From IMG/VR virus record IMGVR_UViG_3300047491_001507: a DNA stretch of 64,000 nt; one strand, given 5' to 3'. Below, piece by piece: positions 1 through 64,000 of the stretch. This DNA is from a virus. The position numbers and the translations under genes were made by a program. The notes beneath the pieces were generated by a model, which saw only the letters and a program-made list of their open reading frames with translations, was not told the DNA's origin and did no database searches. How positions within the stretch are numbered: the stretch's first letter is position 1; every line of letters begins with the position of its first letter.

Positions 1-32
1 GATTTAAGATATGGGATTAAATCTTACTTAAA

Positions 33-410
33 TTATTTAGAGCTATCTGCGTCATCGCCTTCATTTTGAATAAGATTTGGCGAACCCTTCAAGTGTCGAT
101 CAACTCTGTAATCTTGATCTTTTTGGCTAAGACTTCTTTTGTCTTTTCCTAATCGATCTTGGCATCTTTCCCAGTAAGACCAGTGATCTTCATTGGTTGG
201 ATGGCTATAAATCAAAGGTGGAGAAAAACTGGTGTATTTATCAATGATTTCTTCAATGCGTTCTCTTGATAATCCAGTTTCTTTCATGAGTTGACTAGTG
301 CTGCGATAGTCATACTTGGGATGCCTAGCAAGAGCTTTGAAAAACTTTGCTTCTTCATCTCCCTGTTTTGTTCCGTAAGGATAAACATCAGTCCATCGTT
401 TGGGCTTCAT
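33..410 (-). CDS. hypothetical protein; possible helix-turn-helix (LMKETGLSRERIEEII)
   Basis: ORF track; short HTH-like segment; no catalytic motif recognised. Confidence 0.3.
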   Translation of the reverse strand: MKPKRWTDVYPYGTKQGDEEAKFFKALARHPKYDYRSTSQLMKETGLSRERIEEIIDKYTSFSPPLIYSHPTNEDHWSYWERCQDRLGKDKRSLSQKDQDYRVDRHLKGSPNLIQNEGDDADSSK

Positions 411-462
411 TTTTTTTGTACTCCTAACAATTATTATAATGATCTTTTTGTAATATGCAAGC

Positions 463-906
463 CTATTCGTCCAAAATTACAAAACCGCCATCAACTGGAC
501 CTTCATTGAGAAGAACGTCGGAATCTGGTTGATTATCAGCTTCGTTCAATTTAGCTTTTGGGGTTTCTTCATCAACAACATGTTCTACCTTACCTTTGGT
601 AGTAACTGTATCTGGCTGATCTAAAATTAGTTTTTGTTCCATAATTTGTCTCTCCTGTTCTGGTGTTTGAAGAACTTTAATTAATCGCAAATGTCCTTGT
701 TGAACCAATTGCATGTAATAGTTGTCTCCCTGAAATTCTTGTTTAGGACCTACGGTTCTTTTCCCACTTTTAGTGGGACGAGGCAGAGTTAATTCTGCAT
801 TCAAAGAGTTTTTAAATAAATACAAACCCTCTCCATGCATGGCATTTGCCAATTGTTCTTTTCTAACTTCTTTTGCCTCGTATTTCGTGAATTTTCTATA
901 TTTCAC
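463..906 (-). CDS. hypothetical protein
   Basis: ORF track; charged protein, no motif recognised. Confidence 0.3.
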   Translation of the reverse strand: MKYRKFTKYEAKEVRKEQLANAMHGEGLYLFKNSLNAELTLPRPTKSGKRTVGPKQEFQGDNYYMQLVQQGHLRLIKVLQTPEQERQIMEQKLILDQPDTVTTKGKVEHVVDEETPKAKLNEADNQPDSDVLLNEGPVDGGFVILDE

Positions 907-947
907 AATGCACTCCTTTAAAAAGCGTCCTTATAATATAGTCGTAT

Positions 948-1526
948 TTATTGAAAATTATTAATATCTTCTATCAATAATTGTAAATCTTTCCATACTT
1001 CTTCCTTAGCAGAAGGATTTCTTAGCAAATAAGCCGGATGATATGTCGAAAGAACCTTTACTTTTTTGGATTTCAAATTGTAATAATGCCACTTGCCTCT
1101 CATCGCAGTTATTGAAATTTCTGTCTGCAAAAGATGTTTTGTTGCCGTAGCACCTAAACACACAATATAATCTGGAGCAATTGTTTCTAATTGTAAATCA
1201 AAAAATGGTCTGCAATTTGCAGATTCTTCTAGCGTAGGAGGTCGATTATTGGGAGGTCTGCACTTTAAAACATTGCAAATAAAAACATCTTCTCTTTTAA
1301 GATTACAAGAAAGAATGATTTTGTCTAAAAGTTGCCCTGCTCTTCCACAAAAAGGAACTCCTTGCTCAGATTCGGTTTTTCCAGGGGCTTCTCCACAAAA
1401 TACTATTTTAGCATTAGGATTGCCGCTTCCTGGCACCGTCAACAATCTGTTTTCAGCCAACTCTTTGCACTTTTGACATGCTTTAATCTTCTCGGCAATT
1501 AAATTTAGTTTTTGTTGATTTGTCAT
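948..1526 (-). CDS. uracil-DNA glycosylase, family 4 (UDG superfamily)
   Basis: Motif GEAPGKTESEQGVPFCGRAGQLL (family-4 GE[AG]PG...PF.G.AG.LL) and HPAYLLRNP (HPS.LLR motif B). Track ORF runs to 1562 from a TTG; first ATG (MTNQQ...) is at 1526. Confidence 0.75.
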   Translation of the reverse strand: MTNQQKLNLIAEKIKACQKCKELAENRLLTVPGSGNPNAKIVFCGEAPGKTESEQGVPFCGRAGQLLDKIILSCNLKREDVFICNVLKCRPPNNRPPTLEESANCRPFFDLQLETIAPDYIVCLGATATKHLLQTEISITAMRGKWHYYNLKSKKVKVLSTYHPAYLLRNPSAKEEVWKDLQLLIEDINNFQ

Positions 1527-1623
1527 AATCGTGTTTGTAACAAAGTTTATTTCTTTTGTCAATTTGTAAATTTTCTATTTGAAATCTAAAAGGTTTCTGA
1601 TATAGTTTAAAGAGAGGTGCAAA

Positions 1624-1902
1624 ATGGCTGAAAAATCTAAAAAAGCTCAACTTGAAGAGAAAATCAATAAAATTAGAGATGAACTAGAATATGCCCAGAA
1701 ATCATTAGGCTGGTTTGCTATGGGAGATGCAGTAAGATTACAGGAAAAGTTCTTGCAAATGCAAACATTTAAAAGCAATTGCTTGAATCTTGCTAAAGAA
1801 ACCATGCTTTTCTTGAGGTTTAATACTTGTCCTAATTATCCAGATGCTTATAATCGACTAATCTTGGCTATTGAAGATTTTGATAAACTTAAAAATAGTT
1901 AA
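1624..1902 (+). CDS. hypothetical protein
   Basis: ORF track; RBS-like aagagaggtg upstream. Confidence 0.3.
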   Translation: MAEKSKKAQLEEKINKIRDELEYAQKSLGWFAMGDAVRLQEKFLQMQTFKSNCLNLAKETMLFLRFNTCPNYPDAYNRLILAIEDFDKLKNS

Positions 1903-1903
1903 C

Positions 1904-2380
1904 TTATTTTGGACCCCTCTTAAGAGGTACTTTTTTAAGTTTTTCGATATGTCGATCTGGCTTATCTTTTAAAGAATGCATAATGTTCTTTACTTTGTTT
2001 ACAATTTCTGAAGCATTATCGGCTTCGCATTTTTGTACATGTTCAGGTTTTGAAGGTATCGATACGCTTTTGCGATCTTTGTTGTAAAAACCCTTACTGA
2101 TGTAATAACATTGATGCTCTGGGTGCCAGGATACGATACAGACCCATTCTCCATCATCCCAATTTCTAGAAGAAACCATGATGCGGTAGGGTTCTTGTTC
2201 GAATACTTGCTTTACATGAAAATTTTGTTTTTTCAAAGCTGCTGAAGCATATCCCAAGGTGATTTTCGCAGCATGTTTTAAGACTTCATTTGTTTTGGTT
2301 CTATAGTTAATCTCGACACTATATCGTGTGTCGGATTCTGTTAACAAGTCATTTTTTAACCAACCAATAAAACTTCGCAT
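1904..2380 (-). CDS. hypothetical protein with capsid-targeting-like N-terminus (MRSFIGWLKNDLLTE)
   Basis: N-terminal M-x-x-F-x-x-W-L ... L-T-E motif shared with about 14 other ORFs; CTAAATAAA 4 nt upstream of ATG. Confidence 0.4.
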   Translation of the reverse strand: MRSFIGWLKNDLLTESDTRYSVEINYRTKTNEVLKHAAKITLGYASAALKKQNFHVKQVFEQEPYRIMVSSRNWDDGEWVCIVSWHPEHQCYYISKGFYNKDRKSVSIPSKPEHVQKCEADNASEIVNKVKNIMHSLKDKPDRHIEKLKKVPLKRGPK

Positions 2381-2383
2381 ATT

Positions 2384-3208
2384 TTATTTAGTACTTACAG
2401 TGTAATTTTTGATCTTTAACCATTGCTCAAAATCATCTTTATTATATTTGTCTTTTTTCTTGTTGTTTTCACTTTGTGTAAGTGGTTGTAAATTATCCAA
2501 AGAATTGATTAGCTTCAAATCAGTGATTCCATAATCAATAAACGCCTGAATAGGAAATATGTGATCAAGATGCCAACTGCCATTTTTAATAGAGTTCCAA
2601 TTAGGATGGCTGACAACATGTTCTTGAAGTTCTTTTGGTCCGTAACCTAACATATCGCTTGTGTGTCCGATTTTACTTTTGCCAGTTGCTTTTAAAGTAG
2701 AAGATAACATCTTACAACATTTCTGTCTTAATTTTCTATTGAGTGCTAATTGTTCTCTATCTGGTTGCCAGCAATAGTGATCAGAGCCTCGTTTGAAATT
2801 CGTTTTTAATCTTGATTTTCTTAATTTTTCGAAACCACATTCTTTGCAATTTTGTTTTTGATGATAGAAAGCAGCAAAATCTATTTCTGCTTCTTGACCA
2901 CATTTACAACGATAGTGATACTTATGATGGATTCCTTTAAATTCTGTATCTAGAAATTCGCACCCTCTTTCACGGAATATTTCCCTTACTTCTTCTAAGG
3001 AGTATTTTTTCTTTCTACCAGTAAGACCACAATAACCACAACGTCTACCTCGTGAAAAATTATTCCATGTGATATGTGATATTGTGCCACATGAACACTT
3101 GTATTTCATATGTTTTTGACAGCCAACATATTCATCTAATAACTCGCATCCTTGCTGGAGAAAATATTCAGCCACTTCTTCTGTTGTTCTTTTTAATGTT
3201 TTTAACAC
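2384..3208 (-). CDS. HNH endonuclease with N-terminal zinc-ribbon repeats (candidate homing endonuclease)
   Basis: Repeated C-x-C ... C-x2-C pairs (KCSCG...CGYCG; CKCG...CKECG); C-terminal HNH signature SWHLDHIFPI...N...N. Confidence 0.55.
   Translation of the reverse strand: MLKTLKRTTEEVAEYFLQQGCELLDEYVGCQKHMKYKCSCGTISHITWNNFSRGRRCGYCGLTGRKKKYSLEEVREIFRERGCEFLDTEFKGIHHKYHYRCKCGQEAEIDFAAFYHQKQNCKECGFEKLRKSRLKTNFKRGSDHYCWQPDREQLALNRKLRQKCCKMLSSTLKATGKSKIGHTSDMLGYGPKELQEHVVSHPNWNSIKNGSWHLDHIFPIQAFIDYGITDLKLINSLDNLQPLTQSENNKKKDKYNKDDFEQWLKIKNYTVSTK
2385..2391 (-). promoter_or_regulatory. CTAAATA motif (minus strand) 4 nt upstream of the 2380 start; overlaps the stop codon of the upstream HNH gene
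   Basis: gtactaaataaaatATG on the minus strand; partly explained by the K-stop codons (aaa taa). Confidence 0.2.
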
Positions 3209-3246
3209 AATAACCTCTACAATTATATAATGTAGAAGTTTTATTT

Positions 3247-4164
3247 TTAGTCAAGAGTAATTGGTCCTTGGAAATCTGAGAACTTATTTATTAGCTCTTC
3301 TTGCCATTTCTCTTTAAGTTCCCATCCTTTGGTCTTCATATACTCACCATCTAACGCCATGCCCCCGCCAGGACCAGGAGGTGCTGAAAATTTACCACGA
3401 ATATGACCCAACATGATCATCGCATGGGCCAAAGCTCCTTCCTGCATAGCCTGTGTCACCTCACGGAAATCCTTGCACTTTTGAAGGTAGTGAACAATAA
3501 CCAACTGAGAACGACAAGGCGTTGGATACAATTTAATCCAACCTAAATCTGATACCCACTCCCAACCACCAATATTTGAACTGACTCTACTGAACATTTG
3601 TTCATACTGTTTGTATAATACCCATTCTCCCATTCTTCCCCACATAGGCTGAATAGGATCAATTAATCCACCTTGAATGGAGGCATAAGCTCCACCTGGG
3701 TAAAAATACTCAATAGGAATCGATCCATCAAGATCAGAAGCTTGAAAAGCAAAAGTTCCATGTTCTTTATAAAATACATTGCGTACCATGCCTACGTCGT
3801 CAGGCAATTTATAGACACTTTTGCCAGGAATGCTGCGAAACGTATAGTAGTCGTAATACTCTGGTCCAGCATAATCTTCAAAAATTTTCAAAGATTGATT
3901 GACTGCTAGATCTAAATTTTGTTCATCTAATTCAACTTTGACAACTGGGGCTCCCAGCATGAGCAAAACATAATCTTTAATATCTTCTCTGACTTTTTCA
4001 CGGTGTTTTCTGCTGCCTAACTTGCGGTCATGAGCAGATACGTATTTGCATGAATTTCCACTGGTTTCACAGCCGGTGGTGGTTTTGGTGGTGCTTCCGC
4101 AAAGATTGTTGTAACTTTGTTGAGAAGGTCTTCCAATTGCTAATGTATTGTTACAATTTGCCAT
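3247..4164 (-). CDS. hypothetical protein (possibly virion-associated)
   Basis: ORF track; divergent from the large 4201 gene; no motif recognised. Confidence 0.3.
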   Translation of the reverse strand: MANCNNTLAIGRPSQQSYNNLCGSTTKTTTGCETSGNSCKYVSAHDRKLGSRKHREKVREDIKDYVLLMLGAPVVKVELDEQNLDLAVNQSLKIFEDYAGPEYYDYYTFRSIPGKSVYKLPDDVGMVRNVFYKEHGTFAFQASDLDGSIPIEYFYPGGAYASIQGGLIDPIQPMWGRMGEWVLYKQYEQMFSRVSSNIGGWEWVSDLGWIKLYPTPCRSQLVIVHYLQKCKDFREVTQAMQEGALAHAMIMLGHIRGKFSAPPGPGGGMALDGEYMKTKGWELKEKWQEELINKFSDFQGPITLD

Positions 4165-4200
4165 AATATTTATATATAGATAAAAGCGGAAGTTTGAAAT

Positions 4201-7200
4201 ATGATAAATTACAAAAGTTATCTAGACAATAAAAAATTGTTAGAAATGGCAGCATTATGGGATGTTGATACATTAAACTTCCCAATGACAGATTCAATGG
4301 CTTGTTTCGTCTCTGTAATCCCTGGTTCTTACCAACATCAAGCAAAAGTATTGCAATGGTTAATGACAGATGGCATGGTAAGAGCTTCTCAGTATAGAGA
4401 TAGACTCTGTGCATTGTTAAACGATCAAGAAGACCCACATCCAAATTTGGGAAAATTGATGCCATTGCCAGAAAATATAGCCAATATGGTCAGAAATCGA
4501 ATATACGGATATGATGATGAAGTTAAAGCAGAGGCCAAAAGAATAGTTTCTGTTGGAGATGAATATGAATCAGCATATCCTGCTGATATTCACCCATGTG
4601 ATTTGTTTTCGAATATTGCCAGAGAAAAAGATCCCATTTTATCCGCAGCAGCAAGTTGGATTGATATTGCTTTTAAAGAACCTTTATGGATTTACATTCC
4701 CACTATGAATGGAGAGCATGAAGGGTATGAAATCAAAAAGATAAATAACATTCTAAGATCAAAAAATCTTCCGCCATTCAAATATGGTGGCGTAGATGGT
4801 TATCTTCAATATGTAGAAAAAGGCGATTGGCTACCAGACGATGAAAAACATGGAGAACATGACCGAAATAAGCAACATTATGCAGATTTGTCACAAGCAC
4901 AAATAACATATCGCACCGATCCTAGCGGCAAAGAGACAGGACAAGTACAAGCTGAGTTTTATGGTGGCACAATGTTAAAAAGTCTTAAAAAGTTTCAAAG
5001 ACTAGCTTCTGCTGCCAGAACTGCCTTTAATGATTATGTGGGCGACAATATCAGCAAAGAAATTGATCAAGAAACCAGAAGCCAAATAAGCAACATCATT
5101 CATAGTCTTCAAACACAACCTGAAACAGCACAAGAAATTAAGCCAGACAATATAACCAACATAATAGGCAAGCAAGGAGAGAAAAAGGAATTTGAGCTTA
5201 CTCCAGATCTTGTGCAAAACAAAGACATTATATTGGAAATATTCCGAAAAGGCATTCAAGAAATTCCCATAAGAATAGGCAAAGACTTTTATCACCATTT
5301 CTATGGCAGTACCGACTATTTCAGAAATGTAGAAGAAACTACTTTTAGAAAAAAGCCTTGCTATCTTTTGTATTTAACCGAACAACAACAACAAGATTTG
5401 TACAACTATGTTACTAAAGACATAGATGAAGGCGTTTTGTATGTTACTTGGAATTGGCTTGAAGATGATCTCAAAATAAGAAAAAGCATCGAATCTATAG
5501 AAAAAGTAGCCAATCCTACCAAAATAGGCAATTGGAGAGGATATTTTTACCATTTCTTTAATGGTGCATTGGCTAAATTTCCCGATTTACAAGCCAAATT
5601 TACACAAAATGTACGTCAAGTAAGCTTGCACAAAGTACTGGGAATTGACTCGTCTTCATATACTTATAAGTGTCAGTTATCAGATCTGACTAAAGAGCCC
5701 GTTACTCTGGATTATATTGAAGAAAAATTGATCAAGCTTGGATATCGATGGAATTCTGGCAATCCACCTGTCAAAGGCAAAGAAGGAGCTTTAGTATATG
5801 GATCAGGGGATGTTTATGATGCAATCAAAGTGGTGGCTTTAGATGATGGACGATTTATACTGAAGTACCCGAATTATAAGATTGTTCACGAAAACGATCC
5901 TGAACGAAAATTTTCCGATACTAGCATTGCTATGCTTTCCAGAAATCAAACAGGAAAACCACTGACTGTATCTAGCTTTCCTAGTGATCGCTTAGGAATA
6001 TTTCCGCTTAGAAGACAACATGAACGAAGACAGTTAATACAGGACTTGATGCAAGGAGATTGGGGAGAGCCAAACGGACCAGTAGATGATGAAAATGATC
6101 TTGCCTCATTAAAGCAACAAATACGAGTATACACTAAAAATAAAGAATTGATACCCGCAGAAAAGATTAAAAGCGATGGATTATTAGCTTTGTACTGGTT
6201 TACTGGCAATCCTGCTTTTAAATTTGGTAATTTAAACAAGGGTTCAAAGAGAAATATTTTTAATTGTTTAGAAAAAGAAGGTATTAGCCCAGAAGACCAA
6301 GAGCAATATGTAAGGGAATTGATTAAAAAAAGCCGTTTGAAAGATTACACTTGGGAAGATTTAAACAACGATTTTCCTCCAGAAGTAGTCAAAGCTGTTG
6401 GCGAAAATGCTTTTGATGCAAGAAAGGCTTATATTAGAAGTACTGTACTAAAACACAATACAGATAGATCTGAAGAACTTACATTTTCTTCTATGGCGGG
6501 CGGGGACGAAGAAAAATACAATCAACTCACACAGAATCTTGTTGCAACATATGATGCGGCAGGAGAAGAAGACGTTCAACGTCAGATTGCTCCAAAATCT
6601 AAAGATATATTGCAATCAAGAGCAAATAATCCTGAAGAAATCTTAAGCACACAAGAGAAGAAAAGATCAGATTGTCCCAATTGCGGAAACAGTCTTAGCA
6701 TGAGAACTTCTAAATGCAAGTGCGGATATTCGTTTAAAACAGGAAAAGTTCAAGAACTTCCTAAAAAACAATGTCCAAACTGTCAAACAGAGAACTCTCC
6801 TAAAGCTAGGAAGTGTGCCTGCGGATATTCGTTTAAAACAGAAAAGGTTGAAAAGCCAAATATTCCAACAATAAAACCTCCAAGTGCTAAAACGACAACT
6901 TTACCCAGTGCAATCAAAACGACAACTTTGCCTAGTAAATTTGTGATTCCTCCTCCAAAACCAGCGAGTTTTAGTGTGAATGTACCTATTACTGGAAAAA
7001 CTCCGATTGAAAAAGTAGATCTATTTGATGACGATGAAGATGAACGAGTGGATCTATTTGATGATGACGAAGAGAGGGTGGATTTGTTTGATGATGTTAA
7101 AGAACACAGGCTCATGAATTATAAAGCTTGGAAGAAAACCGTAGAAACATATGCTGTTTATGATGGAAAAAAGGTAAAAGACGGTTGTGGGTATAATTGG

Positions 7201-7278
7201 TGGGGAACAGTAGGCGATCCTATGGGAGTTTCCGTTGAAGGAGAAGTAAAAGTTAAGAAACACAAAAAAAGAAAGTGA
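4201..7278 (+). CDS. large hypothetical protein (1025 aa) with duplicated Cys4 zinc ribbons, TTTLPS repeats and acidic VDLFDDDE repeats
   Basis: CPNCGNSLSMRTSKCKCGYSFKTGK and CPNCQTENSPKARKCACGYSFKTEK duplicated ribbons; 3 tandem VDLFDD(D)E(D)ER units (DNA 7025-7098); KK-rich C-terminus. Confidence 0.5.
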   Translation: MINYKSYLDNKKLLEMAALWDVDTLNFPMTDSMACFVSVIPGSYQHQAKVLQWLMTDGMVRASQYRDRLCALLNDQEDPHPNLGKLMPLPENIANMVRNRIYGYDDEVKAEAKRIVSVGDEYESAYPADIHPCDLFSNIAREKDPILSAAASWIDIAFKEPLWIYIPTMNGEHEGYEIKKINNILRSKNLPPFKYGGVDGYLQYVEKGDWLPDDEKHGEHDRNKQHYADLSQAQITYRTDPSGKETGQVQAEFYGGTMLKSLKKFQRLASAARTAFNDYVGDNISKEIDQETRSQISNIIHSLQTQPETAQEIKPDNITNIIGKQGEKKEFELTPDLVQNKDIILEIFRKGIQEIPIRIGKDFYHHFYGSTDYFRNVEETTFRKKPCYLLYLTEQQQQDLYNYVTKDIDEGVLYVTWNWLEDDLKIRKSIESIEKVANPTKIGNWRGYFYHFFNGALAKFPDLQAKFTQNVRQVSLHKVLGIDSSSYTYKCQLSDLTKEPVTLDYIEEKLIKLGYRWNSGNPPVKGKEGALVYGSGDVYDAIKVVALDDGRFILKYPNYKIVHENDPERKFSDTSIAMLSRNQTGKPLTVSSFPSDRLGIFPLRRQHERRQLIQDLMQGDWGEPNGPVDDENDLASLKQQIRVYTKNKELIPAEKIKSDGLLALYWFTGNPAFKFGNLNKGSKRNIFNCLEKEGISPEDQEQYVRELIKKSRLKDYTWEDLNNDFPPEVVKAVGENAFDARKAYIRSTVLKHNTDRSEELTFSSMAGGDEEKYNQLTQNLVATYDAAGEEDVQRQIAPKSKDILQSRANNPEEILSTQEKKRSDCPNCGNSLSMRTSKCKCGYSFKTGKVQELPKKQCPNCQTENSPKARKCACGYSFKTEKVEKPNIPTIKPPSAKTTTLPSAIKTTTLPSKFVIPPPKPASFSVNVPITGKTPIEKVDLFDDDEDERVDLFDDDEERVDLFDDVKEHRLMNYKAWKKTVETYAVYDGKKVKDGCGYNWWGTVGDPMGVSVEGEVKVKKHKKRK
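7025..7098 (+). repeat. three tandem about 30-33-bp coding repeats (VDLFDDDE-ER) inside the 4201..7278 gene
   Basis: gtagatctatttgatgacgatgaagatgaacga / gtggatctatttgatgatgacgaagagagg / gtggatttgtttgatgatg read directly. Confidence 0.7.
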
Positions 7279-7282
7279 CAAT

Positions 7283-7549
7283 ATGAGCGATTTTTTCAAA
7301 TATGCTTCAAATCCCAAAGCTTATACTCTAAAGAAGTGGTTTAGTGAATTATTGAAAGAAGATTATCTTCCTTTTAATGATGTTGTAGAGCGTTTAGCTA
7401 CAGTTTTAGCTACAGAAAAAGATTTGCAAGATTGTGGACGGTTAATAACCACGATTTATGAAAGAGCTTATAGGAAAGCAGTGGATGATTACCGTGAGGA
7501 ATTCGAAAAACTAGGTGTAACCATTAACATTGTGCCTAGATCTAACTAA
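7283..7549 (+). CDS. hypothetical protein
   Basis: ORF track. Confidence 0.3.
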   Translation: MSDFFKYASNPKAYTLKKWFSELLKEDYLPFNDVVERLATVLATEKDLQDCGRLITTIYERAYRKAVDDYREEFEKLGVTINIVPRSN

Positions 7550-8201
7550 AATCTGGACAACTATCGGATGAAATGGCTGTTAGAAGATATCCCCCCGTTT
7601 TGGGTAGTTTTTGATTAATTCTCCACCATCTTTCGGCTCCTTCTTTTACTTTCAAGTGGATAATGGAGTTTATTGTAATATCTCTTAACGACCATATTTG
7701 CAGTTGTAAATCGGACTGATCTACAACGATTGCTTCAAAAATAAACTTGTCTCCATATTGAGTTGTGTTGTATGTTGATCCATATAAAGAATCAACATGT
7801 GTTAAAGTACCTATTGCTGGGGCACAGAAGAATTTAACTCCGTCTTTTTTAAATAATGCTTCTAATTGCACAGGTTGTTTGACGGGCTGTTGCTCTACAA
7901 TAGGCTCTGTAGGTTGTTCGACAGGTTGTTCTACGATTTCAGGTTGTTTGATTTCTTCGATAAAATCTTTAGTTGGAATGTAGGTATCATTGGTTTTAAG
8001 GTTTAATTTTTCAGAAATATTAAGGACATTGAAATCAGATTTGAATTTCTCAACTGGATTGTTTTTATCTTTAATTACCTCTGATCCAAATCGCATATTA
8101 ATCAATCTTACTTGAGAAATATCCCAATTATCTTGGTGTTGTATTATCGGATTGGGACCTACTAATTTATAGACGCTTCCATCCTTATTTTTAATTGCCA
8201 T
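7542..8201 (-). CDS. hypothetical protein with Pro/Gln-rich linker (PVEQPTEPIVEQQPVKQPVQ)
   Basis: ORF track; low-complexity linker between two domains. Confidence 0.35.
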   Translation of the reverse strand: MAIKNKDGSVYKLVGPNPIIQHQDNWDISQVRLINMRFGSEVIKDKNNPVEKFKSDFNVLNISEKLNLKTNDTYIPTKDFIEEIKQPEIVEQPVEQPTEPIVEQQPVKQPVQLEALFKKDGVKFFCAPAIGTLTHVDSLYGSTYNTTQYGDKFIFEAIVVDQSDLQLQIWSLRDITINSIIHLKVKEGAERWWRINQKLPKTGGYLLTAISSDSCPDFS

Positions 8202-9072
8202 ATTTATATCCGACTTTTGTCGCAGCTTTGCCTGTAATATTTATTCCAGACTCTTTGTACATTTGGTTATTTACGATTTTGCTAATAGTTGACACACCTA
8301 CATTAAAAGTATTGGCTAGGTTTTTAAGAGAAAAGCCTTCTGACCTTAATTTTCTGATATTGTTGGCTTTTTCTCTGTTTAGTATCGGTCCTGACCAATA
8401 TTTTCCTTGTTTGTCTTTGGGTGCTAAGCTTATATCTATCTTGTAATCAAAGCAATCGCCAAATTCTTTGACGTATTTTGATACGATTTTCATAAAATGA
8501 AAATAGGATTTTGCCGATATTCTAATTATCATTCCTTTTTTGGTTCTGCAAGTTTTAGCTGTGATGTTGAATTCATTTTTAAGACAATCAACCAAAAATT
8601 GGGTTTCGTTTTCACTAAAAGCTTGAGTATGTAAAATAACGCTTTTGCATCTCTTTTTACTGCAAACGTTATTTTGTCCATCTTGTACAAACCAATGGGC
8701 CAAAATACGAGGCGTCAATTTTAAATCAGACGGAACGCATTTAGTTTTATTTTTGTACCATTTTTCCCAAATTTTGGTGAAGTCTGGATTGCATTTGGTC
8801 CAAAAATAATAATGTTTGCAATATTCGCCATTCCATTCTTCAAGAGAATGGATTATTTTTCCATCTCTTCTGGAGGGTTTTTTCGATATGCCCATTCTTA
8901 CTTCACAAGACACATATGAATCAAATTGTTTGTAAAGATAATGTACATATTTTTCGAATTTTTCACATTGTTTTATTTTAAACATTGCGTTTTTTGAACG
9001 AATGCTATTTAGACATAAACAACCATCTCCCAAAAGACTGCCCATCATGATTTCATAAAGTTTGTTTGTCAT
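8191..9072 (-). CDS. LAGLIDADG-family homing endonuclease with C-terminal HTH
   Basis: Two LAGLIDADG-type motifs (MGSLLGDGCLCL and LAHWFVQDGQ) at the expected roughly 100-aa spacing; C-terminal HTH-like NIRKLRSEGFSLKNLANTFNVGVSTISKIV; 11-nt overlap with the downstream gene. Confidence 0.55.
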   Translation of the reverse strand: MTNKLYEIMMGSLLGDGCLCLNSIRSKNAMFKIKQCEKFEKYVHYLYKQFDSYVSCEVRMGISKKPSRRDGKIIHSLEEWNGEYCKHYYFWTKCNPDFTKIWEKWYKNKTKCVPSDLKLTPRILAHWFVQDGQNNVCSKKRCKSVILHTQAFSENETQFLVDCLKNEFNITAKTCRTKKGMIIRISAKSYFHFMKIVSKYVKEFGDCFDYKIDISLAPKDKQGKYWSGPILNREKANNIRKLRSEGFSLKNLANTFNVGVSTISKIVNNQMYKESGINITGKAATKVGYKYGN

Positions 9073-9149
9073 GCTGTATATAGAGTAAAAAAATTTGAAT
9101 TTTTACCCCGCATGTGCATAAATAAACATATAATTTTGGAGGTTTTTTC

Positions 9150-9548
9150 ATGACAATAGTGTGTCCAGACGTTCATGGTGAGATTCTTTTGTTGCAATAT
9201 ATTGTTGGAATGACAGTAGCAGGCAATCCGGTATTGCATTTATACAGTAATGATCACACGCCTACCGACTATACGGTCAAGGCCAATTTAACTGAATGCA
9301 GTGCTGCTGGTTATGTGCCGATCACATTGTTATCTAGCAATTGGACAACAACTCAAGTTGGCGGGGTGACCACGGCTGTTTATTCTGAGCAGACCTTTAC
9401 ATTTAGCGGAAGTGCAATTGCTTATGGTTACTATATAACAGACACTTCTGACAAATTATTGTGGTTGGAGAAGTTTGGAACTTCGGCTTTTGAAATTCCC
9501 AGTGGTGGCGGCAGTATCTCAATTACCAGCAAGTTAAGCTTGAGTTGA
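9150..9548 (+). CDS. hypothetical protein (possibly virion/fibre-associated beta-rich domain)
   Basis: ORF track; RBS ggagg upstream; Thr/Ser/Gly-rich. Confidence 0.3.
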   Translation: MTIVCPDVHGEILLLQYIVGMTVAGNPVLHLYSNDHTPTDYTVKANLTECSAAGYVPITLLSSNWTTTQVGGVTTAVYSEQTFTFSGSAIAYGYYITDTSDKLLWLEKFGTSAFEIPSGGGSISITSKLSLS

Positions 9549-9572
9549 TAGAAAAATAATATACAAAAAGCC

Positions 9573-10073
9573 TTAGAAGCTTAAAGGTTTCAATAGGCTT
9601 TTTGGTTTTTTCCAACCTTGTCGATATTTGGACACTATCCAATCGATAAATGGCGACAGAATGCTATTAAAGATTACATCTTTGATTTTAGGAGCAAATG
9701 GCTTGAGCCATATCGGCATTGCTTCAACAATCACATGATCATAAATTTGTTCTGTGGCGTATATCACGGTGGCTTTCTTATCTGCACTATTATCTAGAGC
9801 TTCATCGACATAAACAACAAATTGATCTAAGCAATGCAGTATAAATTTTGTTGCTTTAATTATCATTCCTTTCTTAGTCCAAAATTTATACCATGGTTGA
9901 GCTTGTTCTATTTTATTTGATTCGTCCCATTGAACTTTAGCATCTTCAATAAACGTATCAATAGATTCATCGGTTACAACTTGACCTACAGGATTTGCTT
10001 CGCTTGTTTTGATGTCTACCATATTGGCACTCTCCAAAAAGCAGTTGTGTATAAAATTATATACTGCTATCAC
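9573..10073 (-). CDS. hypothetical protein
   Basis: ORF track. Confidence 0.3.
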   Translation of the reverse strand: MIAVYNFIHNCFLESANMVDIKTSEANPVGQVVTDESIDTFIEDAKVQWDESNKIEQAQPWYKFWTKKGMIIKATKFILHCLDQFVVYVDEALDNSADKKATVIYATEQIYDHVIVEAMPIWLKPFAPKIKDVIFNSILSPFIDWIVSKYRQGWKKPKSLLKPLSF

Positions 10074-10086
10074 ACTAAATAGTTAT

Positions 10087-10689
10087 ATGGCAATATACAA
10101 TCCAGACGGCAGCGAATATAAACCATCAGGTAGTTTAGCTCAATTTGATCCTAAAAACCCAGAATTTAATGTTTTTAATGTTTGGGACCAAGAAGCTATC
10201 GAAATGGGAGGCACTCCCTTATATTATTATGAGGTTTTCATCAACGTCAATAACATTGATGAGTTATATGTAGAAGCAAGAGACAAGATATATTCGCAAT
10301 TCCCTGTAATAATCCATGGTTATTATGAGCCAATTCCCTGCACAAATACTTTGGGAACATTTGGCATTGATTCTCCAGACGAAATGATGTTTGAGTTTAA
10401 TTATCGACATGTACTGAAGACTTTGGGACATGCTCCTAAGATTGGAGCTAGAATTTTTTCTCCTCATAAAAGCGAAAATTGGATTGTAATCCAAAGAAAC
10501 ACTGAAGTTTATAAGCTTTGGGGAGAATTAAGACTTCAGGTCATGTGTCAACGATTCCAGGAAAGCCTTACGACTGGAGAGGGCAAAGTTACTTTGAATA
10601 ATCAGCCTGATTATAAAATCAATAGTATTAAAGACCTGAAAGCAAATAATGGAATGAATATGGCCGGTGGGCAAACTTCTATTCCCTAA
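10087..10689 (+). CDS. hypothetical protein (neck/tail module candidate by position)
   Basis: Track ORF starts 10009 but overlaps the convergent gene; internal ATG at 10087 (MAIYNPDGSE) is the likelier start. Confidence 0.3.
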   Translation: MAIYNPDGSEYKPSGSLAQFDPKNPEFNVFNVWDQEAIEMGGTPLYYYEVFINVNNIDELYVEARDKIYSQFPVIIHGYYEPIPCTNTLGTFGIDSPDEMMFEFNYRHVLKTLGHAPKIGARIFSPHKSENWIVIQRNTEVYKLWGELRLQVMCQRFQESLTTGEGKVTLNNQPDYKINSIKDLKANNGMNMAGGQTSIP

Positions 10690-10834
10690 CAGGTTTATGT
10701 ACATGCCTGAATAACACAAGAGGTATTTTAGGCGGGATTAATTTGAAAATTAATTTGGTTTTCTTAATCGAATTTTTATTTTTAAAGAACTTTAAAGCCA
10801 TATCATAATATATAAACAATATAGGAATTTTTTT

Positions 10835-11851
10835 ATGTCAGAGCCTACTTTAGTTCCATGCAATGAACCAGGAGATATCAAACAATTAAATGCAGATCCT
10901 GCGGTTCCATTTTGCAAACAGGCAGTTGTTCAAGAAACATCTGGGACTATAGATCATCAGCCGGTTGTCACCAATATAAATGATGTTACAGGAAGTGATT
11001 TATCTTGGTTAGAAGAAGCAACACAAAGAAAAATGGGACAAGGAGAACCTGTTACTTGTGATCCTCAGCAGACGGGTCACATTATTAACGAACAAGGAAT
11101 GAGTCCTCCTAATAGAGACACAGTATACAGATATGAAAAATCTTTACGAGGAACTGACGAAGCTGTCAGAAAGATGTTTCAAGACATAGTGGTAATAGAT
11201 GAATCTGGAAAAGCACACAATATACCTATTATTTGGGCCACACAAGAGAAAGCAGTGGCTTATATTATTCAAGAAAATGTGCGTAAGGATGAAAGCTTAG
11301 TAGTGGATCGAGTTCGTTTGCCCATGATGGCAATACATCCTTCAAATTACCAGTTTAATCAATCTAGATACACTTACCATAAAGCGATAAATTATTTAAG
11401 AAGACGAGATTTAGATTGGAGTCCAGGATTCACGGTCAAAGAACGTTATGAAAGAGATACGGTTTTTGGAGTTTCTCGGGGAATTCCTATTGATATTAGT
11501 TACACTTTGATTGCTTGGACTTTATATGAAGAAGATATGAATCAGATTCTTACTCAAATTGCTACAAAATTTAGCCCTATGGCGTATATAAGAGTAAGAG
11601 GAGTTTCGTGGGAGGTCGGTGTTAAACTTGACTCGATAGGAAACAATGTAAATGTTGAGCCAGGAGACAAACAAGTACGAGTTTTTAAATATCAATTTGG
11701 GATTACTGCTGAAACTTATATTTCGCAGCCAATTGTTAGAAGAAAAGCAGTGCTGAAAACTAAAGTTGAAGTTACCGATAGTACTAATGAAGAAGACATA
11801 AGTGAGGTCTTGATTAGGTTAGAAGAGGCAGTAAAGGAATTAGAACCATGA
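10835..11851 (+). CDS. candidate tail-sheath stabiliser / tail-completion protein (T4 gp15-like)
   Basis: Lies immediately upstream of the sheath gene; segments HNIPIIWATQEKAVAY and YTLIAWTLYEEDMNQILTQIATKF resemble, as I recall them, gp15-family motifs; needs HHpred. Confidence 0.4.
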   Translation: MSEPTLVPCNEPGDIKQLNADPAVPFCKQAVVQETSGTIDHQPVVTNINDVTGSDLSWLEEATQRKMGQGEPVTCDPQQTGHIINEQGMSPPNRDTVYRYEKSLRGTDEAVRKMFQDIVVIDESGKAHNIPIIWATQEKAVAYIIQENVRKDESLVVDRVRLPMMAIHPSNYQFNQSRYTYHKAINYLRRRDLDWSPGFTVKERYERDTVFGVSRGIPIDISYTLIAWTLYEEDMNQILTQIATKFSPMAYIRVRGVSWEVGVKLDSIGNNVNVEPGDKQVRVFKYQFGITAETYISQPIVRRKAVLKTKVEVTDSTNEEDISEVLIRLEEAVKELEP

Positions 11852-12075
11852 TAGAAATTAAAAATAAAACAAGAAGTCCGATACAACTACTTGTTAGATC
11901 AGGGACGGCCCCTCGTTCATTTACAACTTTAATCGTTCCTGGAATAGGAAAAGGTAATAATGTCACATTAATAGAAGATGAACGCAAGACCGATATTATT
12001 GAACGTGTGGAGAAATTGGGCCTCATCTCCACTAAATATATTCCAAACTCAGAGATTCGTTTAAGGGAGATATAA
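11848..12075 (+). CDS. small hypothetical protein
   Basis: ORF track; ATGA overlap with upstream gene; contains the CACTAAATA motif near its 3' end. Confidence 0.3.
   Translation: MIEIKNKTRSPIQLLVRSGTAPRSFTTLIVPGIGKGNNVTLIEDERKTDIIERVEKLGLISTKYIPNSEIRLREI
12032..12038 (+). promoter_or_regulatory. CTAAATA motif 39 nt upstream of the sheath ATG (candidate late-promoter -10 element)
   Basis: cactaaatata followed by strong SD aagggag and ATG 12078. Confidence 0.3.
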
Positions 12076-12077
12076 CA

Positions 12078-14450
12078 ATGGCAATATTAAGGGGATTTCC
12101 ACCGTCAAACACAATTGCACCCACAGTAAAAGTCACCGAAAAGGATCTAAGCTTAATTGAGCCGCAACAATCCTTTCATCGTGCTGGGTTAGTTGGTTTT
12201 GCCTCCAAAGGTCCTATCAACATTCCGACCTTGGTCAGTACTCAACGTCAACTCAACACAATTTTTGGATATCCGCATCCAGAATCGGGCGATCCTTATC
12301 TGATTTATGCTGCACAACAATACCTACAAGTCGGTAACGAATTATATATCGTTCGTGTAGCCAATGAAGAAAATGTTAGCGATCAACAAGCACAAGTAGC
12401 TGCTGTTGATGTACCTTCTTCTGGCGGTCAGATTATTATACTATCTGATACTGCCGGACCATATACATTTGATGCCGACGCATTTTTCCGCTGGAGATTA
12501 AATGGAGTTCTACATTCCAAAACGCTTGTAGTACTTGCAAATGACGAAGGGGAAAGTTATACAGCCGCTCAATTAGCAGAAGATCTAAATGCTCAATTAA
12601 GCAGCGATATTGATGGCATCGAATTTTTCTCGCACACAAATGATACTAAAATCGGTGTAAGAACAACTTGGGCTTATGGTCCAGATGCTGAATTAGAATT
12701 AGTCTCCGTACAAGATTCTATGTATGGTGGATTGGTTGCTGACGGCAATGTGACCGGATTAGGAACTAGCATGACCCAAGCTACAATCACTGGCAGTTTG
12801 GATCGTTATCCCGCCTCCTACCAGAGTGCAGGAAATTATGATCTAACTGGTCTAACTAATCTTAATATCCAGATTGTAGTGGATGGCACCGATAATGGAG
12901 TGATTGATAACGTAGTTCAAATTATTGACTTAGCATTACTAGAAGGTTCTGAATTTACGATCACTGAAATTGTCAATGAAATCAATTCACAAAAGGCCGA
13001 AAATGGCGGAACACTTCCTGGTGGTTGGACCGCAGTTGATGAAAGCGATAATTTACAATTTGTTACAGATCACTATGGCCGTGATGCCAGATTGCTCATT
13101 AAACCAGACAGCACAGCTATTGACATCTTTGGTCTTCAAAGCGTCACTGTGCTAGGCGACAGTCCAATTGGAACTTCTGGCGATCTTGCAATCGCTACTT
13201 ATGGAAGAGTTAATGGTGATGCTAATAGCACTGGTGCTATCACCATGACAATTACAGCCGACTCCGCTGGTATTGATGGAAATGCAACACAGGTCGTTAT
13301 TGAAAACAACGTTCGTGAAGGTAATTTCCAGATTCAAGTTTACAACAACGGTGTTCAAGTTGAATCTTGGGGAGCTTTAGTTAAGGATGAGACTTCCAGG
13401 TTTTATGCTGAAACATACATTGCTTTGGTATCAGATTGGATTCGTGTTCAAGATGAAACCACAAATGCCGCACCGCCATTAGACGGAACATATACGCTTT
13501 CTGGTGGTACAGATGGTATTCCTTCTGATCCAGATGATCAGGATGCTTTAATCATAGGTAATACTGTAGGGTTTACAGGCATGTATGCACTTGGCGAACC
13601 TGAACAGATTGACATTGATTTGATTGCCGCACCAGGACATTGCAGTACGGCAGTAGTAGAAGCTTTGTTAAATCTTTGTCAAAATGTAAGATCTGATTGC
13701 TTAGCTATCATTGATCCTCCATTTGGTTTGACTATTAATGAAATTGTCGATTGGCAAAATGGTAGTCATCCATTGAATTTAACAAGATTGGACAGTGATT
13801 TTGGAGCATTATATTGGCCATGGGTTAAGATTAGAGATTCTTACAATGGCGTTGATGTTTGGGCTCCTCCATCAGGTTCTGTAATGGCAACAATTGCTCG
13901 ATCTGATCAGTTATCAGCACCTTGGTTTGCTCCTGCTGGTCTGACTCGTGGTATTGTTCCTAATGTTTTGGATGTATTTTCAAGACCTACACAGGACGAG
14001 CGAGATTTGATGCAAGGTTATAGAAACGCAATCAATCCTATCGTTCAATTTGCTGATATTAACGGATTTGTTCTTTGGGGTCAAAAAACATTGCAACGCA
14101 CTCCAACAGCTTTGGATCGTGTCAATGTAAGACGCCTTATGTTTGCTATAGAAAAACGAATTCGTATAGCTGCAAGACAATTGTTATTTGATCCGCACGA
14201 CGAAATTCTTCGTCAGAAATTTGTTCGAATTGCCACTGAAATATTGCAAGAAGTTCAAGTCAATAGAGGTATTAATGATTTCCGAGTTAAATGTGACGAA
14301 GAGATCAATACGCCTGACGTAATTGATAGAAATGAATTAAGAGCACGTATTGCTGTACAACCTATTCGTGCAGCAGAGTTCATTTTCATCGAATTTTCAA
14401 TTCACCGAACAGGTAGCTTCACTGAAAACACTGAAGCTGGTACTTTCTAG
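12078..14450 (+). CDS. contractile tail sheath protein
   Basis: C-terminal region GFVLWGQKTLQ...LDRVNVRRLMFAIEKRIR...DFRVKCDEEINTPDVIDRNELRARIAVQPIRAAEFIFIEF matches the conserved phage/T6SS sheath C-terminal domain; 790 aa; followed by tube genes. Confidence 0.85.
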   Translation: MAILRGFPPSNTIAPTVKVTEKDLSLIEPQQSFHRAGLVGFASKGPINIPTLVSTQRQLNTIFGYPHPESGDPYLIYAAQQYLQVGNELYIVRVANEENVSDQQAQVAAVDVPSSGGQIIILSDTAGPYTFDADAFFRWRLNGVLHSKTLVVLANDEGESYTAAQLAEDLNAQLSSDIDGIEFFSHTNDTKIGVRTTWAYGPDAELELVSVQDSMYGGLVADGNVTGLGTSMTQATITGSLDRYPASYQSAGNYDLTGLTNLNIQIVVDGTDNGVIDNVVQIIDLALLEGSEFTITEIVNEINSQKAENGGTLPGGWTAVDESDNLQFVTDHYGRDARLLIKPDSTAIDIFGLQSVTVLGDSPIGTSGDLAIATYGRVNGDANSTGAITMTITADSAGIDGNATQVVIENNVREGNFQIQVYNNGVQVESWGALVKDETSRFYAETYIALVSDWIRVQDETTNAAPPLDGTYTLSGGTDGIPSDPDDQDALIIGNTVGFTGMYALGEPEQIDIDLIAAPGHCSTAVVEALLNLCQNVRSDCLAIIDPPFGLTINEIVDWQNGSHPLNLTRLDSDFGALYWPWVKIRDSYNGVDVWAPPSGSVMATIARSDQLSAPWFAPAGLTRGIVPNVLDVFSRPTQDERDLMQGYRNAINPIVQFADINGFVLWGQKTLQRTPTALDRVNVRRLMFAIEKRIRIAARQLLFDPHDEILRQKFVRIATEILQEVQVNRGINDFRVKCDEEINTPDVIDRNELRARIAVQPIRAAEFIFIEFSIHRTGSFTENTEAGTF

Positions 14451-14460
14451 TTTTATTAAT

Positions 14461-14492
14461 AACCTTCTGAGGAATTAATTCCTCAGAAGGTT
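14461..14492 (+). terminator. perfect 32-bp palindrome (aaccttctgaggaatt|aattcctcagaaggtt) between sheath and tube genes; possible attenuator/partial terminator
   Basis: Read directly; followed by a weak T-tract (atattacaaattt). Confidence 0.4.
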
Positions 14493-14515
14493 ATATTACA
14501 AATTTAAAGGTAAAC

Positions 14516-15082
14516 ATGCCTATATCAATGGGAATCGGAGACTTAGGCTCTCCTGCCATAATTATAAAGAGAAAATTTAGATTTACACTGGATATTCAAC
14601 ATCCTTTTGGAACTATACCACGTTCATATGTAAAAGTGGCAAGCAGACCTAAGTTAACTATAGAAGAAAAAGAATTAAACTTTCTTAATTCAACTGAATA
14701 TTACCCTGGAAAAGGCAAATGGGACGCTCTTGATGTGACTTATATTGACGTTGTTGATAAAGCAGGCACAACATTGCAGATACATAATTGGATAAGAACA
14801 GTTTGGAATTTTCATGATGTAGTAAACATGAGACAGTCTGAAATGTTGGGCTGGGGTGGTTTAGCAAATTTAGGTATGTATGACGGTTGTGGAAATCTGT
14901 TGGAATTATGGCAATTGGCCAAGTGTTTTCCAACGAGTGTTGATTTTGGAGATTTGAGTTATGCAGAATCAGATGAAGCTACAATACAATTACAGATAAG
15001 ATACTCGCAAGTTCATTATTTTAATTACTGTGGACCTAAACTTGATCCTAATACAAACAATTGTATGGGATGCTACTTTTAG
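14516..15082 (+). CDS. tail tube protein (gp19-like), paralog 1
   Basis: 188 aa, directly after the sheath; C-terminal YDGCGNLLELW...FPTSVDFGDLSYAESDEATIQLQIRY recalls the gp19 C-terminus; paralogous to the next two ORFs. Confidence 0.55.
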   Translation: MPISMGIGDLGSPAIIIKRKFRFTLDIQHPFGTIPRSYVKVASRPKLTIEEKELNFLNSTEYYPGKGKWDALDVTYIDVVDKAGTTLQIHNWIRTVWNFHDVVNMRQSEMLGWGGLANLGMYDGCGNLLELWQLAKCFPTSVDFGDLSYAESDEATIQLQIRYSQVHYFNYCGPKLDPNTNNCMGCYF

Positions 15083-15110
15083 TCCAATTTTTATAATTTT
15101 AGGAGAAAAA

Positions 15111-15686
15111 ATGGCACAAAGAGATATGGGAATCGGCGTTATAGGCCAGCCAGATATTACAATTAAGAGAAAATTTCGTTACACCTTTGAAATCGTTGGT
15201 TTTTGCAACAATGCAAAGAATAATGTTCCAGAGCATTTTGTCAAAACAGCATCTCGTCCTAATCTAAGTATCGAAGAAACGACACTTAACTTTCTTAATG
15301 CTCGTACTTGGATTCCTGGTAAAGCAGAATGGCAAGACATTACCATTACCTACGTTGATGCTGCCAGCGAGCACATGGCGTTGTTATGGAACTGGCTAGT
15401 CTCTGTATATGATTTTACCAACCCAACATCCTTGAAAATGGGAAATAAAAGAGATTGGGCGGCAACTGGTATTTTGACATTATATGATGGTTGTGGATCA
15501 CCATTGGAAACATGGGAATTGAAGAATCTTTGGCCAAAAACAATCAATTTCGGAGATCTTGATTATGGCACAAGTGACGAAGCCACCATCGAATTAGGTA
15601 TGCGTTATTCTGATGTTAGATATACTTCGTATTGCCCGTCATTCCAGCCTCAAGGTTGCTGCACAAGTTGCTCAACTAAAAAATAG
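15111..15686 (+). CDS. tail tube-like protein, paralog 2 (tube or tube initiator/terminator)
   Basis: Shares IG..G.P.I.IKRKFR..F.I and YDGCGSPLETWEL...INFGDLDYGTSDEATIELGMRY with paralog 1; start moved to internal ATG (MAQRDMGIG) because the track ORF overlaps the upstream gene. Confidence 0.5.
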   Translation: MAQRDMGIGVIGQPDITIKRKFRYTFEIVGFCNNAKNNVPEHFVKTASRPNLSIEETTLNFLNARTWIPGKAEWQDITITYVDAASEHMALLWNWLVSVYDFTNPTSLKMGNKRDWAATGILTLYDGCGSPLETWELKNLWPKTINFGDLDYGTSDEATIELGMRYSDVRYTSYCPSFQPQGCCTSCSTKK

Positions 15687-15705
15687 CAATTAAATTAGGA
15701 AAACG

Positions 15706-15738
15706 CCCCGATTAAGGTCGGGGCATTTACTTTTTTAA
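15706..15738 (+). terminator. rho-independent terminator after the second tube paralog
   Basis: gccccga-ttaagg-tcggggc hairpin followed by atttactttttt. Confidence 0.6.
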
Positions 15739-15751
15739 AAGGAAAACACTT

Positions 15752-16315
15752 ATGGCTTCAATGGGAGTGCAATTCGGACTAGAGAGGAATCTCTATTCTA
15801 AACGAAAGAATAGATGGTTTCTTGAAATTAATGGAATTAGTCCTGGACCTTCAGATACAAAATTGGTCAACATTCTGCCTCCTGAAAAGGCAGCAAGGCC
15901 ATCTTTAAGCTTTAAAGAAATGGTCGTTAATCATATTACTGAAGATGTTTATCTTCCAACAAAGCCTGATTGGAAACCGCTTAACGTTACTCTTTATGAT
16001 TTACAGAGAAGCTATGCAGATGGAAGTCGGGCTGTTCAATCACATCCGGTTTGGGGATGGGTGCAACAATACTATGAGCCGCATTTAGGAATGGTAGCTA
16101 GGCCCAATCAATATAAGATGTTTAAAACTTGCATAGTTTATATGGTTGATGGCTGTGGAACGGTTATTGAACATTGGACCTATGAACATGCTTGGTTACA
16201 ATCTGTAGATTTTCAGACTTTAGATATGTCAGATTCATCTATTATGTCTTGCGATCTTGTAATCAGATTTGCGAGAGCTTATTTTGGAACTCCTAGCATG
16301 TATGGAATAGGCTAG
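15752..16315 (+). CDS. tail tube-like protein, paralog 3 (divergent)
   Basis: Shares VDGCGTVIEHW...VDFQTLDMSDSS with the two tube paralogs. Confidence 0.45.
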   Translation: MASMGVQFGLERNLYSKRKNRWFLEINGISPGPSDTKLVNILPPEKAARPSLSFKEMVVNHITEDVYLPTKPDWKPLNVTLYDLQRSYADGSRAVQSHPVWGWVQQYYEPHLGMVARPNQYKMFKTCIVYMVDGCGTVIEHWTYEHAWLQSVDFQTLDMSDSSIMSCDLVIRFARAYFGTPSMYGIG

Positions 16316-16608
16316 CTTTCTTCCAGTTGAAATTCATTTTTTAATAATTCTCGCATATTTTCCAAAGCATCTTCTAATTGTTTATTTTTCCATTTTAATT
16401 TTCTGGTGGTTGCACTTTTGTTTAAGCGGCCTTTTTTAGTGTAACATTCTGCTTCATTGTCCAGGAGGCATTCCACAACTTCTGAATATCCATTTTTTCT
16501 TAATTTTTCAATTATTTCGCTTAATTCGAGCAATTGCACCGGATTTGCTGTTATTTTTGTATCCATATACATAATTCTATAAACCTGAAAAAAATATTTC
16601 AAGTACAT
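16312..16608 (-). CDS. hypothetical protein
   Basis: ORF track; 4-nt convergent overlap. Confidence 0.3.
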   Translation of the reverse strand: MYLKYFFQVYRIMYMDTKITANPVQLLELSEIIEKLRKNGYSEVVECLLDNEAECYTKKGRLNKSATTRKLKWKNKQLEDALENMRELLKNEFQLEES

Positions 16609-16645
16609 ATTAATAAAATTTAGAAAAAATTATAGAATTATTTAA

Positions 16646-18076
16646 TTAAAGAACTAACTTTTTCAAAAAGTCTCTGGTCATTATCTCTAAATTCACCAAG
16701 TCCCAGTAAGATGCCAACAACAAAGGAATATTATTTTGCTTACAATATTCAAGTTTGATGTTGTCGTTCTTGTTGATATATTTTAAGCCTTCTTCTCCAC
16801 CGAAGTAAGTTACTGCCTCATAATGCTGTCTGCCCTGAAATTCAATTAATCCTGCTATCTTACCTTTGCCAAAAATAGCAAAATCAAAAGGCAATGGTCT
16901 AATATTCTTGCAATCTGGAAAACGAAATTGAGCCTTATGCTCAATATTGCTATTTTCTAAAATCTCTTTAATTAATTTCTCGCCTCTAGAAGATGCACAA
17001 AAAGGACATCCTGTACCATCAACTTTTGTTCTGGAATCAATTCTAGATTTCCATATGTGATTTGAATTATTTGAGCATTGCCACCAAACTTTTATTTTAT
17101 TAGTCGCATAAGTCACATGTTCTGGTGTTAATCTTCCATTTTTAGTTGGATGCCACTCAGAAGCAATTTGAGGATGTGTTGTGGATAAACAGTTGGATTT
17201 GACTAATTTTCTTCCAACACAACAAGGACATTGAAAACCTCTTGTTCTATTGTACACTGTTGCTTCCCATTCATGGTCATCTGCTTTATCACATTTCCAC
17301 CAAATCATCTTGTGGCTCATAGCAGTCACATCAGTAGGTAACAATAGTCCATTTTTGGTTGGATGCCATTCTTTAGCCAATTCTGGATATAACGTGGACA
17401 AACAGTTATTTTCATCTGTTTTTTGCCCACAACAATACGGACAACCTGTACCTTTGCCTTTTTTGCCGCCATTAGTCCTGTTTGTAATGGCAACTTTCCA
17501 TTCGTGTTTTGGATTTTTTGAACATTGCCACCAAATCTTTACTCCGCTACCTTCTACATGATTATTAGGATCAAGTCCTTTATTGTATATTGGATGCCAC
17601 TCTCTAACTAATTCAGGATGTGTAATGGCAAGACTATTGGTTGATCCTGCTTTCTTATTTTTACAAAAAGGACATCCGGCTTTATTTTTAGTTCTAGAAA
17701 ATACTCTTGCTTCCCAAATATGTTCTAGATTTTCTTCGCATTGCCACCAAATCTTTCTAGCACTCGAAATGGTTACTTCTGTAGGTTTTAAAGTGTTTTT
17801 GGTTGGATGCCATTGCTTGGCAATATCCGGCATATTATTGGCAAGGCAATTCGACCAAACTACTTTTTGTCCTGAACAACAAGGACAGCCTGGATATTTC
17901 ACTTGAGAAAATACATAAGATTCCCACTCGTGGTCATTGCCCATAGGACATTTAAACCAACACTTCACTTTAGATGTTCTGTGTACATCTGTTGGTCTTA
18001 AAGTGTTTTTGGTTGGATGCCATAGTTTGCAAATTTCTGGATGGGTTTCTGTCAGATTTTTAGTTGTTTTTCTCAT
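16646..18076 (-). CDS. five tandem zinc-ribbon (WHPTKN...WW.C...HEW...GCP.C, DUF4379-like) repeats fused to a C-terminal endonuclease-like domain
   Basis: Five about 80-aa repeats each with EWHPTKN...P..V...S.K.IWW.C...HEW......R...GCP.C; C-terminal PLPFDFAIFGKGKIAGLIEFQGRQHYE resembles a PD-(D/E)xK/Vsr-like core. Confidence 0.5.
   Translation of the reverse strand: MRKTTKNLTETHPEICKLWHPTKNTLRPTDVHRTSKVKCWFKCPMGNDHEWESYVFSQVKYPGCPCCSGQKVVWSNCLANNMPDIAKQWHPTKNTLKPTEVTISSARKIWWQCEENLEHIWEARVFSRTKNKAGCPFCKNKKAGSTNSLAITHPELVREWHPIYNKGLDPNNHVEGSGVKIWWQCSKNPKHEWKVAITNRTNGGKKGKGTGCPYCCGQKTDENNCLSTLYPELAKEWHPTKNGLLLPTDVTAMSHKMIWWKCDKADDHEWEATVYNRTRGFQCPCCVGRKLVKSNCLSTTHPQIASEWHPTKNGRLTPEHVTYATNKIKVWWQCSNNSNHIWKSRIDSRTKVDGTGCPFCASSRGEKLIKEILENSNIEHKAQFRFPDCKNIRPLPFDFAIFGKGKIAGLIEFQGRQHYEAVTYFGGEEGLKYINKNDNIKLEYCKQNNIPLLLASYWDLVNLEIMTRDFLKKLVL
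17100..18040 (-). repeat. imperfect about 200-240-bp tandem coding repeats (ttggatgccaYtc... units) encoding the zinc-ribbon repeats
   Basis: ttggatgccac/ttggatgccat recurring near 17150, 17352, 17590, 17806, 18008. Confidence 0.6.
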
Positions 18077-18216
18077 GTGTCACCTTAATTTTGTTGAAGT
18101 ATCCTATAACATTAATTTAAGCCTAATGCAACATCAAAATAAAATTTCTTCAAATTTTCCATGGATGTTACGTAGTTAAAGGCTTTACTATATATAGTAA
18201 CTTTCAAACAAAAAAA

Positions 18217-18759
18217 TTAAGATGTTTTTTCATTATCGTAATTTTGACGCTCTTTTCCGTTACGAATCACTAAGTTTTCGAATTTGTCCTGTAAGAATTT
18301 GTGATATCTCTTCTTCAATTCGTTGTAATTCCTCGCTCCTCTATATAACTGGCGCAGGTGATTAAGGACACAAGTTGATAAATAATTAAACGCCTTCCCC
18401 TTACGTGGATCGAATCTGTCTATTTTCTCAAAGCAGATCAGGACGCCTTCTTGAATAGCATCATCCATATCAATGCCGTTAAATTTAGCCCAATGGGCAA
18501 TGTTTTCAGAGAGAAGATAGAAGGCATGGGCCAATTGTTGTTGATGAGTTTGGAAATTGTCGCAAATTTCTTGATGCCTCTGTTTGATTTGTTCTAAATT
18601 TGGTTTTTTTTGATTGTCGTTGTATTTCTTTTTGCGACGTTCATGAGTCTGCTGAAGATCGCTGACAATTAACTCATATCTTGATTTTTGTCTTTTGTGT
18701 TGTTGGAATGCTCTGATTACAGATTCAAATGTCTTATTATTAAGATATTCGTTTGTCAA
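18217..18759 (-). CDS. late-transcription sigma factor, T4 gp55-like (sigma-70 region-2 only)
   Basis: DDAIQEGVLICFEKIDRFDPRKGKAFNYLSTCVLNHLRQ aligns with sigma-70 region 2.1-2.2 (DLIQEG...KFDP.RG.KFSTYA.WWIRQ); 180 aa with no region 4, as in gp55; N-terminus YLNNKTFESVIRAF recalls gp55; apparent TTG start 3 nt after GGAGG. Confidence 0.55.
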   Translation of the reverse strand: MTNEYLNNKTFESVIRAFQQHKRQKSRYELIVSDLQQTHERRKKKYNDNQKKPNLEQIKQRHQEICDNFQTHQQQLAHAFYLLSENIAHWAKFNGIDMDDAIQEGVLICFEKIDRFDPRKGKAFNYLSTCVLNHLRQLYRGARNYNELKKRYHKFLQDKFENLVIRNGKERQNYDNEKTS

Positions 18760-18950
18760 AAAACCTCCTATGGAATATTTATTTATTTTTTCGTACTATT
18801 AATTTAGTGTGGAACTACTGAACATATATTCAAAAATACAGACAAATCCCAGAAATATTGCAGCATATCGGCAATTAATTCAGTATTATAAAGATCGTCA
18901 TATGACTAATGAATCACAGGCTTTTGAAGAACTCATTAAGATAAAATTCA

Positions 18951-19871
18951 ATGAATGCGATAATACTCACCAAGAACAACAGCAAAACAATCCAGAAAAC
19001 ACTTGATTCCATATGTAATTGCTGCTCTAGAATTATTGTAGGAGATCTAGGAAGCTGTGATGGTACTTTAGATATTTGCCGTAATTATCAGGCTGAGATT
19101 CACTATTTAGTCGAATTTGACCGTGATCAAGCTAGAAACCGTCTTCAAAAAGACCTTTCAGGCTATAATTTGATGATAGAACCTTGGGAAATAATACTAA
19201 AACAAGATGAAATAGCCCTGACAAGTGATTGTTATTATGTGAAACTATTAAAAGATAAGACGATTACTAAAGAAATCAGACTATGGAAAGGATTTCAAGA
19301 ATTTGTTAATCCTACATACGAATGCATCAAATCGACTACAAATTCTGAAATTGATTTGATTTTATATAGCTTTGCCAATAGAGATCTGTTAAGTGACTTG
19401 GAATCAATCAAGAAATGGAAAGAAACAAAGCCATCTGCCTTCCAACCTTATTACTACGAAGCATGTATCTACTTGACTTTAGGGGATCATGAAAAGTTTT
19501 TAAATGCCATTCAACATTATTTATTTTTAAACAGAACACCCAGCATTTCCACAATTATGAGCCATTATTATATGGCTTACGCATATATCTGTAAGAAAGA
19601 AGTCAAAAAGGCTTTACAAAACATCAATATTTGTTTAAGTTATTGTCCATTAATGGCTGAGTTTTGGTGTATTTTGGGAGATGTTTATTATCATTTATTG
19701 AAAAAATTTGACGAAGCTATCGAATTTTATGAAAATGCTATGATTTTAGGAGCAAAAAGGCTAAAAACAGATAAGTATCCTATTGATCTAACCAAATACA
19801 AAGAATATCCCGAAAAAATGATAGCCAGTTGTAATAAAATCAAGGAAACACAAGGTATTTATGTCAGATAA
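18951..19871 (+). CDS. glycosyltransferase family 2-like N-terminus fused to a helical (TPR-like) C-terminal region
   Basis: MNAIILTKNNSKTIQKTLDSI...IIVGDLGSCDGTLDI resembles the GT2 N-terminal nucleotide-binding motif; upstream ORF 18809..19006 may be an N-terminal extension. Confidence 0.4.
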   Translation: MNAIILTKNNSKTIQKTLDSICNCCSRIIVGDLGSCDGTLDICRNYQAEIHYLVEFDRDQARNRLQKDLSGYNLMIEPWEIILKQDEIALTSDCYYVKLLKDKTITKEIRLWKGFQEFVNPTYECIKSTTNSEIDLILYSFANRDLLSDLESIKKWKETKPSAFQPYYYEACIYLTLGDHEKFLNAIQHYLFLNRTPSISTIMSHYYMAYAYICKKEVKKALQNINICLSYCPLMAEFWCILGDVYYHLLKKFDEAIEFYENAMILGAKRLKTDKYPIDLTKYKEYPEKMIASCNKIKETQGIYVR

Positions 19872-20769
19872 TATATTGACTACAGCTATGGGAGCTTGGG
19901 GAGATGTTTTTACATCTTTGACTCTTATTGAACGATTGAAATCTCGTGTCTCTAAAGTAGATATTCTTTATTATGGATTTGATGTCGAAATTGCTAAATT
20001 TCTAGAACATCAAGAAAATATCGATTCTGTTATACATGTTTTGCCTAAATCTCATGACGATTATCACAAAATTCTTGACGAAGCGGCCCAAGACAAATTG
20101 GATTGGATCGAGGCAATTAGTGATATTAAACTAATGGACAGGAAGATACTTCCGACACATCTTCGTTATAGTTCAATGATCCCTGAGTTAATTTTTAGAA
20201 AATTTAGCTATAAACTCCCCAAAATAGAACAGTCATATCCTAAACCGTGTATTCTTTTAAACCCAGTTTCTTTTCACTCATGCAGATTTGAGGAGCATTG
20301 GCCTTTTATCCCAAATGCTATTGAATTTTTAATTAAAGAAAGTGGATGGAATTTTATCCTCATTGGTCAAGAAAAGACAAGACATTGTCTAAAAGGCGAA
20401 TATTGGGACTATCCTTACCAAATTAACATGCCGAATGTGGTTAATTTAGTAGGGCAAACTGAAAGTATGGCTCAAGTTTTAGCAATTGCTGAATTATGCG
20501 ATGGCATTATCACCACCTCCAATTGCTTGTCGATGTGGTCGATTTTATCCAACAAACCAGCAATTGTTTGGTTAAATTCTAAATTAACCCATCCATTTGC
20601 AGTAGGACATTTCTACTATAGAGAATGGATTACTAGCAAACCTAATTCAATTGTGAGTTTTGATGACGATTTTGCTACCTTTATGAAGGTTTATGAAGAA
20701 TGGAACAGAAACTTGAAATCGAAAGATGTCCCTGCTGCGATGGAATCTTTAGGAGAATCTCAGGTCTAA
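19861..20769 (+). CDS. GT-B glycosyltransferase, family 9 (heptosyltransferase)-like
   Basis: N-terminal GAWGDV (G.GD) and C-terminal LVGQTESMAQVLAIAELCDGIITTSNCLSMWSILSNKPAIVW resemble the GT9 signature (l.g...l.el.ali..a.lvi.nDSG.mHlA...P.v.l). Confidence 0.45.
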   Translation: MSDNILTTAMGAWGDVFTSLTLIERLKSRVSKVDILYYGFDVEIAKFLEHQENIDSVIHVLPKSHDDYHKILDEAAQDKLDWIEAISDIKLMDRKILPTHLRYSSMIPELIFRKFSYKLPKIEQSYPKPCILLNPVSFHSCRFEEHWPFIPNAIEFLIKESGWNFILIGQEKTRHCLKGEYWDYPYQINMPNVVNLVGQTESMAQVLAIAELCDGIITTSNCLSMWSILSNKPAIVWLNSKLTHPFAVGHFYYREWITSKPNSIVSFDDDFATFMKVYEEWNRNLKSKDVPAAMESLGESQV

Positions 20770-21407
20770 AGATAGATCAATATTGCGATAATTGCGATAC
20801 CCTTTTGACCCCTATCGTAGATGAAGATATTTACGGGGTTGATTATTACATTAAATATGTCAGATATCACAGCACAACATTAAACGCCAAATTGCAAGAA
20901 ACACGTTGGTCTATTGTTCAGAAATATCGCAATGAAGGAAATCTGTTGGACATAGGCTGTTCTGTAGGTTCATTTATTGAAAAAGCTCCCTCTGGGTTCA
21001 ATGCCGAAGGATACGACGTAAACAAATTTTGCTTAATCCATTGTGGTTGCTATGATTTGGTCACTCACAAAAAACTTCCCATTGACAAACGATATGATGT
21101 CGTTACAATGTTTGATGTTTTGGAGCATGTTCCAAACATAGAAGACATTGTGGTTAAAATCAAGGCGATGTTGGTTCCAAAAGGTATTTGGATCGTTACA
21201 ATCCCTAATTTTTACCATGAGAGGCTTGAATCCATTGACAAATGGAGGCATTATCGCCCTAAGGAGCATGTGTATTGTCTGTCAGAAAATTCCATGAAAG
21301 CTCTGTGTCAAAAATTTGATTTTGAGTTGTTAGAGGTCAATTTTGACGAATCCGAGCATCGACCTCCCAAAGACAATTTAGCCACTTACATTATGAGAAA
21401 ACAATGA
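20700..21407 (+). CDS. class I SAM-dependent methyltransferase with N-terminal Cys4 zinc finger
   Basis: Motif I LLDIGCSVGSF, post-I acidic DVVTMFDVLEHV; CPCCDG...CDNCD. Confidence 0.6.
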   Translation: MEQKLEIERCPCCDGIFRRISGLKIDQYCDNCDTLLTPIVDEDIYGVDYYIKYVRYHSTTLNAKLQETRWSIVQKYRNEGNLLDIGCSVGSFIEKAPSGFNAEGYDVNKFCLIHCGCYDLVTHKKLPIDKRYDVVTMFDVLEHVPNIEDIVVKIKAMLVPKGIWIVTIPNFYHERLESIDKWRHYRPKEHVYCLSENSMKALCQKFDFELLEVNFDESEHRPPKDNLATYIMRKQ

Positions 21408-21676
21408 TTAAAATTGCCAAGTTGGACCCCCAGCCCAAGCATATTTTTAGTTCAGGCTATCAAGGCTATGAATTTGGAGTTACAGAAGGGATTGAAAAGC
21501 CTGATGATTTTTTTGGAGGAACTTGCTTACATGAAGGCCCATTTATTCCTTGTCCAATTGAAGTAAACATGGAAGAATGGGCGACTAGAGAAGTTGATTT
21601 CATAAAAATCGATGGTGAATGGTGGTGGATTAGGCGGGAAGCATTAGATGAAGCTTCCAAAGGAGCAAAGCAATGA
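21404..21676 (+). CDS. small hypothetical protein
   Basis: ORF track; ATGA overlap. Confidence 0.25.
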   Translation: MIKIAKLDPQPKHIFSSGYQGYEFGVTEGIEKPDDFFGGTCLHEGPFIPCPIEVNMEEWATREVDFIKIDGEWWWIRREALDEASKGAKQ

Positions 21677-21879
21677 AGTATTACTTTTTGTTTATTCATG
21701 ATGGGAAATTTCCTAAGTTTTTTGGTCCTTATGATTTGGAATCCGAAAGGGATGATGCGGCAAAGAGTTTTTGGTTCATACATCGTAAAGAAGGACATCT
21801 TATATTCAAAGTGCAGTCACTTACTGATCCTCAAATCTTTACCTTTACTGATTCTGAACTTACGTTTAATTGGACGTAA
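21673..21879 (+). CDS. small hypothetical protein
   Basis: ORF track; ATGA overlap. Confidence 0.25.
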   Translation: MKYYFLFIHDGKFPKFFGPYDLESERDDAAKSFWFIHRKEGHLIFKVQSLTDPQIFTFTDSELTFNWT

Positions 21880-21882
21880 CAA

Positions 21883-22089
21883 ATGTATCAAATCATTGCA
21901 AGTGTCGTTAAGATCCATGAAGATTTGTCACAAACTGGATATAATATTCCAACCTTTTATCTTGATCCTCAGTGTCAAGGCATAACTGATGCGACTCATG
22001 CAGAAAAGGTTGCTAGAGACATAATTAATCCAACAAATGATCACACTATTAAGGTGAATGTTTGTGCTGTTTTCGTTTTTCCAGATTAG
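21883..22089 (+). CDS. small hypothetical protein
   Basis: ORF track. Confidence 0.25.
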   Translation: MYQIIASVVKIHEDLSQTGYNIPTFYLDPQCQGITDATHAEKVARDIINPTNDHTIKVNVCAVFVFPD

Positions 22090-22505
22090 GCGTGATCCAT
22101 CGGATGATGGACTTTAATCCATTCGCCTGAAAATGCCGAATCAGGATCTTCATGTTCTTTGGGCATATCATCATAATGCCTGCATGAGCCTAATTTCTCA
22201 AGAATTGGCCCTTTAGGTCCCATATTGGTGCAAATCACATCTGATATTGGCAGATGATGTCTTTTGACCATATCTACAATTGGAAGACGATCTCTAGAAA
22301 TTCTGCTAGTTACAATAATCACAGAATATCCTTTTTTGGCATAATCTCGGATTAGCTCAAATCTTTCGTGGTTTAGATGATCGTCATTATCTGAATCTCC
22401 ATTGAACCACAATTGGGATTCATCGTCCCATTGAGGCACGGTAAGCGTGCTATCAAAGTCAAAAGTGACAACTTTTTGATTTTCTAACCACATCTGAAAT
22501 TTCAT
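22086..22505 (-). CDS. HAD-superfamily phosphatase (nucleotidase / polynucleotide 3'-phosphatase-like)
   Basis: Motif I FDFDSTLT (DxDxT), motif II VIIVTSR; N-terminus MKFQMWLEN also resembles the shared targeting-like motif. Confidence 0.5.
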   Translation of the reverse strand: MKFQMWLENQKVVTFDFDSTLTVPQWDDESQLWFNGDSDNDDHLNHERFELIRDYAKKGYSVIIVTSRISRDRLPIVDMVKRHHLPISDVICTNMGPKGPILEKLGSCRHYDDMPKEHEDPDSAFSGEWIKVHHPMDHA

Positions 22506-22578
22506 ATTTCCCTCTTTAGCTCGACATTATATGTATGCCGAACAAGCCGCACAAGGGACAAAAAATGATTCTTTGGCA

Positions 22579-22585
22579 CTAAATA
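22579..22585 (+). promoter_or_regulatory. CTAAATA motif 7 nt upstream of the paralog-1 ATG
   Basis: ttctttggcactaaataagttattATG; near-identical 25-nt leader before paralog 2. Confidence 0.3.
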
Positions 22586-22592
22586 AGTTATT

Positions 22593-24293
22593 ATGGGATT
22601 TAAAGATTTTGTGATATTTGAGGCTGGTTTAGAGCATCGTGCTTTCAACAAGTTCAAAAAATTAGAAGAAATTCGCAATTTGCTTATGCAACAAGGATAT
22701 TCTGAAAGTGATATTTGGGTAACTTATTCGGAAGTTCCTAGAATTACTATTTGGGGAGGCTCAGCAGATAAAGCTCAAGGCACTCCTCATGCTTTGTTTG
22801 CCTATCCTATAACAAAAATTCTTGAAAGAAAAGATACTTTTGGCGAATACGCCACTGACAGACCTTATATTGTTGTATTTATTGCAAACGAAAAAATCAA
22901 CGATATAGGAGGAGCAAATGCCGATTTCAAGATTAGAAACAGATTTAAAGCAGCAGAAACTCCTGAGGTCGTTAGGTCTGTTTATAAAAACATCGATAAA
23001 TCAATAAAATCTAATCCTTATTTTAATTTGATTAGTAAAAAATTTGGATCTTATTGGTATATTGACTTTTCATCAATAGACGATGATGAAATCAAATACA
23101 AATCAAAAGATACATTAAGACATGTTATTGAAGAAAACTTAGACGAGGTTATGGATTTACGAGGTTCGGATACCATACTTGGAGATGAAATACCATACGT
23201 TTATAGACATTATAAAGATTATCACAACTCTCAAAGCATCCAACTTTTCAGCGACACATATTTAAATGTGAGTTTATCTTTGGAAGCATTTGATAAAATT
23301 TTAAATATTCCCGAATTTGACTACATTAGTCAATATGGACGTACACTTTTGCCATTAGATGTATTGCTAAGATTCGATTCGCAAATTAGAAAAGATGGCA
23401 TTCCTAAAATATCTGAAGTGATAAAAAGACTTCGTCAAGATGAGCCCGAGATCACAAAAATAATTCAAATGCTGTTTGATAATTGTGTCAAAAAACAAAA
23501 AAACATAAATAAACTAAGAATCAGCAAGGCATTCGGCAAAGACTTTCCCAATAAAAAGAAATTGCTTCAATTTGCCCAAAATCATGGATTGGATGTGGTT
23601 AGGGCCTTTAAAAACATGCAAACTTCAGGAAATAAGATTGAAAATGACAGTCAGGTCATCTATCGTTTTACTGAACAATTAGCAATGCAATGGGCAGAAA
23701 AGGATGGAAAGTATCGATACTATCCATCTAGATGGACCAGAATACTTAAAGCAATTGGATATACTAACATAGCAGATTTAAGGAATACTGGTGCAGTGCA
23801 TGTTGCCGAATCTACGCAAGGTGCGTTTTTTGATACAAGAAAATTAGAGATGGTCGGATTGGTACGCAATAAATCCCATAATGATTATCGTTTTTATCAA
23901 AGTCCCAGCTTCATATCTGGGGGACGAGAACAACGAAAATCTGGCTCTCCTAATAATTATTTTAGTTCGCCTCAGGAAAAAGAAGCAGAAGCAAGGCAAT
24001 ATAATACCAAAAGTCGATTTGTTGATTTAAAGAATGCTTTGTCCAGGGTCGAAAGGAGTTTGGATTTTGGCGTTAGTGTGTCAAGTGAATACGTTGAGTA
24101 TTTGAAAAAAGCTTTCAGTAGTTTCAAGAAAGTCTTAAATTGGGCTCAAAATCAATCTTCTTGGGGATATGATTTGTATTCTTTAAAAAGACTAATATCA
24201 CAAATTGAATTTAAAAACAATTCAGAAGCTATCAAGCCTCTCTTAGACAATATTAAATCTACAATCGACACTGCCTACGAAAATACAATGTAA
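22593..24293 (+). CDS. paralog 1 of a five-member tandem family (capsid-targeting-like N-terminus, conserved N- and C-terminal domains)
   Basis: MGFKDFVIFE|AGLEHRAFNKF...; conserved blocks EVPRITIWGGS..QGTPHALFAYP, YIVVFIANE.INDIGG, YRFTEQLAMQWAEKDGK..YPSRW.RILK.IGYTNIADL..TGAVH..E.TQGAFFDTRKLEM, SP.EKE. Confidence 0.6.
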   Translation: MGFKDFVIFEAGLEHRAFNKFKKLEEIRNLLMQQGYSESDIWVTYSEVPRITIWGGSADKAQGTPHALFAYPITKILERKDTFGEYATDRPYIVVFIANEKINDIGGANADFKIRNRFKAAETPEVVRSVYKNIDKSIKSNPYFNLISKKFGSYWYIDFSSIDDDEIKYKSKDTLRHVIEENLDEVMDLRGSDTILGDEIPYVYRHYKDYHNSQSIQLFSDTYLNVSLSLEAFDKILNIPEFDYISQYGRTLLPLDVLLRFDSQIRKDGIPKISEVIKRLRQDEPEITKIIQMLFDNCVKKQKNINKLRISKAFGKDFPNKKKLLQFAQNHGLDVVRAFKNMQTSGNKIENDSQVIYRFTEQLAMQWAEKDGKYRYYPSRWTRILKAIGYTNIADLRNTGAVHVAESTQGAFFDTRKLEMVGLVRNKSHNDYRFYQSPSFISGGREQRKSGSPNNYFSSPQEKEAEARQYNTKSRFVDLKNALSRVERSLDFGVSVSSEYVEYLKKAFSSFKKVLNWAQNQSSWGYDLYSLKRLISQIEFKNNSEAIKPLLDNIKSTIDTAYENTM

Positions 24294-24310
24294 AATAGGA
24301 TTCTTTGACA

Positions 24311-24317
24311 CTAAATA
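24311..24317 (+). promoter_or_regulatory. CTAAATA motif 7 nt upstream of the paralog-2 ATG
   Basis: ttctttgacactaaataacttattATG. Confidence 0.3.
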
Positions 24318-24324
24318 ACTTATT

Positions 24325-26076
24325 ATGTTGTTCAAAGAATTTTTAAATATATCGGAAGCCGGTCTAGAACATCGGGCTTTTAATAAATTAAAAAAGCTGC
24401 AAGATATTAGAAATATGCTTGCTAATCAAGGAATTGCCGATTCCGATATTTGGGTGACATTTTCGGAAGTTCCTAGAATTACCATTTGGGGCAGATCCGC
24501 AACTAAAAGTCAAGGAACTCCCCATGCATTATTTGCTTATCCTATTCAACAAGTGCTTGCTGCTGGACAGGACTTTCGTTATTATGGTAACACTCGTCCT
24601 TATATGGTTGTATTTATTGCTAACGAAGCCATCAACGATATTGGAGCAAAACATATTGAATTCAATATGTTTAAGAACAATGAATCTGTGAAAAATCAAG
24701 ACGTTGTAGATGCTGTTTATTTAAAATTGGCAAATGATGAATCTTGTAAGTACATTGAAGAAATACATAATTATTTCACAGATGAATATATCGAAATATC
24801 AGATTCTAGTAACAGATTGAATGCTTATTGGTTGAATAAGGATATTTTCGATCAAAAATCAAAACAGATAGCACGATTGGTGTTTTCGAATATATTAAAA
24901 CAAAAACTTCAGAGTTTGAAAGGGTTCGATACTATATTCGGAAATAGCGTATATCAAATTTATGATGTTTATTATAGAACGGATCATGAAGATACAGATG
25001 ATATTTTTAGCAGAATTATTGTTGAACTATCTTATGACGTAAAACGAATAATCAACAGCCCTTACAATGAGGATAAGTTTAAAGATCTGCAACAATATAC
25101 CTATTATTTGAACAAGCAAGAGTTAATAGATTTTGACAAAAAAATCAGACAGTCAGGCCCTGGTGTGGCCGAAATTATCGAAAATTTGAAGAATGACGAA
25201 GCCGAAATTAAAGCGTCCGTCAGAAAATTCATTAAAACCTGTATCAAGACATTTAAACAAATTAAAGATCAAAGGTTGAGATCTGTGTATCGTTATAATT
25301 TTCCTAAAAAGAAAGAACTTACGGCTTTCTGCAAAGAAAATGGACTGAGCATAATCGATGCTTTAAGACATATGACTGGAACTTATAAACTTCGAAACAA
25401 GCTTCAATTTGTCTACCGGTTTACAGAACAACTGGCACTTCAATGGGCTAGAAAAGATGGGAAAGAGGATTATTGGCCAGCTAGATGGGCTATGATATTA
25501 AAGAAAATTGGATTTACCAATATCGCAGATTTACAACACACTGGAGCCGTTCACGCTAGTGAACCCACACAAGCTGCATTTTTTGACACAAGAAAATTAG
25601 AAATGATAGCTTCTATCAATAATATATCGCATATTGACTATCGTCCTGTACAAAGCGATGATGCTTCATTAGAAACAGAAAAGTTGACAGGAGGAAAAAG
25701 ACAAAGACAAAGAGATCCTACTAGTTCACTAAGTTCTTACTATGGAACTCCAGAAGAAAAACAACAAAAAGCTTTGGCAGATAAGGCTTATTCTTATGTT
25801 ATGGCTTTAAGGGATGAAATTTCTAATCTTCATTACTTTGCAAGATCTCATGCTCCAGTGCCAGTACATCGTGTGTCTGCAATAACGGGTGCTATTCAAA
25901 AATTCTTGTCTATTTACAAATGGCTATCTGGTAACTTTGAGCAAATAGGGATTGATAAAAAAGAAATTTTTGAATTATTAAAGGATCTTAATGGTCTTAA
26001 TGTAAAAGACTATACTGGTCGTATTATTCCTGTATTAAATAGACTTAAAGCAAAATTGGAGCCAAATGGGGTTTAG
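24325..26076 (+). CDS. paralog 2 of the tandem family
   Basis: MLFKEFLNISE|AGLEHRAFNKL...; same conserved N- and C-terminal blocks (VYRFTEQLALQWARKDGK, TGAVHASEPTQAAFFDTRKLEM). Confidence 0.6.
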   Translation: MLFKEFLNISEAGLEHRAFNKLKKLQDIRNMLANQGIADSDIWVTFSEVPRITIWGRSATKSQGTPHALFAYPIQQVLAAGQDFRYYGNTRPYMVVFIANEAINDIGAKHIEFNMFKNNESVKNQDVVDAVYLKLANDESCKYIEEIHNYFTDEYIEISDSSNRLNAYWLNKDIFDQKSKQIARLVFSNILKQKLQSLKGFDTIFGNSVYQIYDVYYRTDHEDTDDIFSRIIVELSYDVKRIINSPYNEDKFKDLQQYTYYLNKQELIDFDKKIRQSGPGVAEIIENLKNDEAEIKASVRKFIKTCIKTFKQIKDQRLRSVYRYNFPKKKELTAFCKENGLSIIDALRHMTGTYKLRNKLQFVYRFTEQLALQWARKDGKEDYWPARWAMILKKIGFTNIADLQHTGAVHASEPTQAAFFDTRKLEMIASINNISHIDYRPVQSDDASLETEKLTGGKRQRQRDPTSSLSSYYGTPEEKQQKALADKAYSYVMALRDEISNLHYFARSHAPVPVHRVSAITGAIQKFLSIYKWLSGNFEQIGIDKKEIFELLKDLNGLNVKDYTGRIIPVLNRLKAKLEPNGV

Positions 26077-27778
26077 AGATTTTTTTTACATAGAAGGCGG
26101 ATTGGAACATCGTGCTTTTAATAAGTTTAATACACTTAGAGATGTATTCGATAAACTTGTCAAGCAACAGATCCCAGAAAACAACATTTGGGTTACATTT
26201 ACTGATGTTCCTAGAATTACCATTTGGGGCGGATCTGCTACTAAAGAACAGGGCACGCCTCATGGATTATATGCTTATCCCGTAAAACATATTCTAGAAT
26301 GGGAGTTTTCATTTAGCGATTATGCATTTGGCAGAGATTATATGGTTGTTTTTGTGGCCAACGAAGAAATAAACGACATTGGAACAGCAGATCGTTACAA
26401 AAAATTCGACTTACTTGATAAGCTCAGATCCAGAACAACCGAAGAAATAATCAATGAAGTTTATCAGCAAAGCAATAAACAAAACAACAAATATCTCAAA
26501 TTGATCTATAATTATTGCAATGAAAACTTGATGTTAGATAACAGCACGGATAAATTTGGAGTAAAATCCGAAATAGACCCTGATTACATTGAAAGCAAGG
26601 TCAAATCTGCGGCAAATTTTGCTCTTGCTAGCTTTCTGAAAGATTATTTATACTTATCTGGACCTGATAGTATTTTTGGAGAGCGAATATGGCACGTATA
26701 TTATGTGGCTAGTGGTTATAGGCTTGATCGGAAGGATTTTTATAACACAATTAGTGTGTCATTAGATGCAAATCTTATACATTTGATCAACAAATCTCCA
26801 GAATTGCAAAGATTCAAGAAGTATATGGATGGCGACAGTTTAACCAAAGAAGAATTAATAGAACTTGATGCACAAGTCAGAATATCCCAGTCTATTTTAG
26901 GCGAAATTATGCAGGATTTGTATAAAGACAAGCCTCAAGTTCTAGAAATGGCAGAGGAATTCATAAACAGTTGCATGCAAAAAAAGAAAGAATTTGATTA
27001 CGCAAGACATCAAAGCATATATGTTGAAGATTTCCCTAAAAAGAAACAGTTTATGGAAATTTGTAAAGAATATGGGTTAGATCTGCCTGCTTCTATAAAC
27101 ACGGTCGTAGATGCTTATCAGCCTAGAAATGAGGGGCAATTTATCTATCGACTTGCTCAACAATTGGCTTATCAATGGTCACGGAAAGACAATAAACCAG
27201 AATTTTCTCCTTCTAGGTGGAGGAGAATTTTAACCAGGGTTGGCTTTACCAATGTAGTGGACTTAAAAAAGACTGGTACTGTTCATTCATCAGAAGAAAC
27301 CCAAGGAGCATTTTTAGATACGAGAAATTTAGTTTTGACAGCAGTAATCAGAAATAGATCCCATACAGATTCTCGTTTTCAACAAGAAAGCCCTTATGAA
27401 GTTAGAGGGGGCAGAGAACAAAGAAACAGAGTCCAAGTAGATTATTTGGCAAGTCCAGAACAAAAACGTTTACAAGGTCTGAGAGCAAGTGTAAACGATA
27501 CAATTAAGAAATTGTATTATGCTCTTAGGAATATTGGGACCATAGCTCTGTATCCTCGTAGTATTTCTAAAGAGGATGTTGAAAGTATAGAAAAGATTGT
27601 TGATAGATACCTAAAAATAAATGATGAAATATTAAATTACAATTCGGGTTATGGCTTTTATAACCCTAGAGAAATCAAATATTTATTGGATGGTATTGAG
27701 CGTAATGATCACATTAAGGAGTTTTTGCCAGCATTGGACAAATTATCTTTAGGAATTCAGGCTAAAGAACAGAGGTAA
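26066..27778 (+). CDS. paralog 3 of the tandem family
   Basis: MGFRDFFYIE|GGLEHRAFNKF...; conserved blocks present but more divergent (IYRLAQQLAYQWSRKDNK, TGTVHSSEETQGAFLDTRNL); 11-nt overlap with paralog 2. Confidence 0.6.
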   Translation: MGFRDFFYIEGGLEHRAFNKFNTLRDVFDKLVKQQIPENNIWVTFTDVPRITIWGGSATKEQGTPHGLYAYPVKHILEWEFSFSDYAFGRDYMVVFVANEEINDIGTADRYKKFDLLDKLRSRTTEEIINEVYQQSNKQNNKYLKLIYNYCNENLMLDNSTDKFGVKSEIDPDYIESKVKSAANFALASFLKDYLYLSGPDSIFGERIWHVYYVASGYRLDRKDFYNTISVSLDANLIHLINKSPELQRFKKYMDGDSLTKEELIELDAQVRISQSILGEIMQDLYKDKPQVLEMAEEFINSCMQKKKEFDYARHQSIYVEDFPKKKQFMEICKEYGLDLPASINTVVDAYQPRNEGQFIYRLAQQLAYQWSRKDNKPEFSPSRWRRILTRVGFTNVVDLKKTGTVHSSEETQGAFLDTRNLVLTAVIRNRSHTDSRFQQESPYEVRGGREQRNRVQVDYLASPEQKRLQGLRASVNDTIKKLYYALRNIGTIALYPRSISKEDVESIEKIVDRYLKINDEILNYNSGYGFYNPREIKYLLDGIERNDHIKEFLPALDKLSLGIQAKEQR

Positions 27779-27779
27779 G

Positions 27780-29477
27780 ATGGTTTCATTTAAGGAATTT
27801 TTACTTGAGTCTAATTTAAAAGATCGTGCTTCCAACAGATTCACGAAAATCAAGGATATTTTGGCTAAATTGACTCAACAAGGAGTTCCTGAAAGCAATA
27901 TATGGCTTACATTTACTAATGTTCCTAGAATTTCTATTTGGCCCCAATCAGAAACAAGACAACAAGGAACTCCAACTGCATTGTTTGCATATCCATTGAA
28001 CTTTATAAATCATTATGGTCGTAAATTTGAAGATTTTTACTATTACGGCTGTGATCGAGCTTTTATGGTTATTTTTATTGTTAATGAAAACATTAACGAT
28101 ATTGGAGGAAAAACTGATTTTGACATTAGTCAATATTCTTTAAGTAAAAATTATGCTAGCGTAGCTAAAACAGTATTTAGAAAAATAACCAATACAAGCG
28201 ACGAAGAACAAGAATGCTTAAGTGTAATTTTCAGTTACATACAAAATCATACTCATGGTGCTGTATCGCCAGTTCCTAATGTGTTGCAGATGGCAGAAAA
28301 TGCAGTGGATATAGCCTTAGAACGTGTTTTATTTAATGCTTTTGATACCCTACATGGCGGCGATACTATATTTGGCGAAACGATAGATAGAGTTTATCAT
28401 AGTGTAGAGAAATTTGAACCAGAGCTATATTCTGAACTAGCAGGATCAGAATATAAAGCAGAATTATCTGCGGGAGTAGTTCTAAAAATCGAAAAATACC
28501 CCCAATTCAGTCATTTGGTCAAATATGCCAATAAAGTAATCCTATACGGAAAGGAATTGTTAGATTTTGACAAACAAATTAGAAAGTCTACAGCTAGCAT
28601 CGATCCATCTAAAATAGACAAAGAAGAATTGTTTAACAAAACCGTGACATTTATTAAAGAGTGTAATAGTTCTTTTGCAGAATTTATAAAGCAACATAAT
28701 GATGTATTGAATAGCAAAACATTTCCTAAAAAGGATGAGCTTATAAAAATCGCAACTGAACACCAATTAGATCTTAATTTAGCAATAATAAACGCCGCAC
28801 GCTCTGTCATGCCAATTGAAAATGAAAATCAATTTGTTTATAGAATAGCAGAAAATTTAGCAATGCAATGGGCTGATAAAGATGATAAGCATAAATATTG
28901 GCCGTCTAGATGGGCTAGAATCCTTAAAAGACTTGGAATCTCAAATATAGTAGACTTACAACATACTGGGGCTGTACATGGTTCTGAGCCTACTCAAGGT
29001 GCATTTTTCGATACAAGAAAATTAGAGATGGTGGCGGTGTTAGTAAACAGATCGCATCTAGATCCTCGTACTGTATTGGTCGATAAATATAATTCAGGAC
29101 ATCTTGAGCCAGGAGGCTCTCAACGAAAGAAAACTCCTACAGGTTGGAATTACTATAATTCTCCAGAAGAGAAAAAAGCTACAGGCTTGGCTGTCTATGC
29201 AAACCAATTATTTACTCAATTAGCAAGCAGCATCGATTATATAAAGTACTTTATGGTAAATCCAGAAGTTGAAATAGGAAAAGAAAGAGCCTCTGTAAAA
29301 CGATTAAAAAATTTGGTCAATAGATATGTTAAGATTCATGACTGGATAGCCCGTAATAAGCCTCATTTAGCAAATGAAATTCGGAGATCTTTACAGGAAA
29401 TTGATTTAGATTCAAGAAAGGAACTATCGCCAATATTGCACAGGCTGGATACGTGTTTAAATTTGGATAACATATAA
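27780..29477 (+). CDS. paralog 4 of the tandem family
   Basis: MVSFKEFLLE|SNLKDRASNRF...; VYRIAENLAMQWADKDDK..YWPSRWARILKRLGISNIVDLQHTGAVHGSEPTQGAFFDTRKLEM. Confidence 0.6.
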   Translation: MVSFKEFLLESNLKDRASNRFTKIKDILAKLTQQGVPESNIWLTFTNVPRISIWPQSETRQQGTPTALFAYPLNFINHYGRKFEDFYYYGCDRAFMVIFIVNENINDIGGKTDFDISQYSLSKNYASVAKTVFRKITNTSDEEQECLSVIFSYIQNHTHGAVSPVPNVLQMAENAVDIALERVLFNAFDTLHGGDTIFGETIDRVYHSVEKFEPELYSELAGSEYKAELSAGVVLKIEKYPQFSHLVKYANKVILYGKELLDFDKQIRKSTASIDPSKIDKEELFNKTVTFIKECNSSFAEFIKQHNDVLNSKTFPKKDELIKIATEHQLDLNLAIINAARSVMPIENENQFVYRIAENLAMQWADKDDKHKYWPSRWARILKRLGISNIVDLQHTGAVHGSEPTQGAFFDTRKLEMVAVLVNRSHLDPRTVLVDKYNSGHLEPGGSQRKKTPTGWNYYNSPEEKKATGLAVYANQLFTQLASSIDYIKYFMVNPEVEIGKERASVKRLKNLVNRYVKIHDWIARNKPHLANEIRRSLQEIDLDSRKELSPILHRLDTCLNLDNI

Positions 29478-29483
29478 TAAATA
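29474..29483 (+). promoter_or_regulatory. ATAATAAATA (T4 late-promoter TATAAATA-like) about 16 nt upstream of the paralog-5 ATG, followed by SD GGAG
   Basis: catataataaatagtgtggagtattacgATG. Confidence 0.3.
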
Positions 29484-29498
29484 GTGTGGAGTATTACG

Positions 29499-31202
29499 AT
29501 GGTTTCATTTAAAGAATTCTTTTTTATTGAGGCTGGTTTAGAACATCGGCCTTTTAACAAATTTAAGCAATTAGAAGAAATTGCCAATAAATTGAAACAA
29601 GAAGGAATTCCTGAAGCCAATATCTGGATTACATTCACCAATGTGCCTAGAATTTCTATCTGGCCTAGAACAGAAAACAAAGAACAAGAAACCCCAATGG
29701 CATTATATGGCTACCCCATTAAAATCGTCATAGACAAGAACACGGATTTTAGTTATTTTGCATCAAAAAGACCATATATTGTTGTTTTTATCGTCAATGA
29801 AGACATTAAAGATATAGGCATTAAAGACAAAAATTTCGATGTAAATCAATACAAAATAGATATTGATAGTGCGAAGATTTTAGAATCAGTTTATAGAAGC
29901 CTTCCTACAGAAGGAATCGAAGAAGAAAAATGCTTAAAAGAAATCTACGAATATTTGTTGCGATGTAGACACTTTGCATTTTTAGAGCTTTTACATAGTA
30001 CTAGTCAAGCAGCATTCCACGCAAAACAAAGTGTTTGTTACGAAGCTTTTTGTGAACTAAAAGGCAAAGACAGCATATTTGGAGGTGCCGTGGATGAAGT
30101 GTATGGCAGTGTGCATCATTCGGGGAAATTCTGGGTTCAACTGTCTACAGAGACAATAGAAGCAATCAAATACAATCCTAAGTTCAATTTCTTATTAAAG
30201 TACATCAAATCTCCTTTGTTATATGGCAAAGATGCTCAAGAATTTGATGCTTTAGTCAGAAAACCTTCTTCAGGCATTGACCCGTCTAAAATAAACGAAT
30301 CTAAGTTATTTGAAAAAGCCAAAAGTCTTGTTACTAATTTTAAAGCCGAATATGATAGAGTAGAAAAAGAACAGTTAACAAATCTTATCAGTAAGGATTT
30401 TCCCAAGAAAAAGGGGTTGATGGAAATAGCTAATGAATATGATTTGAATATAGGCTTGGCTTTGTCTAAAGCTACAGATATTTGGTACTTAAAGGCTTCA
30501 GAAGGAAGTGTTTTGCCCAGAAATAAAGATGAATTCGTATATCGTGTGACTGAAGAATTGGCTCGTCAATGGGCAAGACAAGATGGAAAAGATGGGCATT
30601 GGCCAGGAAGATGGAGAAGATTATTGATGCGACTTGGTTATTCAAGTATTGCTGATTTGCAACATTCCGGTGCAATTCACAGAGCAGAACCTACACAAGG
30701 TGCATTTTTTGATACTTCCAAGCTAGAAATGATAACGGTGATTCGTAATTTGCCTTATATGAGTGATAGATTTAAACAAAACAGCGTATCAGAAAAGCTG
30801 CCAGATGACACAGAAATGCCTATATTGCAGGACAAATCTATTGTTCACACAAGGCAATCATCCACATCTCATCGGTATGAAGATTCGCCAGAAAGAAAAG
30901 CTTACAAGGGTCTTTTAAATAAAGCAACGGAGCGTGCAAATGATTTGAGAAGGACCATAACAACTATTAAGTCGTATCCCATAGATTATCAATATACAAT
31001 ATCGCTTCATGGATTTCGAAAAAGTGTAAATGCATTTATTGCGAGTTGTGATTGGATTTTAAGAAATAGTCCTGGCATATTAGACAATATCAAGCAAATA
31101 ATAGATATAGATCCAAACAAAGTAAGACCAGAATTTCATTCCATACTCAACAGTTTAAAGTCTAAAATTAGAGAAAAAGAACAAAGTGTCATAGGAGCTT
31201 AA
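29499..31202 (+). CDS. paralog 5 of the tandem family
   Basis: Track ORF starts 29484 (MWSIT), but the family-conserved start MVSFKEFFFIE|AGLEH is at 29499 with an SD upstream; VYRVTEELARQWARQDGK, SGAIHRAEPTQGAFFDTSKLEM. Confidence 0.55.
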   Translation: MVSFKEFFFIEAGLEHRPFNKFKQLEEIANKLKQEGIPEANIWITFTNVPRISIWPRTENKEQETPMALYGYPIKIVIDKNTDFSYFASKRPYIVVFIVNEDIKDIGIKDKNFDVNQYKIDIDSAKILESVYRSLPTEGIEEEKCLKEIYEYLLRCRHFAFLELLHSTSQAAFHAKQSVCYEAFCELKGKDSIFGGAVDEVYGSVHHSGKFWVQLSTETIEAIKYNPKFNFLLKYIKSPLLYGKDAQEFDALVRKPSSGIDPSKINESKLFEKAKSLVTNFKAEYDRVEKEQLTNLISKDFPKKKGLMEIANEYDLNIGLALSKATDIWYLKASEGSVLPRNKDEFVYRVTEELARQWARQDGKDGHWPGRWRRLLMRLGYSSIADLQHSGAIHRAEPTQGAFFDTSKLEMITVIRNLPYMSDRFKQNSVSEKLPDDTEMPILQDKSIVHTRQSSTSHRYEDSPERKAYKGLLNKATERANDLRRTITTIKSYPIDYQYTISLHGFRKSVNAFIASCDWILRNSPGILDNIKQIIDIDPNKVRPEFHSILNSLKSKIREKEQSVIGA

Positions 31203-31203
31203 T

Positions 31204-31464
31204 ATGTTTTTAGAATGGCTAGAACATAGACAATTGTGCGAAGTCACTAAGAAAGGTTGGCGTGGTACGGTTGCGGCCATGTTACAAAAACATCCTGATA
31301 AATTCAGCAAAGCAGCATGCAAAAAAGGATATGAAGGGGATAAGTTGTGCCCTTGGGCAATAGCACATTCTAAGGCCAAGGAAGATGCTGAACCTCATTA
31401 TAAAGATCAGGAAAGTTCTTTAAAGGGAAAACCTAAGAAAAAGAAGAAGTTTGAGGAAGATTAA
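31204..31464 (+). CDS. small basic protein with targeting-like N-terminus (MFLEWLEH)
   Basis: ORF track; Lys-rich C-terminus KPKKKKKFEED. Confidence 0.35.
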   Translation: MFLEWLEHRQLCEVTKKGWRGTVAAMLQKHPDKFSKAACKKGYEGDKLCPWAIAHSKAKEDAEPHYKDQESSLKGKPKKKKKFEED

Positions 31465-31847
31465 ACGCCATCTAAATGGTTCACGATTACTGTAACTTGG
31501 TCTTGCCATCGTGCGATATCAATTTGCTTTCTTCCAGGGCCTAATTCTCTTAATTTTTCGGAAAGTTCATGGGTTGTGCAGTTGATGACTTGCCAATTAT
31601 TAATGTGTGGTTGTTCAACTTCTTCTTTTAATTCTTGATCGGTTGGGGCTACTTTAGTGGGAAAGTATTCTAGTAATTGCTTATGTCCTTTTTTCATTAT
31701 GTTGATATAGACAGAAGTATTACATCCACAGGTGGGGTTTTTGAGGAATTTTTGGACATCTTCTTGCAACTCTTCTGGCAGAGAATCACGAAATCTTTCG
31801 TCAAAAAGAGCTTGTTTAACATCATGGATTGTAATTCTTTTCTTCAT
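31461..31847 (-). CDS. hypothetical protein
   Basis: ORF track. Confidence 0.3.
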   Translation of the reverse strand: MKKRITIHDVKQALFDERFRDSLPEELQEDVQKFLKNPTCGCNTSVYINIMKKGHKQLLEYFPTKVAPTDQELKEEVEQPHINNWQVINCTTHELSEKLRELGPGRKQIDIARWQDQVTVIVNHLDGV

Positions 31848-32161
31848 CCTAAAAATTCCGTTTCCCTTTGAACAGGAGTGCCATCTTCAATTCGTTTTTT
31901 TCTTTCCCGTTCTGCGTGTTCTTTTTTTTGTTTTTCTTCAATCTCTTTGATGGTACTTGAATAAGCACCAGGAAGATTACGAACTGTAATGCCCCTTCCG
32001 CATTTGGGGCATTTTAGTTTTATTTGATCTTTAATTGTTGTTTTAATTTGATGTAAATCTACCTTAAACTCTTCGCCTTCTACGATTTGTTTATAAGAGC
32101 AAATTTCACAAAATACAATCCAACGCTTATTTGTCTTCTGCATCGTTAATTTCAAATCCAA
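31844..32161 (-). CDS. small zinc-ribbon protein (CEIC...CPKCG)
   Basis: Two C-x2-C pairs; Lys/Glu-rich tail. Confidence 0.35.
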   Translation of the reverse strand: MDLKLTMQKTNKRWIVFCEICSYKQIVEGEEFKVDLHQIKTTIKDQIKLKCPKCGRGITVRNLPGAYSSTIKEIEEKQKKEHAERERKKRIEDGTPVQRETEFLG

Positions 32162-32462
32162 TTTTAGAGCGAACTAAATCAATACAATCGGTGTAGGTTT
32201 GTGCTAAAACACTTCCTGCAAAGCCACACATGGGCCACATAAACCAATATTTGCTGGACAGGAAAAATAATCCGCAAAATAGTCCTGCCCAAAACCCTGA
32301 GCATTCATAACATTCAAACACCTGAAACCATTCAGTGTTCATATGTTTTTTAAGCCACGGTCTAAGTCCAATTACGTCTAATATTTTACCGTGAACCATA
32401 ATATTGGTTAGCCCGATAGTAGCTAATGCGAACCAAATCAGTGATACTGCTATCATTTTCAA
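32127..32462 (-). CDS. small integral membrane protein (2-3 predicted TM helices)
   Basis: Hydrophobic segments MIAVSLIWFALATIGLTNIMV, FWAGLFCGLFFLS, FMWPMCGFAGSVLA. Confidence 0.35.
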   Translation of the reverse strand: MKMIAVSLIWFALATIGLTNIMVHGKILDVIGLRPWLKKHMNTEWFQVFECYECSGFWAGLFCGLFFLSSKYWFMWPMCGFAGSVLAQTYTDCIDLVRSKIGFEINDAEDK

Positions 32463-33082
32463 CCTTCTTCTTCAATTAATAATTCTTCTGGATCTTCTTC
32501 TTCAATTACAATAGGTCTTGGCAGATTGGTTTTGCCAGCACTAATGGCGATCCAGCGGGGGAAAGGAGCTTCATAATCTATTTTTTCGATTCGACATGCT
32601 TCTTTGGTAGTAGGGAGAAGCATGACTTGGTATCTTCCGTCATTTTTGATTTTATCTAGTGTTTCAGCATTGATTTTCTTGATGAGATTTATCATCTCAT
32701 CGATTCCAATGGCCACATCAGGATGAAAATTGATATAAAATGTCAAAAAACCCTTGTTTTTAGGACAATATTCTTTTTTATCTTCCTCTTGTGGTTGAAA
32801 TATATTCTTCTTCTTTTTTGTTGTTTCTCCTTGGCCTTTATAGACAAAATCGTTTCTGGATCTACAACGAGGATAAGGTTCCTCGAAATCGATTTTTTCT
32901 ATTCTGCTGCCTTCTCTGGTGGTTGGCATGATAAAACACATATATTTGCCATCTTCTTCTAGCAATTGAAGGAAGGGTTTATTCATGTTTTTGATCATAT
33001 TGATGGTATTTTCTATATTTTGCCCCAATTCAGGGTAAAAATTTACATAAAATACAACCATACCTCTTAATTTATTTTCCAC
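32459..33082 (-). CDS. hypothetical protein made of two tandem about 85-aa internal repeats
   Basis: VVFYVNFYPELGQNIENTINMIKNMN...PTTREGSRIEKIDFEEPYPRC vs LTFYINFHPDVAIGIDEMINLIKKIN...PTTKEACRIEKIDYEAPFPRW. Confidence 0.35.
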   Translation of the reverse strand: MENKLRGMVVFYVNFYPELGQNIENTINMIKNMNKPFLQLLEEDGKYMCFIMPTTREGSRIEKIDFEEPYPRCRSRNDFVYKGQGETTKKKKNIFQPQEEDKKEYCPKNKGFLTFYINFHPDVAIGIDEMINLIKKINAETLDKIKNDGRYQVMLLPTTKEACRIEKIDYEAPFPRWIAISAGKTNLPRPIVIEEEDPEELLIEEEG

Positions 33083-33085
33083 AGT

Positions 33086-33460
33086 TTATCTCCAAAAGGA
33101 TATATAAAGAAATTGTTCGTCTCTCCAAGTACTAAAGTAGTTAAAACTTTGGATTTCGCATAACGCTTCACATATTTGTGCATTGTTTAAAGGAATTTTA
33201 AGATTTTCTACTATATTATAATTGAGTTTCTGAACAATGATTTTTTCACCAAAATACAATTCAAGAATATTTATGTCCTCTTCATTGAGGGAATTAATAA
33301 AATCCAGAAGAGCTTGTTTTCCTACATTACGAAGAAACGGCAGTCTTTTAGACAAACGCCACTGTTCGAAAAATCCAAACATATGATCCGGCAAAATGTT
33401 TTGTAAATTTTTGTCATAAAAGACAAGTTCTTCAACATTAGAAAAATTAACTATTTTCAT
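33086..33460 (-). CDS. hypothetical protein
   Basis: ORF track. Confidence 0.3.
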   Translation of the reverse strand: MKIVNFSNVEELVFYDKNLQNILPDHMFGFFEQWRLSKRLPFLRNVGKQALLDFINSLNEEDINILELYFGEKIIVQKLNYNIVENLKIPLNNAQICEALCEIQSFNYFSTWRDEQFLYISFWR

Positions 33461-33492
33461 ACTCTATTAGAGTACTAAACAAGGAGAAATTT

Positions 33493-34662
33493 ATGGCAGG
33501 AGATGATGAAGTAATCCGTTCAAGAAAAAAAGTCACCGCAGAAGAAATTAACGACCCACTAGCTCAAGTTAGGCAAATTCAAGAAGCAACAGCCAGAGAA
33601 GTTAATCGAGAAATCCCTGTTCCTTTTCAGGAAGATGCACCCTTTACTGTGAGTGGTAACATTCCGCCAGAATTTCAACAAATTTTAGCTCAGAAAAAAG
33701 GACAGGTGCCTCCACAGCAAATGCCCTATCCACAACAAATGCCTTATCCTCCACAGCCGCAAATGCCTTATCCGCAACAACAAATGTCGCAACAGCCTGT
33801 GCAGGATAATTTTGAGGTATTTGAAGCACCTCCAGAAAGAAAGAGGAACATTCAAACTCCAACCCAAGCTGGTAGCGGAGAATTAAATGCTTTGTTAGAG
33901 AAACTAGCAGAACATTATACATGGGAAAAGTTTGAGCTTTGTTCTAAAGGCAGATTTTATTCCAATATTCCTCCAGTTATTCATGTAAGACCTATGACAG
34001 GTGGCGAAGAGCAAATCTTAGCAACTGCTCGTTATGTGAAAAAAGGACAGGCTATTGATATGATCTTCCAGAAATGCATTCAGGAAACAATTCCTACAGA
34101 ACAGCTTCTTTCTGTAGATCGAACGCATTTATTGATTTACCTACGAGGTATTTCTTATACTCCTTCTTTTGATGTAGAAATTAAATGTCCTGCTTGTAAT
34201 ATCAAATTCTCTACAGTTATTGACTTGAATAGTTTAGAAGTCGAAACATGTCCTGACGATTTTTCGTTTGATCAGTTATCAGGTAAATTGCCGACTAGTG
34301 GTTTTTCCTATACATATCGCTTAGCGACTGGATCTGACGAACAAGAGATAAATCAATATCGTGAAAAACGTATCCAACAATGGGGAGATCAAGGCGATGA
34401 CGATACTCTTCTTTATCGAACTGCCTTGCTCTTGGAACAAATTGAAAATGTGACTCGTAAGAAAGAATTGGCCACATTATTGAAAAAATTGCCAATAAAT
34501 GACGTTGCACATCTAAGAAATACGATTAATGATCCTCCTTTCGGAGTAAATACAAATATCGTTCAGTATTGTCCTGCATGCGGCGAAGATTTTGAAATTG
34601 ATTTGCCATTTGATGCAAATTTTTTCTTCCCCAAAAAGAAGGAGGTGGAAGTTCAAGCGTAG
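33493..34662 (+). CDS. hypothetical protein with QQMPYP tandem repeats and two CPAC zinc-knuckle pairs
   Basis: PQQMPYPQQMPYPPQPQMPYPQQQM low-complexity repeats; CPACNIKF ... CPACGEDF. Confidence 0.4.
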   Translation: MAGDDEVIRSRKKVTAEEINDPLAQVRQIQEATAREVNREIPVPFQEDAPFTVSGNIPPEFQQILAQKKGQVPPQQMPYPQQMPYPPQPQMPYPQQQMSQQPVQDNFEVFEAPPERKRNIQTPTQAGSGELNALLEKLAEHYTWEKFELCSKGRFYSNIPPVIHVRPMTGGEEQILATARYVKKGQAIDMIFQKCIQETIPTEQLLSVDRTHLLIYLRGISYTPSFDVEIKCPACNIKFSTVIDLNSLEVETCPDDFSFDQLSGKLPTSGFSYTYRLATGSDEQEINQYREKRIQQWGDQGDDDTLLYRTALLLEQIENVTRKKELATLLKKLPINDVAHLRNTINDPPFGVNTNIVQYCPACGEDFEIDLPFDANFFFPKKKEVEVQA

Positions 34663-34947
34663 AGCTTTGGGGAATTCTCATGGAGGAGTTATTCTTTTTC
34701 CAATATCACATGCACATGAGCAGGCGTGACTGTATGAGCCTGCCCATTCATGAGAGGAAATGGATGATTCAGCGATTTATTGATCAAAAACGATTAGAAC
34801 ATGAAGCTTTAGAAAAAGCAAAGAAGAAACGATGAGAAACTTTTGGATATTAAACAGGAAAAAAAAAGAAGAACTAGCAAAACAAGTGCCAAAACATCTA
34901 GATATTAGAAATATCGTTATTTTGAAAAAACTTTTAGGGAAAACAAA

Positions 34948-35682
34948 ATGGCAAAAGAACGCTACCAAAACCCCGTAGTCGGTGACTTATTAAATTTAAG
35001 ACTTTTTGCTTATAATAGCAATAATTTTGCTGATTTCAGGGAAATCGAAGAGGTAAATATTTACTATCTAGATCCCGCCGAAATCAATGCCGACAATCCT
35101 GACGGCAGAAGATTAGTAGAGAGTTTTAATGGAGACAGTGTCACTTCAGAAGATACGGGACAATATCTGCTCCAGACCCAACTTGAGCAAAATGTATATG
35201 TAATTGGAAGATATTGCGATGTTTGGACTGTCAGTGTGTTTGAGGACCAACCCTCTCAAACAGTAGAGCAATATTTCGAAATATATCCAGCATTATGGTA
35301 TACCACGCCAATGCCCATTGTTTATGATTTTAGCTTTAATTTTCAACCAAATAAATTCAGGCAAAATTCCAAACAATATTTGATTATCGAAATTACTCCC
35401 AATGTGCCACGAGCCAGTGATTTACGAGCTTATTACGAAAATCTTGCTATCGTATCTGATTTAAAACTCACTATCGAACAACGTTGTGGAGATTGCCTTC
35501 CTGCTGAACGGGATGCTCGTGTTATTGTAGAAGAAGTAAGCGTAGATTATCGAGAAAAACGATTCGGCTATTACCAACTTGATACTGCCGATATGGAATG
35601 CGGCATCTATGATGTGACTTTTAGACTGGATTTTGGCGGAAATAGATACATTTCTGATAAACATCAATTTCAAATTTATTAA
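34948..35682 (+). CDS. hypothetical protein
   Basis: ORF track; RBS-like aggg upstream. Confidence 0.35.
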   Translation: MAKERYQNPVVGDLLNLRLFAYNSNNFADFREIEEVNIYYLDPAEINADNPDGRRLVESFNGDSVTSEDTGQYLLQTQLEQNVYVIGRYCDVWTVSVFEDQPSQTVEQYFEIYPALWYTTPMPIVYDFSFNFQPNKFRQNSKQYLIIEITPNVPRASDLRAYYENLAIVSDLKLTIEQRCGDCLPAERDARVIVEEVSVDYREKRFGYYQLDTADMECGIYDVTFRLDFGGNRYISDKHQFQIY

Positions 35683-35683
35683 A

Positions 35684-36061
35684 ATGATACAAGATAATGA
35701 ACCAAATAGTTTTAACTTGATATTCAAGTCAGTACCAAAACTATCAGAACAAGTCGAGCATCTTTATTGGGATAGTTCTGCAAAAATACTCAAACTGATT
35801 TTAAAAGAAACAAGTGAGTTTCATGTTTATAGATGGGTCAACGAAATAAAGAAGTATTGTGCAGAAATTAAAAAAAGTCCATTTCATCATATGGAGAAAG
35901 ACACACTAACCTTGCAGTTTTTAAGCGACAATAACGTTCTAATAAAAATCCAATTTACCGACCTGAAGATTGAACAGCATTGTTGTAATTTGAAAGCAAA
36001 TTTCAAAAATCCCCTCAAGTATAAAGTTGTTGTGTCATATGGCAGCGAATCACTATGTTAA
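35684..36061 (+). CDS. hypothetical protein
   Basis: Track ORF starts 35633 but overlaps the upstream gene; ATG immediately after the upstream stop (MIQDNEPN) is the likelier start. Confidence 0.3.
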   Translation: MIQDNEPNSFNLIFKSVPKLSEQVEHLYWDSSAKILKLILKETSEFHVYRWVNEIKKYCAEIKKSPFHHMEKDTLTLQFLSDNNVLIKIQFTDLKIEQHCCNLKANFKNPLKYKVVVSYGSESLC

Positions 36062-36246
36062 TGAGATGTACTTTCTGGTTGTGGAAGTCTTGGTTCTGAA
36101 GGGTTTAATTTAGGCATCTTTTTGTGATGCTTATGGAATTTAGATGGATGGTAATGATGAGATGGAGGATTGATTATTATATGTGTTGGTGGAGTATTAT
36201 AACACCCACATAAGAACAACGAACCAATAAAAACAATTTTTTTCAT
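36058..36246 (-). CDS. putative small lipoprotein, His-rich (MKKIVFIGSLFLCGC...)
   Basis: Signal-peptide-like N-terminus with an L-x-G-C lipobox-like LCGC; start taken at the internal ATG (MKKIVF). Confidence 0.3.
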   Translation of the reverse strand: MKKIVFIGSLFLCGCYNTPPTHIIINPPSHHYHPSKFHKHHKKMPKLNPSEPRLPQPESTSH

Positions 36247-36305
36247 AAATACCTCTATGTTATTTCTATAATATTTATAGTTATTATTGTATTTTAAGGA
36301 GATAG

Positions 36306-36710
36306 GTGAAAAATACACACAAGAGCAAATTAGACAAGAAAAAATCTAATGAGAATTCCAAGTATTGGAAAAACAAACTTTGGGCTTTAGTCCGAAAAAT
36401 AGTCTTAGAACGAGATGGACATTGCTGTGTAATGTGCGGTAATACAGAAAAAACTAACGTCCATCACATTATAGATCGAAGATATAAGCCTTTTAGCTTT
36501 GAAACTAATAATCTTATCAGTCTTTGTCCTAAATGTCACAAATTTGATTCTTTCAAATCAGTTCATTGCAATCCTGCTCGATTTCTAAAGTTCTTAAAAA
36601 CGTTCAGAAAAGAACAATGGAAATGGATCAACGAACATTGCAATGAACCATTTGAAGAAAAACAGGAAACTATTTTGGAAATATACAACAGGTTAAACGA
36701 ATCAACCTGA
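36306..36710 (+). CDS. HNH endonuclease
   Basis: CCVMCGN...NVHHIIDRRYKP...NLISLCPKCHK (C-x2-C ... HH ... N ... C-x2-CH). Confidence 0.65.
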   Translation: MKNTHKSKLDKKKSNENSKYWKNKLWALVRKIVLERDGHCCVMCGNTEKTNVHHIIDRRYKPFSFETNNLISLCPKCHKFDSFKSVHCNPARFLKFLKTFRKEQWKWINEHCNEPFEEKQETILEIYNRLNEST

Positions 36711-37895
36711 AATAATTCTAAAAGTTCCTTCTAAATCAAACTTTGTTTGCTCCAATAATTCTATTAATTGTTCATATTCACCAGTACCGAGATTGCTCTC
36801 ATTAAGATGATTGACTGTTTCTGTTTCAATAGACTGTGCCAAATTAATTATTTCTTGGCACAAATCTTGATACCTAGAATCATTCGGTGGTGTAAATAAA
36901 CCCTCTTCTAGAGTGAATTCCTCTTCCTCTTTTACCGGTGGAGCTTTCTTAGGTTTTTTGACAATTACATTCTCAAAATCGTCCAATTGAGTGATTACCG
37001 GTAAGTTTTTCTCTGCTTTTATGATGTTTTTAATGGGTTCTGGCTTCCATTCTTTGGTACTTTCTGAGGTTTCGATTTTAAATCGAAGCAATTGTGCATT
37101 ATCGGTCATCATGGGATTGTTTTCATCAGTCCAAAATGCCCAAATTTCATTAGTTGGAATCTCTATTAATTTTTCATTGCCAGAACAAGCCTTGGTTAGC
37201 CATTTTGAAGATGCAACTGCCTTAAACCAAATAAATGGCTCCGAAAAAAAGAAAATTTGACCCAACAATTCCCTAAGATCACAAATCCATAAAGGACGTT
37301 TTTCATTCCTAAATAGGAACAAATAACGCAAATCATGCTCTAGTCTCTCTCCTAAAGCAACAGCCATTCCTCCTTGGGAAATGACCGACCAAATGCTTTT
37401 AATTCCATTAATACGTCGAGAAATTTCCGAATTGACCTTCAAATCCTCAATTTCTGCGTCCATGTTGTGTTCAAATAGTCTCAACAACACTTCCGAATCA
37501 GTATTGGATTTGATTTTGTATTTCTCTTTAAGAAATCGAAATTCACTAAGTGTTCCGTTGTGAATCATGCCGATTCGCTTGTCTTCACTCACAAATGGGT
37601 GATTATTGCAGTTGTCAGAGGCATTTCCTCCACCAAATGAAGTAGCTCGTGCATGAACCAGCATCATGTTTAATTGGAGCTTTTTAATCTTTTTCCAAAA
37701 AGTTTTTTGGATGAAATCTGTAGCTCTAATCGGTTCTTTGTGATACAAAATTCTTCCATCATTGCCAGTCTCGGTTCCCCAAACTCCAGAGGCATCTGTT
37801 CCACGGATTTCCAGAAAATCAAATAGACAAGTTATCAACTCGTAAGTGATTTTGGGATTTTTAGACTGACCAATATATCCAGCGATACCACACAC
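36702..37895 (-). CDS. class-II (Ntn) glutamine amidotransferase domain protein
   Basis: N-terminal catalytic MCGIAGYIG; RGTDASGV and IHNGTLSEF resemble the GATase-II motifs (RGPD.SG, HNGEIYN); no AsnB-type synthetase SGGLDSS motif in the C-terminal half. Confidence 0.55.
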   Translation of the reverse strand: MCGIAGYIGQSKNPKITYELITCLFDFLEIRGTDASGVWGTETGNDGRILYHKEPIRATDFIQKTFWKKIKKLQLNMMLVHARATSFGGGNASDNCNNHPFVSEDKRIGMIHNGTLSEFRFLKEKYKIKSNTDSEVLLRLFEHNMDAEIEDLKVNSEISRRINGIKSIWSVISQGGMAVALGERLEHDLRYLFLFRNEKRPLWICDLRELLGQIFFFSEPFIWFKAVASSKWLTKACSGNEKLIEIPTNEIWAFWTDENNPMMTDNAQLLRFKIETSESTKEWKPEPIKNIIKAEKNLPVITQLDDFENVIVKKPKKAPPVKEEEEFTLEEGLFTPPNDSRYQDLCQEIINLAQSIETETVNHLNESNLGTGEYEQLIELLEQTKFDLEGTFRIISG

Positions 37896-37922
37896 TTGTC
37901 ACCTCTTTTTTAAGTAAAAATT

Positions 37923-38666
37923 TTGTGTTTTGCAATAAATACTATACTTGCTGGAGTTAATATGATATCAAATTTTACGGAATGGGTCAATGTCAAAACA
38001 GGGATAAAATTAGAAAACGAAGAGTATAATAAAGAAGTCGTTTCTAATTATCTGAGAAACAAAATCTATTATGGAAAATTTGATATCAAACCAGAAATTG
38101 GAGACATTGTAATTACTAATCCGGCAGTAGTTGTAGCAAATCTTAAAGCAGCCACAGAAGGTCGAGTTCTTTTGTCACAAACGCTCAATTTAACAGATGA
38201 ACGAATACATTTTGCTGTCGTGAAAAATATAGAAAATTTCATTCTAGCTCTTACTAAAGGGGGAAAGCCCATTAGTTTAGACTATGACGCATCAAAATAC
38301 CGACTTGTTACTCCCTTCTTTGGTCAATCTGGCAATAGCAGAATTCTTTTATTTTTTGCCGATAAAAAAACCAAAGCTTTTAAAGATTTTAATAACTGGA
38401 TTAATGAACAAGTGACACTTCAAAAAGGCGAAGATGAAAGGCAAAGACCAATAGTAAATAATCTTTCAGATATTTTGCCTCAAGATATGCCTCCCCTTCC
38501 TGATGAAAATGTCGCAAAGTCTCCTCCATTAAGCCTTATGAACAGAATGAGAACTCCTTTGTCGCCAGCAACAGTTCCTAGTTTAGATCAATTGGTTGGT
38601 CAACCTACAAGTGAACCACCTAAGGCAACACTGAGAGACAGAATACAACGTCGTTTCACAATATAA
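37923..38666 (+). CDS. hypothetical protein
   Basis: ORF track; possible internal start at MISNFTEWVN. Confidence 0.3.
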   Translation: MCFAINTILAGVNMISNFTEWVNVKTGIKLENEEYNKEVVSNYLRNKIYYGKFDIKPEIGDIVITNPAVVVANLKAATEGRVLLSQTLNLTDERIHFAVVKNIENFILALTKGGKPISLDYDASKYRLVTPFFGQSGNSRILLFFADKKTKAFKDFNNWINEQVTLQKGEDERQRPIVNNLSDILPQDMPPLPDENVAKSPPLSLMNRMRTPLSPATVPSLDQLVGQPTSEPPKATLRDRIQRRFTI

Positions 38667-38676
38667 AAGAGGAATC

Positions 38677-39378
38677 ATGAGAAATTTTATTGAATGGCTC
38701 ACAGAAATGAGCGATGGCAATGTCGGTGGAGATAACTTTTTCTGGGGCGATAATGGCTCTGGAGGCTCAACTGTGGCTGCTGGCGTTTTGATTTTGGCCG
38801 CTGATACTAAAAGAATTTGCCTAAATCACAGAAGTAATTATATCAACAATTGGATTGATGGCAAGAGCGTTGATAGAAGTTATGGAGCAGGATTGCATCA
38901 CTTAGATGATCCAGAATTTAATAATATGTACATGAAAGGATGCTGGGGAACAATTGGTGGAGCATTAGGTGGAAGAAATCCTTTAGAAGCCGCCAAAGAC
39001 GAAGTTGAAGAGGAAATAGGCTATGGCGGTCCTTGGTTGAAAATAGAAAAATCTATGACTTGGAACATTCCTGTTAAAGGCAAAAATATAAATTACCAAA
39101 ATTTCTTGGGCTTAGTTCCTAAAGAGAAAAGCGTAATGTTTAAACCCTCCCCAGGATCATCTTCTGGCTTGAGTCATGCAATGGAATCGTTGGGGATTGA
39201 TTGGGCTACTTTAGATGAAATCAAAGGCAAAAATGCATTTAAAGGAATTAGATTTCATGATGGATTGACCAAGCTTTTATCAAATCCGTCTGTAATTGCT
39301 CAAATTGAAAAAATGTTGGGTTTAAATAATCAAGATCAAGACATGCCTAACTCTCAACCTAATCAGCCTAGTATTTGA
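38677..39378 (+). CDS. Gly-rich protein with targeting-like N-terminus (MRNFIEWLTE) and a degenerate Nudix-like box
   Basis: GGRNPLEAAKDEVEEEIGY approximates G-x5-E-x7-REUxEExGU with wrong spacing, so weak. Confidence 0.35.
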   Translation: MRNFIEWLTEMSDGNVGGDNFFWGDNGSGGSTVAAGVLILAADTKRICLNHRSNYINNWIDGKSVDRSYGAGLHHLDDPEFNNMYMKGCWGTIGGALGGRNPLEAAKDEVEEEIGYGGPWLKIEKSMTWNIPVKGKNINYQNFLGLVPKEKSVMFKPSPGSSSGLSHAMESLGIDWATLDEIKGKNAFKGIRFHDGLTKLLSNPSVIAQIEKMLGLNNQDQDMPNSQPNQPSI

Positions 39379-39841
39379 ACATAAGCGACATTCCTGGCTG
39401 AGGCTGTTGTGGCTGAGGCTGTTGTTGTGGCTGAGGTTGAGGTTGTTGTGGCGTTGGCTTGAAGTCATTATCGCTAATGTTTCCAATTGCAGGAACTTGT
39501 AAATTATTTGTTTTTACCTTCAATTGACCAATAAGTTTTTGAGTTTCTCGTATTGCATTAGGTATCACTTCTTTTAAATCGCCTTTTTCTTCAATTGCCT
39601 TGGCGAGATAAACTCCAATTTTTCGCAATACAGGAAGATACGGTCTGGCTTCTTTTGACCATTGACTGTGTAAGATTTTCCTAATCTGATTCACAATTTC
39701 ATTAGCCAGTCTGTTTAGGTGTCTGCTTCCTAAATTCTCCATGTCTTTTTGAACATCTTCCATGCCAGATAATACATCATTAACTCGATGTCCCAAATGG
39801 CTTTTTTCTTCGTTGATTAAAAAGTTTTTGAAATTTTGCAT
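39368..39841 (-). CDS. protein with targeting-like N-terminus (MQNFKNFLINE) and PQ-rich C-terminus
   Basis: N-terminal motif; QPQPQPQQQPQPQQPQP tail. Confidence 0.35.
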   Translation of the reverse strand: MQNFKNFLINEEKSHLGHRVNDVLSGMEDVQKDMENLGSRHLNRLANEIVNQIRKILHSQWSKEARPYLPVLRKIGVYLAKAIEEKGDLKEVIPNAIRETQKLIGQLKVKTNNLQVPAIGNISDNDFKPTPQQPQPQPQQQPQPQQPQPGMSLMFKY

Positions 39842-39871
39842 AATGTATGTAGTTTTCTGGCTTTATCTTTT

Positions 39872-41479
39872 TCAAATCCCTGCAAACAATTGCCGTTCAA
39901 TTGCTGCTTGTATAAGCCCTGCAAACAAAGGACTTGCAGAATCCAAACGACTTTGGAACTCAGGATGAGCCTGCGTACACACAAAATAAGGATGTAAGTC
40001 CTTTTTCAATTCCATCATTTCGACCAATCCGCTTTGAGGATTACGCCCAGAAACAACAAAACCTTGCTCCTCATACCGTTCTGTATAATCATTATTGACC
40101 TCAAAACGGTGCCTGTGACGCTCACTGACGACCTTTTTCTTGTATAGGTCCTTGATGATGCTGTCCTTCACCAGTTCGCACTCGTAAGCTCCCAGACGCA
40201 TTGTGCCGGATCGCTTGATCTTATCGTTCTGTCCCTCTACATAATGAATAACTGGATTTTCACATGTAATATTAAATTCCTGACTGTTTGCGTCTTTAAT
40301 GCCTAAAACATTTCTAGCAAATTCAATAACGGCACACTGCAAGCCCAAACAAATGCCCAAAAATGGTATTTTTCTTTCTCTACACATCTTAATTGCTTGA
40401 ATTTTGCCTTCTACAGATCGGGAATCAAAACCTCCAGGCACAATCACGCCATCTACATTCAAATCCACCTGACCCTTTTCAAATAATTCAGCATTGATCC
40501 ATTCAATCTTTACCTTGGCATGGTTATGCACTCCAGCATGAAGAATCGCTTCCTTCAAACTGAGATATGCTTCGTCACAATTATCGTATTTGCCAACTAC
40601 ACCAATAGTTACATTGGCCAAATCATTGCCAAACACATATCGTTCTACTAATTCTCGATATTTGTGAATTCTGATGCCTCGTCGCTGAATGTGAAAACGA
40701 TCAACAATAAGATCGTCTACGTGTCTTTTGTAAAATTCAATGGGAACCTGATAAATTGTCTCTACATCAGGTGCCTCAAATACCCCAGAACGATGCACTC
40801 CGCTCATTTTGGAGATTTTATCCAAAATTTTCTCGGGAATTTCACGATCACAACGACACAGCAAAATTTCTGGTATTAATCCATCATGCCGTAATGCTCT
40901 GACAGCATTTTGTAATGGCTTTGTCTTGAATTCTTTTACCGTAGGATTCCAGATAACCGGAGCGACCATGATAATCAACACATCATCTGGATTTTTGTGT
41001 TTAAATTGACTGATGGATTCAAAAAATGCTGCACTTTCAAAATCCCCGACTGTTCCACCAATTTCTACAATTGTAATATCATGTCCTTGTGAAACTTCTA
41101 CTAATCTCTGTTCAATTTTGTTGATGACATGAGGTACAATTTGTACAGAAGACCCTAAATGTTTACCTTGCTCCTCTTCTTCTAGCAGTTCTTTGTACAA
41201 AATACCACTAGTAAAGATGTTTTGTTTACACATCTGAATACCAGTGATTCGTTCTATATGGCCAAGATCAAGATCCACTTCTGTGCCATCGTTGAGAATA
41301 AAGACTTCGCCATGTTCTTTTGGTGCTAGAGTTCCAGCATTTATGTTCAAATAAGGGTCACACTTGATGTATTGCATATCAAGTCCACGCATTTTAAGCA
41401 ATAAAGCTAAAGATGCTGCTCCAATGCCCTTACCTGTTCCACTATAAACGCCACCAACGATAATAACAAATTTACTCAT
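39872..41479 (-). CDS. pyrG: CTP synthase
   Basis: N-terminus MSKFVIIVGGVYSGTGKGIGAASLALLLKMRGL parallels PyrG; GATase catalytic GICLGLQ; GKYDNCDEAYLSLKEAI. Confidence 0.85.
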   Translation of the reverse strand: MSKFVIIVGGVYSGTGKGIGAASLALLLKMRGLDMQYIKCDPYLNINAGTLAPKEHGEVFILNDGTEVDLDLGHIERITGIQMCKQNIFTSGILYKELLEEEEQGKHLGSSVQIVPHVINKIEQRLVEVSQGHDITIVEIGGTVGDFESAAFFESISQFKHKNPDDVLIIMVAPVIWNPTVKEFKTKPLQNAVRALRHDGLIPEILLCRCDREIPEKILDKISKMSGVHRSGVFEAPDVETIYQVPIEFYKRHVDDLIVDRFHIQRRGIRIHKYRELVERYVFGNDLANVTIGVVGKYDNCDEAYLSLKEAILHAGVHNHAKVKIEWINAELFEKGQVDLNVDGVIVPGGFDSRSVEGKIQAIKMCRERKIPFLGICLGLQCAVIEFARNVLGIKDANSQEFNITCENPVIHYVEGQNDKIKRSGTMRLGAYECELVKDSIIKDLYKKKVVSERHRHRFEVNNDYTERYEEQGFVVSGRNPQSGLVEMMELKKDLHPYFVCTQAHPEFQSRLDSASPLFAGLIQAAIERQLFAGI

Positions 41480-41515
41480 GTCAAAGTCCTTTTAATGTAA
41501 TATAGCTAGTTTAGA

Positions 41516-41549
41516 AAAAATGCGTCACAAGAATTCTTGTGACGCATTT
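41516..41549 (-). terminator. rho-independent terminator after the RNR gene (minus strand)
   Basis: Palindrome aaatgcgtcacaagaattcttgtgacgcattt followed on the minus strand by ttttt. Confidence 0.5.
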
Positions 41550-41558
41550 AAAGAAACT

Positions 41559-43853
41559 TTATGCATAACTAACAGTACATGCTCCACCTGCACATGCAAT
41601 ATCTTGTGTAAATTCCACATTGTTCTGTTCTTCGATCATCAATGTGTAATCCACTTCCTTATATTCCCGCTTTAGAGCATTCCAATAGTGTAAATTATTG
41701 ATGTCTTTCAGGCAATAGGTCATTTGTTTGACATCACCACCAAAATAACGATCTGCAAATTGCTTGGCTCTACGAATCCAATCCGTCTGTGCCTCAAACT
41801 TTTTAGACTCTTCTTCGAAAATCTTACGATGCAAGAACAATATTACACTTTTATCTTCTTCATCATTATAATTGCATTCTGTTTCAAGTTCGGGTTTTTT
41901 AAGCTCCTCAAAACCCAACAATGTATTACATGCCTTCCACAAATCATTATCAAAAACATGCAAACCATCTACAATCAAACCACTAGCAAACATACTTCCA
42001 TCCCCATACATCTGTTGAATCTCTTTGGGAGTATAAATTGCCGTAAATGGAGCTTGTGGATAGTCTTTATCGCCTGTAATTGGCAGCAAACTAATACCAG
42101 TAAAACTTGAACGATTATCATAAATGTAATCAGTTACAGCATCCCATTCATCTGGTCTAACTGTAATCGTGTTAGATACATTGTGCATTAGCCAATCTTG
42201 AGTGCAACGTTCCTTTTTGGTTCCTGCTGCCACCCAATTATTCTGAGTTAATTTAACATGCTCCAATAAAGTCAAAGCATCAATATCATTCTTGGTTTTA
42301 GAGCCCTTAGGCACTTCAATACAAAATGAAAGAACTTCATCTGTCTTATTGGCAGACCAAACCGACTTCTCTACCGCCAAGGGATTAATTGACTTAAAAT
42401 ACTGTAGTGGTGGCTCCAAATGATTGCCCTGACTTCTACGAATGTAGCGATTGGCATGATGAGCATGAATTCCAGATGATGTGGAAAGTAAACAACTTGT
42501 AGTTCCACTTGGCTTTACACAAGTTGCTCTGGCACAAGGATTTATGCCGATTTTTGCAGCTATTTCTTCGTTGACTTTAAGAATGTATTTGGCGACTTTT
42601 CTTTGAGTTTCTGGATTGAACAGAATATCTGGGCTATCCATCATTCCGGTAATCGAAACACCCAATAAAGCTTCACGTTTGAGGATGTTTTCGGTGGTTT
42701 CGCCAAGATACCTCATGGTAGTGTAACCAGCTTGACATGTGCCAATAATGGCAGCGGCTTCAGCGGCAAGCATGAAATCGTCTTCAGTTTTGCATTTCTT
42801 ACCATTAATTTCACAGAGATTACAGAATTGGAAGCCTGATTTGCCAGTTTCGATATCCACAGGATACATGGAGATTTCACAACAGGGATTTACGATTAAT
42901 TCTGTACTATCGGAAAATACAAATCCTGGCTCTCCAAATTCCCTCACCGACTTCATTAATTTAATAAAATCTTCTTTACTAGTCTTATTTCGGATCAATA
43001 AAGCGGAATTATTGGAACGTCCTCGTTGTGGATTTTCAATAAACCAATTGCCCGTCTTAGCAGTTGCCATTTCCATATCATCTGGTGAAAATAATACAAT
43101 TGTAGCACTTCGACGGATACCTCCTGATAAAACCGCATCTGAGGCATGCATAATTGTGTCATAAGCATGAATCGGACGGAATTCTCTTTCTGCAATCGCT
43201 TTTTCTAATAAACTACGGATATTTTCGAGTGCGATTTCTAATGGCTTGTATCCTGGGGCTTTTCCACATCCCGATGACAATAGAGATCCTTCAGGACGAA
43301 TCTGGCTATAATCAAATTTGACGTTGGTATTGTAATACTTCTCAAAAATTGGTTCATCATCAAAATACGAACTTAACAACACGCCAAGGGAGTCTGCCCA
43401 ACCTTCGATACTATCTGGAATAACATAAATGCTATTGAATAATTTTTTGCCAGACAATCTAGCCGCAGAAAGAGGTGGTAATTTAGCAATATGATGCTTT
43501 TGAACAGATAATCCCACTCCACAACCACAAAGAAGCACCCAAAAACACTCTTGAAACGCTCTTAAGCGATCACAATATGTGGCTGAACAATTGTAGATGC
43601 GGCAATGTTTTTTCTCAATTGGTGAGCCACCATATTGTAAAGCTCGTTGCGATCCCAAAACCCTTCTCTGTCTGACCTGTTCAAATGACCAATCAATCTC
43701 TTTAGTAATCTGAGGATATCTATTCAAATGCATGTTTCTAACACGCTCTACCGCTTCTGACCACGTTTCTCGACGCTTTTTTTCAGGAAGATAACGGGCA
43801 TATTTAGATACAAATGTATAATCTTGTAACGCTTTCATCGACATTATAATCAC
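41559..43853 (-). CDS. ribonucleotide reductase catalytic subunit (probably class II, NrdJ-like)
   Basis: 764 aa; active-site-like VNPCCEISM and FCNLCEING (NPCGE / NxCxE thiyl-radical motifs); no NrdB-like small subunit in the window; class assignment tentative. Confidence 0.7.
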   Translation of the reverse strand: MIIMSMKALQDYTFVSKYARYLPEKKRRETWSEAVERVRNMHLNRYPQITKEIDWSFEQVRQRRVLGSQRALQYGGSPIEKKHCRIYNCSATYCDRLRAFQECFWVLLCGCGVGLSVQKHHIAKLPPLSAARLSGKKLFNSIYVIPDSIEGWADSLGVLLSSYFDDEPIFEKYYNTNVKFDYSQIRPEGSLLSSGCGKAPGYKPLEIALENIRSLLEKAIAEREFRPIHAYDTIMHASDAVLSGGIRRSATIVLFSPDDMEMATAKTGNWFIENPQRGRSNNSALLIRNKTSKEDFIKLMKSVREFGEPGFVFSDSTELIVNPCCEISMYPVDIETGKSGFQFCNLCEINGKKCKTEDDFMLAAEAAAIIGTCQAGYTTMRYLGETTENILKREALLGVSITGMMDSPDILFNPETQRKVAKYILKVNEEIAAKIGINPCARATCVKPSGTTSCLLSTSSGIHAHHANRYIRRSQGNHLEPPLQYFKSINPLAVEKSVWSANKTDEVLSFCIEVPKGSKTKNDIDALTLLEHVKLTQNNWVAAGTKKERCTQDWLMHNVSNTITVRPDEWDAVTDYIYDNRSSFTGISLLPITGDKDYPQAPFTAIYTPKEIQQMYGDGSMFASGLIVDGLHVFDNDLWKACNTLLGFEELKKPELETECNYNDEEDKSVILFLHRKIFEEESKKFEAQTDWIRRAKQFADRYFGGDVKQMTYCLKDINNLHYWNALKREYKEVDYTLMIEEQNNVEFTQDIACAGGACTVSYA

Positions 43854-43956
43854 CTTAACCTTTTAAAATATTTTTTTTGTGTAGTATAGGTAAACGTTAT
43901 CAATCAATTTTATTTCAAAGAAATTTAAAATTAATCTTAATAATCGTAACCCCTTA

Positions 43957-45966
43957 TCAGGTAACGAGTTGCGTCACATCGTTTTTCTTTCTTAATAAAA
44001 TAATTTCACAACCTTGAAGTAAAGTGAATAAGTTTTCATTATGTGTGGTGACGAAAACTTGACGTTCTTTAGCAAGCTCAAAAATCATGTTGTAAACGCC
44101 TGTTGTGCCTGCTTTGTCAATGCCTCCACCAGTAATTTCATCAAGAAAAACCAAACTAGGACAACTGCCTGAATTAAGCATCATAACATAGGCAAAAGCT
44201 TGAGAGATTGCAAGATTAATTCTTCGTCTTTCTCCGTTTGACATTGAGTAATAATAAGCAGAAGAGCCATTTCGACTTATAGTTTCTTCAAGTTGATTGT
44301 TGAAGGTTAATTCAATTCTTCCATCGATAAGATATTGCAGCCAATAGGCGACTCTAGAGTTTAAAGCAGGGATTATTTTTTCTACTACATATTTACGAAT
44401 TCCCTTATCGCTAAAAGCTTCGACCCAATAATCGTAATAGGGAATGTCGCTTTCTGTTACGTTGATTTCTTCACCTTTATTTTTTTTATTTAACTCTATG
44501 GTGTTTAAATCGTCCTTGGCTTGCTCAAGAATTTCTAGATAAGGAGAATTATCGATCTCTTTTTCTTTTTCTCCTAATTGTTTTTTAAGGTCTGTGATTT
44601 GCGACTCTAAGACTTGTTCCATCGCTTGAGAATCCGGCTTGGAAATGCCAGATAGCTTAGAAATCGTGTTTTGCATTGTTGCAATATTTCGGTCTGCTTC
44701 TTGTACACTTCTTTGAGCATCGGCAATTTTTTCACGAATTGTCGTGACCGATGATCCTTTTTTACCAAGATTTTGTTTTTCTAGTTCTATTAGGGTTTCT
44801 TTTTGTTTGATTTGAGATTGACATCCCTGAACAGAATTCAAACTATGGGTTAAAACGCTGCCAAAATTGTTCTTGTCAATAATGCCATGGCATGTTGGAC
44901 AACGACTGCCTTCTTTTAATGATTGCAGATCTTCGACTAAAGCACTGTGCTTTTTCAATTCCATCCTAAGAGAACTGGCAGCTAAATGAATTTCTTCAAT
45001 TTGGGTTGCGAGTTTTCTTTTGTCATTTTCACAAGTTTCCAGTTTTTCTGTGGCTAATTTAATCAGATCTCTAGTTTTTTTGCTTTTTTGCTGTGTTTGT
45101 TCGATCTTGGTATTTAGCTCTTGAATTTGTTGTTGTGCTTGTTGCCACTCCTCTAAACGACCAGAAATATCAATCTTGACCAATTCTTCTTGTTTTGCCT
45201 TGATTTTTTGAGTTAAATTAACAATTTCCTGATTTTTCGTTTGTTTCCATGTTAATTCCTGCTTGCATATTGTTGAAATACGACCCTTTGCAGTCTCGAC
45301 TTGATTCTGTAACTGCTGATATTCGGTTTTTTGCAGGCTTAATTTTTGTTTTATTTCTTTTAGTTTTTCTTTGGCATTTTCGTGGTATCCACGATATCGG
45401 TCTAATCCTAAAAGATTTTCGACAAATTCTCGTTTGCTAGGACCATCAGCTTCCAAAAAGGAATAAGTATCTCGATCATCAAAAATTGCAATATTACAGA
45501 AAGCTTGATGTGTTAATCCAATTTTTTGCTCAATCCATCGTTGTGTATCGGTCGATTTACCTTGGGTTTTTTCCGTTTTTTTACCCCAAATTGCTTCTGT
45601 GCTTTCCCAAACTTGCAACTTACTAGTTACAGAACTTCCAGTTTTGTTAAATGTTCGCAAAATCCGATAGTCGTCCCAACAAAGCTCTATTTCTCCTTTT
45701 TCAGCAGAAACATTGATAAAATGCCCGCCTTTGAGCTTGGTGGGGCTTTTCACTGTTTTGCCAAACAAACCAATAGAAATTAATTCTTGTAGAGAGGATT
45801 TTCCGGCTGCATTACTGGCTGGATCTTCGTCAGTCCCAGGATTGTCTAGATTTTCGCCTTTAATTTGAACGATGTTTCCATAATTTCTAAAATCTAGTTC
45901 GATTCCAGACTCACCGAAACAAAGAATATTTTTGGCACGAACATAATTAAACTTAAGATTTTTCAT
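43957..45966 (-). CDS. SbcC/Rad50-like ATPase (T4 gp46-type recombination/repair nuclease subunit)
   Basis: N-terminal Walker A NAAGKSS, long coiled coil with a CPTCHG zinc hook, C-terminal Walker B/D-loop LVFLDEITGGGID and VFVTTHN. Confidence 0.65.
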   Translation of the reverse strand: MKNLKFNYVRAKNILCFGESGIELDFRNYGNIVQIKGENLDNPGTDEDPASNAAGKSSLQELISIGLFGKTVKSPTKLKGGHFINVSAEKGEIELCWDDYRILRTFNKTGSSVTSKLQVWESTEAIWGKKTEKTQGKSTDTQRWIEQKIGLTHQAFCNIAIFDDRDTYSFLEADGPSKREFVENLLGLDRYRGYHENAKEKLKEIKQKLSLQKTEYQQLQNQVETAKGRISTICKQELTWKQTKNQEIVNLTQKIKAKQEELVKIDISGRLEEWQQAQQQIQELNTKIEQTQQKSKKTRDLIKLATEKLETCENDKRKLATQIEEIHLAASSLRMELKKHSALVEDLQSLKEGSRCPTCHGIIDKNNFGSVLTHSLNSVQGCQSQIKQKETLIELEKQNLGKKGSSVTTIREKIADAQRSVQEADRNIATMQNTISKLSGISKPDSQAMEQVLESQITDLKKQLGEKEKEIDNSPYLEILEQAKDDLNTIELNKKNKGEEINVTESDIPYYDYWVEAFSDKGIRKYVVEKIIPALNSRVAYWLQYLIDGRIELTFNNQLEETISRNGSSAYYYSMSNGERRRINLAISQAFAYVMMLNSGSCPSLVFLDEITGGGIDKAGTTGVYNMIFELAKERQVFVTTHNENLFTLLQGCEIILLRKKNDVTQLVT

Positions 45967-47035
45967 TTAAACATCCTTTTCCAATAGCGAACAATTTATT
46001 TTGATCTAATCCTTCAGGAATTCCTCGTTCCTTCATGTAAGTCGTCAAAACATCGGCTATATTCGTTAAAACGTTTTGTGCCTCATTCAACATGGCATGA
46101 CTTACTTCTTGAGTCTTTTTACTGTCAGTTTCTTTAATATCCAAACTTAATGGCGAAGAACTAGATGCAATTTGTCTTTTGAGATCCAAAATTGATTTAG
46201 ATCCAACATCATCCACCGATAATCTTACAAAATTGCCACTTAATTCATAGGCTTCATTTTCCACATCGGTAGGCGTTACAATTAAATGTTTGGGGCTGAA
46301 TTCATTTACAACATATTTTCGTTCTAAAGTTTCTAAGTCCAATATAGCAACATGTTTCTGTTGAAATGCTTCGCCAAAACTTAACTGAAGTGGAGATCCT
46401 ATATATTCAACTTTTGAATTCAAATTTTGAGCACCGTGGTAATGTCCTAGAAATACTCTTTTGTAATCCTTTAAAATGCCGATATCAACTGGCATCATCT
46501 CGTTGTCGTATTCTGTAATTACGTCTGACTTTACACCATAAAACGTGTTAGTCATTGCCCCGTTAATAGCAATATGGGCTAAAAGAACATCGCCTGCACC
46601 ATTGTGTTGTTGTGCTAAATCTGCTAATTCTTTAATTGGATTTTCGGTATGAGGCAACCAGTCGATAAGACAATCATCGAATTTTAGAGCTTTTGGCTTT
46701 TCGATAATATGAACGTTTTGGATGGCTGTAAATGGTTTGATGGAGTTAACATCCCATTTTTCTTTATGATACATATCGTGATTGCCTACCAATAAATATA
46801 CATCTATTTTTTTGTAGGCATACTTCATGAATACTTCAAAGGCTTTAAGATAATTTAGAACATCAATTTTGCTACGTTCATGAAATAAATCCCCAAGAAA
46901 GAAAATATATCTGCAATTATGGGATTTTGCGGTTTCAAAGATCCATTCCAGTGTTTTTACACAATCTTGCAGTCTGTCAATGCGATCTTTGTGAGCATGA
47001 AGATGTAAATCAGAAAATATTAATGCTTTAGACAT
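45953..47035 (-). CDS. SbcD/Mre11-like nuclease (T4 gp47-type)
   Basis: Calcineurin-like phosphoesterase motifs FSDLHLHAH, FFLGDLFH, LVGNHD, GHYH; 14-nt overlap with the SbcC-like gene. Confidence 0.75.
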   Translation of the reverse strand: MSKALIFSDLHLHAHKDRIDRLQDCVKTLEWIFETAKSHNCRYIFFLGDLFHERSKIDVLNYLKAFEVFMKYAYKKIDVYLLVGNHDMYHKEKWDVNSIKPFTAIQNVHIIEKPKALKFDDCLIDWLPHTENPIKELADLAQQHNGAGDVLLAHIAINGAMTNTFYGVKSDVITEYDNEMMPVDIGILKDYKRVFLGHYHGAQNLNSKVEYIGSPLQLSFGEAFQQKHVAILDLETLERKYVVNEFSPKHLIVTPTDVENEAYELSGNFVRLSVDDVGSKSILDLKRQIASSSSPLSLDIKETDSKKTQEVSHAMLNEAQNVLTNIADVLTTYMKERGIPEGLDQNKLFAIGKGCLNEKS

Positions 47036-47088
47036 AGTTGCTTCCTTTAAGTAACATAAGATAGCAACTATTTTGCATTATGCAATGG

Positions 47089-47478
47089 TTATTGTGTCAA
47101 AAAAGGAGGTTGCGGCCCTGGAGGAATATTTCCAGTATTAGTGTTTAATGGAGGCATTTCAGGAGATGCGCCTTTTTTGTTATGCTTTTTGTTTTCTTTG
47201 TCTTTGTTATATTTTCTATCTAAAAAATCAAAAAAATCAATATCTTCATCATCTTTAGGTAAAGTTGGATTACCACCGACAGGAGGGCCTGGAGGAGCCC
47301 CTAAGCCACCACCTAAATCTGGAGGTCCACCTAAGCCAGGAGGAGGGCCTGGAGGAGCAGCACCGGCACCGCCACCTAAATCTGGTCCACCGAGCCCTGG
47401 AGGTCCACCAGGAGGAGCGGCTCCTCCCATTCCCATTTCAGGACCTTGTTCATTAATGATAAAGTGCTTAAATCGCAT
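47089..47478 (-). CDS. Pro/Gly-rich low-complexity protein with targeting-like N-terminus (MRFKHFIINE)
   Basis: Repeated PPGLGGP(P)DLGGG units; local GC-rich island in an AT-rich genome; CTAAATA 4 nt upstream. Confidence 0.4.
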   Translation of the reverse strand: MRFKHFIINEQGPEMGMGGAAPPGGPPGLGGPDLGGGAGAAPPGPPPGLGGPPDLGGGLGAPPGPPVGGNPTLPKDDEDIDFFDFLDRKYNKDKENKKHNKKGASPEMPPLNTNTGNIPPGPQPPFLTQ

Positions 47479-47482
47479 ATCT

Positions 47483-47489
47483 TATTTAG
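47483..47489 (-). promoter_or_regulatory. CTAAATA motif (minus strand) 4 nt upstream of the 47478 start
   Basis: gaactaaataagaATGcga on the minus strand. Confidence 0.3.
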
Positions 47490-47595
47490 TTCATTGGCTG
47501 CAAATCTTTTGACTAAAAAATTAGAACTTATTGCTCTTGCTTTAAAATGTTTAATAGGATAAGATTCAGAGATCTTATTCACCAAGGAGACATAC

Positions 47596-48069
47596 ATGGC
47601 TAAAGCTACGTTTTGGAAAGCAAAGGAAGTTGAAGAAGTTGCAGTAAATTTGATCGAAAAATACCATCAGCATTTATTGGATTTCAATGTCAGAATAGAA
47701 TATATGTTTACTGACAAAACCCCGAAGAACAATGGAAAAGAAGTTTGGGGTTGTTGTCGTAAAGTCTCATCTCTTAACGCATATCTTGCTAAAGACAATG
47801 TAGATGGAGATCCATTCTTTGTTATTGTAATCAGTAAAGATATCTGGGATATACTTCCTGCTGAAAAACGAGAAGCTTTAATAGACCATGAATTGTGCCA
47901 TGCTTTAGCCGAAGCTAATCAAAAAGAAGACGAAGATGATGCCGAACCGGTGAAATTGTCAATTCGTCCTCATGATTTGGAAGAATTTGCCTGCATTGTA
48001 CGCAGACATGGCACTTGGAAAAATGATATCGAAGACTTTATTAAAGCAAGTCGAGAAAAAATTTCATAA
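47596..48069 (+). CDS. hypothetical protein with HExxH (HELCH) motif; possible zinc metallopeptidase-like
   Basis: REALIDHELCHALAEA; SD aaggaga upstream. Confidence 0.3.
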   Translation: MAKATFWKAKEVEEVAVNLIEKYHQHLLDFNVRIEYMFTDKTPKNNGKEVWGCCRKVSSLNAYLAKDNVDGDPFFVIVISKDIWDILPAEKREALIDHELCHALAEANQKEDEDDAEPVKLSIRPHDLEEFACIVRRHGTWKNDIEDFIKASREKIS

Positions 48070-48816
48070 TGTCAGGATCTCACAACCATGATCTGTCACT
48101 AAAACAGTGTGTTCATATTGTGCGGATAATCCGCCATCGACTGTGACTGCGGTCCATTTATCCTCAAGTATTTTAGCAGTTGCTGAATTGGTGCAGATCA
48201 TGGGTTCTATTGTGAAAATCATCCCAGGTTTCATTTTTCGATTATCAAAATTTCTTCCATCAAAAAAATGACTTACTTGTGGCTCCTCATGAAATTCTAG
48301 ACCTGTACCGTGCCCGCAAAATTGATAAACGACCGAGAAATTATTTTCCCTAGCATGTTTAGAAATAGCTTTGCTTATATTGCCAAATTCAGCATCAGGC
48401 TTTACTTCAGCAATTCCTATTTCTAAACATTTTTTCGTTACTTTTATCAGTTTTTTAGTTCTTTTAGGAATGTTTCCAATCTGAAACATTGTACAGGTAT
48501 CCCCATAATAACCATCCAAAATGGTTGTTACATCGATATTTAAGATATCTCCATATTTGAGAACTGTAGAATCAGGTATTCCGTGACAGATTACTTCATT
48601 TAAAGAAGTGCAAATGGATTTAGGAAAGCCATTATAATCAAGAGGTGCCGGAATGGCACCGTGATCTCTAATATACTGATCTAAAAGATCATTGAGATAT
48701 AAAGTGGTCACTCCTTCTTTGACATAGTTTTCAATAAATCGAAGTGACTCAGCGGCTAGTTGACAGCTTTTACGAATGCCTTCTATTTGCTCAGTTGTTT
48801 TGATTATAATGCTCAT
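48064..48816 (-). CDS. map: methionine aminopeptidase, type I
   Basis: VICHGIP, FCGHGTGLEFHEEPQV, GMIFTIEPMI metal-ligand motifs. Confidence 0.8.
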   Translation of the reverse strand: MSIIIKTTEQIEGIRKSCQLAAESLRFIENYVKEGVTTLYLNDLLDQYIRDHGAIPAPLDYNGFPKSICTSLNEVICHGIPDSTVLKYGDILNIDVTTILDGYYGDTCTMFQIGNIPKRTKKLIKVTKKCLEIGIAEVKPDAEFGNISKAISKHARENNFSVVYQFCGHGTGLEFHEEPQVSHFFDGRNFDNRKMKPGMIFTIEPMICTNSATAKILEDKWTAVTVDGGLSAQYEHTVLVTDHGCEILTL

Positions 48817-49105
48817 TTTTTGAGATTACGCCTAAATTAATTCCCATCTTTTTCATTGCTTCATCAAGGGTTACTGCACTAACGTCAATTGATTTTTCTC
48901 CCTTAGATGCAATTAGTCTCCATTGTTGTAGAGTCCTTTTTTCAGGATCAATATTGGATTTTCGAACAGGAATTTCCCGTAATTTCCAACCAATGCCATT
49001 AATCCTTGCCCGAATAGAGTTTATGTCCACATTTCTCCTTATTTGATTGTGAGGATGTTCTTTTTCAATTTTTTTCTTACGCCAAAAACAGAGCCATTTG
49101 ATCAT
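48791..49105 (-). CDS. hypothetical protein
   Basis: ORF track. Confidence 0.25.
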   Translation of the reverse strand: MIKWLCFWRKKKIEKEHPHNQIRRNVDINSIRARINGIGWKLREIPVRKSNIDPEKRTLQQWRLIASKGEKSIDVSAVTLDEAMKKMGINLGVISKNEHYNQNN

Positions 49106-49108
49106 TTT

Positions 49109-49324
49109 TCACATATGAATGTTAGCAGCTAGTTTAGAACGAATTTGCATTTCTTCAAAGGCTTGTCGTTCCATGTTTTTTTGTCCCACATATCTAGCAA
49201 TCAGCCACTTGCGATAGTCTTCAGGTAAACTTTGAACTTCGCTAGGTGCCCAATGAAAATGATACATTAGAAAAAACTGTTCCTCATCTGCTTCTGTTGC
49301 TTGATATTTTAGTTCTTCTTCCAT
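49109..49324 (-). CDS. small acidic hypothetical protein
   Basis: ORF track. Confidence 0.25.
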   Translation of the reverse strand: MEEELKYQATEADEEQFFLMYHFHWAPSEVQSLPEDYRKWLIARYVGQKNMERQAFEEMQIRSKLAANIHM

Positions 49325-49346
49325 TTTATACCCTCTCTTAATATAG

Positions 49347-50786
49347 TCACTCTATAGTTAAATATTGATCTAGATCTTTTGAGTTAACCATCAGTTTTTT
49401 AATATCAAAAATTGCTCTTACAGAATTATAGTAAGGAGCTTTGTCCATTCCTATGCCCCAAAATGGCAAACTCACTTCTTCCCCTAACAAACAAAAACAA
49501 GGCTTATCCATTGCTCCAGCAATATGCATGTGCAATGTATCCACTGTTATAATACAATCTGACTCTTTAATATAAGAACATAATTCTAAAATATCCTTAC
49601 AAGGCAAGAATTTAACCGGTAAATCGTATTGTTCGATATCTATTTGAATTTCTTCAATTAAATCTGTTCTTTGAGGAATATAAAAATCGCAATTTTCATA
49701 ACTTTTCAATAATGTAGCCAAATCCTGCATGTTGATTTTTTTCATGGAGGATAAATGCTTTGCTGATATCCAATTTATTATAACCCGTTGTTTCTCAGAA
49801 CTTGGCAGTTCTACACTAGGAATTATATCTAAATATTTTTCATACTTAAAAGGAAGATGTTCCATCAATTGATATATGTTCATGATATAATCAACATTTA
49901 CCAATTCTCTACTATCAAATCCTGGCAGCAATACCTCATCAATATACAATAATTGATTTACTACACAATGCAGATCATGATATGCCGCAAATTTAATTCT
50001 ACAACTAGGATACAGTGTCTTTAATTGATTGACTAATCCTAACAGCCATATATTATCGCCCAAACCCTGTTCTGAATATAATAAGACGGTTTTACCATCT
50101 AAACTACTTCCATCCCACTTATTGGGAGGTGTCCAAGGCACAAATACATGTCCTACTTGTTCAAAAATCTTGTATTCATAAATAAAAACCGGACTTTCTA
50201 TGATCTTATTTGAATTTCCAAATATTGTCAGTAAATCTGGAGAATTGGGGAATCTTCTTACTAATGACAGACAAAATGGATGCAAACCAAAGTACAACAC
50301 CGCTTCTTTGTTTTTTCCCAATGCTTTTGTGTATTCTTCAAATTTATTGCTATATCCTATTAGCTCTATTCTTAAGGACGCTGTCGTTTCGTTTTTAGGA
50401 TCTAATGCTTCAGATAACATCAAATGCTTTTCTGCTTCTATCAGTTTTCCCATACGAGTGTATATTTTGCAAAAAGTCTGATGCAAGAAAGCATCTGTAT
50501 TATCAATTGCTTGACATTGACGAGCATAATCCAATGCTTTGTCATATTCTTTAATATCCATGTATGCATTGGCTAGGTTTACTAAAGCTGTCTTTTTTGT
50601 CAAATATGAATCCAATGCTCTTTTAAGCGTTTCAATGCCTTCTGTGTGGTTTCCTTTTAAGCACATTTCAGAACCAACCTTCAAGAAGGCATATGGATTG
50701 AAAGGCACTACAGAATGCAATACTGGCTCATTTTTCTCGTTCATTGTCAATTCTAATCCCAATTCGTCCAAAGTTTTATTCGACAT
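49347..50786 (-). CDS. TPR-repeat protein fused to a GT-B glycosyltransferase (GT9/heptosyltransferase-like)
   Basis: N-terminal TPR-like helices (ALVNLANAYMDIKEYDKALDYARQCQAID...); C-terminal EQGLGDNIWLLGLVNQL and CIITVDTLHMHIAGAMDKPCFCLLG resemble the GT9 G.GD / DSG.mHlA motifs. Confidence 0.5.
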   Translation of the reverse strand: MSNKTLDELGLELTMNEKNEPVLHSVVPFNPYAFLKVGSEMCLKGNHTEGIETLKRALDSYLTKKTALVNLANAYMDIKEYDKALDYARQCQAIDNTDAFLHQTFCKIYTRMGKLIEAEKHLMLSEALDPKNETTASLRIELIGYSNKFEEYTKALGKNKEAVLYFGLHPFCLSLVRRFPNSPDLLTIFGNSNKIIESPVFIYEYKIFEQVGHVFVPWTPPNKWDGSSLDGKTVLLYSEQGLGDNIWLLGLVNQLKTLYPSCRIKFAAYHDLHCVVNQLLYIDEVLLPGFDSRELVNVDYIMNIYQLMEHLPFKYEKYLDIIPSVELPSSEKQRVIINWISAKHLSSMKKINMQDLATLLKSYENCDFYIPQRTDLIEEIQIDIEQYDLPVKFLPCKDILELCSYIKESDCIITVDTLHMHIAGAMDKPCFCLLGEEVSLPFWGIGMDKAPYYNSVRAIFDIKKLMVNSKDLDQYLTIE

Positions 50787-50827
50787 TTAAATGCTCCTTT
50801 ACTATTTTACCTTAAAGGAGTAAGTAA

Positions 50828-52201
50828 ATGTCGAGAATTTTTGTAGATACTTCTGAGAATGGTGCTAGTTTTGGTTTAGGAGATTCTATTTGTTTTATTC
50901 CTGCTTTGCGTGCCTTAAGGGAAAAGCACCCCCACGATGAAATTGTACTAGTCACCTATTTTGCTCATATTAATGTTTTTGCGTATTGTGATTTTGTAGA
51001 TTATGTTTTGCCATTAGATTTTCTTAATCCAGGCGATTGGACCTATGGCTACAATGTGTCTGTAGATGAACGATTTAATATCGTCAATCCCAAGCACACT
51101 TTCCTCCAACATCACAAAGAACATATGGCAAAAGCCAATATTCGACATATGCTCCTTGAATCTCCCGAAGGTCATTCTTTGGATTATGAACTTTCCATTC
51201 GTGATCATGACAAAGAGCCTATTCAGAAATTTAAAGATGATATTCTGAAACAGGCCAAAGACAAGCCAATTGTGGCTATTTGTCCTTCCATTACCATGTA
51301 TAGCCGTATGTGGCCCAAACAACGATGGGAAGAATTGACCAAATTACTTCAAAAAAATAAATATTTTGTGGTTTCTATTGGTCATGCTGAAGATTTTGAG
51401 ATTGATGTGGATTATGATGCTCGTGGTAAATATCCTGTCCATTACATTCCTAAAATACTTGATATTTTTAAGTCTGTTATTCTTATTGATTCCGGTATGT
51501 TGCATGTTGCTTCTATAAATCAAAAAGTTCATATCACAATGATCTCTACCGGCAGATTTCCTCCAGAAGTTATCGTTCCCTACCGAAATGGCAAATGGGC
51601 TGATAATGTCACTATCATTCAACACAACTGCCCTCAAAAAGAAGCTTGTTTTAAAGAATACGCCAGTGAATTGAGCACTAATGACCATATTGAACGTAAT
51701 TTAAGAAAATACCAGCAAGAAAACAACAAACCGTTTCCACCTGAAGAATCCCAGTTGCTTTTGAAGTATGTTTGCTGGAACCACTGTCTTCGTGAAGAAA
51801 ATAAATTCATTTGTAACACTATTAATGCTCAAGATGTTTACAATGCTTTCAAGGATAAAGAATCGCAATTAGTAGCTTTGGAGAGCAAAGGATTTCCGGT
51901 TTATCACCAAGTACAGCCAACCTTTACTGAAGATTATAAGGTTTGGAAAGAAACCATATTTTTTAAAGGGGCAGAACATCGAACTTTTATTGATGCTCAT
52001 GAAATCAATAGCGTAGAGCTAATTACTGCCAAGGTCAAAATCATCAAAGACCTTTACCCCAAAAATCTACTTATAGTCATTGCTAGGAAGGATTTTGTGC
52101 CAATGCTGAAAGAATGTGCAGACATTTACCACACAATTCCCGTCGAATTCATTAAAAATAATTTTCGAATAGGCACCAAAGACAATTTCTTGAGATTGTA
52201 A
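50828..52201 (+). CDS. GT-B glycosyltransferase, GT9/heptosyltransferase-like
   Basis: FGLGDSICFIPALRALREKHP (G.GD...P.l.al) and ILIDSGMLHVASINQKVHI (DSG.mHlA). Confidence 0.45.
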   Translation: MSRIFVDTSENGASFGLGDSICFIPALRALREKHPHDEIVLVTYFAHINVFAYCDFVDYVLPLDFLNPGDWTYGYNVSVDERFNIVNPKHTFLQHHKEHMAKANIRHMLLESPEGHSLDYELSIRDHDKEPIQKFKDDILKQAKDKPIVAICPSITMYSRMWPKQRWEELTKLLQKNKYFVVSIGHAEDFEIDVDYDARGKYPVHYIPKILDIFKSVILIDSGMLHVASINQKVHITMISTGRFPPEVIVPYRNGKWADNVTIIQHNCPQKEACFKEYASELSTNDHIERNLRKYQQENNKPFPPEESQLLLKYVCWNHCLREENKFICNTINAQDVYNAFKDKESQLVALESKGFPVYHQVQPTFTEDYKVWKETIFFKGAEHRTFIDAHEINSVELITAKVKIIKDLYPKNLLIVIARKDFVPMLKECADIYHTIPVEFIKNNFRIGTKDNFLRL

Positions 52202-52328
52202 AAATTTTTCAAAAAAAGTTATAAAAAAAACAGACTTGCTACGATAATATATTTAGACAGGGCAAGTACCAGTAAGGGCTTGCAACAAGATAACCAATGG
52301 TGGTATCTTAATTTTTTGGAGGTAAAAT

Positions 52329-52796
52329 ATGAGAAATCTAATCAGTAGAGACATTGCTCCCAATCGTGACAATCTTTTGTTCCCACTTGAAACCGCTTTT
52401 GATGAATTCTTTCGTGAATTCTTTTCTTCAAATCCTATTTCTCGTGTTAAACAGGGCGGTTATCCAAAAATGAACGCTTCTGAATCAGAAAATGAATTAG
52501 TGTTAACATTGGCAGTTCCTGGGATGAAATCGGAAGATTTAGAATTGGTAATTGATCAAAACAACATATTGACTGTTCGTGGAAAAATGTCGGTAGATTA
52601 CCAATCGCCTGAAGGTAGTAAATATTACATCAGAGAATTGAGACAATCCGCTTTTGAGCGAAGTATACAGCTACCAGAATACGTGAGAGGCGATCCAAAA
52701 ACCTCTATGAAAGATGGTATTTTGACATTGACTTGGGAAACTGAACCTAAAGTTCCTAAAAACAATGTCAGAAAAATCAACATCGAACCTAGTTGA
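52329..52796 (+). CDS. small heat-shock protein (Hsp20/alpha-crystallin family)
   Basis: ACD-like LVLTLAVPGMKSEDLELVIDQNNILTVRGK ... GILTLTWETEP. Confidence 0.7.
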   Translation: MRNLISRDIAPNRDNLLFPLETAFDEFFREFFSSNPISRVKQGGYPKMNASESENELVLTLAVPGMKSEDLELVIDQNNILTVRGKMSVDYQSPEGSKYYIRELRQSAFERSIQLPEYVRGDPKTSMKDGILTLTWETEPKVPKNNVRKINIEPS

Positions 52797-52819
52797 CACG
52801 CTCTTTGTTGAAAGAGTCA

Positions 52820-52859
52820 GGAGCGAACGCTTTTTAGAAGCGTTCGCTCCAATATTTTT
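52820..52859 (+). terminator. rho-independent terminator after the Hsp20 gene
   Basis: ggagcgaacgc-tttttagaa-gcgttcgctcc followed by aatattttt. Confidence 0.55.
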
Positions 52860-52912
52860 AGCCAAAATTTTTTATTAACGCATAACTAATTTATTTGATA
52901 TTTGAGGAATCA

Positions 52913-54040
52913 ATGGAAGAAGATTGTAAAGAGCCTCCTGGTAGAGTGGCCGCTACTCTATATGAGCAATTGCCGAGTAGCGGTCGTAAGATTTTTGACT
53001 CAGCAACGAATGAAAATTGGAATGATTGGAAATGGCAATTTGCTAATCGATTAACTTCAGCCGATCTTGGAAATGTAGAATTTAAATTCCCTGTAGCAAT
53101 TACCCCTTATTATTTCTCTCTAATTAAAGATTATTCTCTCAACGATCCGATCTTTTCAATGTGCATGCCAAATCCCAGAGAATTATCGGAAATTATGCAT
53201 GCAGATCCATTAGGAGAAGATCAAATGATGCCAGTAAAAAATCTGGTTCATCGTTATAAAGATCGAGCTTTAATTATTACAACGACATTATGTTCTATGT
53301 ATTGTCGTTATTGCACCAGAAAACGTACCGTAGGATCAAAAGATCACATTCTTACTCAAGAAAATTTAGAAGAAATTACAAATTATCTTAAATCTCATCC
53401 AGAAATCACCGATGTCATCATTTCTGGAGGCGATCCAATGGTGTTTTCCACTAAAAAACTAGAACACATCATCAAAAAAATCAGATCTGTTTCTTCGGTT
53501 CAGGTCATTAGAATTGGCACTAAAGTGCCTGTTGTAATGCCAATGCGAATTAACAAACATTTGGCAAGTATGTTGTCAAAATACCATCCGATTTATGTCA
53601 ATACCCATTTTAATCATCCTAATGAAATTACTCCAGAATCCATGCAAGCTTGTAATATTCTAGCAAATCATGGAATTCCTGTGTCAAACCAGTCGGTTTT
53701 GCTTAAAGGGGTAAATGATGACAAGTATGTATTTGAAGAACTTTGCCGAAAACTCTTTAGAAACAGAGTCAGGCCATATTATTTATTCCAATGTGATCTT
53801 GTTAATGGAGTAGAGCATTTTCGCACTAGGGTTGCTCAAGGTATAGAAATTATGGAACACCTACGAGGTCGTTTGTCTGGAATGGCTATTCCTCAATTTA
53901 TTGTTGATAGTCCCAATGGACTAGGAAAAATTCCAGTATCGCCCAATTATGTGTTGTATCAAACTCCAGAAAAGTTTGTGCTAAGAAATTATCAAGGTAA
54001 ATTGGTGGAATATCCAGAAGTTAAGCAGTTAAGTCCATAA
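52913..54040 (+). CDS. KamA-family radical SAM enzyme (lysine 2,3-aminomutase / EpmB-like)
   Basis: CSMYCRYCTRKR (C-x3-C-x2-C), ISGGDP, and overall KamA-family layout; track ORF starts at TTG 52895, first ATG with SD gaggaa is 52913. Confidence 0.75.
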   Translation: MEEDCKEPPGRVAATLYEQLPSSGRKIFDSATNENWNDWKWQFANRLTSADLGNVEFKFPVAITPYYFSLIKDYSLNDPIFSMCMPNPRELSEIMHADPLGEDQMMPVKNLVHRYKDRALIITTTLCSMYCRYCTRKRTVGSKDHILTQENLEEITNYLKSHPEITDVIISGGDPMVFSTKKLEHIIKKIRSVSSVQVIRIGTKVPVVMPMRINKHLASMLSKYHPIYVNTHFNHPNEITPESMQACNILANHGIPVSNQSVLLKGVNDDKYVFEELCRKLFRNRVRPYYLFQCDLVNGVEHFRTRVAQGIEIMEHLRGRLSGMAIPQFIVDSPNGLGKIPVSPNYVLYQTPEKFVLRNYQGKLVEYPEVKQLSP

Positions 54041-54464
54041 GGACATAATCACTTGCTAATTTACTTCTTGATTTCAAGATTTTTGTTGCAAAAAAACCAG
54101 TTCCTTGGAAGAAAAGCAATGCAGGCAAATTTGTCTCTGGAACTCTTAATTTGATTTTTCGCCTTTTTTCGTTCAATTTTTTCTCTAATTTTTGAATCAT
54201 TGTTCGCCCTACACCTTGACGATGATAGGCGGGATGTACTGCTATGGTTAAAATTGTATAGTGGGTCTTTTCTAGGACATACATGATGTAGCCAATGATT
54301 TTTTCCTCCAACTCAACGACTAAGCCGATATTGTTTCTTTGATGCAAACAATATGTAAAATCATCTTCCTCCCATGGATATTCAAAATTCAATTCGTCTA
54401 TTTTCTGCATTTGTGGTAGATCATTGCGAATAGCCCAACGAATGTGCAAGTTTTGTAGATCCAT
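54021..54464 (-). CDS. GNAT-family N-acetyltransferase (RimI-like)
   Basis: Motif A IAVHPAYHRQGVGRTMIQKL; 20-nt convergent overlap with the KamA-like gene. Confidence 0.65.
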   Translation of the reverse strand: MDLQNLHIRWAIRNDLPQMQKIDELNFEYPWEEDDFTYCLHQRNNIGLVVELEEKIIGYIMYVLEKTHYTILTIAVHPAYHRQGVGRTMIQKLEKKLNEKRRKIKLRVPETNLPALLFFQGTGFFATKILKSRSKLASDYVLMDLTA

Positions 54465-54520
54465 TTTAGGTTCTCCTCAAGCGAATGATATCATTTTGAT
54501 CAAAAATTTCCAAGTAGATC

Positions 54521-54757
54521 TTGTCAAAAAAAGCTCGTACTATTATAAATTTGTATATGGCATCTAATCTAAAACTGAAGCTAGAGTGCAGAAAGCTTCC
54601 AAAAGGTAAAAAAGCGTGGTTTATTGTAGGCATTCCTCCAGGATGGCATAATAAAGGCGACTTACCAGAATACGGTCCTTACAAGGACAAAGAGGAAGCT
54701 CAGTCTGATATTCAAGGCTTGAAAAATTTTGCGGAGAAAAATCCAGATTATCTATGA
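54521..54757 (+). CDS. small hypothetical protein
   Basis: ORF track. Confidence 0.25.
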   Translation: MSKKARTIINLYMASNLKLKLECRKLPKGKKAWFIVGIPPGWHNKGDLPEYGPYKDKEEAQSDIQGLKNFAEKNPDYL

Positions 54758-55023
54758 CCCCAAATAAAGAATGTTACTTTGATTTCGGACAACTTGAGAT
54801 TGTTAATGCAAAGAAAGTGAAAGTTTTTGTCAAAAATGGACCTCGTGAATTAGAAGTGGGAGATATCATTGGCGGTAGACGGATTATCGCCATTAATATC
54901 AAAGGAATTAATTCAGACAACTTAGGAATTGGCATGAATGGCAAGATTACTCTCGATGGCATGCCAATGCTTACTATTGGCGTGCCATATGACAATATCA
55001 TTTCAAAACAATTTTTGTTTTGA
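54754..55023 (+). CDS. small hypothetical protein
   Basis: ORF track; ATGA overlap. Confidence 0.25.
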   Translation: MTPNKECYFDFGQLEIVNAKKVKVFVKNGPRELEVGDIIGGRRIIAINIKGINSDNLGIGMNGKITLDGMPMLTIGVPYDNIISKQFLF

Positions 55024-55534
55024 TGCGATATTGATTGCTGAAGACGATTTCATCTACTGTCACAGTAGTTCCTGAAAATTCTGTATTGCCTGCATACTTT
55101 TTGCCTGTTCCTTTTTTGACATAGGCAATTGTGCAGTGGGGCTCGTACTTTGGATGCGTCGAGCTAAAACTGCAATTTTTTCTTAATTTTTCATTTAGAC
55201 GATGTAAATCTTTACTTTCCACAGTGAATTTTACTACATCGTATTCTTCATTTTCAAAGACCGATGTTTCTTTGATTTCAAATGTAATAGGCTTTTCGCC
55301 TTTAACGACCTTTTTAACACGGTCTGGCGTTTTGTCGTGTAAACCATACAAAATAGTTACATGACAATCATCTTCTCTGCCATAATCTTCTATATCATAC
55401 ACATCAGAATCTGGAATTAATTTCTTTCCAAATTTCATTACTTTCTCAGCAAGGGCATGCGGCAAATTTACATGGGTTGACGAATATTCATGTTCTGTCT
55501 TCTCTAATAAAAACTGTTTCCAATTTCTCATCAT
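54998..55534 (-). CDS. 2H phosphoesterase (LigT-like) with targeting-like N-terminus (MMRNWKQFLLE)
   Basis: Two H-Φ-[ST]-Φ motifs, CHVTILYG and PHCTIAYV, about 75 aa apart in a 178-aa protein; CTAAATAAA 35 nt upstream and SD aaagg. Confidence 0.5.
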   Translation of the reverse strand: MMRNWKQFLLEKTEHEYSSTHVNLPHALAEKVMKFGKKLIPDSDVYDIEDYGREDDCHVTILYGLHDKTPDRVKKVVKGEKPITFEIKETSVFENEEYDVVKFTVESKDLHRLNEKLRKNCSFSSTHPKYEPHCTIAYVKKGTGKKYAGNTEFSGTTVTVDEIVFSNQYRIKTKIVLK

Positions 55535-55569
55535 TAACCTTTCGCTTTTATAATATAGTCACGCTATTT

Positions 55570-55576
55570 TATTTAG
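55570..55576 (-). promoter_or_regulatory. CTAAATA motif (minus strand) 35 nt upstream of the 2H phosphoesterase start
   Basis: tcctaaataaaatagcgtgactatattataaaagcgaaaggttaATGATG on the minus strand. Confidence 0.3.
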
Positions 55577-55596
55577 GATTATTCAAAGGATTAAAA

Positions 55597-56175
55597 ATGG
55601 ACTCTTTAACAAAAATTATAAAAGAAACAGAAGCCTTAGATATTAATATTGAGCCTTTTACAGCAGATTTTCCTTCTACTATTCGGGATTCTGTTCTTCA
55701 AACCAATTTTTATTGGGGGTTAGCAGCTTATATTTCTCTGTTTAAAGTGAAAAAAGTCTTAGAATTAGGCACTTGCACAGGAGCAAGTGCTGCTATTATG
55801 GCAAGGGCCGGTGCAGAAGTTGATACCTATGATTTATTGGATAAATGGGAACTTCCCAAAATAGACAATTTGTATCGCCATATTGTTCCTCAAGATTATT
55901 TGGAATTTTTGAAATTTGAAGGTTATGACATGATCTTTGTAGATGTAGGACACGATGGTAAAGCAGAACAAGAAATTCACGAAAAACTAACAAAAGAATA
56001 TAAAGGCATTGTGTTCTATGACGATATCATCATAAACCAAGATATGATCTATTTCTGGAATGGAATTAAACAAGACAAATTGCCTTTATTTTGGCATGTG
56101 GCAAAATATCCCTCAGCCAATCCTGGAGGAGGACTTATCACCAAGAATGTTGGGTTTGGTATTGTCAGATATTAG
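55597..56175 (+). CDS. class I SAM-dependent methyltransferase (O-methyltransferase-like)
   Basis: Motif I VLELGTCTGASA, acidic DTYDL, MIFVDVGHD; start moved to internal ATG (MDSLTKII) because the track ORF (55477) overlaps the convergent gene. Confidence 0.45.
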   Translation: MDSLTKIIKETEALDINIEPFTADFPSTIRDSVLQTNFYWGLAAYISLFKVKKVLELGTCTGASAAIMARAGAEVDTYDLLDKWELPKIDNLYRHIVPQDYLEFLKFEGYDMIFVDVGHDGKAEQEIHEKLTKEYKGIVFYDDIIINQDMIYFWNGIKQDKLPLFWHVAKYPSANPGGGLITKNVGFGIVRY

Positions 56176-56418
56176 TTTCTTTTGACCCCTGCGTTTATTT
56201 ACATTTTCTTTATGATCGTGAGGAGCCATGATTCCATTTTTACCTGGAGGTCCTTTATCTCCATAATGAATCCAAAGATATGTAACAACATCAGCAGAAC
56301 CAGGAGTTGTGTATAGAGGAGGATATTGCCCTACGACATCATAAATTGGCGGATATAAGCCGATTTTTGATCCTGTGCGTTGATCTTTTTCTAAAAGCAA
56401 CCATTCTTTGAATTTCAT
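56113..56418 (-). CDS. small protein with targeting-like N-terminus (MKFKEWLLLE) and a short collagen-like GDKGPPGKNG segment
   Basis: N-terminal motif; CTAAATA 5 nt upstream. Confidence 0.35.
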   Translation of the reverse strand: MKFKEWLLLEKDQRTGSKIGLYPPIYDVVGQYPPLYTTPGSADVVTYLWIHYGDKGPPGKNGIMAPHDHKENVNKRRGQKKLISDNTKPNILGDKSSSRIG

Positions 56419-56423
56419 ATAAA

Positions 56424-56430
56424 TATTTAG
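56424..56430 (-). promoter_or_regulatory. CTAAATA motif (minus strand) upstream of the 56418 start; the same bases on the plus strand give TATAAATA (56418-56425) about 70 nt upstream of the 56493 gene
   Basis: catataaatatttag read directly: bidirectional T4-late-promoter-like element. Confidence 0.3.
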
Positions 56431-56492
56431 TTGTTTAAACTAAATTATATTGAGTAAATAGTTTAAGATTTACTTTTAAATAAGGATGGTAT

Positions 56493-57056
56493 ATGTCAGA
56501 ATTAGAAGGATCACCTTGGTTTTGGAGGATTTTTGGCGGTGCAATCCTCAGTCTTCTCACTATTCTTTTTGTCACGCTCTTTAATATAATCCATACCTCA
56601 AACGAAAGAGCTAACTCTGATATTCTTGCCACAATTCAAGAAATTAAAGTTGACTTACGTGCTATCAATTCAGAAATTAAAGAACAAGAACAAAAATTAT
56701 TAAAAATAGACAGCAATGCACTAAAAGAGTCTATTACCAGTTTAGAAAAAAAGTTTAATGATATCGATACCGACACAAAGAATCGCAACGAACGTCTGGC
56801 TTCTTTAGAAACAGCACTTACAAATATCAAAGAACAAATCGCTGCGGATAAAACCGACAAAAACAATACGGATTATAAAAATCTTTATGAGCGGGTTGTA
56901 GCACTGGAATTAGAGTTGAAACAATTAAAAGAAAAATCCGGTCAAGTTCAATCCACTGCTGAAGCCAAAAAAACTATGTTGTTAGAAAAAAATACAGATA
57001 AAAATAAGCCTTTATCCAATGTTCCTATCCTTAAAAATTTACCGCTCAAACAATAG
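56493..57056 (+). CDS. membrane-anchored coiled-coil protein (N-terminal TM helix plus long coiled coil; i-spanin-like architecture)
   Basis: FWRIFGGAILSLLTILFVTLFNII TM segment, then heptad-rich EIKVDLRAINSEIKEQEQKLLKIDSNALKESITSLEKKFNDID... Confidence 0.4.
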   Translation: MSELEGSPWFWRIFGGAILSLLTILFVTLFNIIHTSNERANSDILATIQEIKVDLRAINSEIKEQEQKLLKIDSNALKESITSLEKKFNDIDTDTKNRNERLASLETALTNIKEQIAADKTDKNNTDYKNLYERVVALELELKQLKEKSGQVQSTAEAKKTMLLEKNTDKNKPLSNVPILKNLPLKQ

Positions 57057-57064
57057 ATACATGC

Positions 57065-57370
57065 ATGAATTTTAAGAGTTGGTTAGAGCAAAAAGAAGAA
57101 CCTATCTATTGCTTATGGCGAGAATATAAAGATTATGGAGAAATACACATTCTCCTAAGCAATATCCGACATATATTTGCTGCAAATCTAGATAATTTTT
57201 ATAACAAAAGAGACTTTGCTTCATGGAGAAAACAAAGCAAGATTCCCAATGCAAAATGGGTAGTTTGGCACAGAATTCAAGATGCTGTAGATCAAGGCTG
57301 GGTAGAACAAATAGAACCCAAAAAGCCTCCAAAAAAAGAAAGCCCTTTTAAACAAAAAAGACTTTTCTAA
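57065..57370 (+). CDS. small protein with targeting-like N-terminus (MNFKSWLEQKEE)
   Basis: N-terminal motif. Confidence 0.35.
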   Translation: MNFKSWLEQKEEPIYCLWREYKDYGEIHILLSNIRHIFAANLDNFYNKRDFASWRKQSKIPNAKWVVWHRIQDAVDQGWVEQIEPKKPPKKESPFKQKRLF

Positions 57371-57792
57371 TTATTGCTGCCAAAAACTACACACCAATAA
57401 ATTGTGTCGTTCTTATTGGTGGCAACTCCTACTCCCATATATTCAAATTTCGAATTTAGAATATTTCTACGATGTCCAGTAGAGCCCATCCAGGATTTCA
57501 TAACATCATTTTCTGTTTTTTGCCCAAAAGCAATGTTTTCGCCTCTGGTCTTAAAGTCAAAATTTAAATTTGAGTGTACCATCAATCCCTTTGTCGCCAT
57601 CCATTCTGCATGTTTTTGTGCAAATAAAGACAAAGAATCATCTAATTCTAGTGTTTTAATGTTTTTAGATGCTCTTTCTTTATTGTGTAAATATTGCACA
57701 TAGGTCTTGTTGACATCGACCTGTCTTACCTGGAAATGTTGGCTACAACCCACAAACAACAATAAAATTAACAAAAAGATTTTCTTTATCAT
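57367..57792 (-). CDS. CAP/SCP (PR-1-like, YkwD-type) domain lipoprotein
   Basis: Signal peptide plus lipobox-like MIKKIFLLILLLFVGC; CAP motifs HNKERA, GENIAFG, GHRRNILNSKFEYMGVG, YWCVVFG. Confidence 0.55.
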   Translation of the reverse strand: MIKKIFLLILLLFVGCSQHFQVRQVDVNKTYVQYLHNKERASKNIKTLELDDSLSLFAQKHAEWMATKGLMVHSNLNFDFKTRGENIAFGQKTENDVMKSWMGSTGHRRNILNSKFEYMGVGVATNKNDTIYWCVVFGSNN

Positions 57793-57822
57793 ATTTGTAT
57801 TTATTATCCACTACATATTTAT

Positions 57823-58191
57823 ATGTTAAATCCTGTTCCATCACACTGGTATAATTCTCCGTATTATATTCCAGAAGGTGCCCCCGTCCCTTCAGGTGGA
57901 AATTATACTCCTGAAAATGTAGCCTGGGTCATAGAATTATTCGCTCAGGTTCTTGAAAAAGACAAAACAGAATTAAGATTTTGTTATCCAAATAATACAG
58001 AAGACGTTCCAGAAGACGATATACTCGTTGATCACCCTAATGATAAAAATTACTTGCCAGCATTACGATATAAATTAGCAACTACACCAAAAAGCAAGGA
58101 ATTACTAAGATATGAAGCTGCGGCCAAAAAATCTTCAATTCTTAAATTATATGAAGAAAACTCTCCAGCCGGTATAAAATACTTCCAATAG
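57823..58191 (+). CDS. hypothetical protein
   Basis: ORF track. Confidence 0.3.
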   Translation: MLNPVPSHWYNSPYYIPEGAPVPSGGNYTPENVAWVIELFAQVLEKDKTELRFCYPNNTEDVPEDDILVDHPNDKNYLPALRYKLATTPKSKELLRYEAAAKKSSILKLYEENSPAGIKYFQ

Positions 58192-58198
58192 GTGGTTT

Positions 58199-59230
58199 AT
58201 GTCAATTTTATTCATTTGCAAAAAACGCATTGATTATGGATGCAATCAAAGTGGTGTTGCTTATGGCTTAGGCAATTCTGCACAATTTATTGTCAATTAT
58301 CTTAACAAACAACATATCGAAGCAAAATTGGTATTTGCTGATGATGCAAATAGCATCGATAGATTAGTAACCGAATTTAACCCAGAATACGTCATTATTG
58401 AGGCGATTTGGGTGACTGCCAAAAAATTTCAAGAACTTCTTGCCATTCCTCGTCATCAAAATCGTGTTTGGATCGTTCGCTTACATAGTCGATTGTCTTT
58501 TTTGGCCAATGAAGGAATTGCTATTAAATGGCTTATGGAATATAAAGAAACAGTAATGCAGGATTACGATTTCTGGATTTCTCCAAATACCTACGAATTG
58601 GCTTGTGATTTACACGATTTGGGAATGCGATGCGTTTATCTTCCCAACATTTACTCGCCAATGGAAGGTTTTGATAATCCAAACAAAAAATTCAACAGAA
58701 TTTTAGACGTTGGATGCTTTGGAGCCGTTCGGCCTATGAAAAATAACCTTGCACAAGCGATGGCAGCGATAAAATTTGCCGATGATTTGAATATGCACAT
58801 GCGATTTCATATCAATTCTTCTCGGACAGAACAAAATGGAGATGCTGTTCTGAAAAATATTAGAGCCTTATTTTCAGATAGTTCCCATGAATTAGTCGAA
58901 CATAGCTGGCAAAAACACCATGATTTCTTGAATCTTGTTCGACAAATGGATATCGGCATGCAAGTCAGTTTCAGTGAAACATTCAATATCGTTGCAAGTG
59001 ATTTTGTACACTGTAATGTGCCAATTGTCGTTTCTCAACAAATCGACTGGATGCCTTTCTGGACAAAAGTCAAAGATCCTAATAGCACCGAAGAAATTAG
59101 AGATAAATTACACTTTGTTATGGCCACAAGCTGGCTGGGGTTACATAGATTAAATAAACAATGGCTGGACTACTCTAATTCAAATGCTGGAAGAGAATGG
59201 CTACAATTCCTAAATACTTCTAATGTTTAG
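58199..59230 (+). CDS. hypothetical protein (possibly a glycosyltransferase-like alpha/beta protein)
   Basis: ORF track; no clear signature. Confidence 0.3.
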   Translation: MSILFICKKRIDYGCNQSGVAYGLGNSAQFIVNYLNKQHIEAKLVFADDANSIDRLVTEFNPEYVIIEAIWVTAKKFQELLAIPRHQNRVWIVRLHSRLSFLANEGIAIKWLMEYKETVMQDYDFWISPNTYELACDLHDLGMRCVYLPNIYSPMEGFDNPNKKFNRILDVGCFGAVRPMKNNLAQAMAAIKFADDLNMHMRFHINSSRTEQNGDAVLKNIRALFSDSSHELVEHSWQKHHDFLNLVRQMDIGMQVSFSETFNIVASDFVHCNVPIVVSQQIDWMPFWTKVKDPNSTEEIRDKLHFVMATSWLGLHRLNKQWLDYSNSNAGREWLQFLNTSNV

Positions 59231-59294
59231 ATAAATTTGTAACTAAATTAAGTAAATAATAAGGGACTATTCCAAACATTAAAAAGGTGCAAAT

Positions 59295-62200
59295 ATGACA
59301 GGCCATTCAGCTACAGGGACAGGATCTGGTTCAGCAGAAGGTCCACTCAGGATGTTTCAAAATCTAGACTGGACTCGTAAAATAAGAAGTCTTCAAGGCT
59401 CACAAATTGGAGATGGTAGACTTACTACAAGTGAACTCTATGCATTGCAAGGAACGACTGGCAATATTCAGCAACAAATTACAGAAATTGCTGCTGTGAC
59501 CAATCCCCAAAACATTATTAATGTGTCAGATAATGGCAATTATACGTCTATTGCAGCGGCTTGTGCTAGCATTACAGATGCAACGGAAAACAATCCGTAT
59601 GTTGTAAAAGTTGCTCCTGGTGTTTATGAAGAACCATTAATCGAAATTCCAGAATTTGTGCATGTTATCAGCGAACATATCGATGCTGTAATTGTTCGAC
59701 CAGATGGTAACCATCATGTGTTTCAATTAAATGAAAATAGCGGTTTGGTTAATTTAACTATTGAAAATGCCCCTTCAGGATATGCTGGGGTTTATTCTTA
59801 TGATGTTGGCAATTTTTGTTTGATGCATAAAGTAACTATTAGAGATTGTGATTATGGAATTTTACACCAATCCGATTCTGTAGATTCGTATTTATTTGCA
59901 GAATATGTGGATTTTACTGATTGTAATGTTGTTGTCAAATCACATAATGTAAGTGACAAGTTGGCCCTTGTGCATGCTGAGAATTTGTATTTTGAATATT
60001 CTGCTTCCAATTCCGCTAATGCTGTAATTGTAGATGGAAGTTCAGCAGAAATTAGAATAATGTTGGCGAGTTGCATAGGAGCCGACAGAGCAGGAAATGC
60101 GTTTTTAGTTACTAATGGCGGAAGATTGGAAATTTCTTCGGCTCATATTGAAAGTTTTAATAGAGGCATTTATGCAGACACAACCTCTGGAAATCCTTTT
60201 TTGGCTTTGTCAGATGTCAGTTTCGGAGTAACCAACTACAATAACACTAATTTGGAAGTTGCCAATGCAAATGCTAGTGGAATCTTCACTGGATATACAG
60301 ATCACTCCAAAACAATCATTAACAAGTCTAATACATTTTTTATAACTAACAAAGACGAACGAACTATTGTTGTAGCTAAAAAAGGTGGAGATTTCGATTC
60401 TGTCGAAGACGCTGTAAATTCTATTACAGATAGCGATTATGATAATCGATATAATGTTTATGTAGGTCCTGGGGTTTATTTAGAAGACGCCATTACTTGT
60501 AAAAATTATGTATCAATTACTGGAGACGAAACCAGATCTACCATCATAGAACTCAAAGATGGAAATGATTATTTGTTTGAAATTCCTGATGATGTAAATG
60601 TCACTTTAAGAAAGTTGATGTTAAGGCCCAATAAGACGGGTGTTGCTGCAATTAAATATCGTGGTGGTGTGGTACGCCTCAACCAATTAAGATTCGGAAC
60701 CGACGATGACACATACACCAGTATTTGCGTAGATGCCTCAGAAGTCACTGGAGATGAAAATTCACTGAATATTTCGGATTGTTCTACGGCTAGAGTGTTT
60801 AAATGCCCATTGATTTTCAAGTTTTCTGACGATGGCACTCATGATTTAGATGTTGTTGTTTCAGATTTTGTTAGCAATGATGCCGCAAATGGCATTACAA
60901 ATGTTGCAGAAATTGGCATTGTCACAGGAGGTGCTAGAGGAACTTCTACAGAAGTTCAATTTGTTAGTTGTACATTTGTAGGAGATGGAACTGGAACCTG
61001 CTTTAAAATAGGTGATGGATGTGATTTCCATCTAATGAGTTCAACTATTGTTGATTTTGATAAAGGAATTCATGTTGTCAATGAAGGTAATGCCCCAGAA
61101 CTGGAAGCAGTGGGAAATCTTGTTTATGATAATGTGAATTATGATATTTTAGTTGAACACGCAGGAACAAACGGATCATTATCAGTAACTACTATATTAG
61201 ACAAAGTATCTATTCCTGATACGTGCCCACTTGCTGTTTTAATACAAGACGAAGAAACCGGAGCCTTAGCTGTCTCTGGTGATTTTTACCAAGGTGGTTC
61301 CTTCAGTAAATTAACCAATATGACCGATGTCATGACCAAATCTCCAGCTTGTGGTGTGACCAGTGGCGGTGAAATTACTATAGCGTCTGGTAGATTATTA
61401 GATGTAGCAGCAGGAACTGGTTACGTACAAGTCACTGATTTAGATGGTGTAACCCATATACAACATGTTTCATGGGATGCTGTCACAAATTTAGAAGCCC
61501 CTGCCAATGCCAATACAAGTATTTATGTAAATTCTAGTGGGGTTGTTGGAACGTTAGCTGGAACTGGCTCTGTGGATTTCTTTACCCAAATCTTTTTAGG
61601 CAGAGTAGCTACTGATGCATCCGATGTAGTGGTTTTAGTAGATTCTTATCGAGATGCAGTAGCCTCCTCCACAAAGTACGATAAATTATTTAGACTGTAT
61701 TTAGGTCCGATTTTCCGTTCAGGTTCTATTGTTACTGCAAATAATCGTAAACTTAATGTGACTTCGGGCGATTATGCCAATTCTACGACCATTGTGAAGC
61801 CAAGCGGTGGAACCCCAGTTACTTTCTCGACTTGGTATCGTAATGGGGCATACCACACTATTACCTCTAGCCAAACAGATGTTCCTAATGGACACTATGA
61901 TGACGGAACAGGAACACTTCATGCACTAACTGATGCTTATTTTGTTAAACATACGCTATACACTTGTGGACAAGGATCAACAGAAAGATACTTTTTGGTG
62001 TATGGCCAGGAAGAATTTGCTTCCGAAGAAGCAGCAATTGCAGGCGGTTTACCTATAGCTCCTGCGGCATTAGGTGCTAGTATTGCTTTAATCGCAGCAG
62101 TGATTATACAGAAATCAGCCTCTGCTATTAGTCAAGTTATTGATTTAAGACCAACTTTGGTTACAAGAGCCGCTACCGTTACCTCTACAACTGTACATGG

Positions 62201-64000
62201 TAATCTATCAGGTCTTGATGCTAATGATCATCCACAATACTTACTGAAAAATGGCACAGCAGCCATGACGGGTCCTCTAGATATGGGAACTCAAGCCATT
62301 ACTAATGTGGGAAATGTGGATGGGGTGGATGTTTCTGGTCATGCTTCCAGACATTTACCTGGAGGGGCTGATGCCCTTACAACAGATGCTCCTACTGCCA
62401 ACCTTTCTGCACTTTCCACGAATCAAGCTGGTGTACAGGCTAAATTTGCTAGAAGCGATCATTGGCACGCAATTACAGCCTATTCGGATGGAACTGTAAG
62501 TGGATTGGTCAAGTTAGACTCCAATGGAGATTTTGCTGCTCGTAGAATTACCGCTGATCTTATTGGTAATGTCACAGGTAATGTTACGGGCGATGTCACA
62601 GGCGATGTTACAGGTGACGTTACAGGTAATTTAACTGGTAATGTCACAGGCGATGTTACAGGTGACGTTACAGGTAATGTCAGTGGAACTGCTGCTAATA
62701 TTACAGGTGTTGCTGCTATTGCAAATGGCGGAACAGGATCATCTACTGCTTTAAACAATAACAGAATTGTTATCAGTAGTGCTGATAAAATTGTAGAAGC
62801 TTCGGCTATTACAACAAATCGAGCATTGGTTTCAAATGTTAGCGGAATTCCAGTGGCTTCCACTACAACCAGTACTGAATTGGGATATGTTGCTGGTGTT
62901 ACAAGTAGTGTTCAGGACCAATTAAATGCAAAACAAGCCACCATTACAGGTGCTGCTAGTACTGTTACATCTTCTGATTTGACAGCAAGTCGTGCTGTAA
63001 TTGCGAATGCTTCTGGCAAAATAGCCGTTTCTGCAACAACCAGTACGGAATTAGGCTATGTTTCAGGTGTGACTGGAGCCATTCAAACACAACTTAATGG
63101 CAAACAGGCTACCATTACTGGTGGTGCCAGTACTATTACGTCTTCTGATTTAACAGCGGATCATGCTTTAGTTGCAGACAGTTCTGGTAAAGTAGCTGTT
63201 TCGGCAGTAACTAGTACCGAATTAGGCTATGTTTCAGGTGTAACTGGAGCCATTCAGACGCAACTTAATGGCAAACAAGCTACCATTACAGGTGGTGCCA
63301 GTACTATTACCGTGTCTGATTTAACGGCAAATCGTGCTGTAATTGCAAATGCTTCTGGCAAAGTAGCTGTTTCTGCAACAACCAGTACCGAATTGGGCTA
63401 TGTTGCAGGCGTAACTGGAGCTATTCAAACACAATTAAATAATAAACAGGCTACCATTACAGGTGCTGCAACGACCATTACATCTTCTGATTTGACAGCA
63501 GATCGTGCTTTAACTTCAGATTCTCTTGGCAAGGTAGCTGTTTCTGCAACAACCAGTGCTGAATTAGGTTATGTTGCAGGCGTAACTGGAGCCATTCAAA
63601 CGCAACTTAATGGTAAAGAAAATACCATTACCGGTGCTGCTAGTACTATTACGTCTTCTGATTTAACAGCGAATCGTGCTGTGCTTACAAATGTTTCTGG
63701 AAAAATAGCCGTTTCGGCTACAACTGGTACTGAATTAGGTTATGTTTCGGGTGTAACCGGAGCCATTCAAACACAATTAAATAATAAACAGGCTACCATT
63801 ACTGGTGCTGCTAGTACCATTACATCTTCTAATTTGACAGTGGATCGTGCTTTGGTTGCAGATGCTTCTGGGAAGGTGGCTGTTTCAGCAGTAACTAGTA
63901 CTGAATTAGGTTATTTGAGTGGAGTTACCAGTAATATTCAAGATCAGCTTAATGCATCATCTGGATCTACTGTTTCGGTGGTGACCGCAGCAACTGCTAC
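59295..64000 (+). CDS. tail fibre / tailspike protein, partial (runs off the window end): two pectin-lyase-like beta-helix regions, then Ser/Thr-rich tandem repeats
   Basis: ATG 59295 with SD aaggtg; no stop in frame 0 to the window end (ORF not in the track because it is unterminated); NPYVVKVAPGVYEE and RYNVYVGPGVYLED are classic beta-helix openings; VTG[DN] 4-aa repeats; 57-aa repeats ITG(A/G)ASTITSSDLTA..AVIANASGKVAVSATTSTELGYV.GVTGAIQTQLNGKQAT. Confidence 0.6.
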   Translation, partial: MTGHSATGTGSGSAEGPLRMFQNLDWTRKIRSLQGSQIGDGRLTTSELYALQGTTGNIQQQITEIAAVTNPQNIINVSDNGNYTSIAAACASITDATENNPYVVKVAPGVYEEPLIEIPEFVHVISEHIDAVIVRPDGNHHVFQLNENSGLVNLTIENAPSGYAGVYSYDVGNFCLMHKVTIRDCDYGILHQSDSVDSYLFAEYVDFTDCNVVVKSHNVSDKLALVHAENLYFEYSASNSANAVIVDGSSAEIRIMLASCIGADRAGNAFLVTNGGRLEISSAHIESFNRGIYADTTSGNPFLALSDVSFGVTNYNNTNLEVANANASGIFTGYTDHSKTIINKSNTFFITNKDERTIVVAKKGGDFDSVEDAVNSITDSDYDNRYNVYVGPGVYLEDAITCKNYVSITGDETRSTIIELKDGNDYLFEIPDDVNVTLRKLMLRPNKTGVAAIKYRGGVVRLNQLRFGTDDDTYTSICVDASEVTGDENSLNISDCSTARVFKCPLIFKFSDDGTHDLDVVVSDFVSNDAANGITNVAEIGIVTGGARGTSTEVQFVSCTFVGDGTGTCFKIGDGCDFHLMSSTIVDFDKGIHVVNEGNAPELEAVGNLVYDNVNYDILVEHAGTNGSLSVTTILDKVSIPDTCPLAVLIQDEETGALAVSGDFYQGGSFSKLTNMTDVMTKSPACGVTSGGEITIASGRLLDVAAGTGYVQVTDLDGVTHIQHVSWDAVTNLEAPANANTSIYVNSSGVVGTLAGTGSVDFFTQIFLGRVATDASDVVVLVDSYRDAVASSTKYDKLFRLYLGPIFRSGSIVTANNRKLNVTSGDYANSTTIVKPSGGTPVTFSTWYRNGAYHTITSSQTDVPNGHYDDGTGTLHALTDAYFVKHTLYTCGQGSTERYFLVYGQEEFASEEAAIAGGLPIAPAALGASIALIAAVIIQKSASAISQVIDLRPTLVTRAATVTSTTVHGNLSGLDANDHPQYLLKNGTAAMTGPLDMGTQAITNVGNVDGVDVSGHASRHLPGGADALTTDAPTANLSALSTNQAGVQAKFARSDHWHAITAYSDGTVSGLVKLDSNGDFAARRITADLIGNVTGNVTGDVTGDVTGDVTGNLTGNVTGDVTGDVTGNVSGTAANITGVAAIANGGTGSSTALNNNRIVISSADKIVEASAITTNRALVSNVSGIPVASTTTSTELGYVAGVTSSVQDQLNAKQATITGAASTVTSSDLTASRAVIANASGKIAVSATTSTELGYVSGVTGAIQTQLNGKQATITGGASTITSSDLTADHALVADSSGKVAVSAVTSTELGYVSGVTGAIQTQLNGKQATITGGASTITVSDLTANRAVIANASGKVAVSATTSTELGYVAGVTGAIQTQLNNKQATITGAATTITSSDLTADRALTSDSLGKVAVSATTSAELGYVAGVTGAIQTQLNGKENTITGAASTITSSDLTANRAVLTNVSGKIAVSATTGTELGYVSGVTGAIQTQLNNKQATITGAASTITSSNLTVDRALVADASGKVAVSAVTSTELGYLSGVTSNIQDQLNASSGSTVSVVTAATA
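62565..62688 (+). repeat. about 10 tandem 12-bp coding repeats (GDVT/GNVT units)
   Basis: ggtaatgtcaca ggtaatgttacg ggcgatgtcaca ggcgatgttaca ... read directly. Confidence 0.7.
62770..63966 (+). repeat. 6-7 tandem 171-bp (57-aa) coding repeats in the fibre gene
   Basis: accattacNggtg...gcNagtact units starting 62941, 63112, 63283, 63454, 63625, 63796 (exact 171-bp period) plus a divergent unit upstream. Confidence 0.8.

Follow-up and report, generated by a model that had tools for sequence, protein, structure and literature searches.

A putative stand-alone lysine 2,3-aminomutase of a T4-like phage, convergent with a RimI-like acetyltransferase gene

The lysine 2,3-aminomutase (LAM) of Clostridium subterminale (PDB 2A5H) converts L-lysine to beta-lysine. 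Its active site comprises the iron-sulphur cysteines C125, C129 and C132, the lysine carboxylate ligand R134, the epsilon-amino ligands D293 and D330, and K337, which forms the Schiff base with PLP. A Zn site between subunits is made up of C268 and further cysteines in a C-terminal domain. In glutamate 2,3-aminomutase, the Asp residues equivalent to Asp293 and Asp330 are replaced. In methanogens, AblA and AblB, the products of a co-directional operon, make the solute N-epsilon-acetyl-beta-lysine. AblB (YodP) is a beta-lysine N-epsilon-acetyltransferase of the GNAT fold. EpmB (YjeK), the aminomutase that serves EF-P beta-lysylation, is associated in genomes with efp and/or epmA and uses free lysine; it is an active lysine 2,3-aminomutase that also has neither the Zn site nor the C-terminal domain. 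Beta-lysine itself is known as an osmolyte precursor, as a modifier of EF-P and as an antibiotic building block, but it is not known to play any part when a phage infects its host.

The window, i.e. the whole 64-kb stretch of DNA analysed here, belongs to a T4-like myovirus (tail sheath, gp15, gp19, baseplate and gp46/47-like SbcCD genes). It carries a short-form KamA gene and, converging on it from the other strand, a gene for a GNAT N-acetyltransferase (Table 1). The initial annotation had described this arrangement and its 3' overlap, and both agreed with the ORF coordinates and stop codons. The two motifs it had named in the aminomutase, CSMYCRYCTRKR and SGGDP, were both found, and its domain calls were confirmed by Pfam (Radical_SAM and LAM_C in KamA, Acetyltransf_1 in the GNAT). 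The best explanation, to which we give a probability of about 0.62, is a stand-alone phage lysine 2,3-aminomutase making beta-lysine beside an independent RimI-like GNAT; the two genes would be adjacent by chance, owing to the tight packing of the genome.

Table 1. Positions of genes, signals and active-site segments at the KamA/GNAT locus (numbering of the window)
Feature	Position	Strand	Details and basis
Hairpin terminator, strong	52820..52850	+	14-bp stem, then T-run; between upstream HSP20 gene and KamA
Alternative TTG start of KamA ORF	52895	+	ORF list
Shine-Dalgarno GAGGAA	52904..52909	+	3 nt 5' of KamA ATG 52913; direct sequence reading
KamA-family lysine 2,3-aminomutase CDS, short form	52913..54040	+	375 aa; ORF, Pfam, TIGR00238, 2A5H match
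CSMYCRYCTR, [4Fe-4S]/SAM cysteines C127, C131, C134 and R136	53291..53320	+	2A5H alignment, residue table
SGGDP motif, S171-P175	53423..53437	+	invariant in two alignments; corresponds to SGGDA of 2A5H
D295, lysine epsilon-amino ligand (LAM D293)	53795..53797	+	2A5H alignment, residue table
D332 (D330, second epsilon-amino ligand) to K339 (K337, PLP Schiff-base lysine)	53906..53929	+	
Convergent 3' overlap of KamA and GNAT CDSs	54021..54040	.	20 nt
RimI-like GNAT N-acetyltransferase CDS	54021..54464	-	147 aa; Pfam Acetyltransf_1, TIGR01575, PDB matches
Acetyl-CoA pyrophosphate-binding motif H-R-Q-G-V-G-R, GNAT residues 81-87	54204..54224	-	corresponds to Q-R-Q-G-L-G-R of RimI
Other convergent overlaps in the window	36702-36710, 39368-39378, 48064-48069, 54998-55023, 57367-57370		ORF list

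The KamA gene likely starts at ATG 52913. This start was preferred because of the Shine-Dalgarno sequence just upstream of it and because it is used by the public protein P0001 (375 aa, on a contig of 306 kb), which is identical to the window KamA. The stop codon of KamA is the TAA at 54038-54040 (plus strand), and that of the GNAT gene is a TAA at 54021-54023, read on the minus strand. The GNAT gene begins with the ATG at 54464 (minus strand), with GAGGAG 8 nt upstream. The overlap was confined to the non-conserved last residues of both proteins, and the C-terminal tail of KamA (KQLSP) lies past the conserved end of its family. At least five other gene pairs of the window overlap convergently by 4-26 nt. 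The KamA/GNAT overlap is not special; in this phage genome, converging genes routinely share a short stretch at their 3' ends. As the two genes are convergent, they cannot be co-transcribed.

Besides the GNAT gene, the neighbours of KamA encode HSP20 and glycosyltransferases. Among the host-interaction genes around it, Pfam also identified an Acb1-like phosphoesterase. A PADLOC run on the window gave a trivial radical-SAM motif match to pVip as its sole match. No match was obtained when 20 kb of the window were compared with phages by megablast, and a metagenome scan for closer relatives of the phage found none above 51 %.

The window KamA passed the KamA family model TIGR00238 (283.4 bits, cutoff 199.2) and matched 2A5H with E=2e-111, at 46-48 % identity over residues 7-368. 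The common fold was recovered from an AF2 model (pLDDT 77.7), which aligned with 2A5H at a TM score of 0.79 (E=3e-40); the next-best radical-SAM enzymes reached ~0.45 or less. All catalytic residues of the Clostridium enzyme had their counterparts: C127, C131 and C134 correspond to C125, C129 and C132, and R136 to R134, while D293, D330 and K337 are matched by the residues listed in Table 1. Within the phage KamA clade, the CSMYCRYCTR segment was unvarying, and both the CxxxCxxC motif and the PLP lysine K339 were invariant. The SGGDP motif represents the glycine-rich segment that is conserved in the KamA family and binds SAM. The lysine-specificity residues (D295, D332 and R136) were all kept. 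The window KamA had the complete set of catalytic and lysine-binding residues, as did 80 of 84 viral homologues. Neither of the models for glutamate and arginine 2,3-aminomutases was passed (TIGR04368, 400.6 bits against a cutoff of 650; TIGR04468, 333.9 against 600). Since the window KamA keeps the fold and the catalytic residues of LAM, its predicted chemistry is identical, from L-lysine to beta-lysine, and it is probably a real, active lysine 2,3-aminomutase.

The differences from the Clostridium enzyme concern the Zn site and the ends of the protein. The Zn ligand C268 is replaced by Asp, and the C-terminal domain of ~45-60 aa bearing the other Zn cysteines is missing: the window KamA ends five residues past the equivalent of LAM residue 368, and its LAM_C match was limited to positions 1-59 of the 127 of the Pfam model. 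At the N-terminus there is a disordered tail of ~26 aa with an EPPG motif. The AblA/KamA equivalog model TIGR03820 was failed (429.1 bits, cutoff 525.4), whereas seven classical KamAs all passed it with 600-646 bits. The gene context differs as well, with neither lysine-fermentation genes nor ablB beside the window KamA. We infer activity, stereochemistry and quaternary state for the short form, and the loss of the Zn site and the C-terminal domain could alter its activity.

In a neighbour-joining tree, the clade of the window KamA was sister to ATP-grasp-linked KamAs of PVC bacteria. The classical clade with C268, to which 2A5H belongs, was separate from it, and EpmB was a distant outgroup. 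The tree carried no support values and did not include methanogen AblA, Bacillus YodO, BlsG or glutamate 2,3-aminomutase. The ATP-grasp-linked KamAs belong to a bacterial cassette in which KamA is joined by a GNAT of its own and by one or two ATP-grasp ligases resembling Ddl. It was found at 21 of 84 cellular loci (mostly via a genome scan) and at 42 of 80 metagenome loci, and its hosts included PVC bacteria, Chloroflexota, Ignavibacteria, Bacteroidales and Firmicutes. This bacterial cassette is widespread and uncharacterised. By likeness to Ngg, the GNAT/ATP-grasp enzyme of NAGGN synthesis, its product may be an N-acetylated beta-lysine peptide.

The cassette KamAs were the nearest cellular relatives of the window KamA (53-55 % identity). 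They also lack C268, several of them match it in shortness, and those of PVC bacteria share an N-terminal EPPG/EPPS motif with it. Both its position in the tree, sister to the PVC cassette KamAs, and the Asp at position 268 place the window KamA in the ATP-grasp-associated subfamily, which was defined in the present analysis and is not a curated one. The phage KamA genes derive from the same lineage as the cassette KamAs. In contrast to the bacterial cassette, the phage has the aminomutase alone, and the window GNAT lies outside the cassette GNAT family. No ATP-grasp homologue was found in the 64-kb window at E<1e-3, and only one viral KamA locus (L047) had an adjoining Ddl-like ATP-grasp gene.

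The initial annotation had called a KamA gene unusual in a phage. This holds in so far as such genes are rare overall; they are, however, recurrent in large phages, occurring on 73 contigs of IMG/VR and in 14 genome records of phages, and a few GenBank phage records already carry the annotation. The earlier view of KamA as an auxiliary phage gene is supported; the searchable literature yielded nothing relevant on phage KamA or the ATP-grasp cassette. No conserved partner gene was found in the flanks of the viral KamA loci. Pfam was run on the 125 genes that directly flank 65 non-redundant viral KamA genes and gave a single GNAT, in Vibrio phage GR7B; phmmer with the window and cassette GNATs was too insensitive for this screen, and the GR7B GNAT was seen only by Pfam. 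Its gene follows that of KamA in the same orientation, 5 nt further on; the GR7B GNAT is unrelated to the window GNAT and is missing from the sister P. putida phages. The KamAs of the P. putida and Vibrio jumbo phages form a distant lineage (36-38 % identical to the window KamA). Their genes are part of a conserved gene block, otherwise unknown, that adjoins topoisomerase II and, in GR7B, also queC; Pfam found no domains in the conserved partners. Two relatives of the window clade have their KamA gene close to that of the gp23 capsid protein, no more than ~2 kb downstream of it.

The window GNAT passed Pfam Acetyltransf_1 (E=3e-17; 63.4 bits, cutoff 20.7). The RimI model TIGR01575 gave 71.1 bits, which is below the cutoff of 86.4, yet it was the best match, and the top PDB matches were RimI, YpeA and archaeal Nat enzymes (57 bits to 9MTO). 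RimI, the bS18 alanine N-acetyltransferase, has the same length of 147 aa. The acetyl-CoA motif R/Q-x-x-G-x-G/A is common to both proteins and reads HRQGVG at residues 81-86 of the window GNAT. In alignments to 5ISV and 9MTO, Glu103 and Tyr115 of RimI, the proposed catalytic residues of the Salmonella enzyme, were replaced by Arg107 and Phe119. Furthermore, the window GNAT differs from RimI in being a phage-encoded orphan: no relatives were found among 5.8 billion proteins (only itself) or in IMG/VR, and a local iterative GNAT HMM added no matches. Its single-sequence AF2 model had a pLDDT of 47.5. We also considered whether it was a diverged cassette GNAT. On a profile of the KamA-cassette GNAT family, as defined in the present analysis, it scored 26.9-29.1 bits, level with the RimI controls (28.1 and 19.4), while members scored 136-248; this candidate was ruled out. 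The GNAT is thus most like RimI, and it most likely acetylates the N-terminus of a protein, or some other amine.

If the window KamA works like the Clostridium enzyme, a [4Fe-4S] cluster on C127, C131 and C134 would cleave SAM reductively to give the 5'-deoxyadenosyl radical. Free L-lysine would be held by R136 at its carboxylate and by D295 and D332 at its epsilon-amine. PLP, resting on K339, would bind the lysine as an aldimine, and the shift of the alpha-amino group to C3 would yield beta-lysine. As an auxiliary metabolic gene, KamA would most likely serve to turn lysine of the infected host into beta-lysine. The product would then enter a host-encoded pathway that consumes beta-lysine, or accumulate as such. 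Neither an ATP-grasp ligase nor EpmA was found in the 64 kb of the window, and a ligase or other consumer could lie elsewhere in the genome of at least 306 kb. In bacteria, genes of this KamA subfamily stand next to those for ATP-grasp ligases of the Ddl type and for a particular GNAT; in large phages of several lineages, the aminomutase occurs alone. A more far-reaching version is that many unrelated large phages captured their short-form KamA from the bacterial cassette and that the beta-lysine it makes from host lysine is built, by host-encoded enzymes or in this phage with the help of the GNAT, into an N-acetylated solute or peptide; we regard this as doubtful.

According to the initial annotation, the two genes could work together as AblA and AblB do in methanogens, the GNAT acetylating beta-lysine to the N-epsilon-acetyl solute; in that case the GNAT would have been recruited convergently. 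The lysine-specific active site of KamA and the intact acetyl-CoA-binding motif of the GNAT are consistent with such a pair. So is the fact that KamA repeatedly occurs with GNATs of differing families, including that of the bacterial cassette and the unrelated same-strand gene behind KamA in GR7B: KamA is linked across life to several unrelated GNAT families (AblB, the cassette GNAT and the GR7B GNAT). The window GNAT itself resembles AblB in its fold and in having a KamA-family neighbour, but it is convergent with KamA, not part of a co-directional operon as in ablAB, and AblB proteins are much longer (~270 aa). None of its 16 NCBIfam matches at E<=0.01 was to an AblB-type model, and its score on the cassette profile was that of a RimI control. 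No such gene lies beside KamA in any close relative, only one of 65 other viral lineages has a GNAT gene there at all, and the window GNAT had no homologue in IMG/VR. Two adjacencies at 66 loci compare with ~1.3 by chance if ~1 % of phage genes encode GNATs, which is a rough estimate. A joint function is therefore improbable. The supposed link of the GNAT to beta-lysine was not borne out, as TIGR01575, the match to 9MTO and the RimI-control scores essentially identify a generic RimI homologue. A phage pair of the AblA/AblB type is unsupported, and the annotation should not carry that claim.

The second earlier suggestion, a role like that of EpmB, would have the phage supply (R)-beta-lysine for the beta-lysylation of EF-P and so boost the translation of polyproline-containing phage proteins. 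The short architecture without C268 and C-terminal domain does resemble EpmB, translation genes are common in large phages, and relatives of the window phage encode tRNA synthetases, RtcB and PTH2. We nevertheless hold this to be very unlikely. The window KamA is only 29 % identical to EpmB and failed the EpmB equivalog TIGR03821 (239.3 bits, cutoff 369.3; Salmonella EpmB, 525), and at position 330 it has the Asp of LAM, not the Glu of two EpmB references. Neither EF-P nor EpmA was found in the ORFs scanned in the window (64 kb of the genome of at least 306 kb), efp and epmA were absent from the flanks of the viral KamA loci, and complete KamA-bearing phage genomes contained no ATP-grasp, EpmA or efp gene. 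Alternatively, KamA could act as a host shut-off or antimetabolite factor with no dedicated downstream pathway, depleting L-lysine or flooding the cell with beta-lysine at the expense of host translation, peptidoglycan synthesis or lysine-dependent defence. Its stand-alone occurrence without conserved partner in every phage lineage examined would fit, as would its place among host-interaction genes such as that of the Acb1-like phosphoesterase. Nothing spoke for this positively, and it is unlikely; a product-forming role was favoured because the nearest cellular relatives are members of a biosynthetic cassette. Finally, beta-lysine or a related amine might modify the DNA or the virion of the phage. 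The blocks beside topoisomerase II and queC in the distant jumbo phages and the proximity to gp23 in the two relatives hint at this. However, the jumbo-phage neighbours are without recognisable domains, the window KamA has HSP20, glycosyltransferase and GNAT genes around it, and no hydroxymethylase, kinase or transferase for DNA modification was found near it, which leaves this idea the slimmest of chances.

If the stand-alone phage KamA is active, then large phages from several lineages are producers of beta-lysine. The comparison also reveals a widespread bacterial cassette that combines a short or Zn-less KamA, one or two Ddl-like ATP-grasp ligases and a GNAT. Should the more far-reaching version above hold, phages would possess a kind of auxiliary metabolism not recognised before, which would also provide a handle on the product of the bacterial cassette.

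The window belongs to a large T4-like myovirus, with genes for a tail sheath, gp15, gp19, a baseplate protein, a gp46/47-like SbcCD, ribonucleotide reductase and CTP synthase. The identical KamA protein is recorded on a 306 kb contig. The convergent KamA and GNAT ORFs and their 20-nt overlap, as described in the initial annotation, were confirmed. Overlaps of 4–26 nt were found in at least five other convergent pairs of the window, and the KamA/GNAT overlap reaches no further than the last, non-conserved residues of either protein. It is unremarkable.

Features of the window, with coordinates in nucleotides
Feature	Position	Strand	Remarks
KamA-like ORF	52913-54040	+	ATG at 52913 with GAGGAA upstream; in-frame TTG at 52895
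GNAT ORF	54464-54021	-	GAGGAG upstream of its ATG
Convergent overlap, 20 nt	54021-54040	both	set by the stop codons of the KamA and GNAT ORFs
Strong hairpin terminator	52820-52850		14-bp stem; between upstream HSP20 gene and KamA
HSP20/alpha-crystallin small heat-shock protein gene	52329-52796	+	directly upstream of KamA, then terminator
2H-phosphoesterase	54998-55534	-	Pfam Acb1, 32.5 bits (cutoff 27); also 2_5_RNA_ligase2
Five tandem paralogous ORFs, 565-583 aa	22593-31202	+	32-40% identical to the first; many invariant residues
Two divergent genes with family-9 (heptosyltransferase-like) glycosyltransferase domains	49347-52201		one with N-terminal TPR repeats
Further glycosyltransferase-like ORFs	18951-19871 and 58199-59230		
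CAP/SCP-domain protein	57367-57792	-	lipoprotein-like signal peptide (…LLLFVGCSQ)
Glutamine amidotransferase-domain protein	36702-37895	-	
Full CTP synthase	39872-41479	-	
Ribonucleotide reductase	41559-43853	-	
Uracil-DNA glycosylase superfamily protein	948-1562	-	
Sigma-70 region-2 protein	18217-18759	-	
LAGLIDADG and HNH homing endonuclease genes	8191-9072 and 16646-18076	-	

Acb1 is an anti-CBASS cyclic-nucleotide phosphodiesterase, and the Acb1-like gene, two genes downstream of the GNAT, is likely an anti-defence gene. The glycosyltransferase genes suggest phage-directed glycan modification, and the CAP/SCP-domain protein would be secreted or envelope-anchored. The five tandem paralogues had no Pfam or PHROG match.

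Sequence and structure comparison showed that the protein combines a short architecture with a complete KamA-type active site. Pfam matched Radical_SAM and, over its first half, LAM_C, and the score for the KamA family (NCBIfam TIGR00238) was above the cutoff (283 vs. 199 bits). All NCBIfam functional equivalog scores were below their cutoffs: AblA/KamA (429 vs. 525), Glu (401 vs. 650), Arg (334 vs. 600) and EpmB (239 vs. 369). These cutoffs discriminate, as seven classical KamAs reached 600–646 with the AblA/KamA model and Salmonella EpmB reached 525 with the EpmB model. Residues 7–368 aligned to the Clostridium subterminale lysine 2,3-aminomutase (LAM, 2A5H; E=2e-111), and the AF2 model (pLDDT 77.7) matched 2A5H with a TM score of 0.79, whereas other radical-SAM enzymes were far behind.

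The full set of mechanism-defining residues is kept in the alignment to LAM: C125/C129/C132 (Fe-S/SAM), R134 (substrate carboxylate), D293 and D330 (lysine epsilon-amine) and K337 (PLP). With all of these present, the predicted reaction is L-lysine to beta-lysine. The catalytic and lysine-binding residues are invariant across the phage KamA clade. In contrast to classical KamA, the Zn ligand C268 is replaced by Asp, and the protein ends where the C-terminal Zn domain would start. The first ~26 residues (52913-52990) are disordered and contain an EPPG motif. Such a tail, with one or two EPPG/EPPS motifs, is common to the phage clade and the KamAs of the PVC cassettes (N-termini of public proteins P0003-P0032), but absent from Clostridium LAM.

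KamA had been regarded as unusual in a phage, but it is not unique to this one. By tblastn it was found in 14 records that are genuine phage genomes, comprising three huge-phage assemblies, nine jumbo phages of P. putida and two phages of Vibrio. A pattern scan of IMG/VR added 73 viral contigs, many of 100–466 kb. The full lysine signature was present in 80 of 84 viral KamA sequences, the majority being short forms without C268. The closest cellular relatives of the window KamA came from PVC bacteria (53–55%). In a distance-based neighbour-joining tree rooted with EpmB, without support values or methanogen AblA, the PVC cassette KamAs were the sister of the window clade. Viral KamAs were mostly interleaved with cassette-linked forms, apart from the classical clade holding 2A5H.

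In these cassettes, a Ddl-like ATP-grasp ligase adjoins the cellular KamAs lacking C268, nearly all of the short cellular forms among them. In many cases these are followed by a second ATP-grasp and a ~160-aa GNAT, the GNAT sometimes being fused to the second ligase. The cassette was present in 42 of 80 independent metagenome loci and in none of the 42 C268-type loci. Examples are L014:6001-10020, L016:6001-9937 and ~60 further loci (e.g. L092-L095, L108, L118, L143, L153, L165 and many of L173-L252). In Firmicutes and Bacteroidales, only one ATP-grasp remains, with a short KamA after it. Nothing else was conserved around the cassette loci. This Zn-less KamA cassette is widespread in bacteria and apparently uncharacterised. 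A single viral contig (IMGVR_UViG_3300035701_000086; L047:3181-5302) has a cassette-type ATP-grasp directly upstream of KamA and overlapping it; it could represent a step between the bacterial cassette and the phage genes that stand alone, or a misclassified cellular fragment.

The GNAT had been proposed to form an AblA/AblB-type pathway with KamA. This pairing was not supported. The best matches of the GNAT were RimI-type protein N-terminal acetyltransferases, although below the cutoff (TIGR01575, 71 vs. 86 bits), with 9MTO, 5ISV, YpeA and archaeal Nat enzymes next, from the PDB; no AblB-type NCBIfam model matched. Membership in the cassette-GNAT family was ruled out: with a 33-sequence profile, the window GNAT scored 26.9 bits, on par with genuine RimI controls (28.1 and 19.4) and far under members (136–248). 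Directly compared, it scored 56.8 bits against RimI and ≤21.3 against any cassette GNAT. The pairing is also not conserved. A word-filtered search of 5.8 billion proteins detected no relative of the GNAT, nor did a search of IMG/VR. In the phage collection, records with KamA and those with a GNAT shared no member, and five independent relatives of the window clade had no GNAT beside KamA. Both genes lie on opposite strands with their own ribosome-binding sites. Because Arg107 and Phe119 align to RimI's proposed catalytic Glu and Tyr, the GNAT is not a confident RimI orthologue either. Identity, cassette family, conservation, orientation and catalytic residues all speak against partnership. Evolution has repeatedly brought KamA together with unrelated GNAT families, and convergent recruitment of this GNAT to KamA is conceivable but improbable.

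The 125 genes directly next to 65 non-redundant viral KamAs include, by Pfam, one GNAT, in Vibrio phage vB_VcorM_GR7B (L010:4821-6454; Acetyltransf_1, E=6e-11). It lies on the same strand, 5 nt downstream of KamA, a layout more AblAB-like than that of the window. It is unrelated to the window GNAT (19.6 bits) and is an insertion absent in the sister P. putida phages.

EpmB-type modification of EF-P had been another suggestion. It was weakened, as Pfam scans of the larger ORFs of the window found no EF-P or EpmA-type ligase, and EpmA/GenX homologues were absent from complete KamA-bearing phage genomes. Moreover, KamA is only 29% identical to EpmB, has Asp instead of Glu at residue 330, and groups elsewhere in the tree. 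Ddl-like ATP-grasps were likewise absent from these genomes, and the 64-kb window has no ATP-grasp.

No neighbour was conserved across viral KamA loci, with synteny only within narrow sub-lineages. In the P. putida vB_PpuM phages (L009:1-9062) and GR7B (L010:498-9461), KamA lies inside a conserved block of unknown proteins (~700 aa, ~380 aa, KamA, ~145–160 aa) immediately upstream of topoisomerase II; in GR7B, the block is downstream of queC. The partner proteins had no Pfam domains. In several contigs of related phages, KamA has GIY-YIG, LAGLIDADG and HNH mobile endonucleases on its flanks, and these may contribute to shuffling of its neighbourhood.

We infer that in infected cells KamA works as a stand-alone auxiliary metabolic gene whose product turns host L-lysine into beta-lysine, and the GNAT would be an independent RimI-like acetyltransferase. 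Speculatively, beta-lysine could act by itself or be taken up by a consumer that the host encodes, the most plausible being the ATP-grasp/GNAT cassette, whose lineage gave rise to the gene. The window KamA belongs to a well-known enzyme family, as a short, cassette-derived and non-equivalog subtype, and has already been annotated as lysine 2,3-aminomutase automatically by JGI and in two GenBank phage records.

Follow-up and report, generated by a model that had tools for sequence, protein, structure and literature searches.

Introduction

The internal proteins of bacteriophage T4 are injected first-response anti-defence factors, and IPI, IPII and IPIII carry a capsid-targeting sequence (CTS; Mullaney & Black 1996; reviewed in PMC9026906 and PMC3012670). 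The CTS occupies roughly the first 10 residues, consists of aromatic residues three apart followed by an aliphatic residue and Glu, and is attached to otherwise unrelated proteins. Residues 4 and 7 set targeting and residues 8 and 10 set processing (PMC9026906), and the cleavage site of the gp21 prohead protease is I/LxE (PMC12991175). T4 also encodes the anti-CBASS nuclease Acb1 (Hobbs et al. 2022, PMC9117128), a compact phage 2H protein with an HxT/HxT tetrad that is represented by T4 gp57B and by the proteins of Erwinia phage FBB1 and Burkholderia phage BCSR5 (PF23474). The delivery of phage 2H domains by injection was predicted by Iyer, Burroughs, Anand, de Souza & Aravind in 2017, stand-alone copies included, and the activity predicted for them was that of an RNase or of an enzyme degrading nucleotide signals (PMC5512222). 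Here, we describe a solo 2H protein of a huge T4-like phage that bears a T4-type N-terminal tag common to many genes of the same DNA. The prediction of injected phage 2H proteins thus dates from 2017, and what is new is delivery by such a tag.

Results

The gene encodes a 2H protein with an intact active site

The analysed DNA, referred to as the window, was a stretch of 64,000 nucleotides of viral origin. The open reading frame reported by the first-pass annotation was recovered with exactly the same coordinates and length (Table 1). It starts with ATG, the ORF list contained no in-frame start farther upstream, and a Shine-Dalgarno-like AAAGG is located 4-8 nt 5' of the start codon. The two motifs quoted in that annotation were both found, as C57-H58-V-T60-ILYG and P132-H133-C-T135-IAYV, and the proposed membership of the 2H/LigT superfamily was borne out by profile scores, conservation and predicted fold alike. 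The protein passed the Pfam cut-offs for both PF13563 (2_5_RNA_ligase2; 37.1 bits, cut-off 27) and PF23474 (Acb1; 32.5 bits, cut-off 27), and it was matched by PHROG 755 (2e-12) and by the Acb1 structure PDB 9q2g (5.7e-7). A precomputed Acb1 match was also present in most of its homologs. Loss of the HxT motifs in homologs had been named as an observation that would speak against the assignment; instead, H58, H133 and T135 were invariant across 69 homologs and T60 was conserved in at least 90% of them. The structure prediction that had been suggested as a check gave a confident AlphaFold2 model (pLDDT 92.6, pTM 0.85) with the pseudo-symmetric two-lobed beta fold, and its structure matches were 2H folds only, of both the LigT and the Acb1 type. 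Because the Pfam, PHROG and PDB scores, the conservation and the model agree, the HxT motifs are not a chance occurrence. Judged from its sequence, the protein is very probably an active, metal-independent 2H phosphoesterase with the catalytic tetrad H58/T60/H133/T135. A Lys-rich loop, AYVKKGxGKKY, adjoins the second HxT motif; in the homologs its K140 is invariant and its G142 is conserved in at least 90%.

A scan for sigma-70 promoters and terminators around the 2H gene returned nothing above the shuffled expectation, and no tRNA genes were found in the 64-kb window. A megablast comparison of 20 kb of the window with 50,697 phage records gave no match, and neither the 2H protein nor the product of the ORF at 948-1526 returned a record of identical sequence.

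Table 1. Coordinates of the 2H gene, its elements and the other tagged genes of the window
Feature	Position	Strand	Basis or remark
2H phosphoesterase, complete CDS, 178 aa	54998..55534	-	stop codon 54998-55000; ORF list, Pfam, AlphaFold2
Catalytic 2H domain, residues 17-178	55001..55486	-	
First HxT motif, H58-V59-T60	55355..55363	-	aligns with T4 Acb1 H44/T46
Second HxT motif, H133-C134-T135	55130..55138	-	aligns with T4 Acb1 H113/T115
N-terminal tag, residues 1-11, MMRNWKQFLLE	55502..55534	-	AlphaFold2 disorder; alignment with T4 IPI/II/III
CTAAATA, candidate T4-type late promoter	55570..55576	-	35 nt upstream of the 2H ATG
Tagged 158-aa protein, MRSFIGWLKNDLLTE..	1904..2380	-	tagged L006 homolog 52% identical
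Tagged 1025-aa protein, MINYKSYLDNKKLLE..	4201..7278	+	adjoins T4 gp13-like neck gene
HAD-like phosphatase, tagged MKFQMWLE..	22086..22505	-	motif I DFDST; sub-threshold Pfam, NCBIfam and PHROG HAD matches
Five tandem paralogs, 565-583 aa, all tagged	22593..31202	+	tags MGFKDF.., MLFKEFL.., MGFRDFF.., MVSFKEFLLE, MVSFKEFFFIE
Tagged 86-aa protein, MFLEWLEH..	31204..31464	+	LR756511 homolog without tag
Tagged 234-aa protein, MISNFTEWV..	37962..38666	+	
Nudix-like protein, tagged MRNFIEWLTE..	38677..39378	+	Nudix box GGALGGRNPLEAAKDEVEEEIGY read from sequence
Tagged 157-aa protein, MQNFKNFLINE..	39368..39841	-	
Tagged Gly/Pro-rich 129-aa protein, MRFKHFIINE..	47089..47478	-	CTAAATA 4 nt before ATG
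Neighbouring tagged 101-aa protein, MKFKEWLLLE..	56113..56418	-	CTAAATA 5 nt before ATG
Neighbouring tagged 101-aa protein, MNFKSWLE..	57065..57370	+	

A T4-type N-terminal tag is shared by many genes of the window

The N-terminus of the 2H protein had been annotated as a targeting-like motif shared with other proteins, and both parts of that statement held. The pattern ^M.{0,3}[FYW]..[FWY][LIVF] was present in 17 of the 71 crude ORFs of the window, where its frequency at internal positions of these proteins would predict 0.7; since the pattern was composed after the motif had been seen, its P values (binomial, 5e-19) are descriptive. Following an internal Met, it occurred only once in 310 cases. 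A hydrophobic-x-Glu element within residues 5-17, which is independent of the definition of the pattern, was found in 15 of the 17 tagged ORFs and in 12 of the 54 untagged ones (Fisher 1.6e-6). The tagged proteins were mostly basic, with a median pI of 8.6 versus 6.1 for the untagged proteins (P = 0.013).

The comparison with the experimentally defined T4 CTS was made position by position. The tag consensus of the window, F-K-E-[F/W]-L-x-x-E, corresponds to the N-termini of T4 IPI (MKTFKEF) and IPII/III (MKTYQEFIAE). In the 2H protein, W5 and F8 are spaced three apart and represent T4 positions 4 and 7, shifted by one because of an extra Met; they are followed by L9-L10-E11, a predicted I/LxE site. 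The closest homologs begin with MKTWKQFLLE, which places W4 and F7 exactly at the T4 positions. The determinants of targeting (4 and 7) and of processing (8 and 10) were therefore both found. The AlphaFold2 model had a pLDDT below 50 at residues 1-3 and again at residues 5-12; its fold began at about residue 17. Within the closest clade, residues 2-12 were 72% identical versus 55% for the remainder of the protein.

The codons for the tag differ synonymously from gene to gene, which indicates selection on the peptide. The tag as a conserved DNA element was ruled out, codon usage being unlike between the copies. Among orthologs the tag was both gained and lost, and untagged 2H orthologs were also present within head modules. 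About one third of the genes of one related locus (L002) carried a variant of the tag. The tag was not common to the neighbours of the homologs in loci L004 and L009, and the N-terminal helices of these two subfamilies (MSK..IKEDLRK.LLE and MDIK..LR.ALLE) may not be genome-wide tags.

Several properties set the tagged proteins of the window apart from the T4 set. T4 has from three to a few CTS proteins, whereas 17 of 71 ORFs are tagged here, and with about a quarter of the window ORFs tagged the capsid cargo would be unusually large. In addition, the tagged set spans likely enzymes (2H, Nudix-like and HAD-like) and proteins of 566-1025 aa, and its tags, unlike the T4 CTS, often have Trp at the second aromatic position. 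The T4 proteins 57B/Acb1 and gp61.1 have similar N-termini, and neither is known as a virion protein.

The five paralogs had no PHROG, Pfam or NCBIfam match. A profile search retrieved 854 relatives; among the 70 best of these, 49 started with a looser, wider form of the tag pattern. A word-indexed search with one paralog as query returned three of the five window paralogs, the query included, and nothing outside the source phage. The AlphaFold2 model of a paralog (pLDDT 65.5) was too poor for a structure search. The Nudix-like protein scored 19.5 bits against Pfam NUDIX, under the cut-off of 21.1, and no PDB sequence match was obtained for either the Nudix-like or the HAD-like protein. The relative L006 encodes a homologous tagged protein of 1448 aa for the largest tagged protein of the window, also adjoining gp13, and L010 encodes a tagged Gly/Pro-rich protein similar to that of the window.

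CTAAATA, the late promoter sequence of the T4-like phage Aeh1 (PMC1524935), was located within 60 nt upstream of 6 of 17 tagged genes and of 1 of 54 other genes (Fisher 5e-4), the single untagged case being the tail sheath gene. Across the whole window the sequence was not enriched (21 occurrences, 15.3 expected), and only its placement before tagged or late genes was. In front of several tagged genes it lies 4-7 nt before the ATG, without a Shine-Dalgarno sequence.

T4-type head genes and capsid links of the relatives

The tail sheath encoded in the window was most similar to the sheaths of T4-like phages. A Peptidase_S77 protein (P0174; PF03420) has been reported from a 306,208-bp contig, from which the 2H protein and the paralogs were also reported, with the same sources. 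The 306-kb contig of the window thus appears to encode an S77 (gp21-type) prohead protease in a T4-type head module, the linkage being based on the same length of 306,208 bp and the same sources and not on read-through sequence. The locus of P0174 (L012, a 25.7-kb Logan copy) contained TerL, a T4-type portal, the S77 protease, an acidic scaffold protein of 297 aa and Gp23. Between the portal and the protease, in the position of the T4 core genes gp67/68, it contained a tagged gene of 117 aa.

Placement of the 2H gene between TerL and the portal was seen in LR756511, L010 and 9 of 49 long metagenome loci. The metagenomic relatives of the 2H protein numbered 489. In 29 of 80 relatives, the 2H domain was embedded in a longer ORF, from 400 to over 4000 aa in length, and the fusions included Portal_Mu+2H, Phage_portal+2H, 2H+Mu-like_Pro and an LPD38 polyvalent protein. 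These fused relatives were 41-49% identical to the window protein over the 2H domain, and the polyvalent and MuF-portal domains described by Iyer et al. (2017) belong to the same 2H subfamily. The capsid links of the family agree with the injection predicted in that paper. The window protein differs from them in being a solo protein of 178 aa, and it is predicted to enter the capsid by means of a cleavable T4-type tag and not by covalent joining to a head protein. Taken together, the fusions, the terminase-portal placement, the tag and the head module make capsid delivery well supported on comparative grounds. By this analogy the 2H protein is likely to be packaged in the capsid and would probably be injected with the DNA.

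Comparison with Acb1 and with LigT-type enzymes

The best relative of solved structure in sequence searches was the Acb1 of phage BCSR5, both for the protein (5.7e-7) and for the family profile (2.2e-7); no paper was found in the literature on the BCSR5 phosphodiesterase structures. Acb1 and the window protein have the common motif context [DE]-Y-x-P/A-H-x-T-[LI]-[AS]-Y. The acb1 gene of T4 is also found among virion and internal-protein genes, and the N-terminus of its product, MMEFKDF, resembles the IPI sequence MKTFKEF; T4 Acb1 is without a complete CTS-like tag and protease site, whereas the window protein has both. At the position of the base-stacking residue W74 of T4 Acb1 an aromatic residue is kept in the window family (F93, invariant), and Y110 corresponds to Y130. 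The stacking residue F107 (FBB1/T4 numbering) is replaced by H127 here and by Tyr in most family members, and the alignment was ambiguous at the third stacking residue, Y12, for which Y17 is a candidate equivalent. The lid residue W147 and the adenine-specific E141 of Acb1 were not conserved (aligned positions I175 and Y169), and no Trp was present in the C-terminal 40 residues. Further differences from Acb1 include a larger core (about 160 residues align to LigT-type folds versus 127-133 to Acb1), an extra helix with an acidic loop (residues 26-57), the Lys-rich insertion after the second HxT and a sequence identity of just 13-21%. When the family profile was compared with T4 Acb1 by hhalign, only 33 columns were aligned, at 76% probability.

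In the structural comparison the best Foldseek TM score of the model was 0.70, to the Arabidopsis thaliana CPDase. The LigT/ThpR equivalog model TIGR02258 matched the protein at 5.7e-9 and 36.1 bits, below its cut-off of 65.7. Compared with LigT/ThpR proteins of known structure (PDB 4qak, 5ldi, 1vgj and 5h7f), the window protein is phage-encoded and tagged. The LigT protein PH0099 has Arg at position +5 of the second motif, whereas the window protein has Tyr at +5 of both HxT motifs, as do the T4 and BCSR5 Acb1 proteins. The sequence thus leans to Acb1, and the fold and some relatives' neighbourhoods lean to RNA cyclic phosphodiesterases.

Discussion

For the source phage we infer late transcription, packaging, tag cleavage and ejection of the 2H enzyme, as well as the nature of its substrate. 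The gene would be transcribed late from the CTAAATA promoter, and the amphipathic tag (W5, F8) would bind the scaffolding core while the prohead assembles and lead to enclosure of the enzyme. The S77 (gp21-type) protease would then cut after L9-L10-E11, leaving a mature enzyme of 167 aa that begins at K12 and is kept with the DNA in the head. During the next infection the enzyme would be ejected along with the genome and, from the first seconds, would cleave nucleotide second messengers that the host uses in defences of the CBASS or type III CRISPR type, the likeliest targets being oligonucleotides, cyclic or linear, with 3'-5' or 2'-5' linkages. The chemistry would be Acb1-like, with attack of the 2'-OH via a 2',3'-cyclic phosphate intermediate. 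In these terms, the window protein may be a solo, tag-delivered counterpart of the 2H domains fused to portal, prohead-protease and polyvalent proteins. Packaging, tag cleavage and ejection are proposed by analogy. The complete account, in which a late, tag-packaged and protease-trimmed 2H enzyme is injected and degrades signals, is proposed tentatively, at slightly under an even chance.

A second account concerns the substrate. An RNA 2',3'-cyclic phosphodiesterase of the LigT/ThpR kind, or alternatively an Appr>p phosphodiesterase, packaged or not, could open the >p ends left by anticodon nucleases of the host and by further metal-independent RNases, after which a phage kinase, ligase and Tpt1 would reseal tRNA or mRNA. 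The Foldseek and TIGR02258 matches fit such RNA end healing, as do the neighbourhoods of some relatives: an RNA ligase (PF09414) in L002 and L009, an AAA_33 kinase, two Macro domains, NUDIX and NAMPT in L009, Tpt1, Thg1 and a metallophosphatase in L004, and in L027 a relative fused to an ATP-dependent ligase domain. The relatives lying near RNA ligase, Tpt1, Thg1 or kinase genes and the unconserved lid residues E141 and W147 both count against an Acb1-like enzyme. Conversely, the TIGR02258 score is far under the equivalog cut-off, the +5 Tyr residues are those of Acb1, and the scanned ORFs of the window yielded no RNA ligase, polynucleotide kinase or Tpt1. A tblastn search of the 49 long metagenome loci with a reference set gave no ligase match and one Tpt1 match, and Iyer et al. 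(2017) noted that such phage 2H proteins are not associated with RNA ligases (PMC5512222). A healing enzyme injected without its ligase would also have no obvious use, and end healing seems to us unlikely. The activity of an injected, Usb1-like RNase that trims or cleaves crRNA, tRNA, regulatory RNAs or other RNAs of the host as infection begins was proposed by Iyer et al. (2017) for the MuF/portal-fused 2H domains (PMC5512222), and the conserved Lys-rich loop beside the second HxT could bind a polyanion. Since identity to Usb1 is just 8-12% and the 2H protein has no sequence sign of an RNA-binding module, this activity is improbable. A defence signal is slightly more probable than RNA ends as the substrate.

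The delivery route can be doubted separately from the enzyme. The 2H protein might be a real enzyme acting only once synthesised in the infected cell, as assumed for T4 Acb1, and its tag might be common to a class of (late) proteins with some other role, for instance in association with a membrane or compartment, in regulated proteolysis or in an effect on translation initiation. A tag on 24% of the window ORFs and on about one third of L002 genes is a large number for capsid cargo; the CTS-like T4 proteins 57B/Acb1 and gp61.1 and the untagged orthologs, even within head modules, point the same way, and where CTAAATA immediately precedes the ATG without a Shine-Dalgarno sequence the first codons might matter, as in leaderless translation. 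Against this stand the agreement with the T4 CTS at its four functionally mapped positions, with a protease site at the end; the synonymous codon variation, which places the peptide under selection; the small tagged gene that separates portal from protease, in the place of the prohead core proteins of T4; and the fact that other phages have the same 2H domain fused to portal and prohead-protease proteins. We consider a tag that is no capsid address to be rather unlikely.

A broader reading, which is possible but doubtful, is that the T4 internal-protein system has been expanded in the source phage and its relatives into dozens of unrelated proteins that share one cleavable tag and form an injected toolkit for anti-defence and host takeover. 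Its cargo would comprise the Acb1-like 2H protein, the Nudix-like and HAD-like proteins, the five-member paralog family and proteins of more than 1000 aa. If this is true, T4 Acb1 (MMEFKDF..., encoded beside ipI) may itself be a virion protein, and its anti-CBASS activity would then arrive with the DNA; owing to the match to the T4 CTS, the idea is directly testable in T4. Phages are usually taken to counter nucleotide-signal defences (CBASS, Pycsar, type III CRISPR and Thoeris among them) with enzymes or sponges made once infection has begun. A capsid-borne signal degrader would act ahead of any phage gene expression and would change models of timing in the arms race. With the tag as a simple sequence rule, the injected proteome could also be predicted for huge T4-like phages that are uncultured, which would give a list of first-response anti-defence candidates that would be otherwise unobtainable without a host.

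Genomic context of the 2H gene

The ORF of the 2H phosphoesterase is real and encodes 178 aa, counted from the earliest possible start codon; the alternative start M33 would cut off the first beta strand. The identical protein is recorded from a 306,208-bp JGI contig, and no DNA-level relatives of the window (35.9% G+C) were found in the phage collection or in IMG/VR. As judged from sequence, the window is part of a T4-superfamily myovirus. Its T4-type genes encode a gp3-like sheath stabiliser, three tube paralogs, a baseplate hub and a gp13-like neck protein, and the best matches of its 790-aa sheath are T4-like cyanophages and coliphages (approximately 26% identity). The window also carries an aminomutase/acetyltransferase pair, which resembles ablAB of N-epsilon-acetyl-beta-lysine synthesis and is an unusual auxiliary function in a phage. 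Protein N-termini could be targets of both the metallopeptidase and the M24 protein.

Features of the window and of the head-module locus L012 (positions are those of the window)
Feature	Position (strand)	Size	Remarks
2H phosphoesterase	54998-55534 (-)	178 aa	Shine-Dalgarno-like AAAGG 4-8 nt and CTAAATA 35 nt upstream of ATG
Tagged HAD-like phosphatase			Motif I DFDST; family matches sub-threshold
Tagged Nudix-like protein	38677-39378 (+)		Recognisable Nudix box, spacing correct; Arg and Asp in place of Glu7 and Arg15 (GGALGGRNPLEAAKDEVEEEIGY)
Tagged 1025-aa protein	4201-7278 (+)	1025 aa	Adjoins neck gene
End of 1025-aa protein	7114-7278 (+)	last 54 residues	Opens with a second tag-like sequence (MNYKAWKK...)
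Tagged Gly/Pro-rich protein		129 aa	
Tagged small unknowns, several			Two directly downstream of 2H gene
Tagged tandem paralogs, five	22593-31202 (+)	about 566 aa (565-583 aa)	32-40% mutual identity; strongly conserved VPRITIWG, QGTPHALFAYP, NExINDIG, HTGAVHxxEPTQGAFFDTRKLEM
Tag match	16312-16608		Probably a chance match
Tagged ORF	31204-31464		Untagged in LR756511
Genes with CTAAATA or TATAAATA 4-7 nt before ATG	1904-2380 (-); 3247-4164 (-); 22593 (+); 24325 (+); 47089-47478 (-); 56113-56418 (-)		Shine-Dalgarno sequence would not fit between
Homing endonucleases (LAGLIDADG, HNH)	8191-9072 (-); 16646-18076 (-)		Either side of tail module
Tail-tube paralogs	14516-16315 (+)		Three in tandem
Adjacent gene pair	43957-47035 (-)		Read as gp46/gp47-like from N-terminal sequences alone
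Metallopeptidase and M24 protein	47596-48816		'Putative phage metallopeptidase' (PF18894, 100 bits) convergent with methionine-aminopeptidase-like protein
Hsp20	52329-52796		Just upstream of aminomutase/GNAT pair
Aminomutase/GNAT pair	52895-54464		Convergent; radical-SAM lysine 2,3-aminomutase (Fer4_12, Radical_SAM, LAM_C) and GNAT acetyltransferase
CAP/SCP-domain protein	57367-57792 (-)		Phage-encoded; lipoprotein-type signal peptide (MIKKIFLLILLLFVGCSQ)
Long ORF	59295-64000 (+)	>1568 aa	Runs past window end; six stretches match a 'virion structural protein' PHROG
L012, tagged 117-aa gene		117 aa	MSLFQQWLKK...LIES; position held in T4 by core proteins gp67/gp68
L012, scaffold protein		297 aa	Acidic, coiled-coil; between S77 protease and Gp23

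Family, active site and fold of the enzyme

The two motifs from which the first-pass annotation assigned the protein to the 2H/LigT superfamily, CHVTILYG (H58/T60) and PHCTIAYV (H133/T135), are both present, and the HxT motifs are not lost in homologs: H58, G64, F93, D99, V100, H133, T135, Y138 and K140 are invariant in all 69. The protein scored above the Pfam cut-off of 27 bits for both 2_5_RNA_ligase2 (37.1 bits) and Acb1 (PF23474, 32.5 bits), and matched PHROG 755 (2e-12); its 36.1 bits against NCBIfam TIGR02258 (ThpR) were far under the cut-off of 65.7. Burkholderia phage BCSR5 supplied the closest solved relative by sequence, its Acb1 phosphodiesterase (5.7e-7), and the 69-homolog profile matched, in order, BCSR5 Acb1 (2.2e-7), archaeal LigT PH0099 (5.5e-4) and FBB1 Acb1 (1.6e-3). 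The AlphaFold2 model built on the 69-homolog alignment is confident (pLDDT 92.6, pTM 0.85), with residues 1-3 and 5-12 below pLDDT 50 and the fold beginning at about residue 17. Foldseek ranked BCSR5 Acb1 first and gave the top TM score, 0.70, to the A. thaliana CPDase, while the closest viral models in BFVD were phage proteins labelled '2'-5' RNA ligase superfamily' or 'cyclic phosphodiesterase', with Acb1-named entries lower.

When aligned to T4 Acb1, the tetrad corresponds, W74 is matched by F93 and Y110 by Y130, and F107 is replaced by H127 (Tyr in most relatives). E141 and W147, residues of the Acb1 lid that shuts over cGAMP (PMC9117128), are not conserved; the protein exceeds the Acb1 profile threshold yet lacks the Acb1 lid. 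On this evidence it belongs to a distinct clade of phage 2H proteins and has an intact active site, and we concluded that the gene very probably encodes an active 2H phosphoesterase.

The N-terminal tag

Among the N-termini of all 71 crude window ORFs, a start of the form M-x-(N/S)-F-K-E-[F/W]-L-x-x-E recurs, in line with the shared motif reported in the first-pass annotation. The pattern ^M.{0,3}[FYW]..[FWY][LIVF], composed post hoc after the motif had been seen, fits 17 of the 71 (0.7 expected), and fits after an internal Met in 1 of 310 cases. A feature independent of the pattern, hydrophobic-x-Glu in residues 5-17, is present in 15/17 tagged ORFs versus 12/54 others (Fisher 1.6e-6). Codons vary between tag copies; therefore, conservation acts on the peptide. 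The layout is exactly that of the T4 capsid-targeting sequence (CTS), as in the T4 internal proteins IPII and IPIII (MKTYQEFIAE) and IPI (MKTFKEFTST). The first ten residues of IPIII suffice for encapsidation, with targeting information in CTS residues 4 and 7 and processing information in 8 and 10 (PMC9026906); the gp21 prohead protease cleaves after the Glu of I/LxE (PMC12991175). The nearest 2H homologs begin MKTWKQFLLE (W4, F7, L8, E10), and the window copy carries one extra Met. In the closest 2H clade, residues 2-12 are 72% identical versus 55% elsewhere in the protein, although they are predicted to be disordered. The tagged proteins share a basic character with the T4 internal proteins (median pI 8.6 versus 6.1 for untagged proteins, P=0.013).

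An exhaustive profile search of 1.84 billion representatives returned 854 relatives of the five tandem paralogs, and 49 of the top 70 start with a sequence that fits a wider, less strict form of the tag pattern (MNFKEFLLLD, MNFKDFLFFDE etc.). This makes the tag an old and widely distributed feature, not a quirk of this contig. The family members scanned had no match in Pfam, PHROG or NCBIfam; some relatives join the C-terminal half to a NUDIX domain at the N-terminus. The substitutions in the Nudix box of the Nudix-like protein look like a swapped salt bridge. The end of the 1025-aa protein has its homolog in a stand-alone tagged 61-aa gene (MKNFIQWLDEM...) of L006, a close relative with a 62% identical gp13 protein; either a gene has been fused or split, or the segment may be a module for internal cleavage. 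The tag is found on 5/14 genes around the 2H gene of L006, and the variant MK.LK.F.ES on 9/28 genes of a 481-kb T4-like contig (L002). It is rarer in LR756511 (595 kb) and L010 (253 kb), where the 2H protein itself is untagged, and absent on the neighbours of the 2H homologs in L004 and L009. Such gain and loss among orthologs, also seen for ORF 31204-31464, is the behaviour expected of an address label.

The T4-like phage Aeh1 uses CTAAATA as its late promoter (PMC1524935). In the window, this heptamer is found no more than 60 nt upstream of 6/17 tagged genes, the 2H gene included, versus 1/54 others (Fisher 5e-4), the latter being the tail sheath gene, and in L012 it precedes TerL and the tagged 117-aa gene. 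The evidence for late co-expression of tagged genes with head proteins is weak, because the heptamer is not enriched in the window overall. If the heptamers lying 4-7 nt before an ATG were late promoters of the T4 type, these genes would be transcribed with almost no leader or none at all.

Head modules and relatives of the 2H gene

A homolog search with the gp21-type (S77) prohead protease of L010 identified P0174 (226 aa, PF03420 match, 79% identical), recorded from a 306,208-bp contig whose sources are also those given for the 2H protein and the paralogs. The identical size of the recorded contigs suggests that the P0174 head module is linked to the window. In the 25.7-kb Logan copy of this module (L012, 37.5% G+C), the gene order is TerL, T4-type portal with intein, 117-aa gene, 560-aa protein, S77 protease, scaffold and Gp23. 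An intein also occurs in the portal gene of L010; L012 is presumed to come from the same phage as the window. In both LR756511 and L010, the 2H gene lies between TerL and portal, with the S77 protease and Gp23 6-9 kb downstream.

A scan of JGI metagenomes yielded 489 relatives of the 2H protein. Among the best 80, 49 loci exceeded 8 kb, and nine of these had a T4-type TerL or portal, mostly both, within 10 kb; Tpt1 was near the 2H relative in one of the 49, and RNA ligase, as detected with chosen reference ligases, in none. Of the solo copies, approximately 20 have the aromatic tag, some of them within head modules. Others have different recurrent N-termini (MNW[YF]K.AKK, FNW), and only about six have no such N-terminus. 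MNW[YF]K.AKK, seen in L040, L051, L057, L060, L073, L075, L081, L088 and L089, may serve as an address tag in another phage lineage. In 29/80 loci, the 2H domain lies inside ORFs of 400 to >4000 aa. The eight scanned include Portal_Mu+2H (twice), Phage_portal+2H, an LPD38 polyvalent protein, 2H+Mu-like prophage protein I (prohead protease/scaffold protein) and one 2H+ATP-dependent ligase. Iyer et al. 2017 described 2H domains in polyvalent proteins, MuF/portal fusions and solo phage copies, saw no association with RNA ligase, and proposed that they are injected to serve as RNases or as degraders of nucleotide signals (PMC5512222); the window protein is a solo copy of this kind.

L004 (360 kb) and L009 (368 kb) share a conserved island around their 2H homologs, with Tpt1, a Thg1-like protein, metallophosphatase, RNA ligase, AAA_33 kinase, MnmA, YqeY, DUF3307, NUDIX, NAMPT and two Macro domains. 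It would form a coherent set for RNA repair and NAD/ADP-ribose recycling or anti-defence.

Packaging, substrate and significance

We consider the 2H protein probably packaged in the capsid. A T4-type capsid-targeting peptide would load the enzyme into the prohead, the S77 protease would trim it after E11, and the enzyme would be ejected together with the DNA. The main rival is that the tag marks a protein class for some other purpose, and the chief argument for it is the high share of tagged genes. The same view draws on the CTS-like N-termini of two T4 proteins not known to be packaged: Acb1 (gp57B; NC_000866, 73952-74410) starts MMEFKDFSTG, very like IPI, the product of the adjacent gene, and the 54-aa gp61.1 (T4 18966-19130) opens with MKTFKEFIKED, which is a perfect CTS and includes an IxE site. 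As far as we know, no description of either as a virion protein exists. Hobbs et al. mention just that acb1 and ipI are adjacent (PMC9117128).

Given packaging, we lean slightly towards host nucleotide second messengers as the substrate, because by sequence the protein is nearest to an Acb1, because a lone injected enzyme suits signal degradation and not multi-enzyme RNA repair, and because the published survey found no ligase linkage. An RNA-healing role keeps real weight: LigT and CPDases are the best structural matches, three 2H relatives lie near RNA ligase, Tpt1, Thg1, kinase or Macro genes, and a ligase is fused to one relative.

Already known are phage 2H enzymes, Acb1, and the T4 CTS, which is used on a variety of internal proteins; the injection of phage 2H domains has likewise been predicted. 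In the literature searched, we found no account of an Acb1-like or 2H enzyme that bears a CTS-type tag, of how widely huge T4-like phages use the tag, or of the likeness of the T4 Acb1 N-terminus to the IPI tag.
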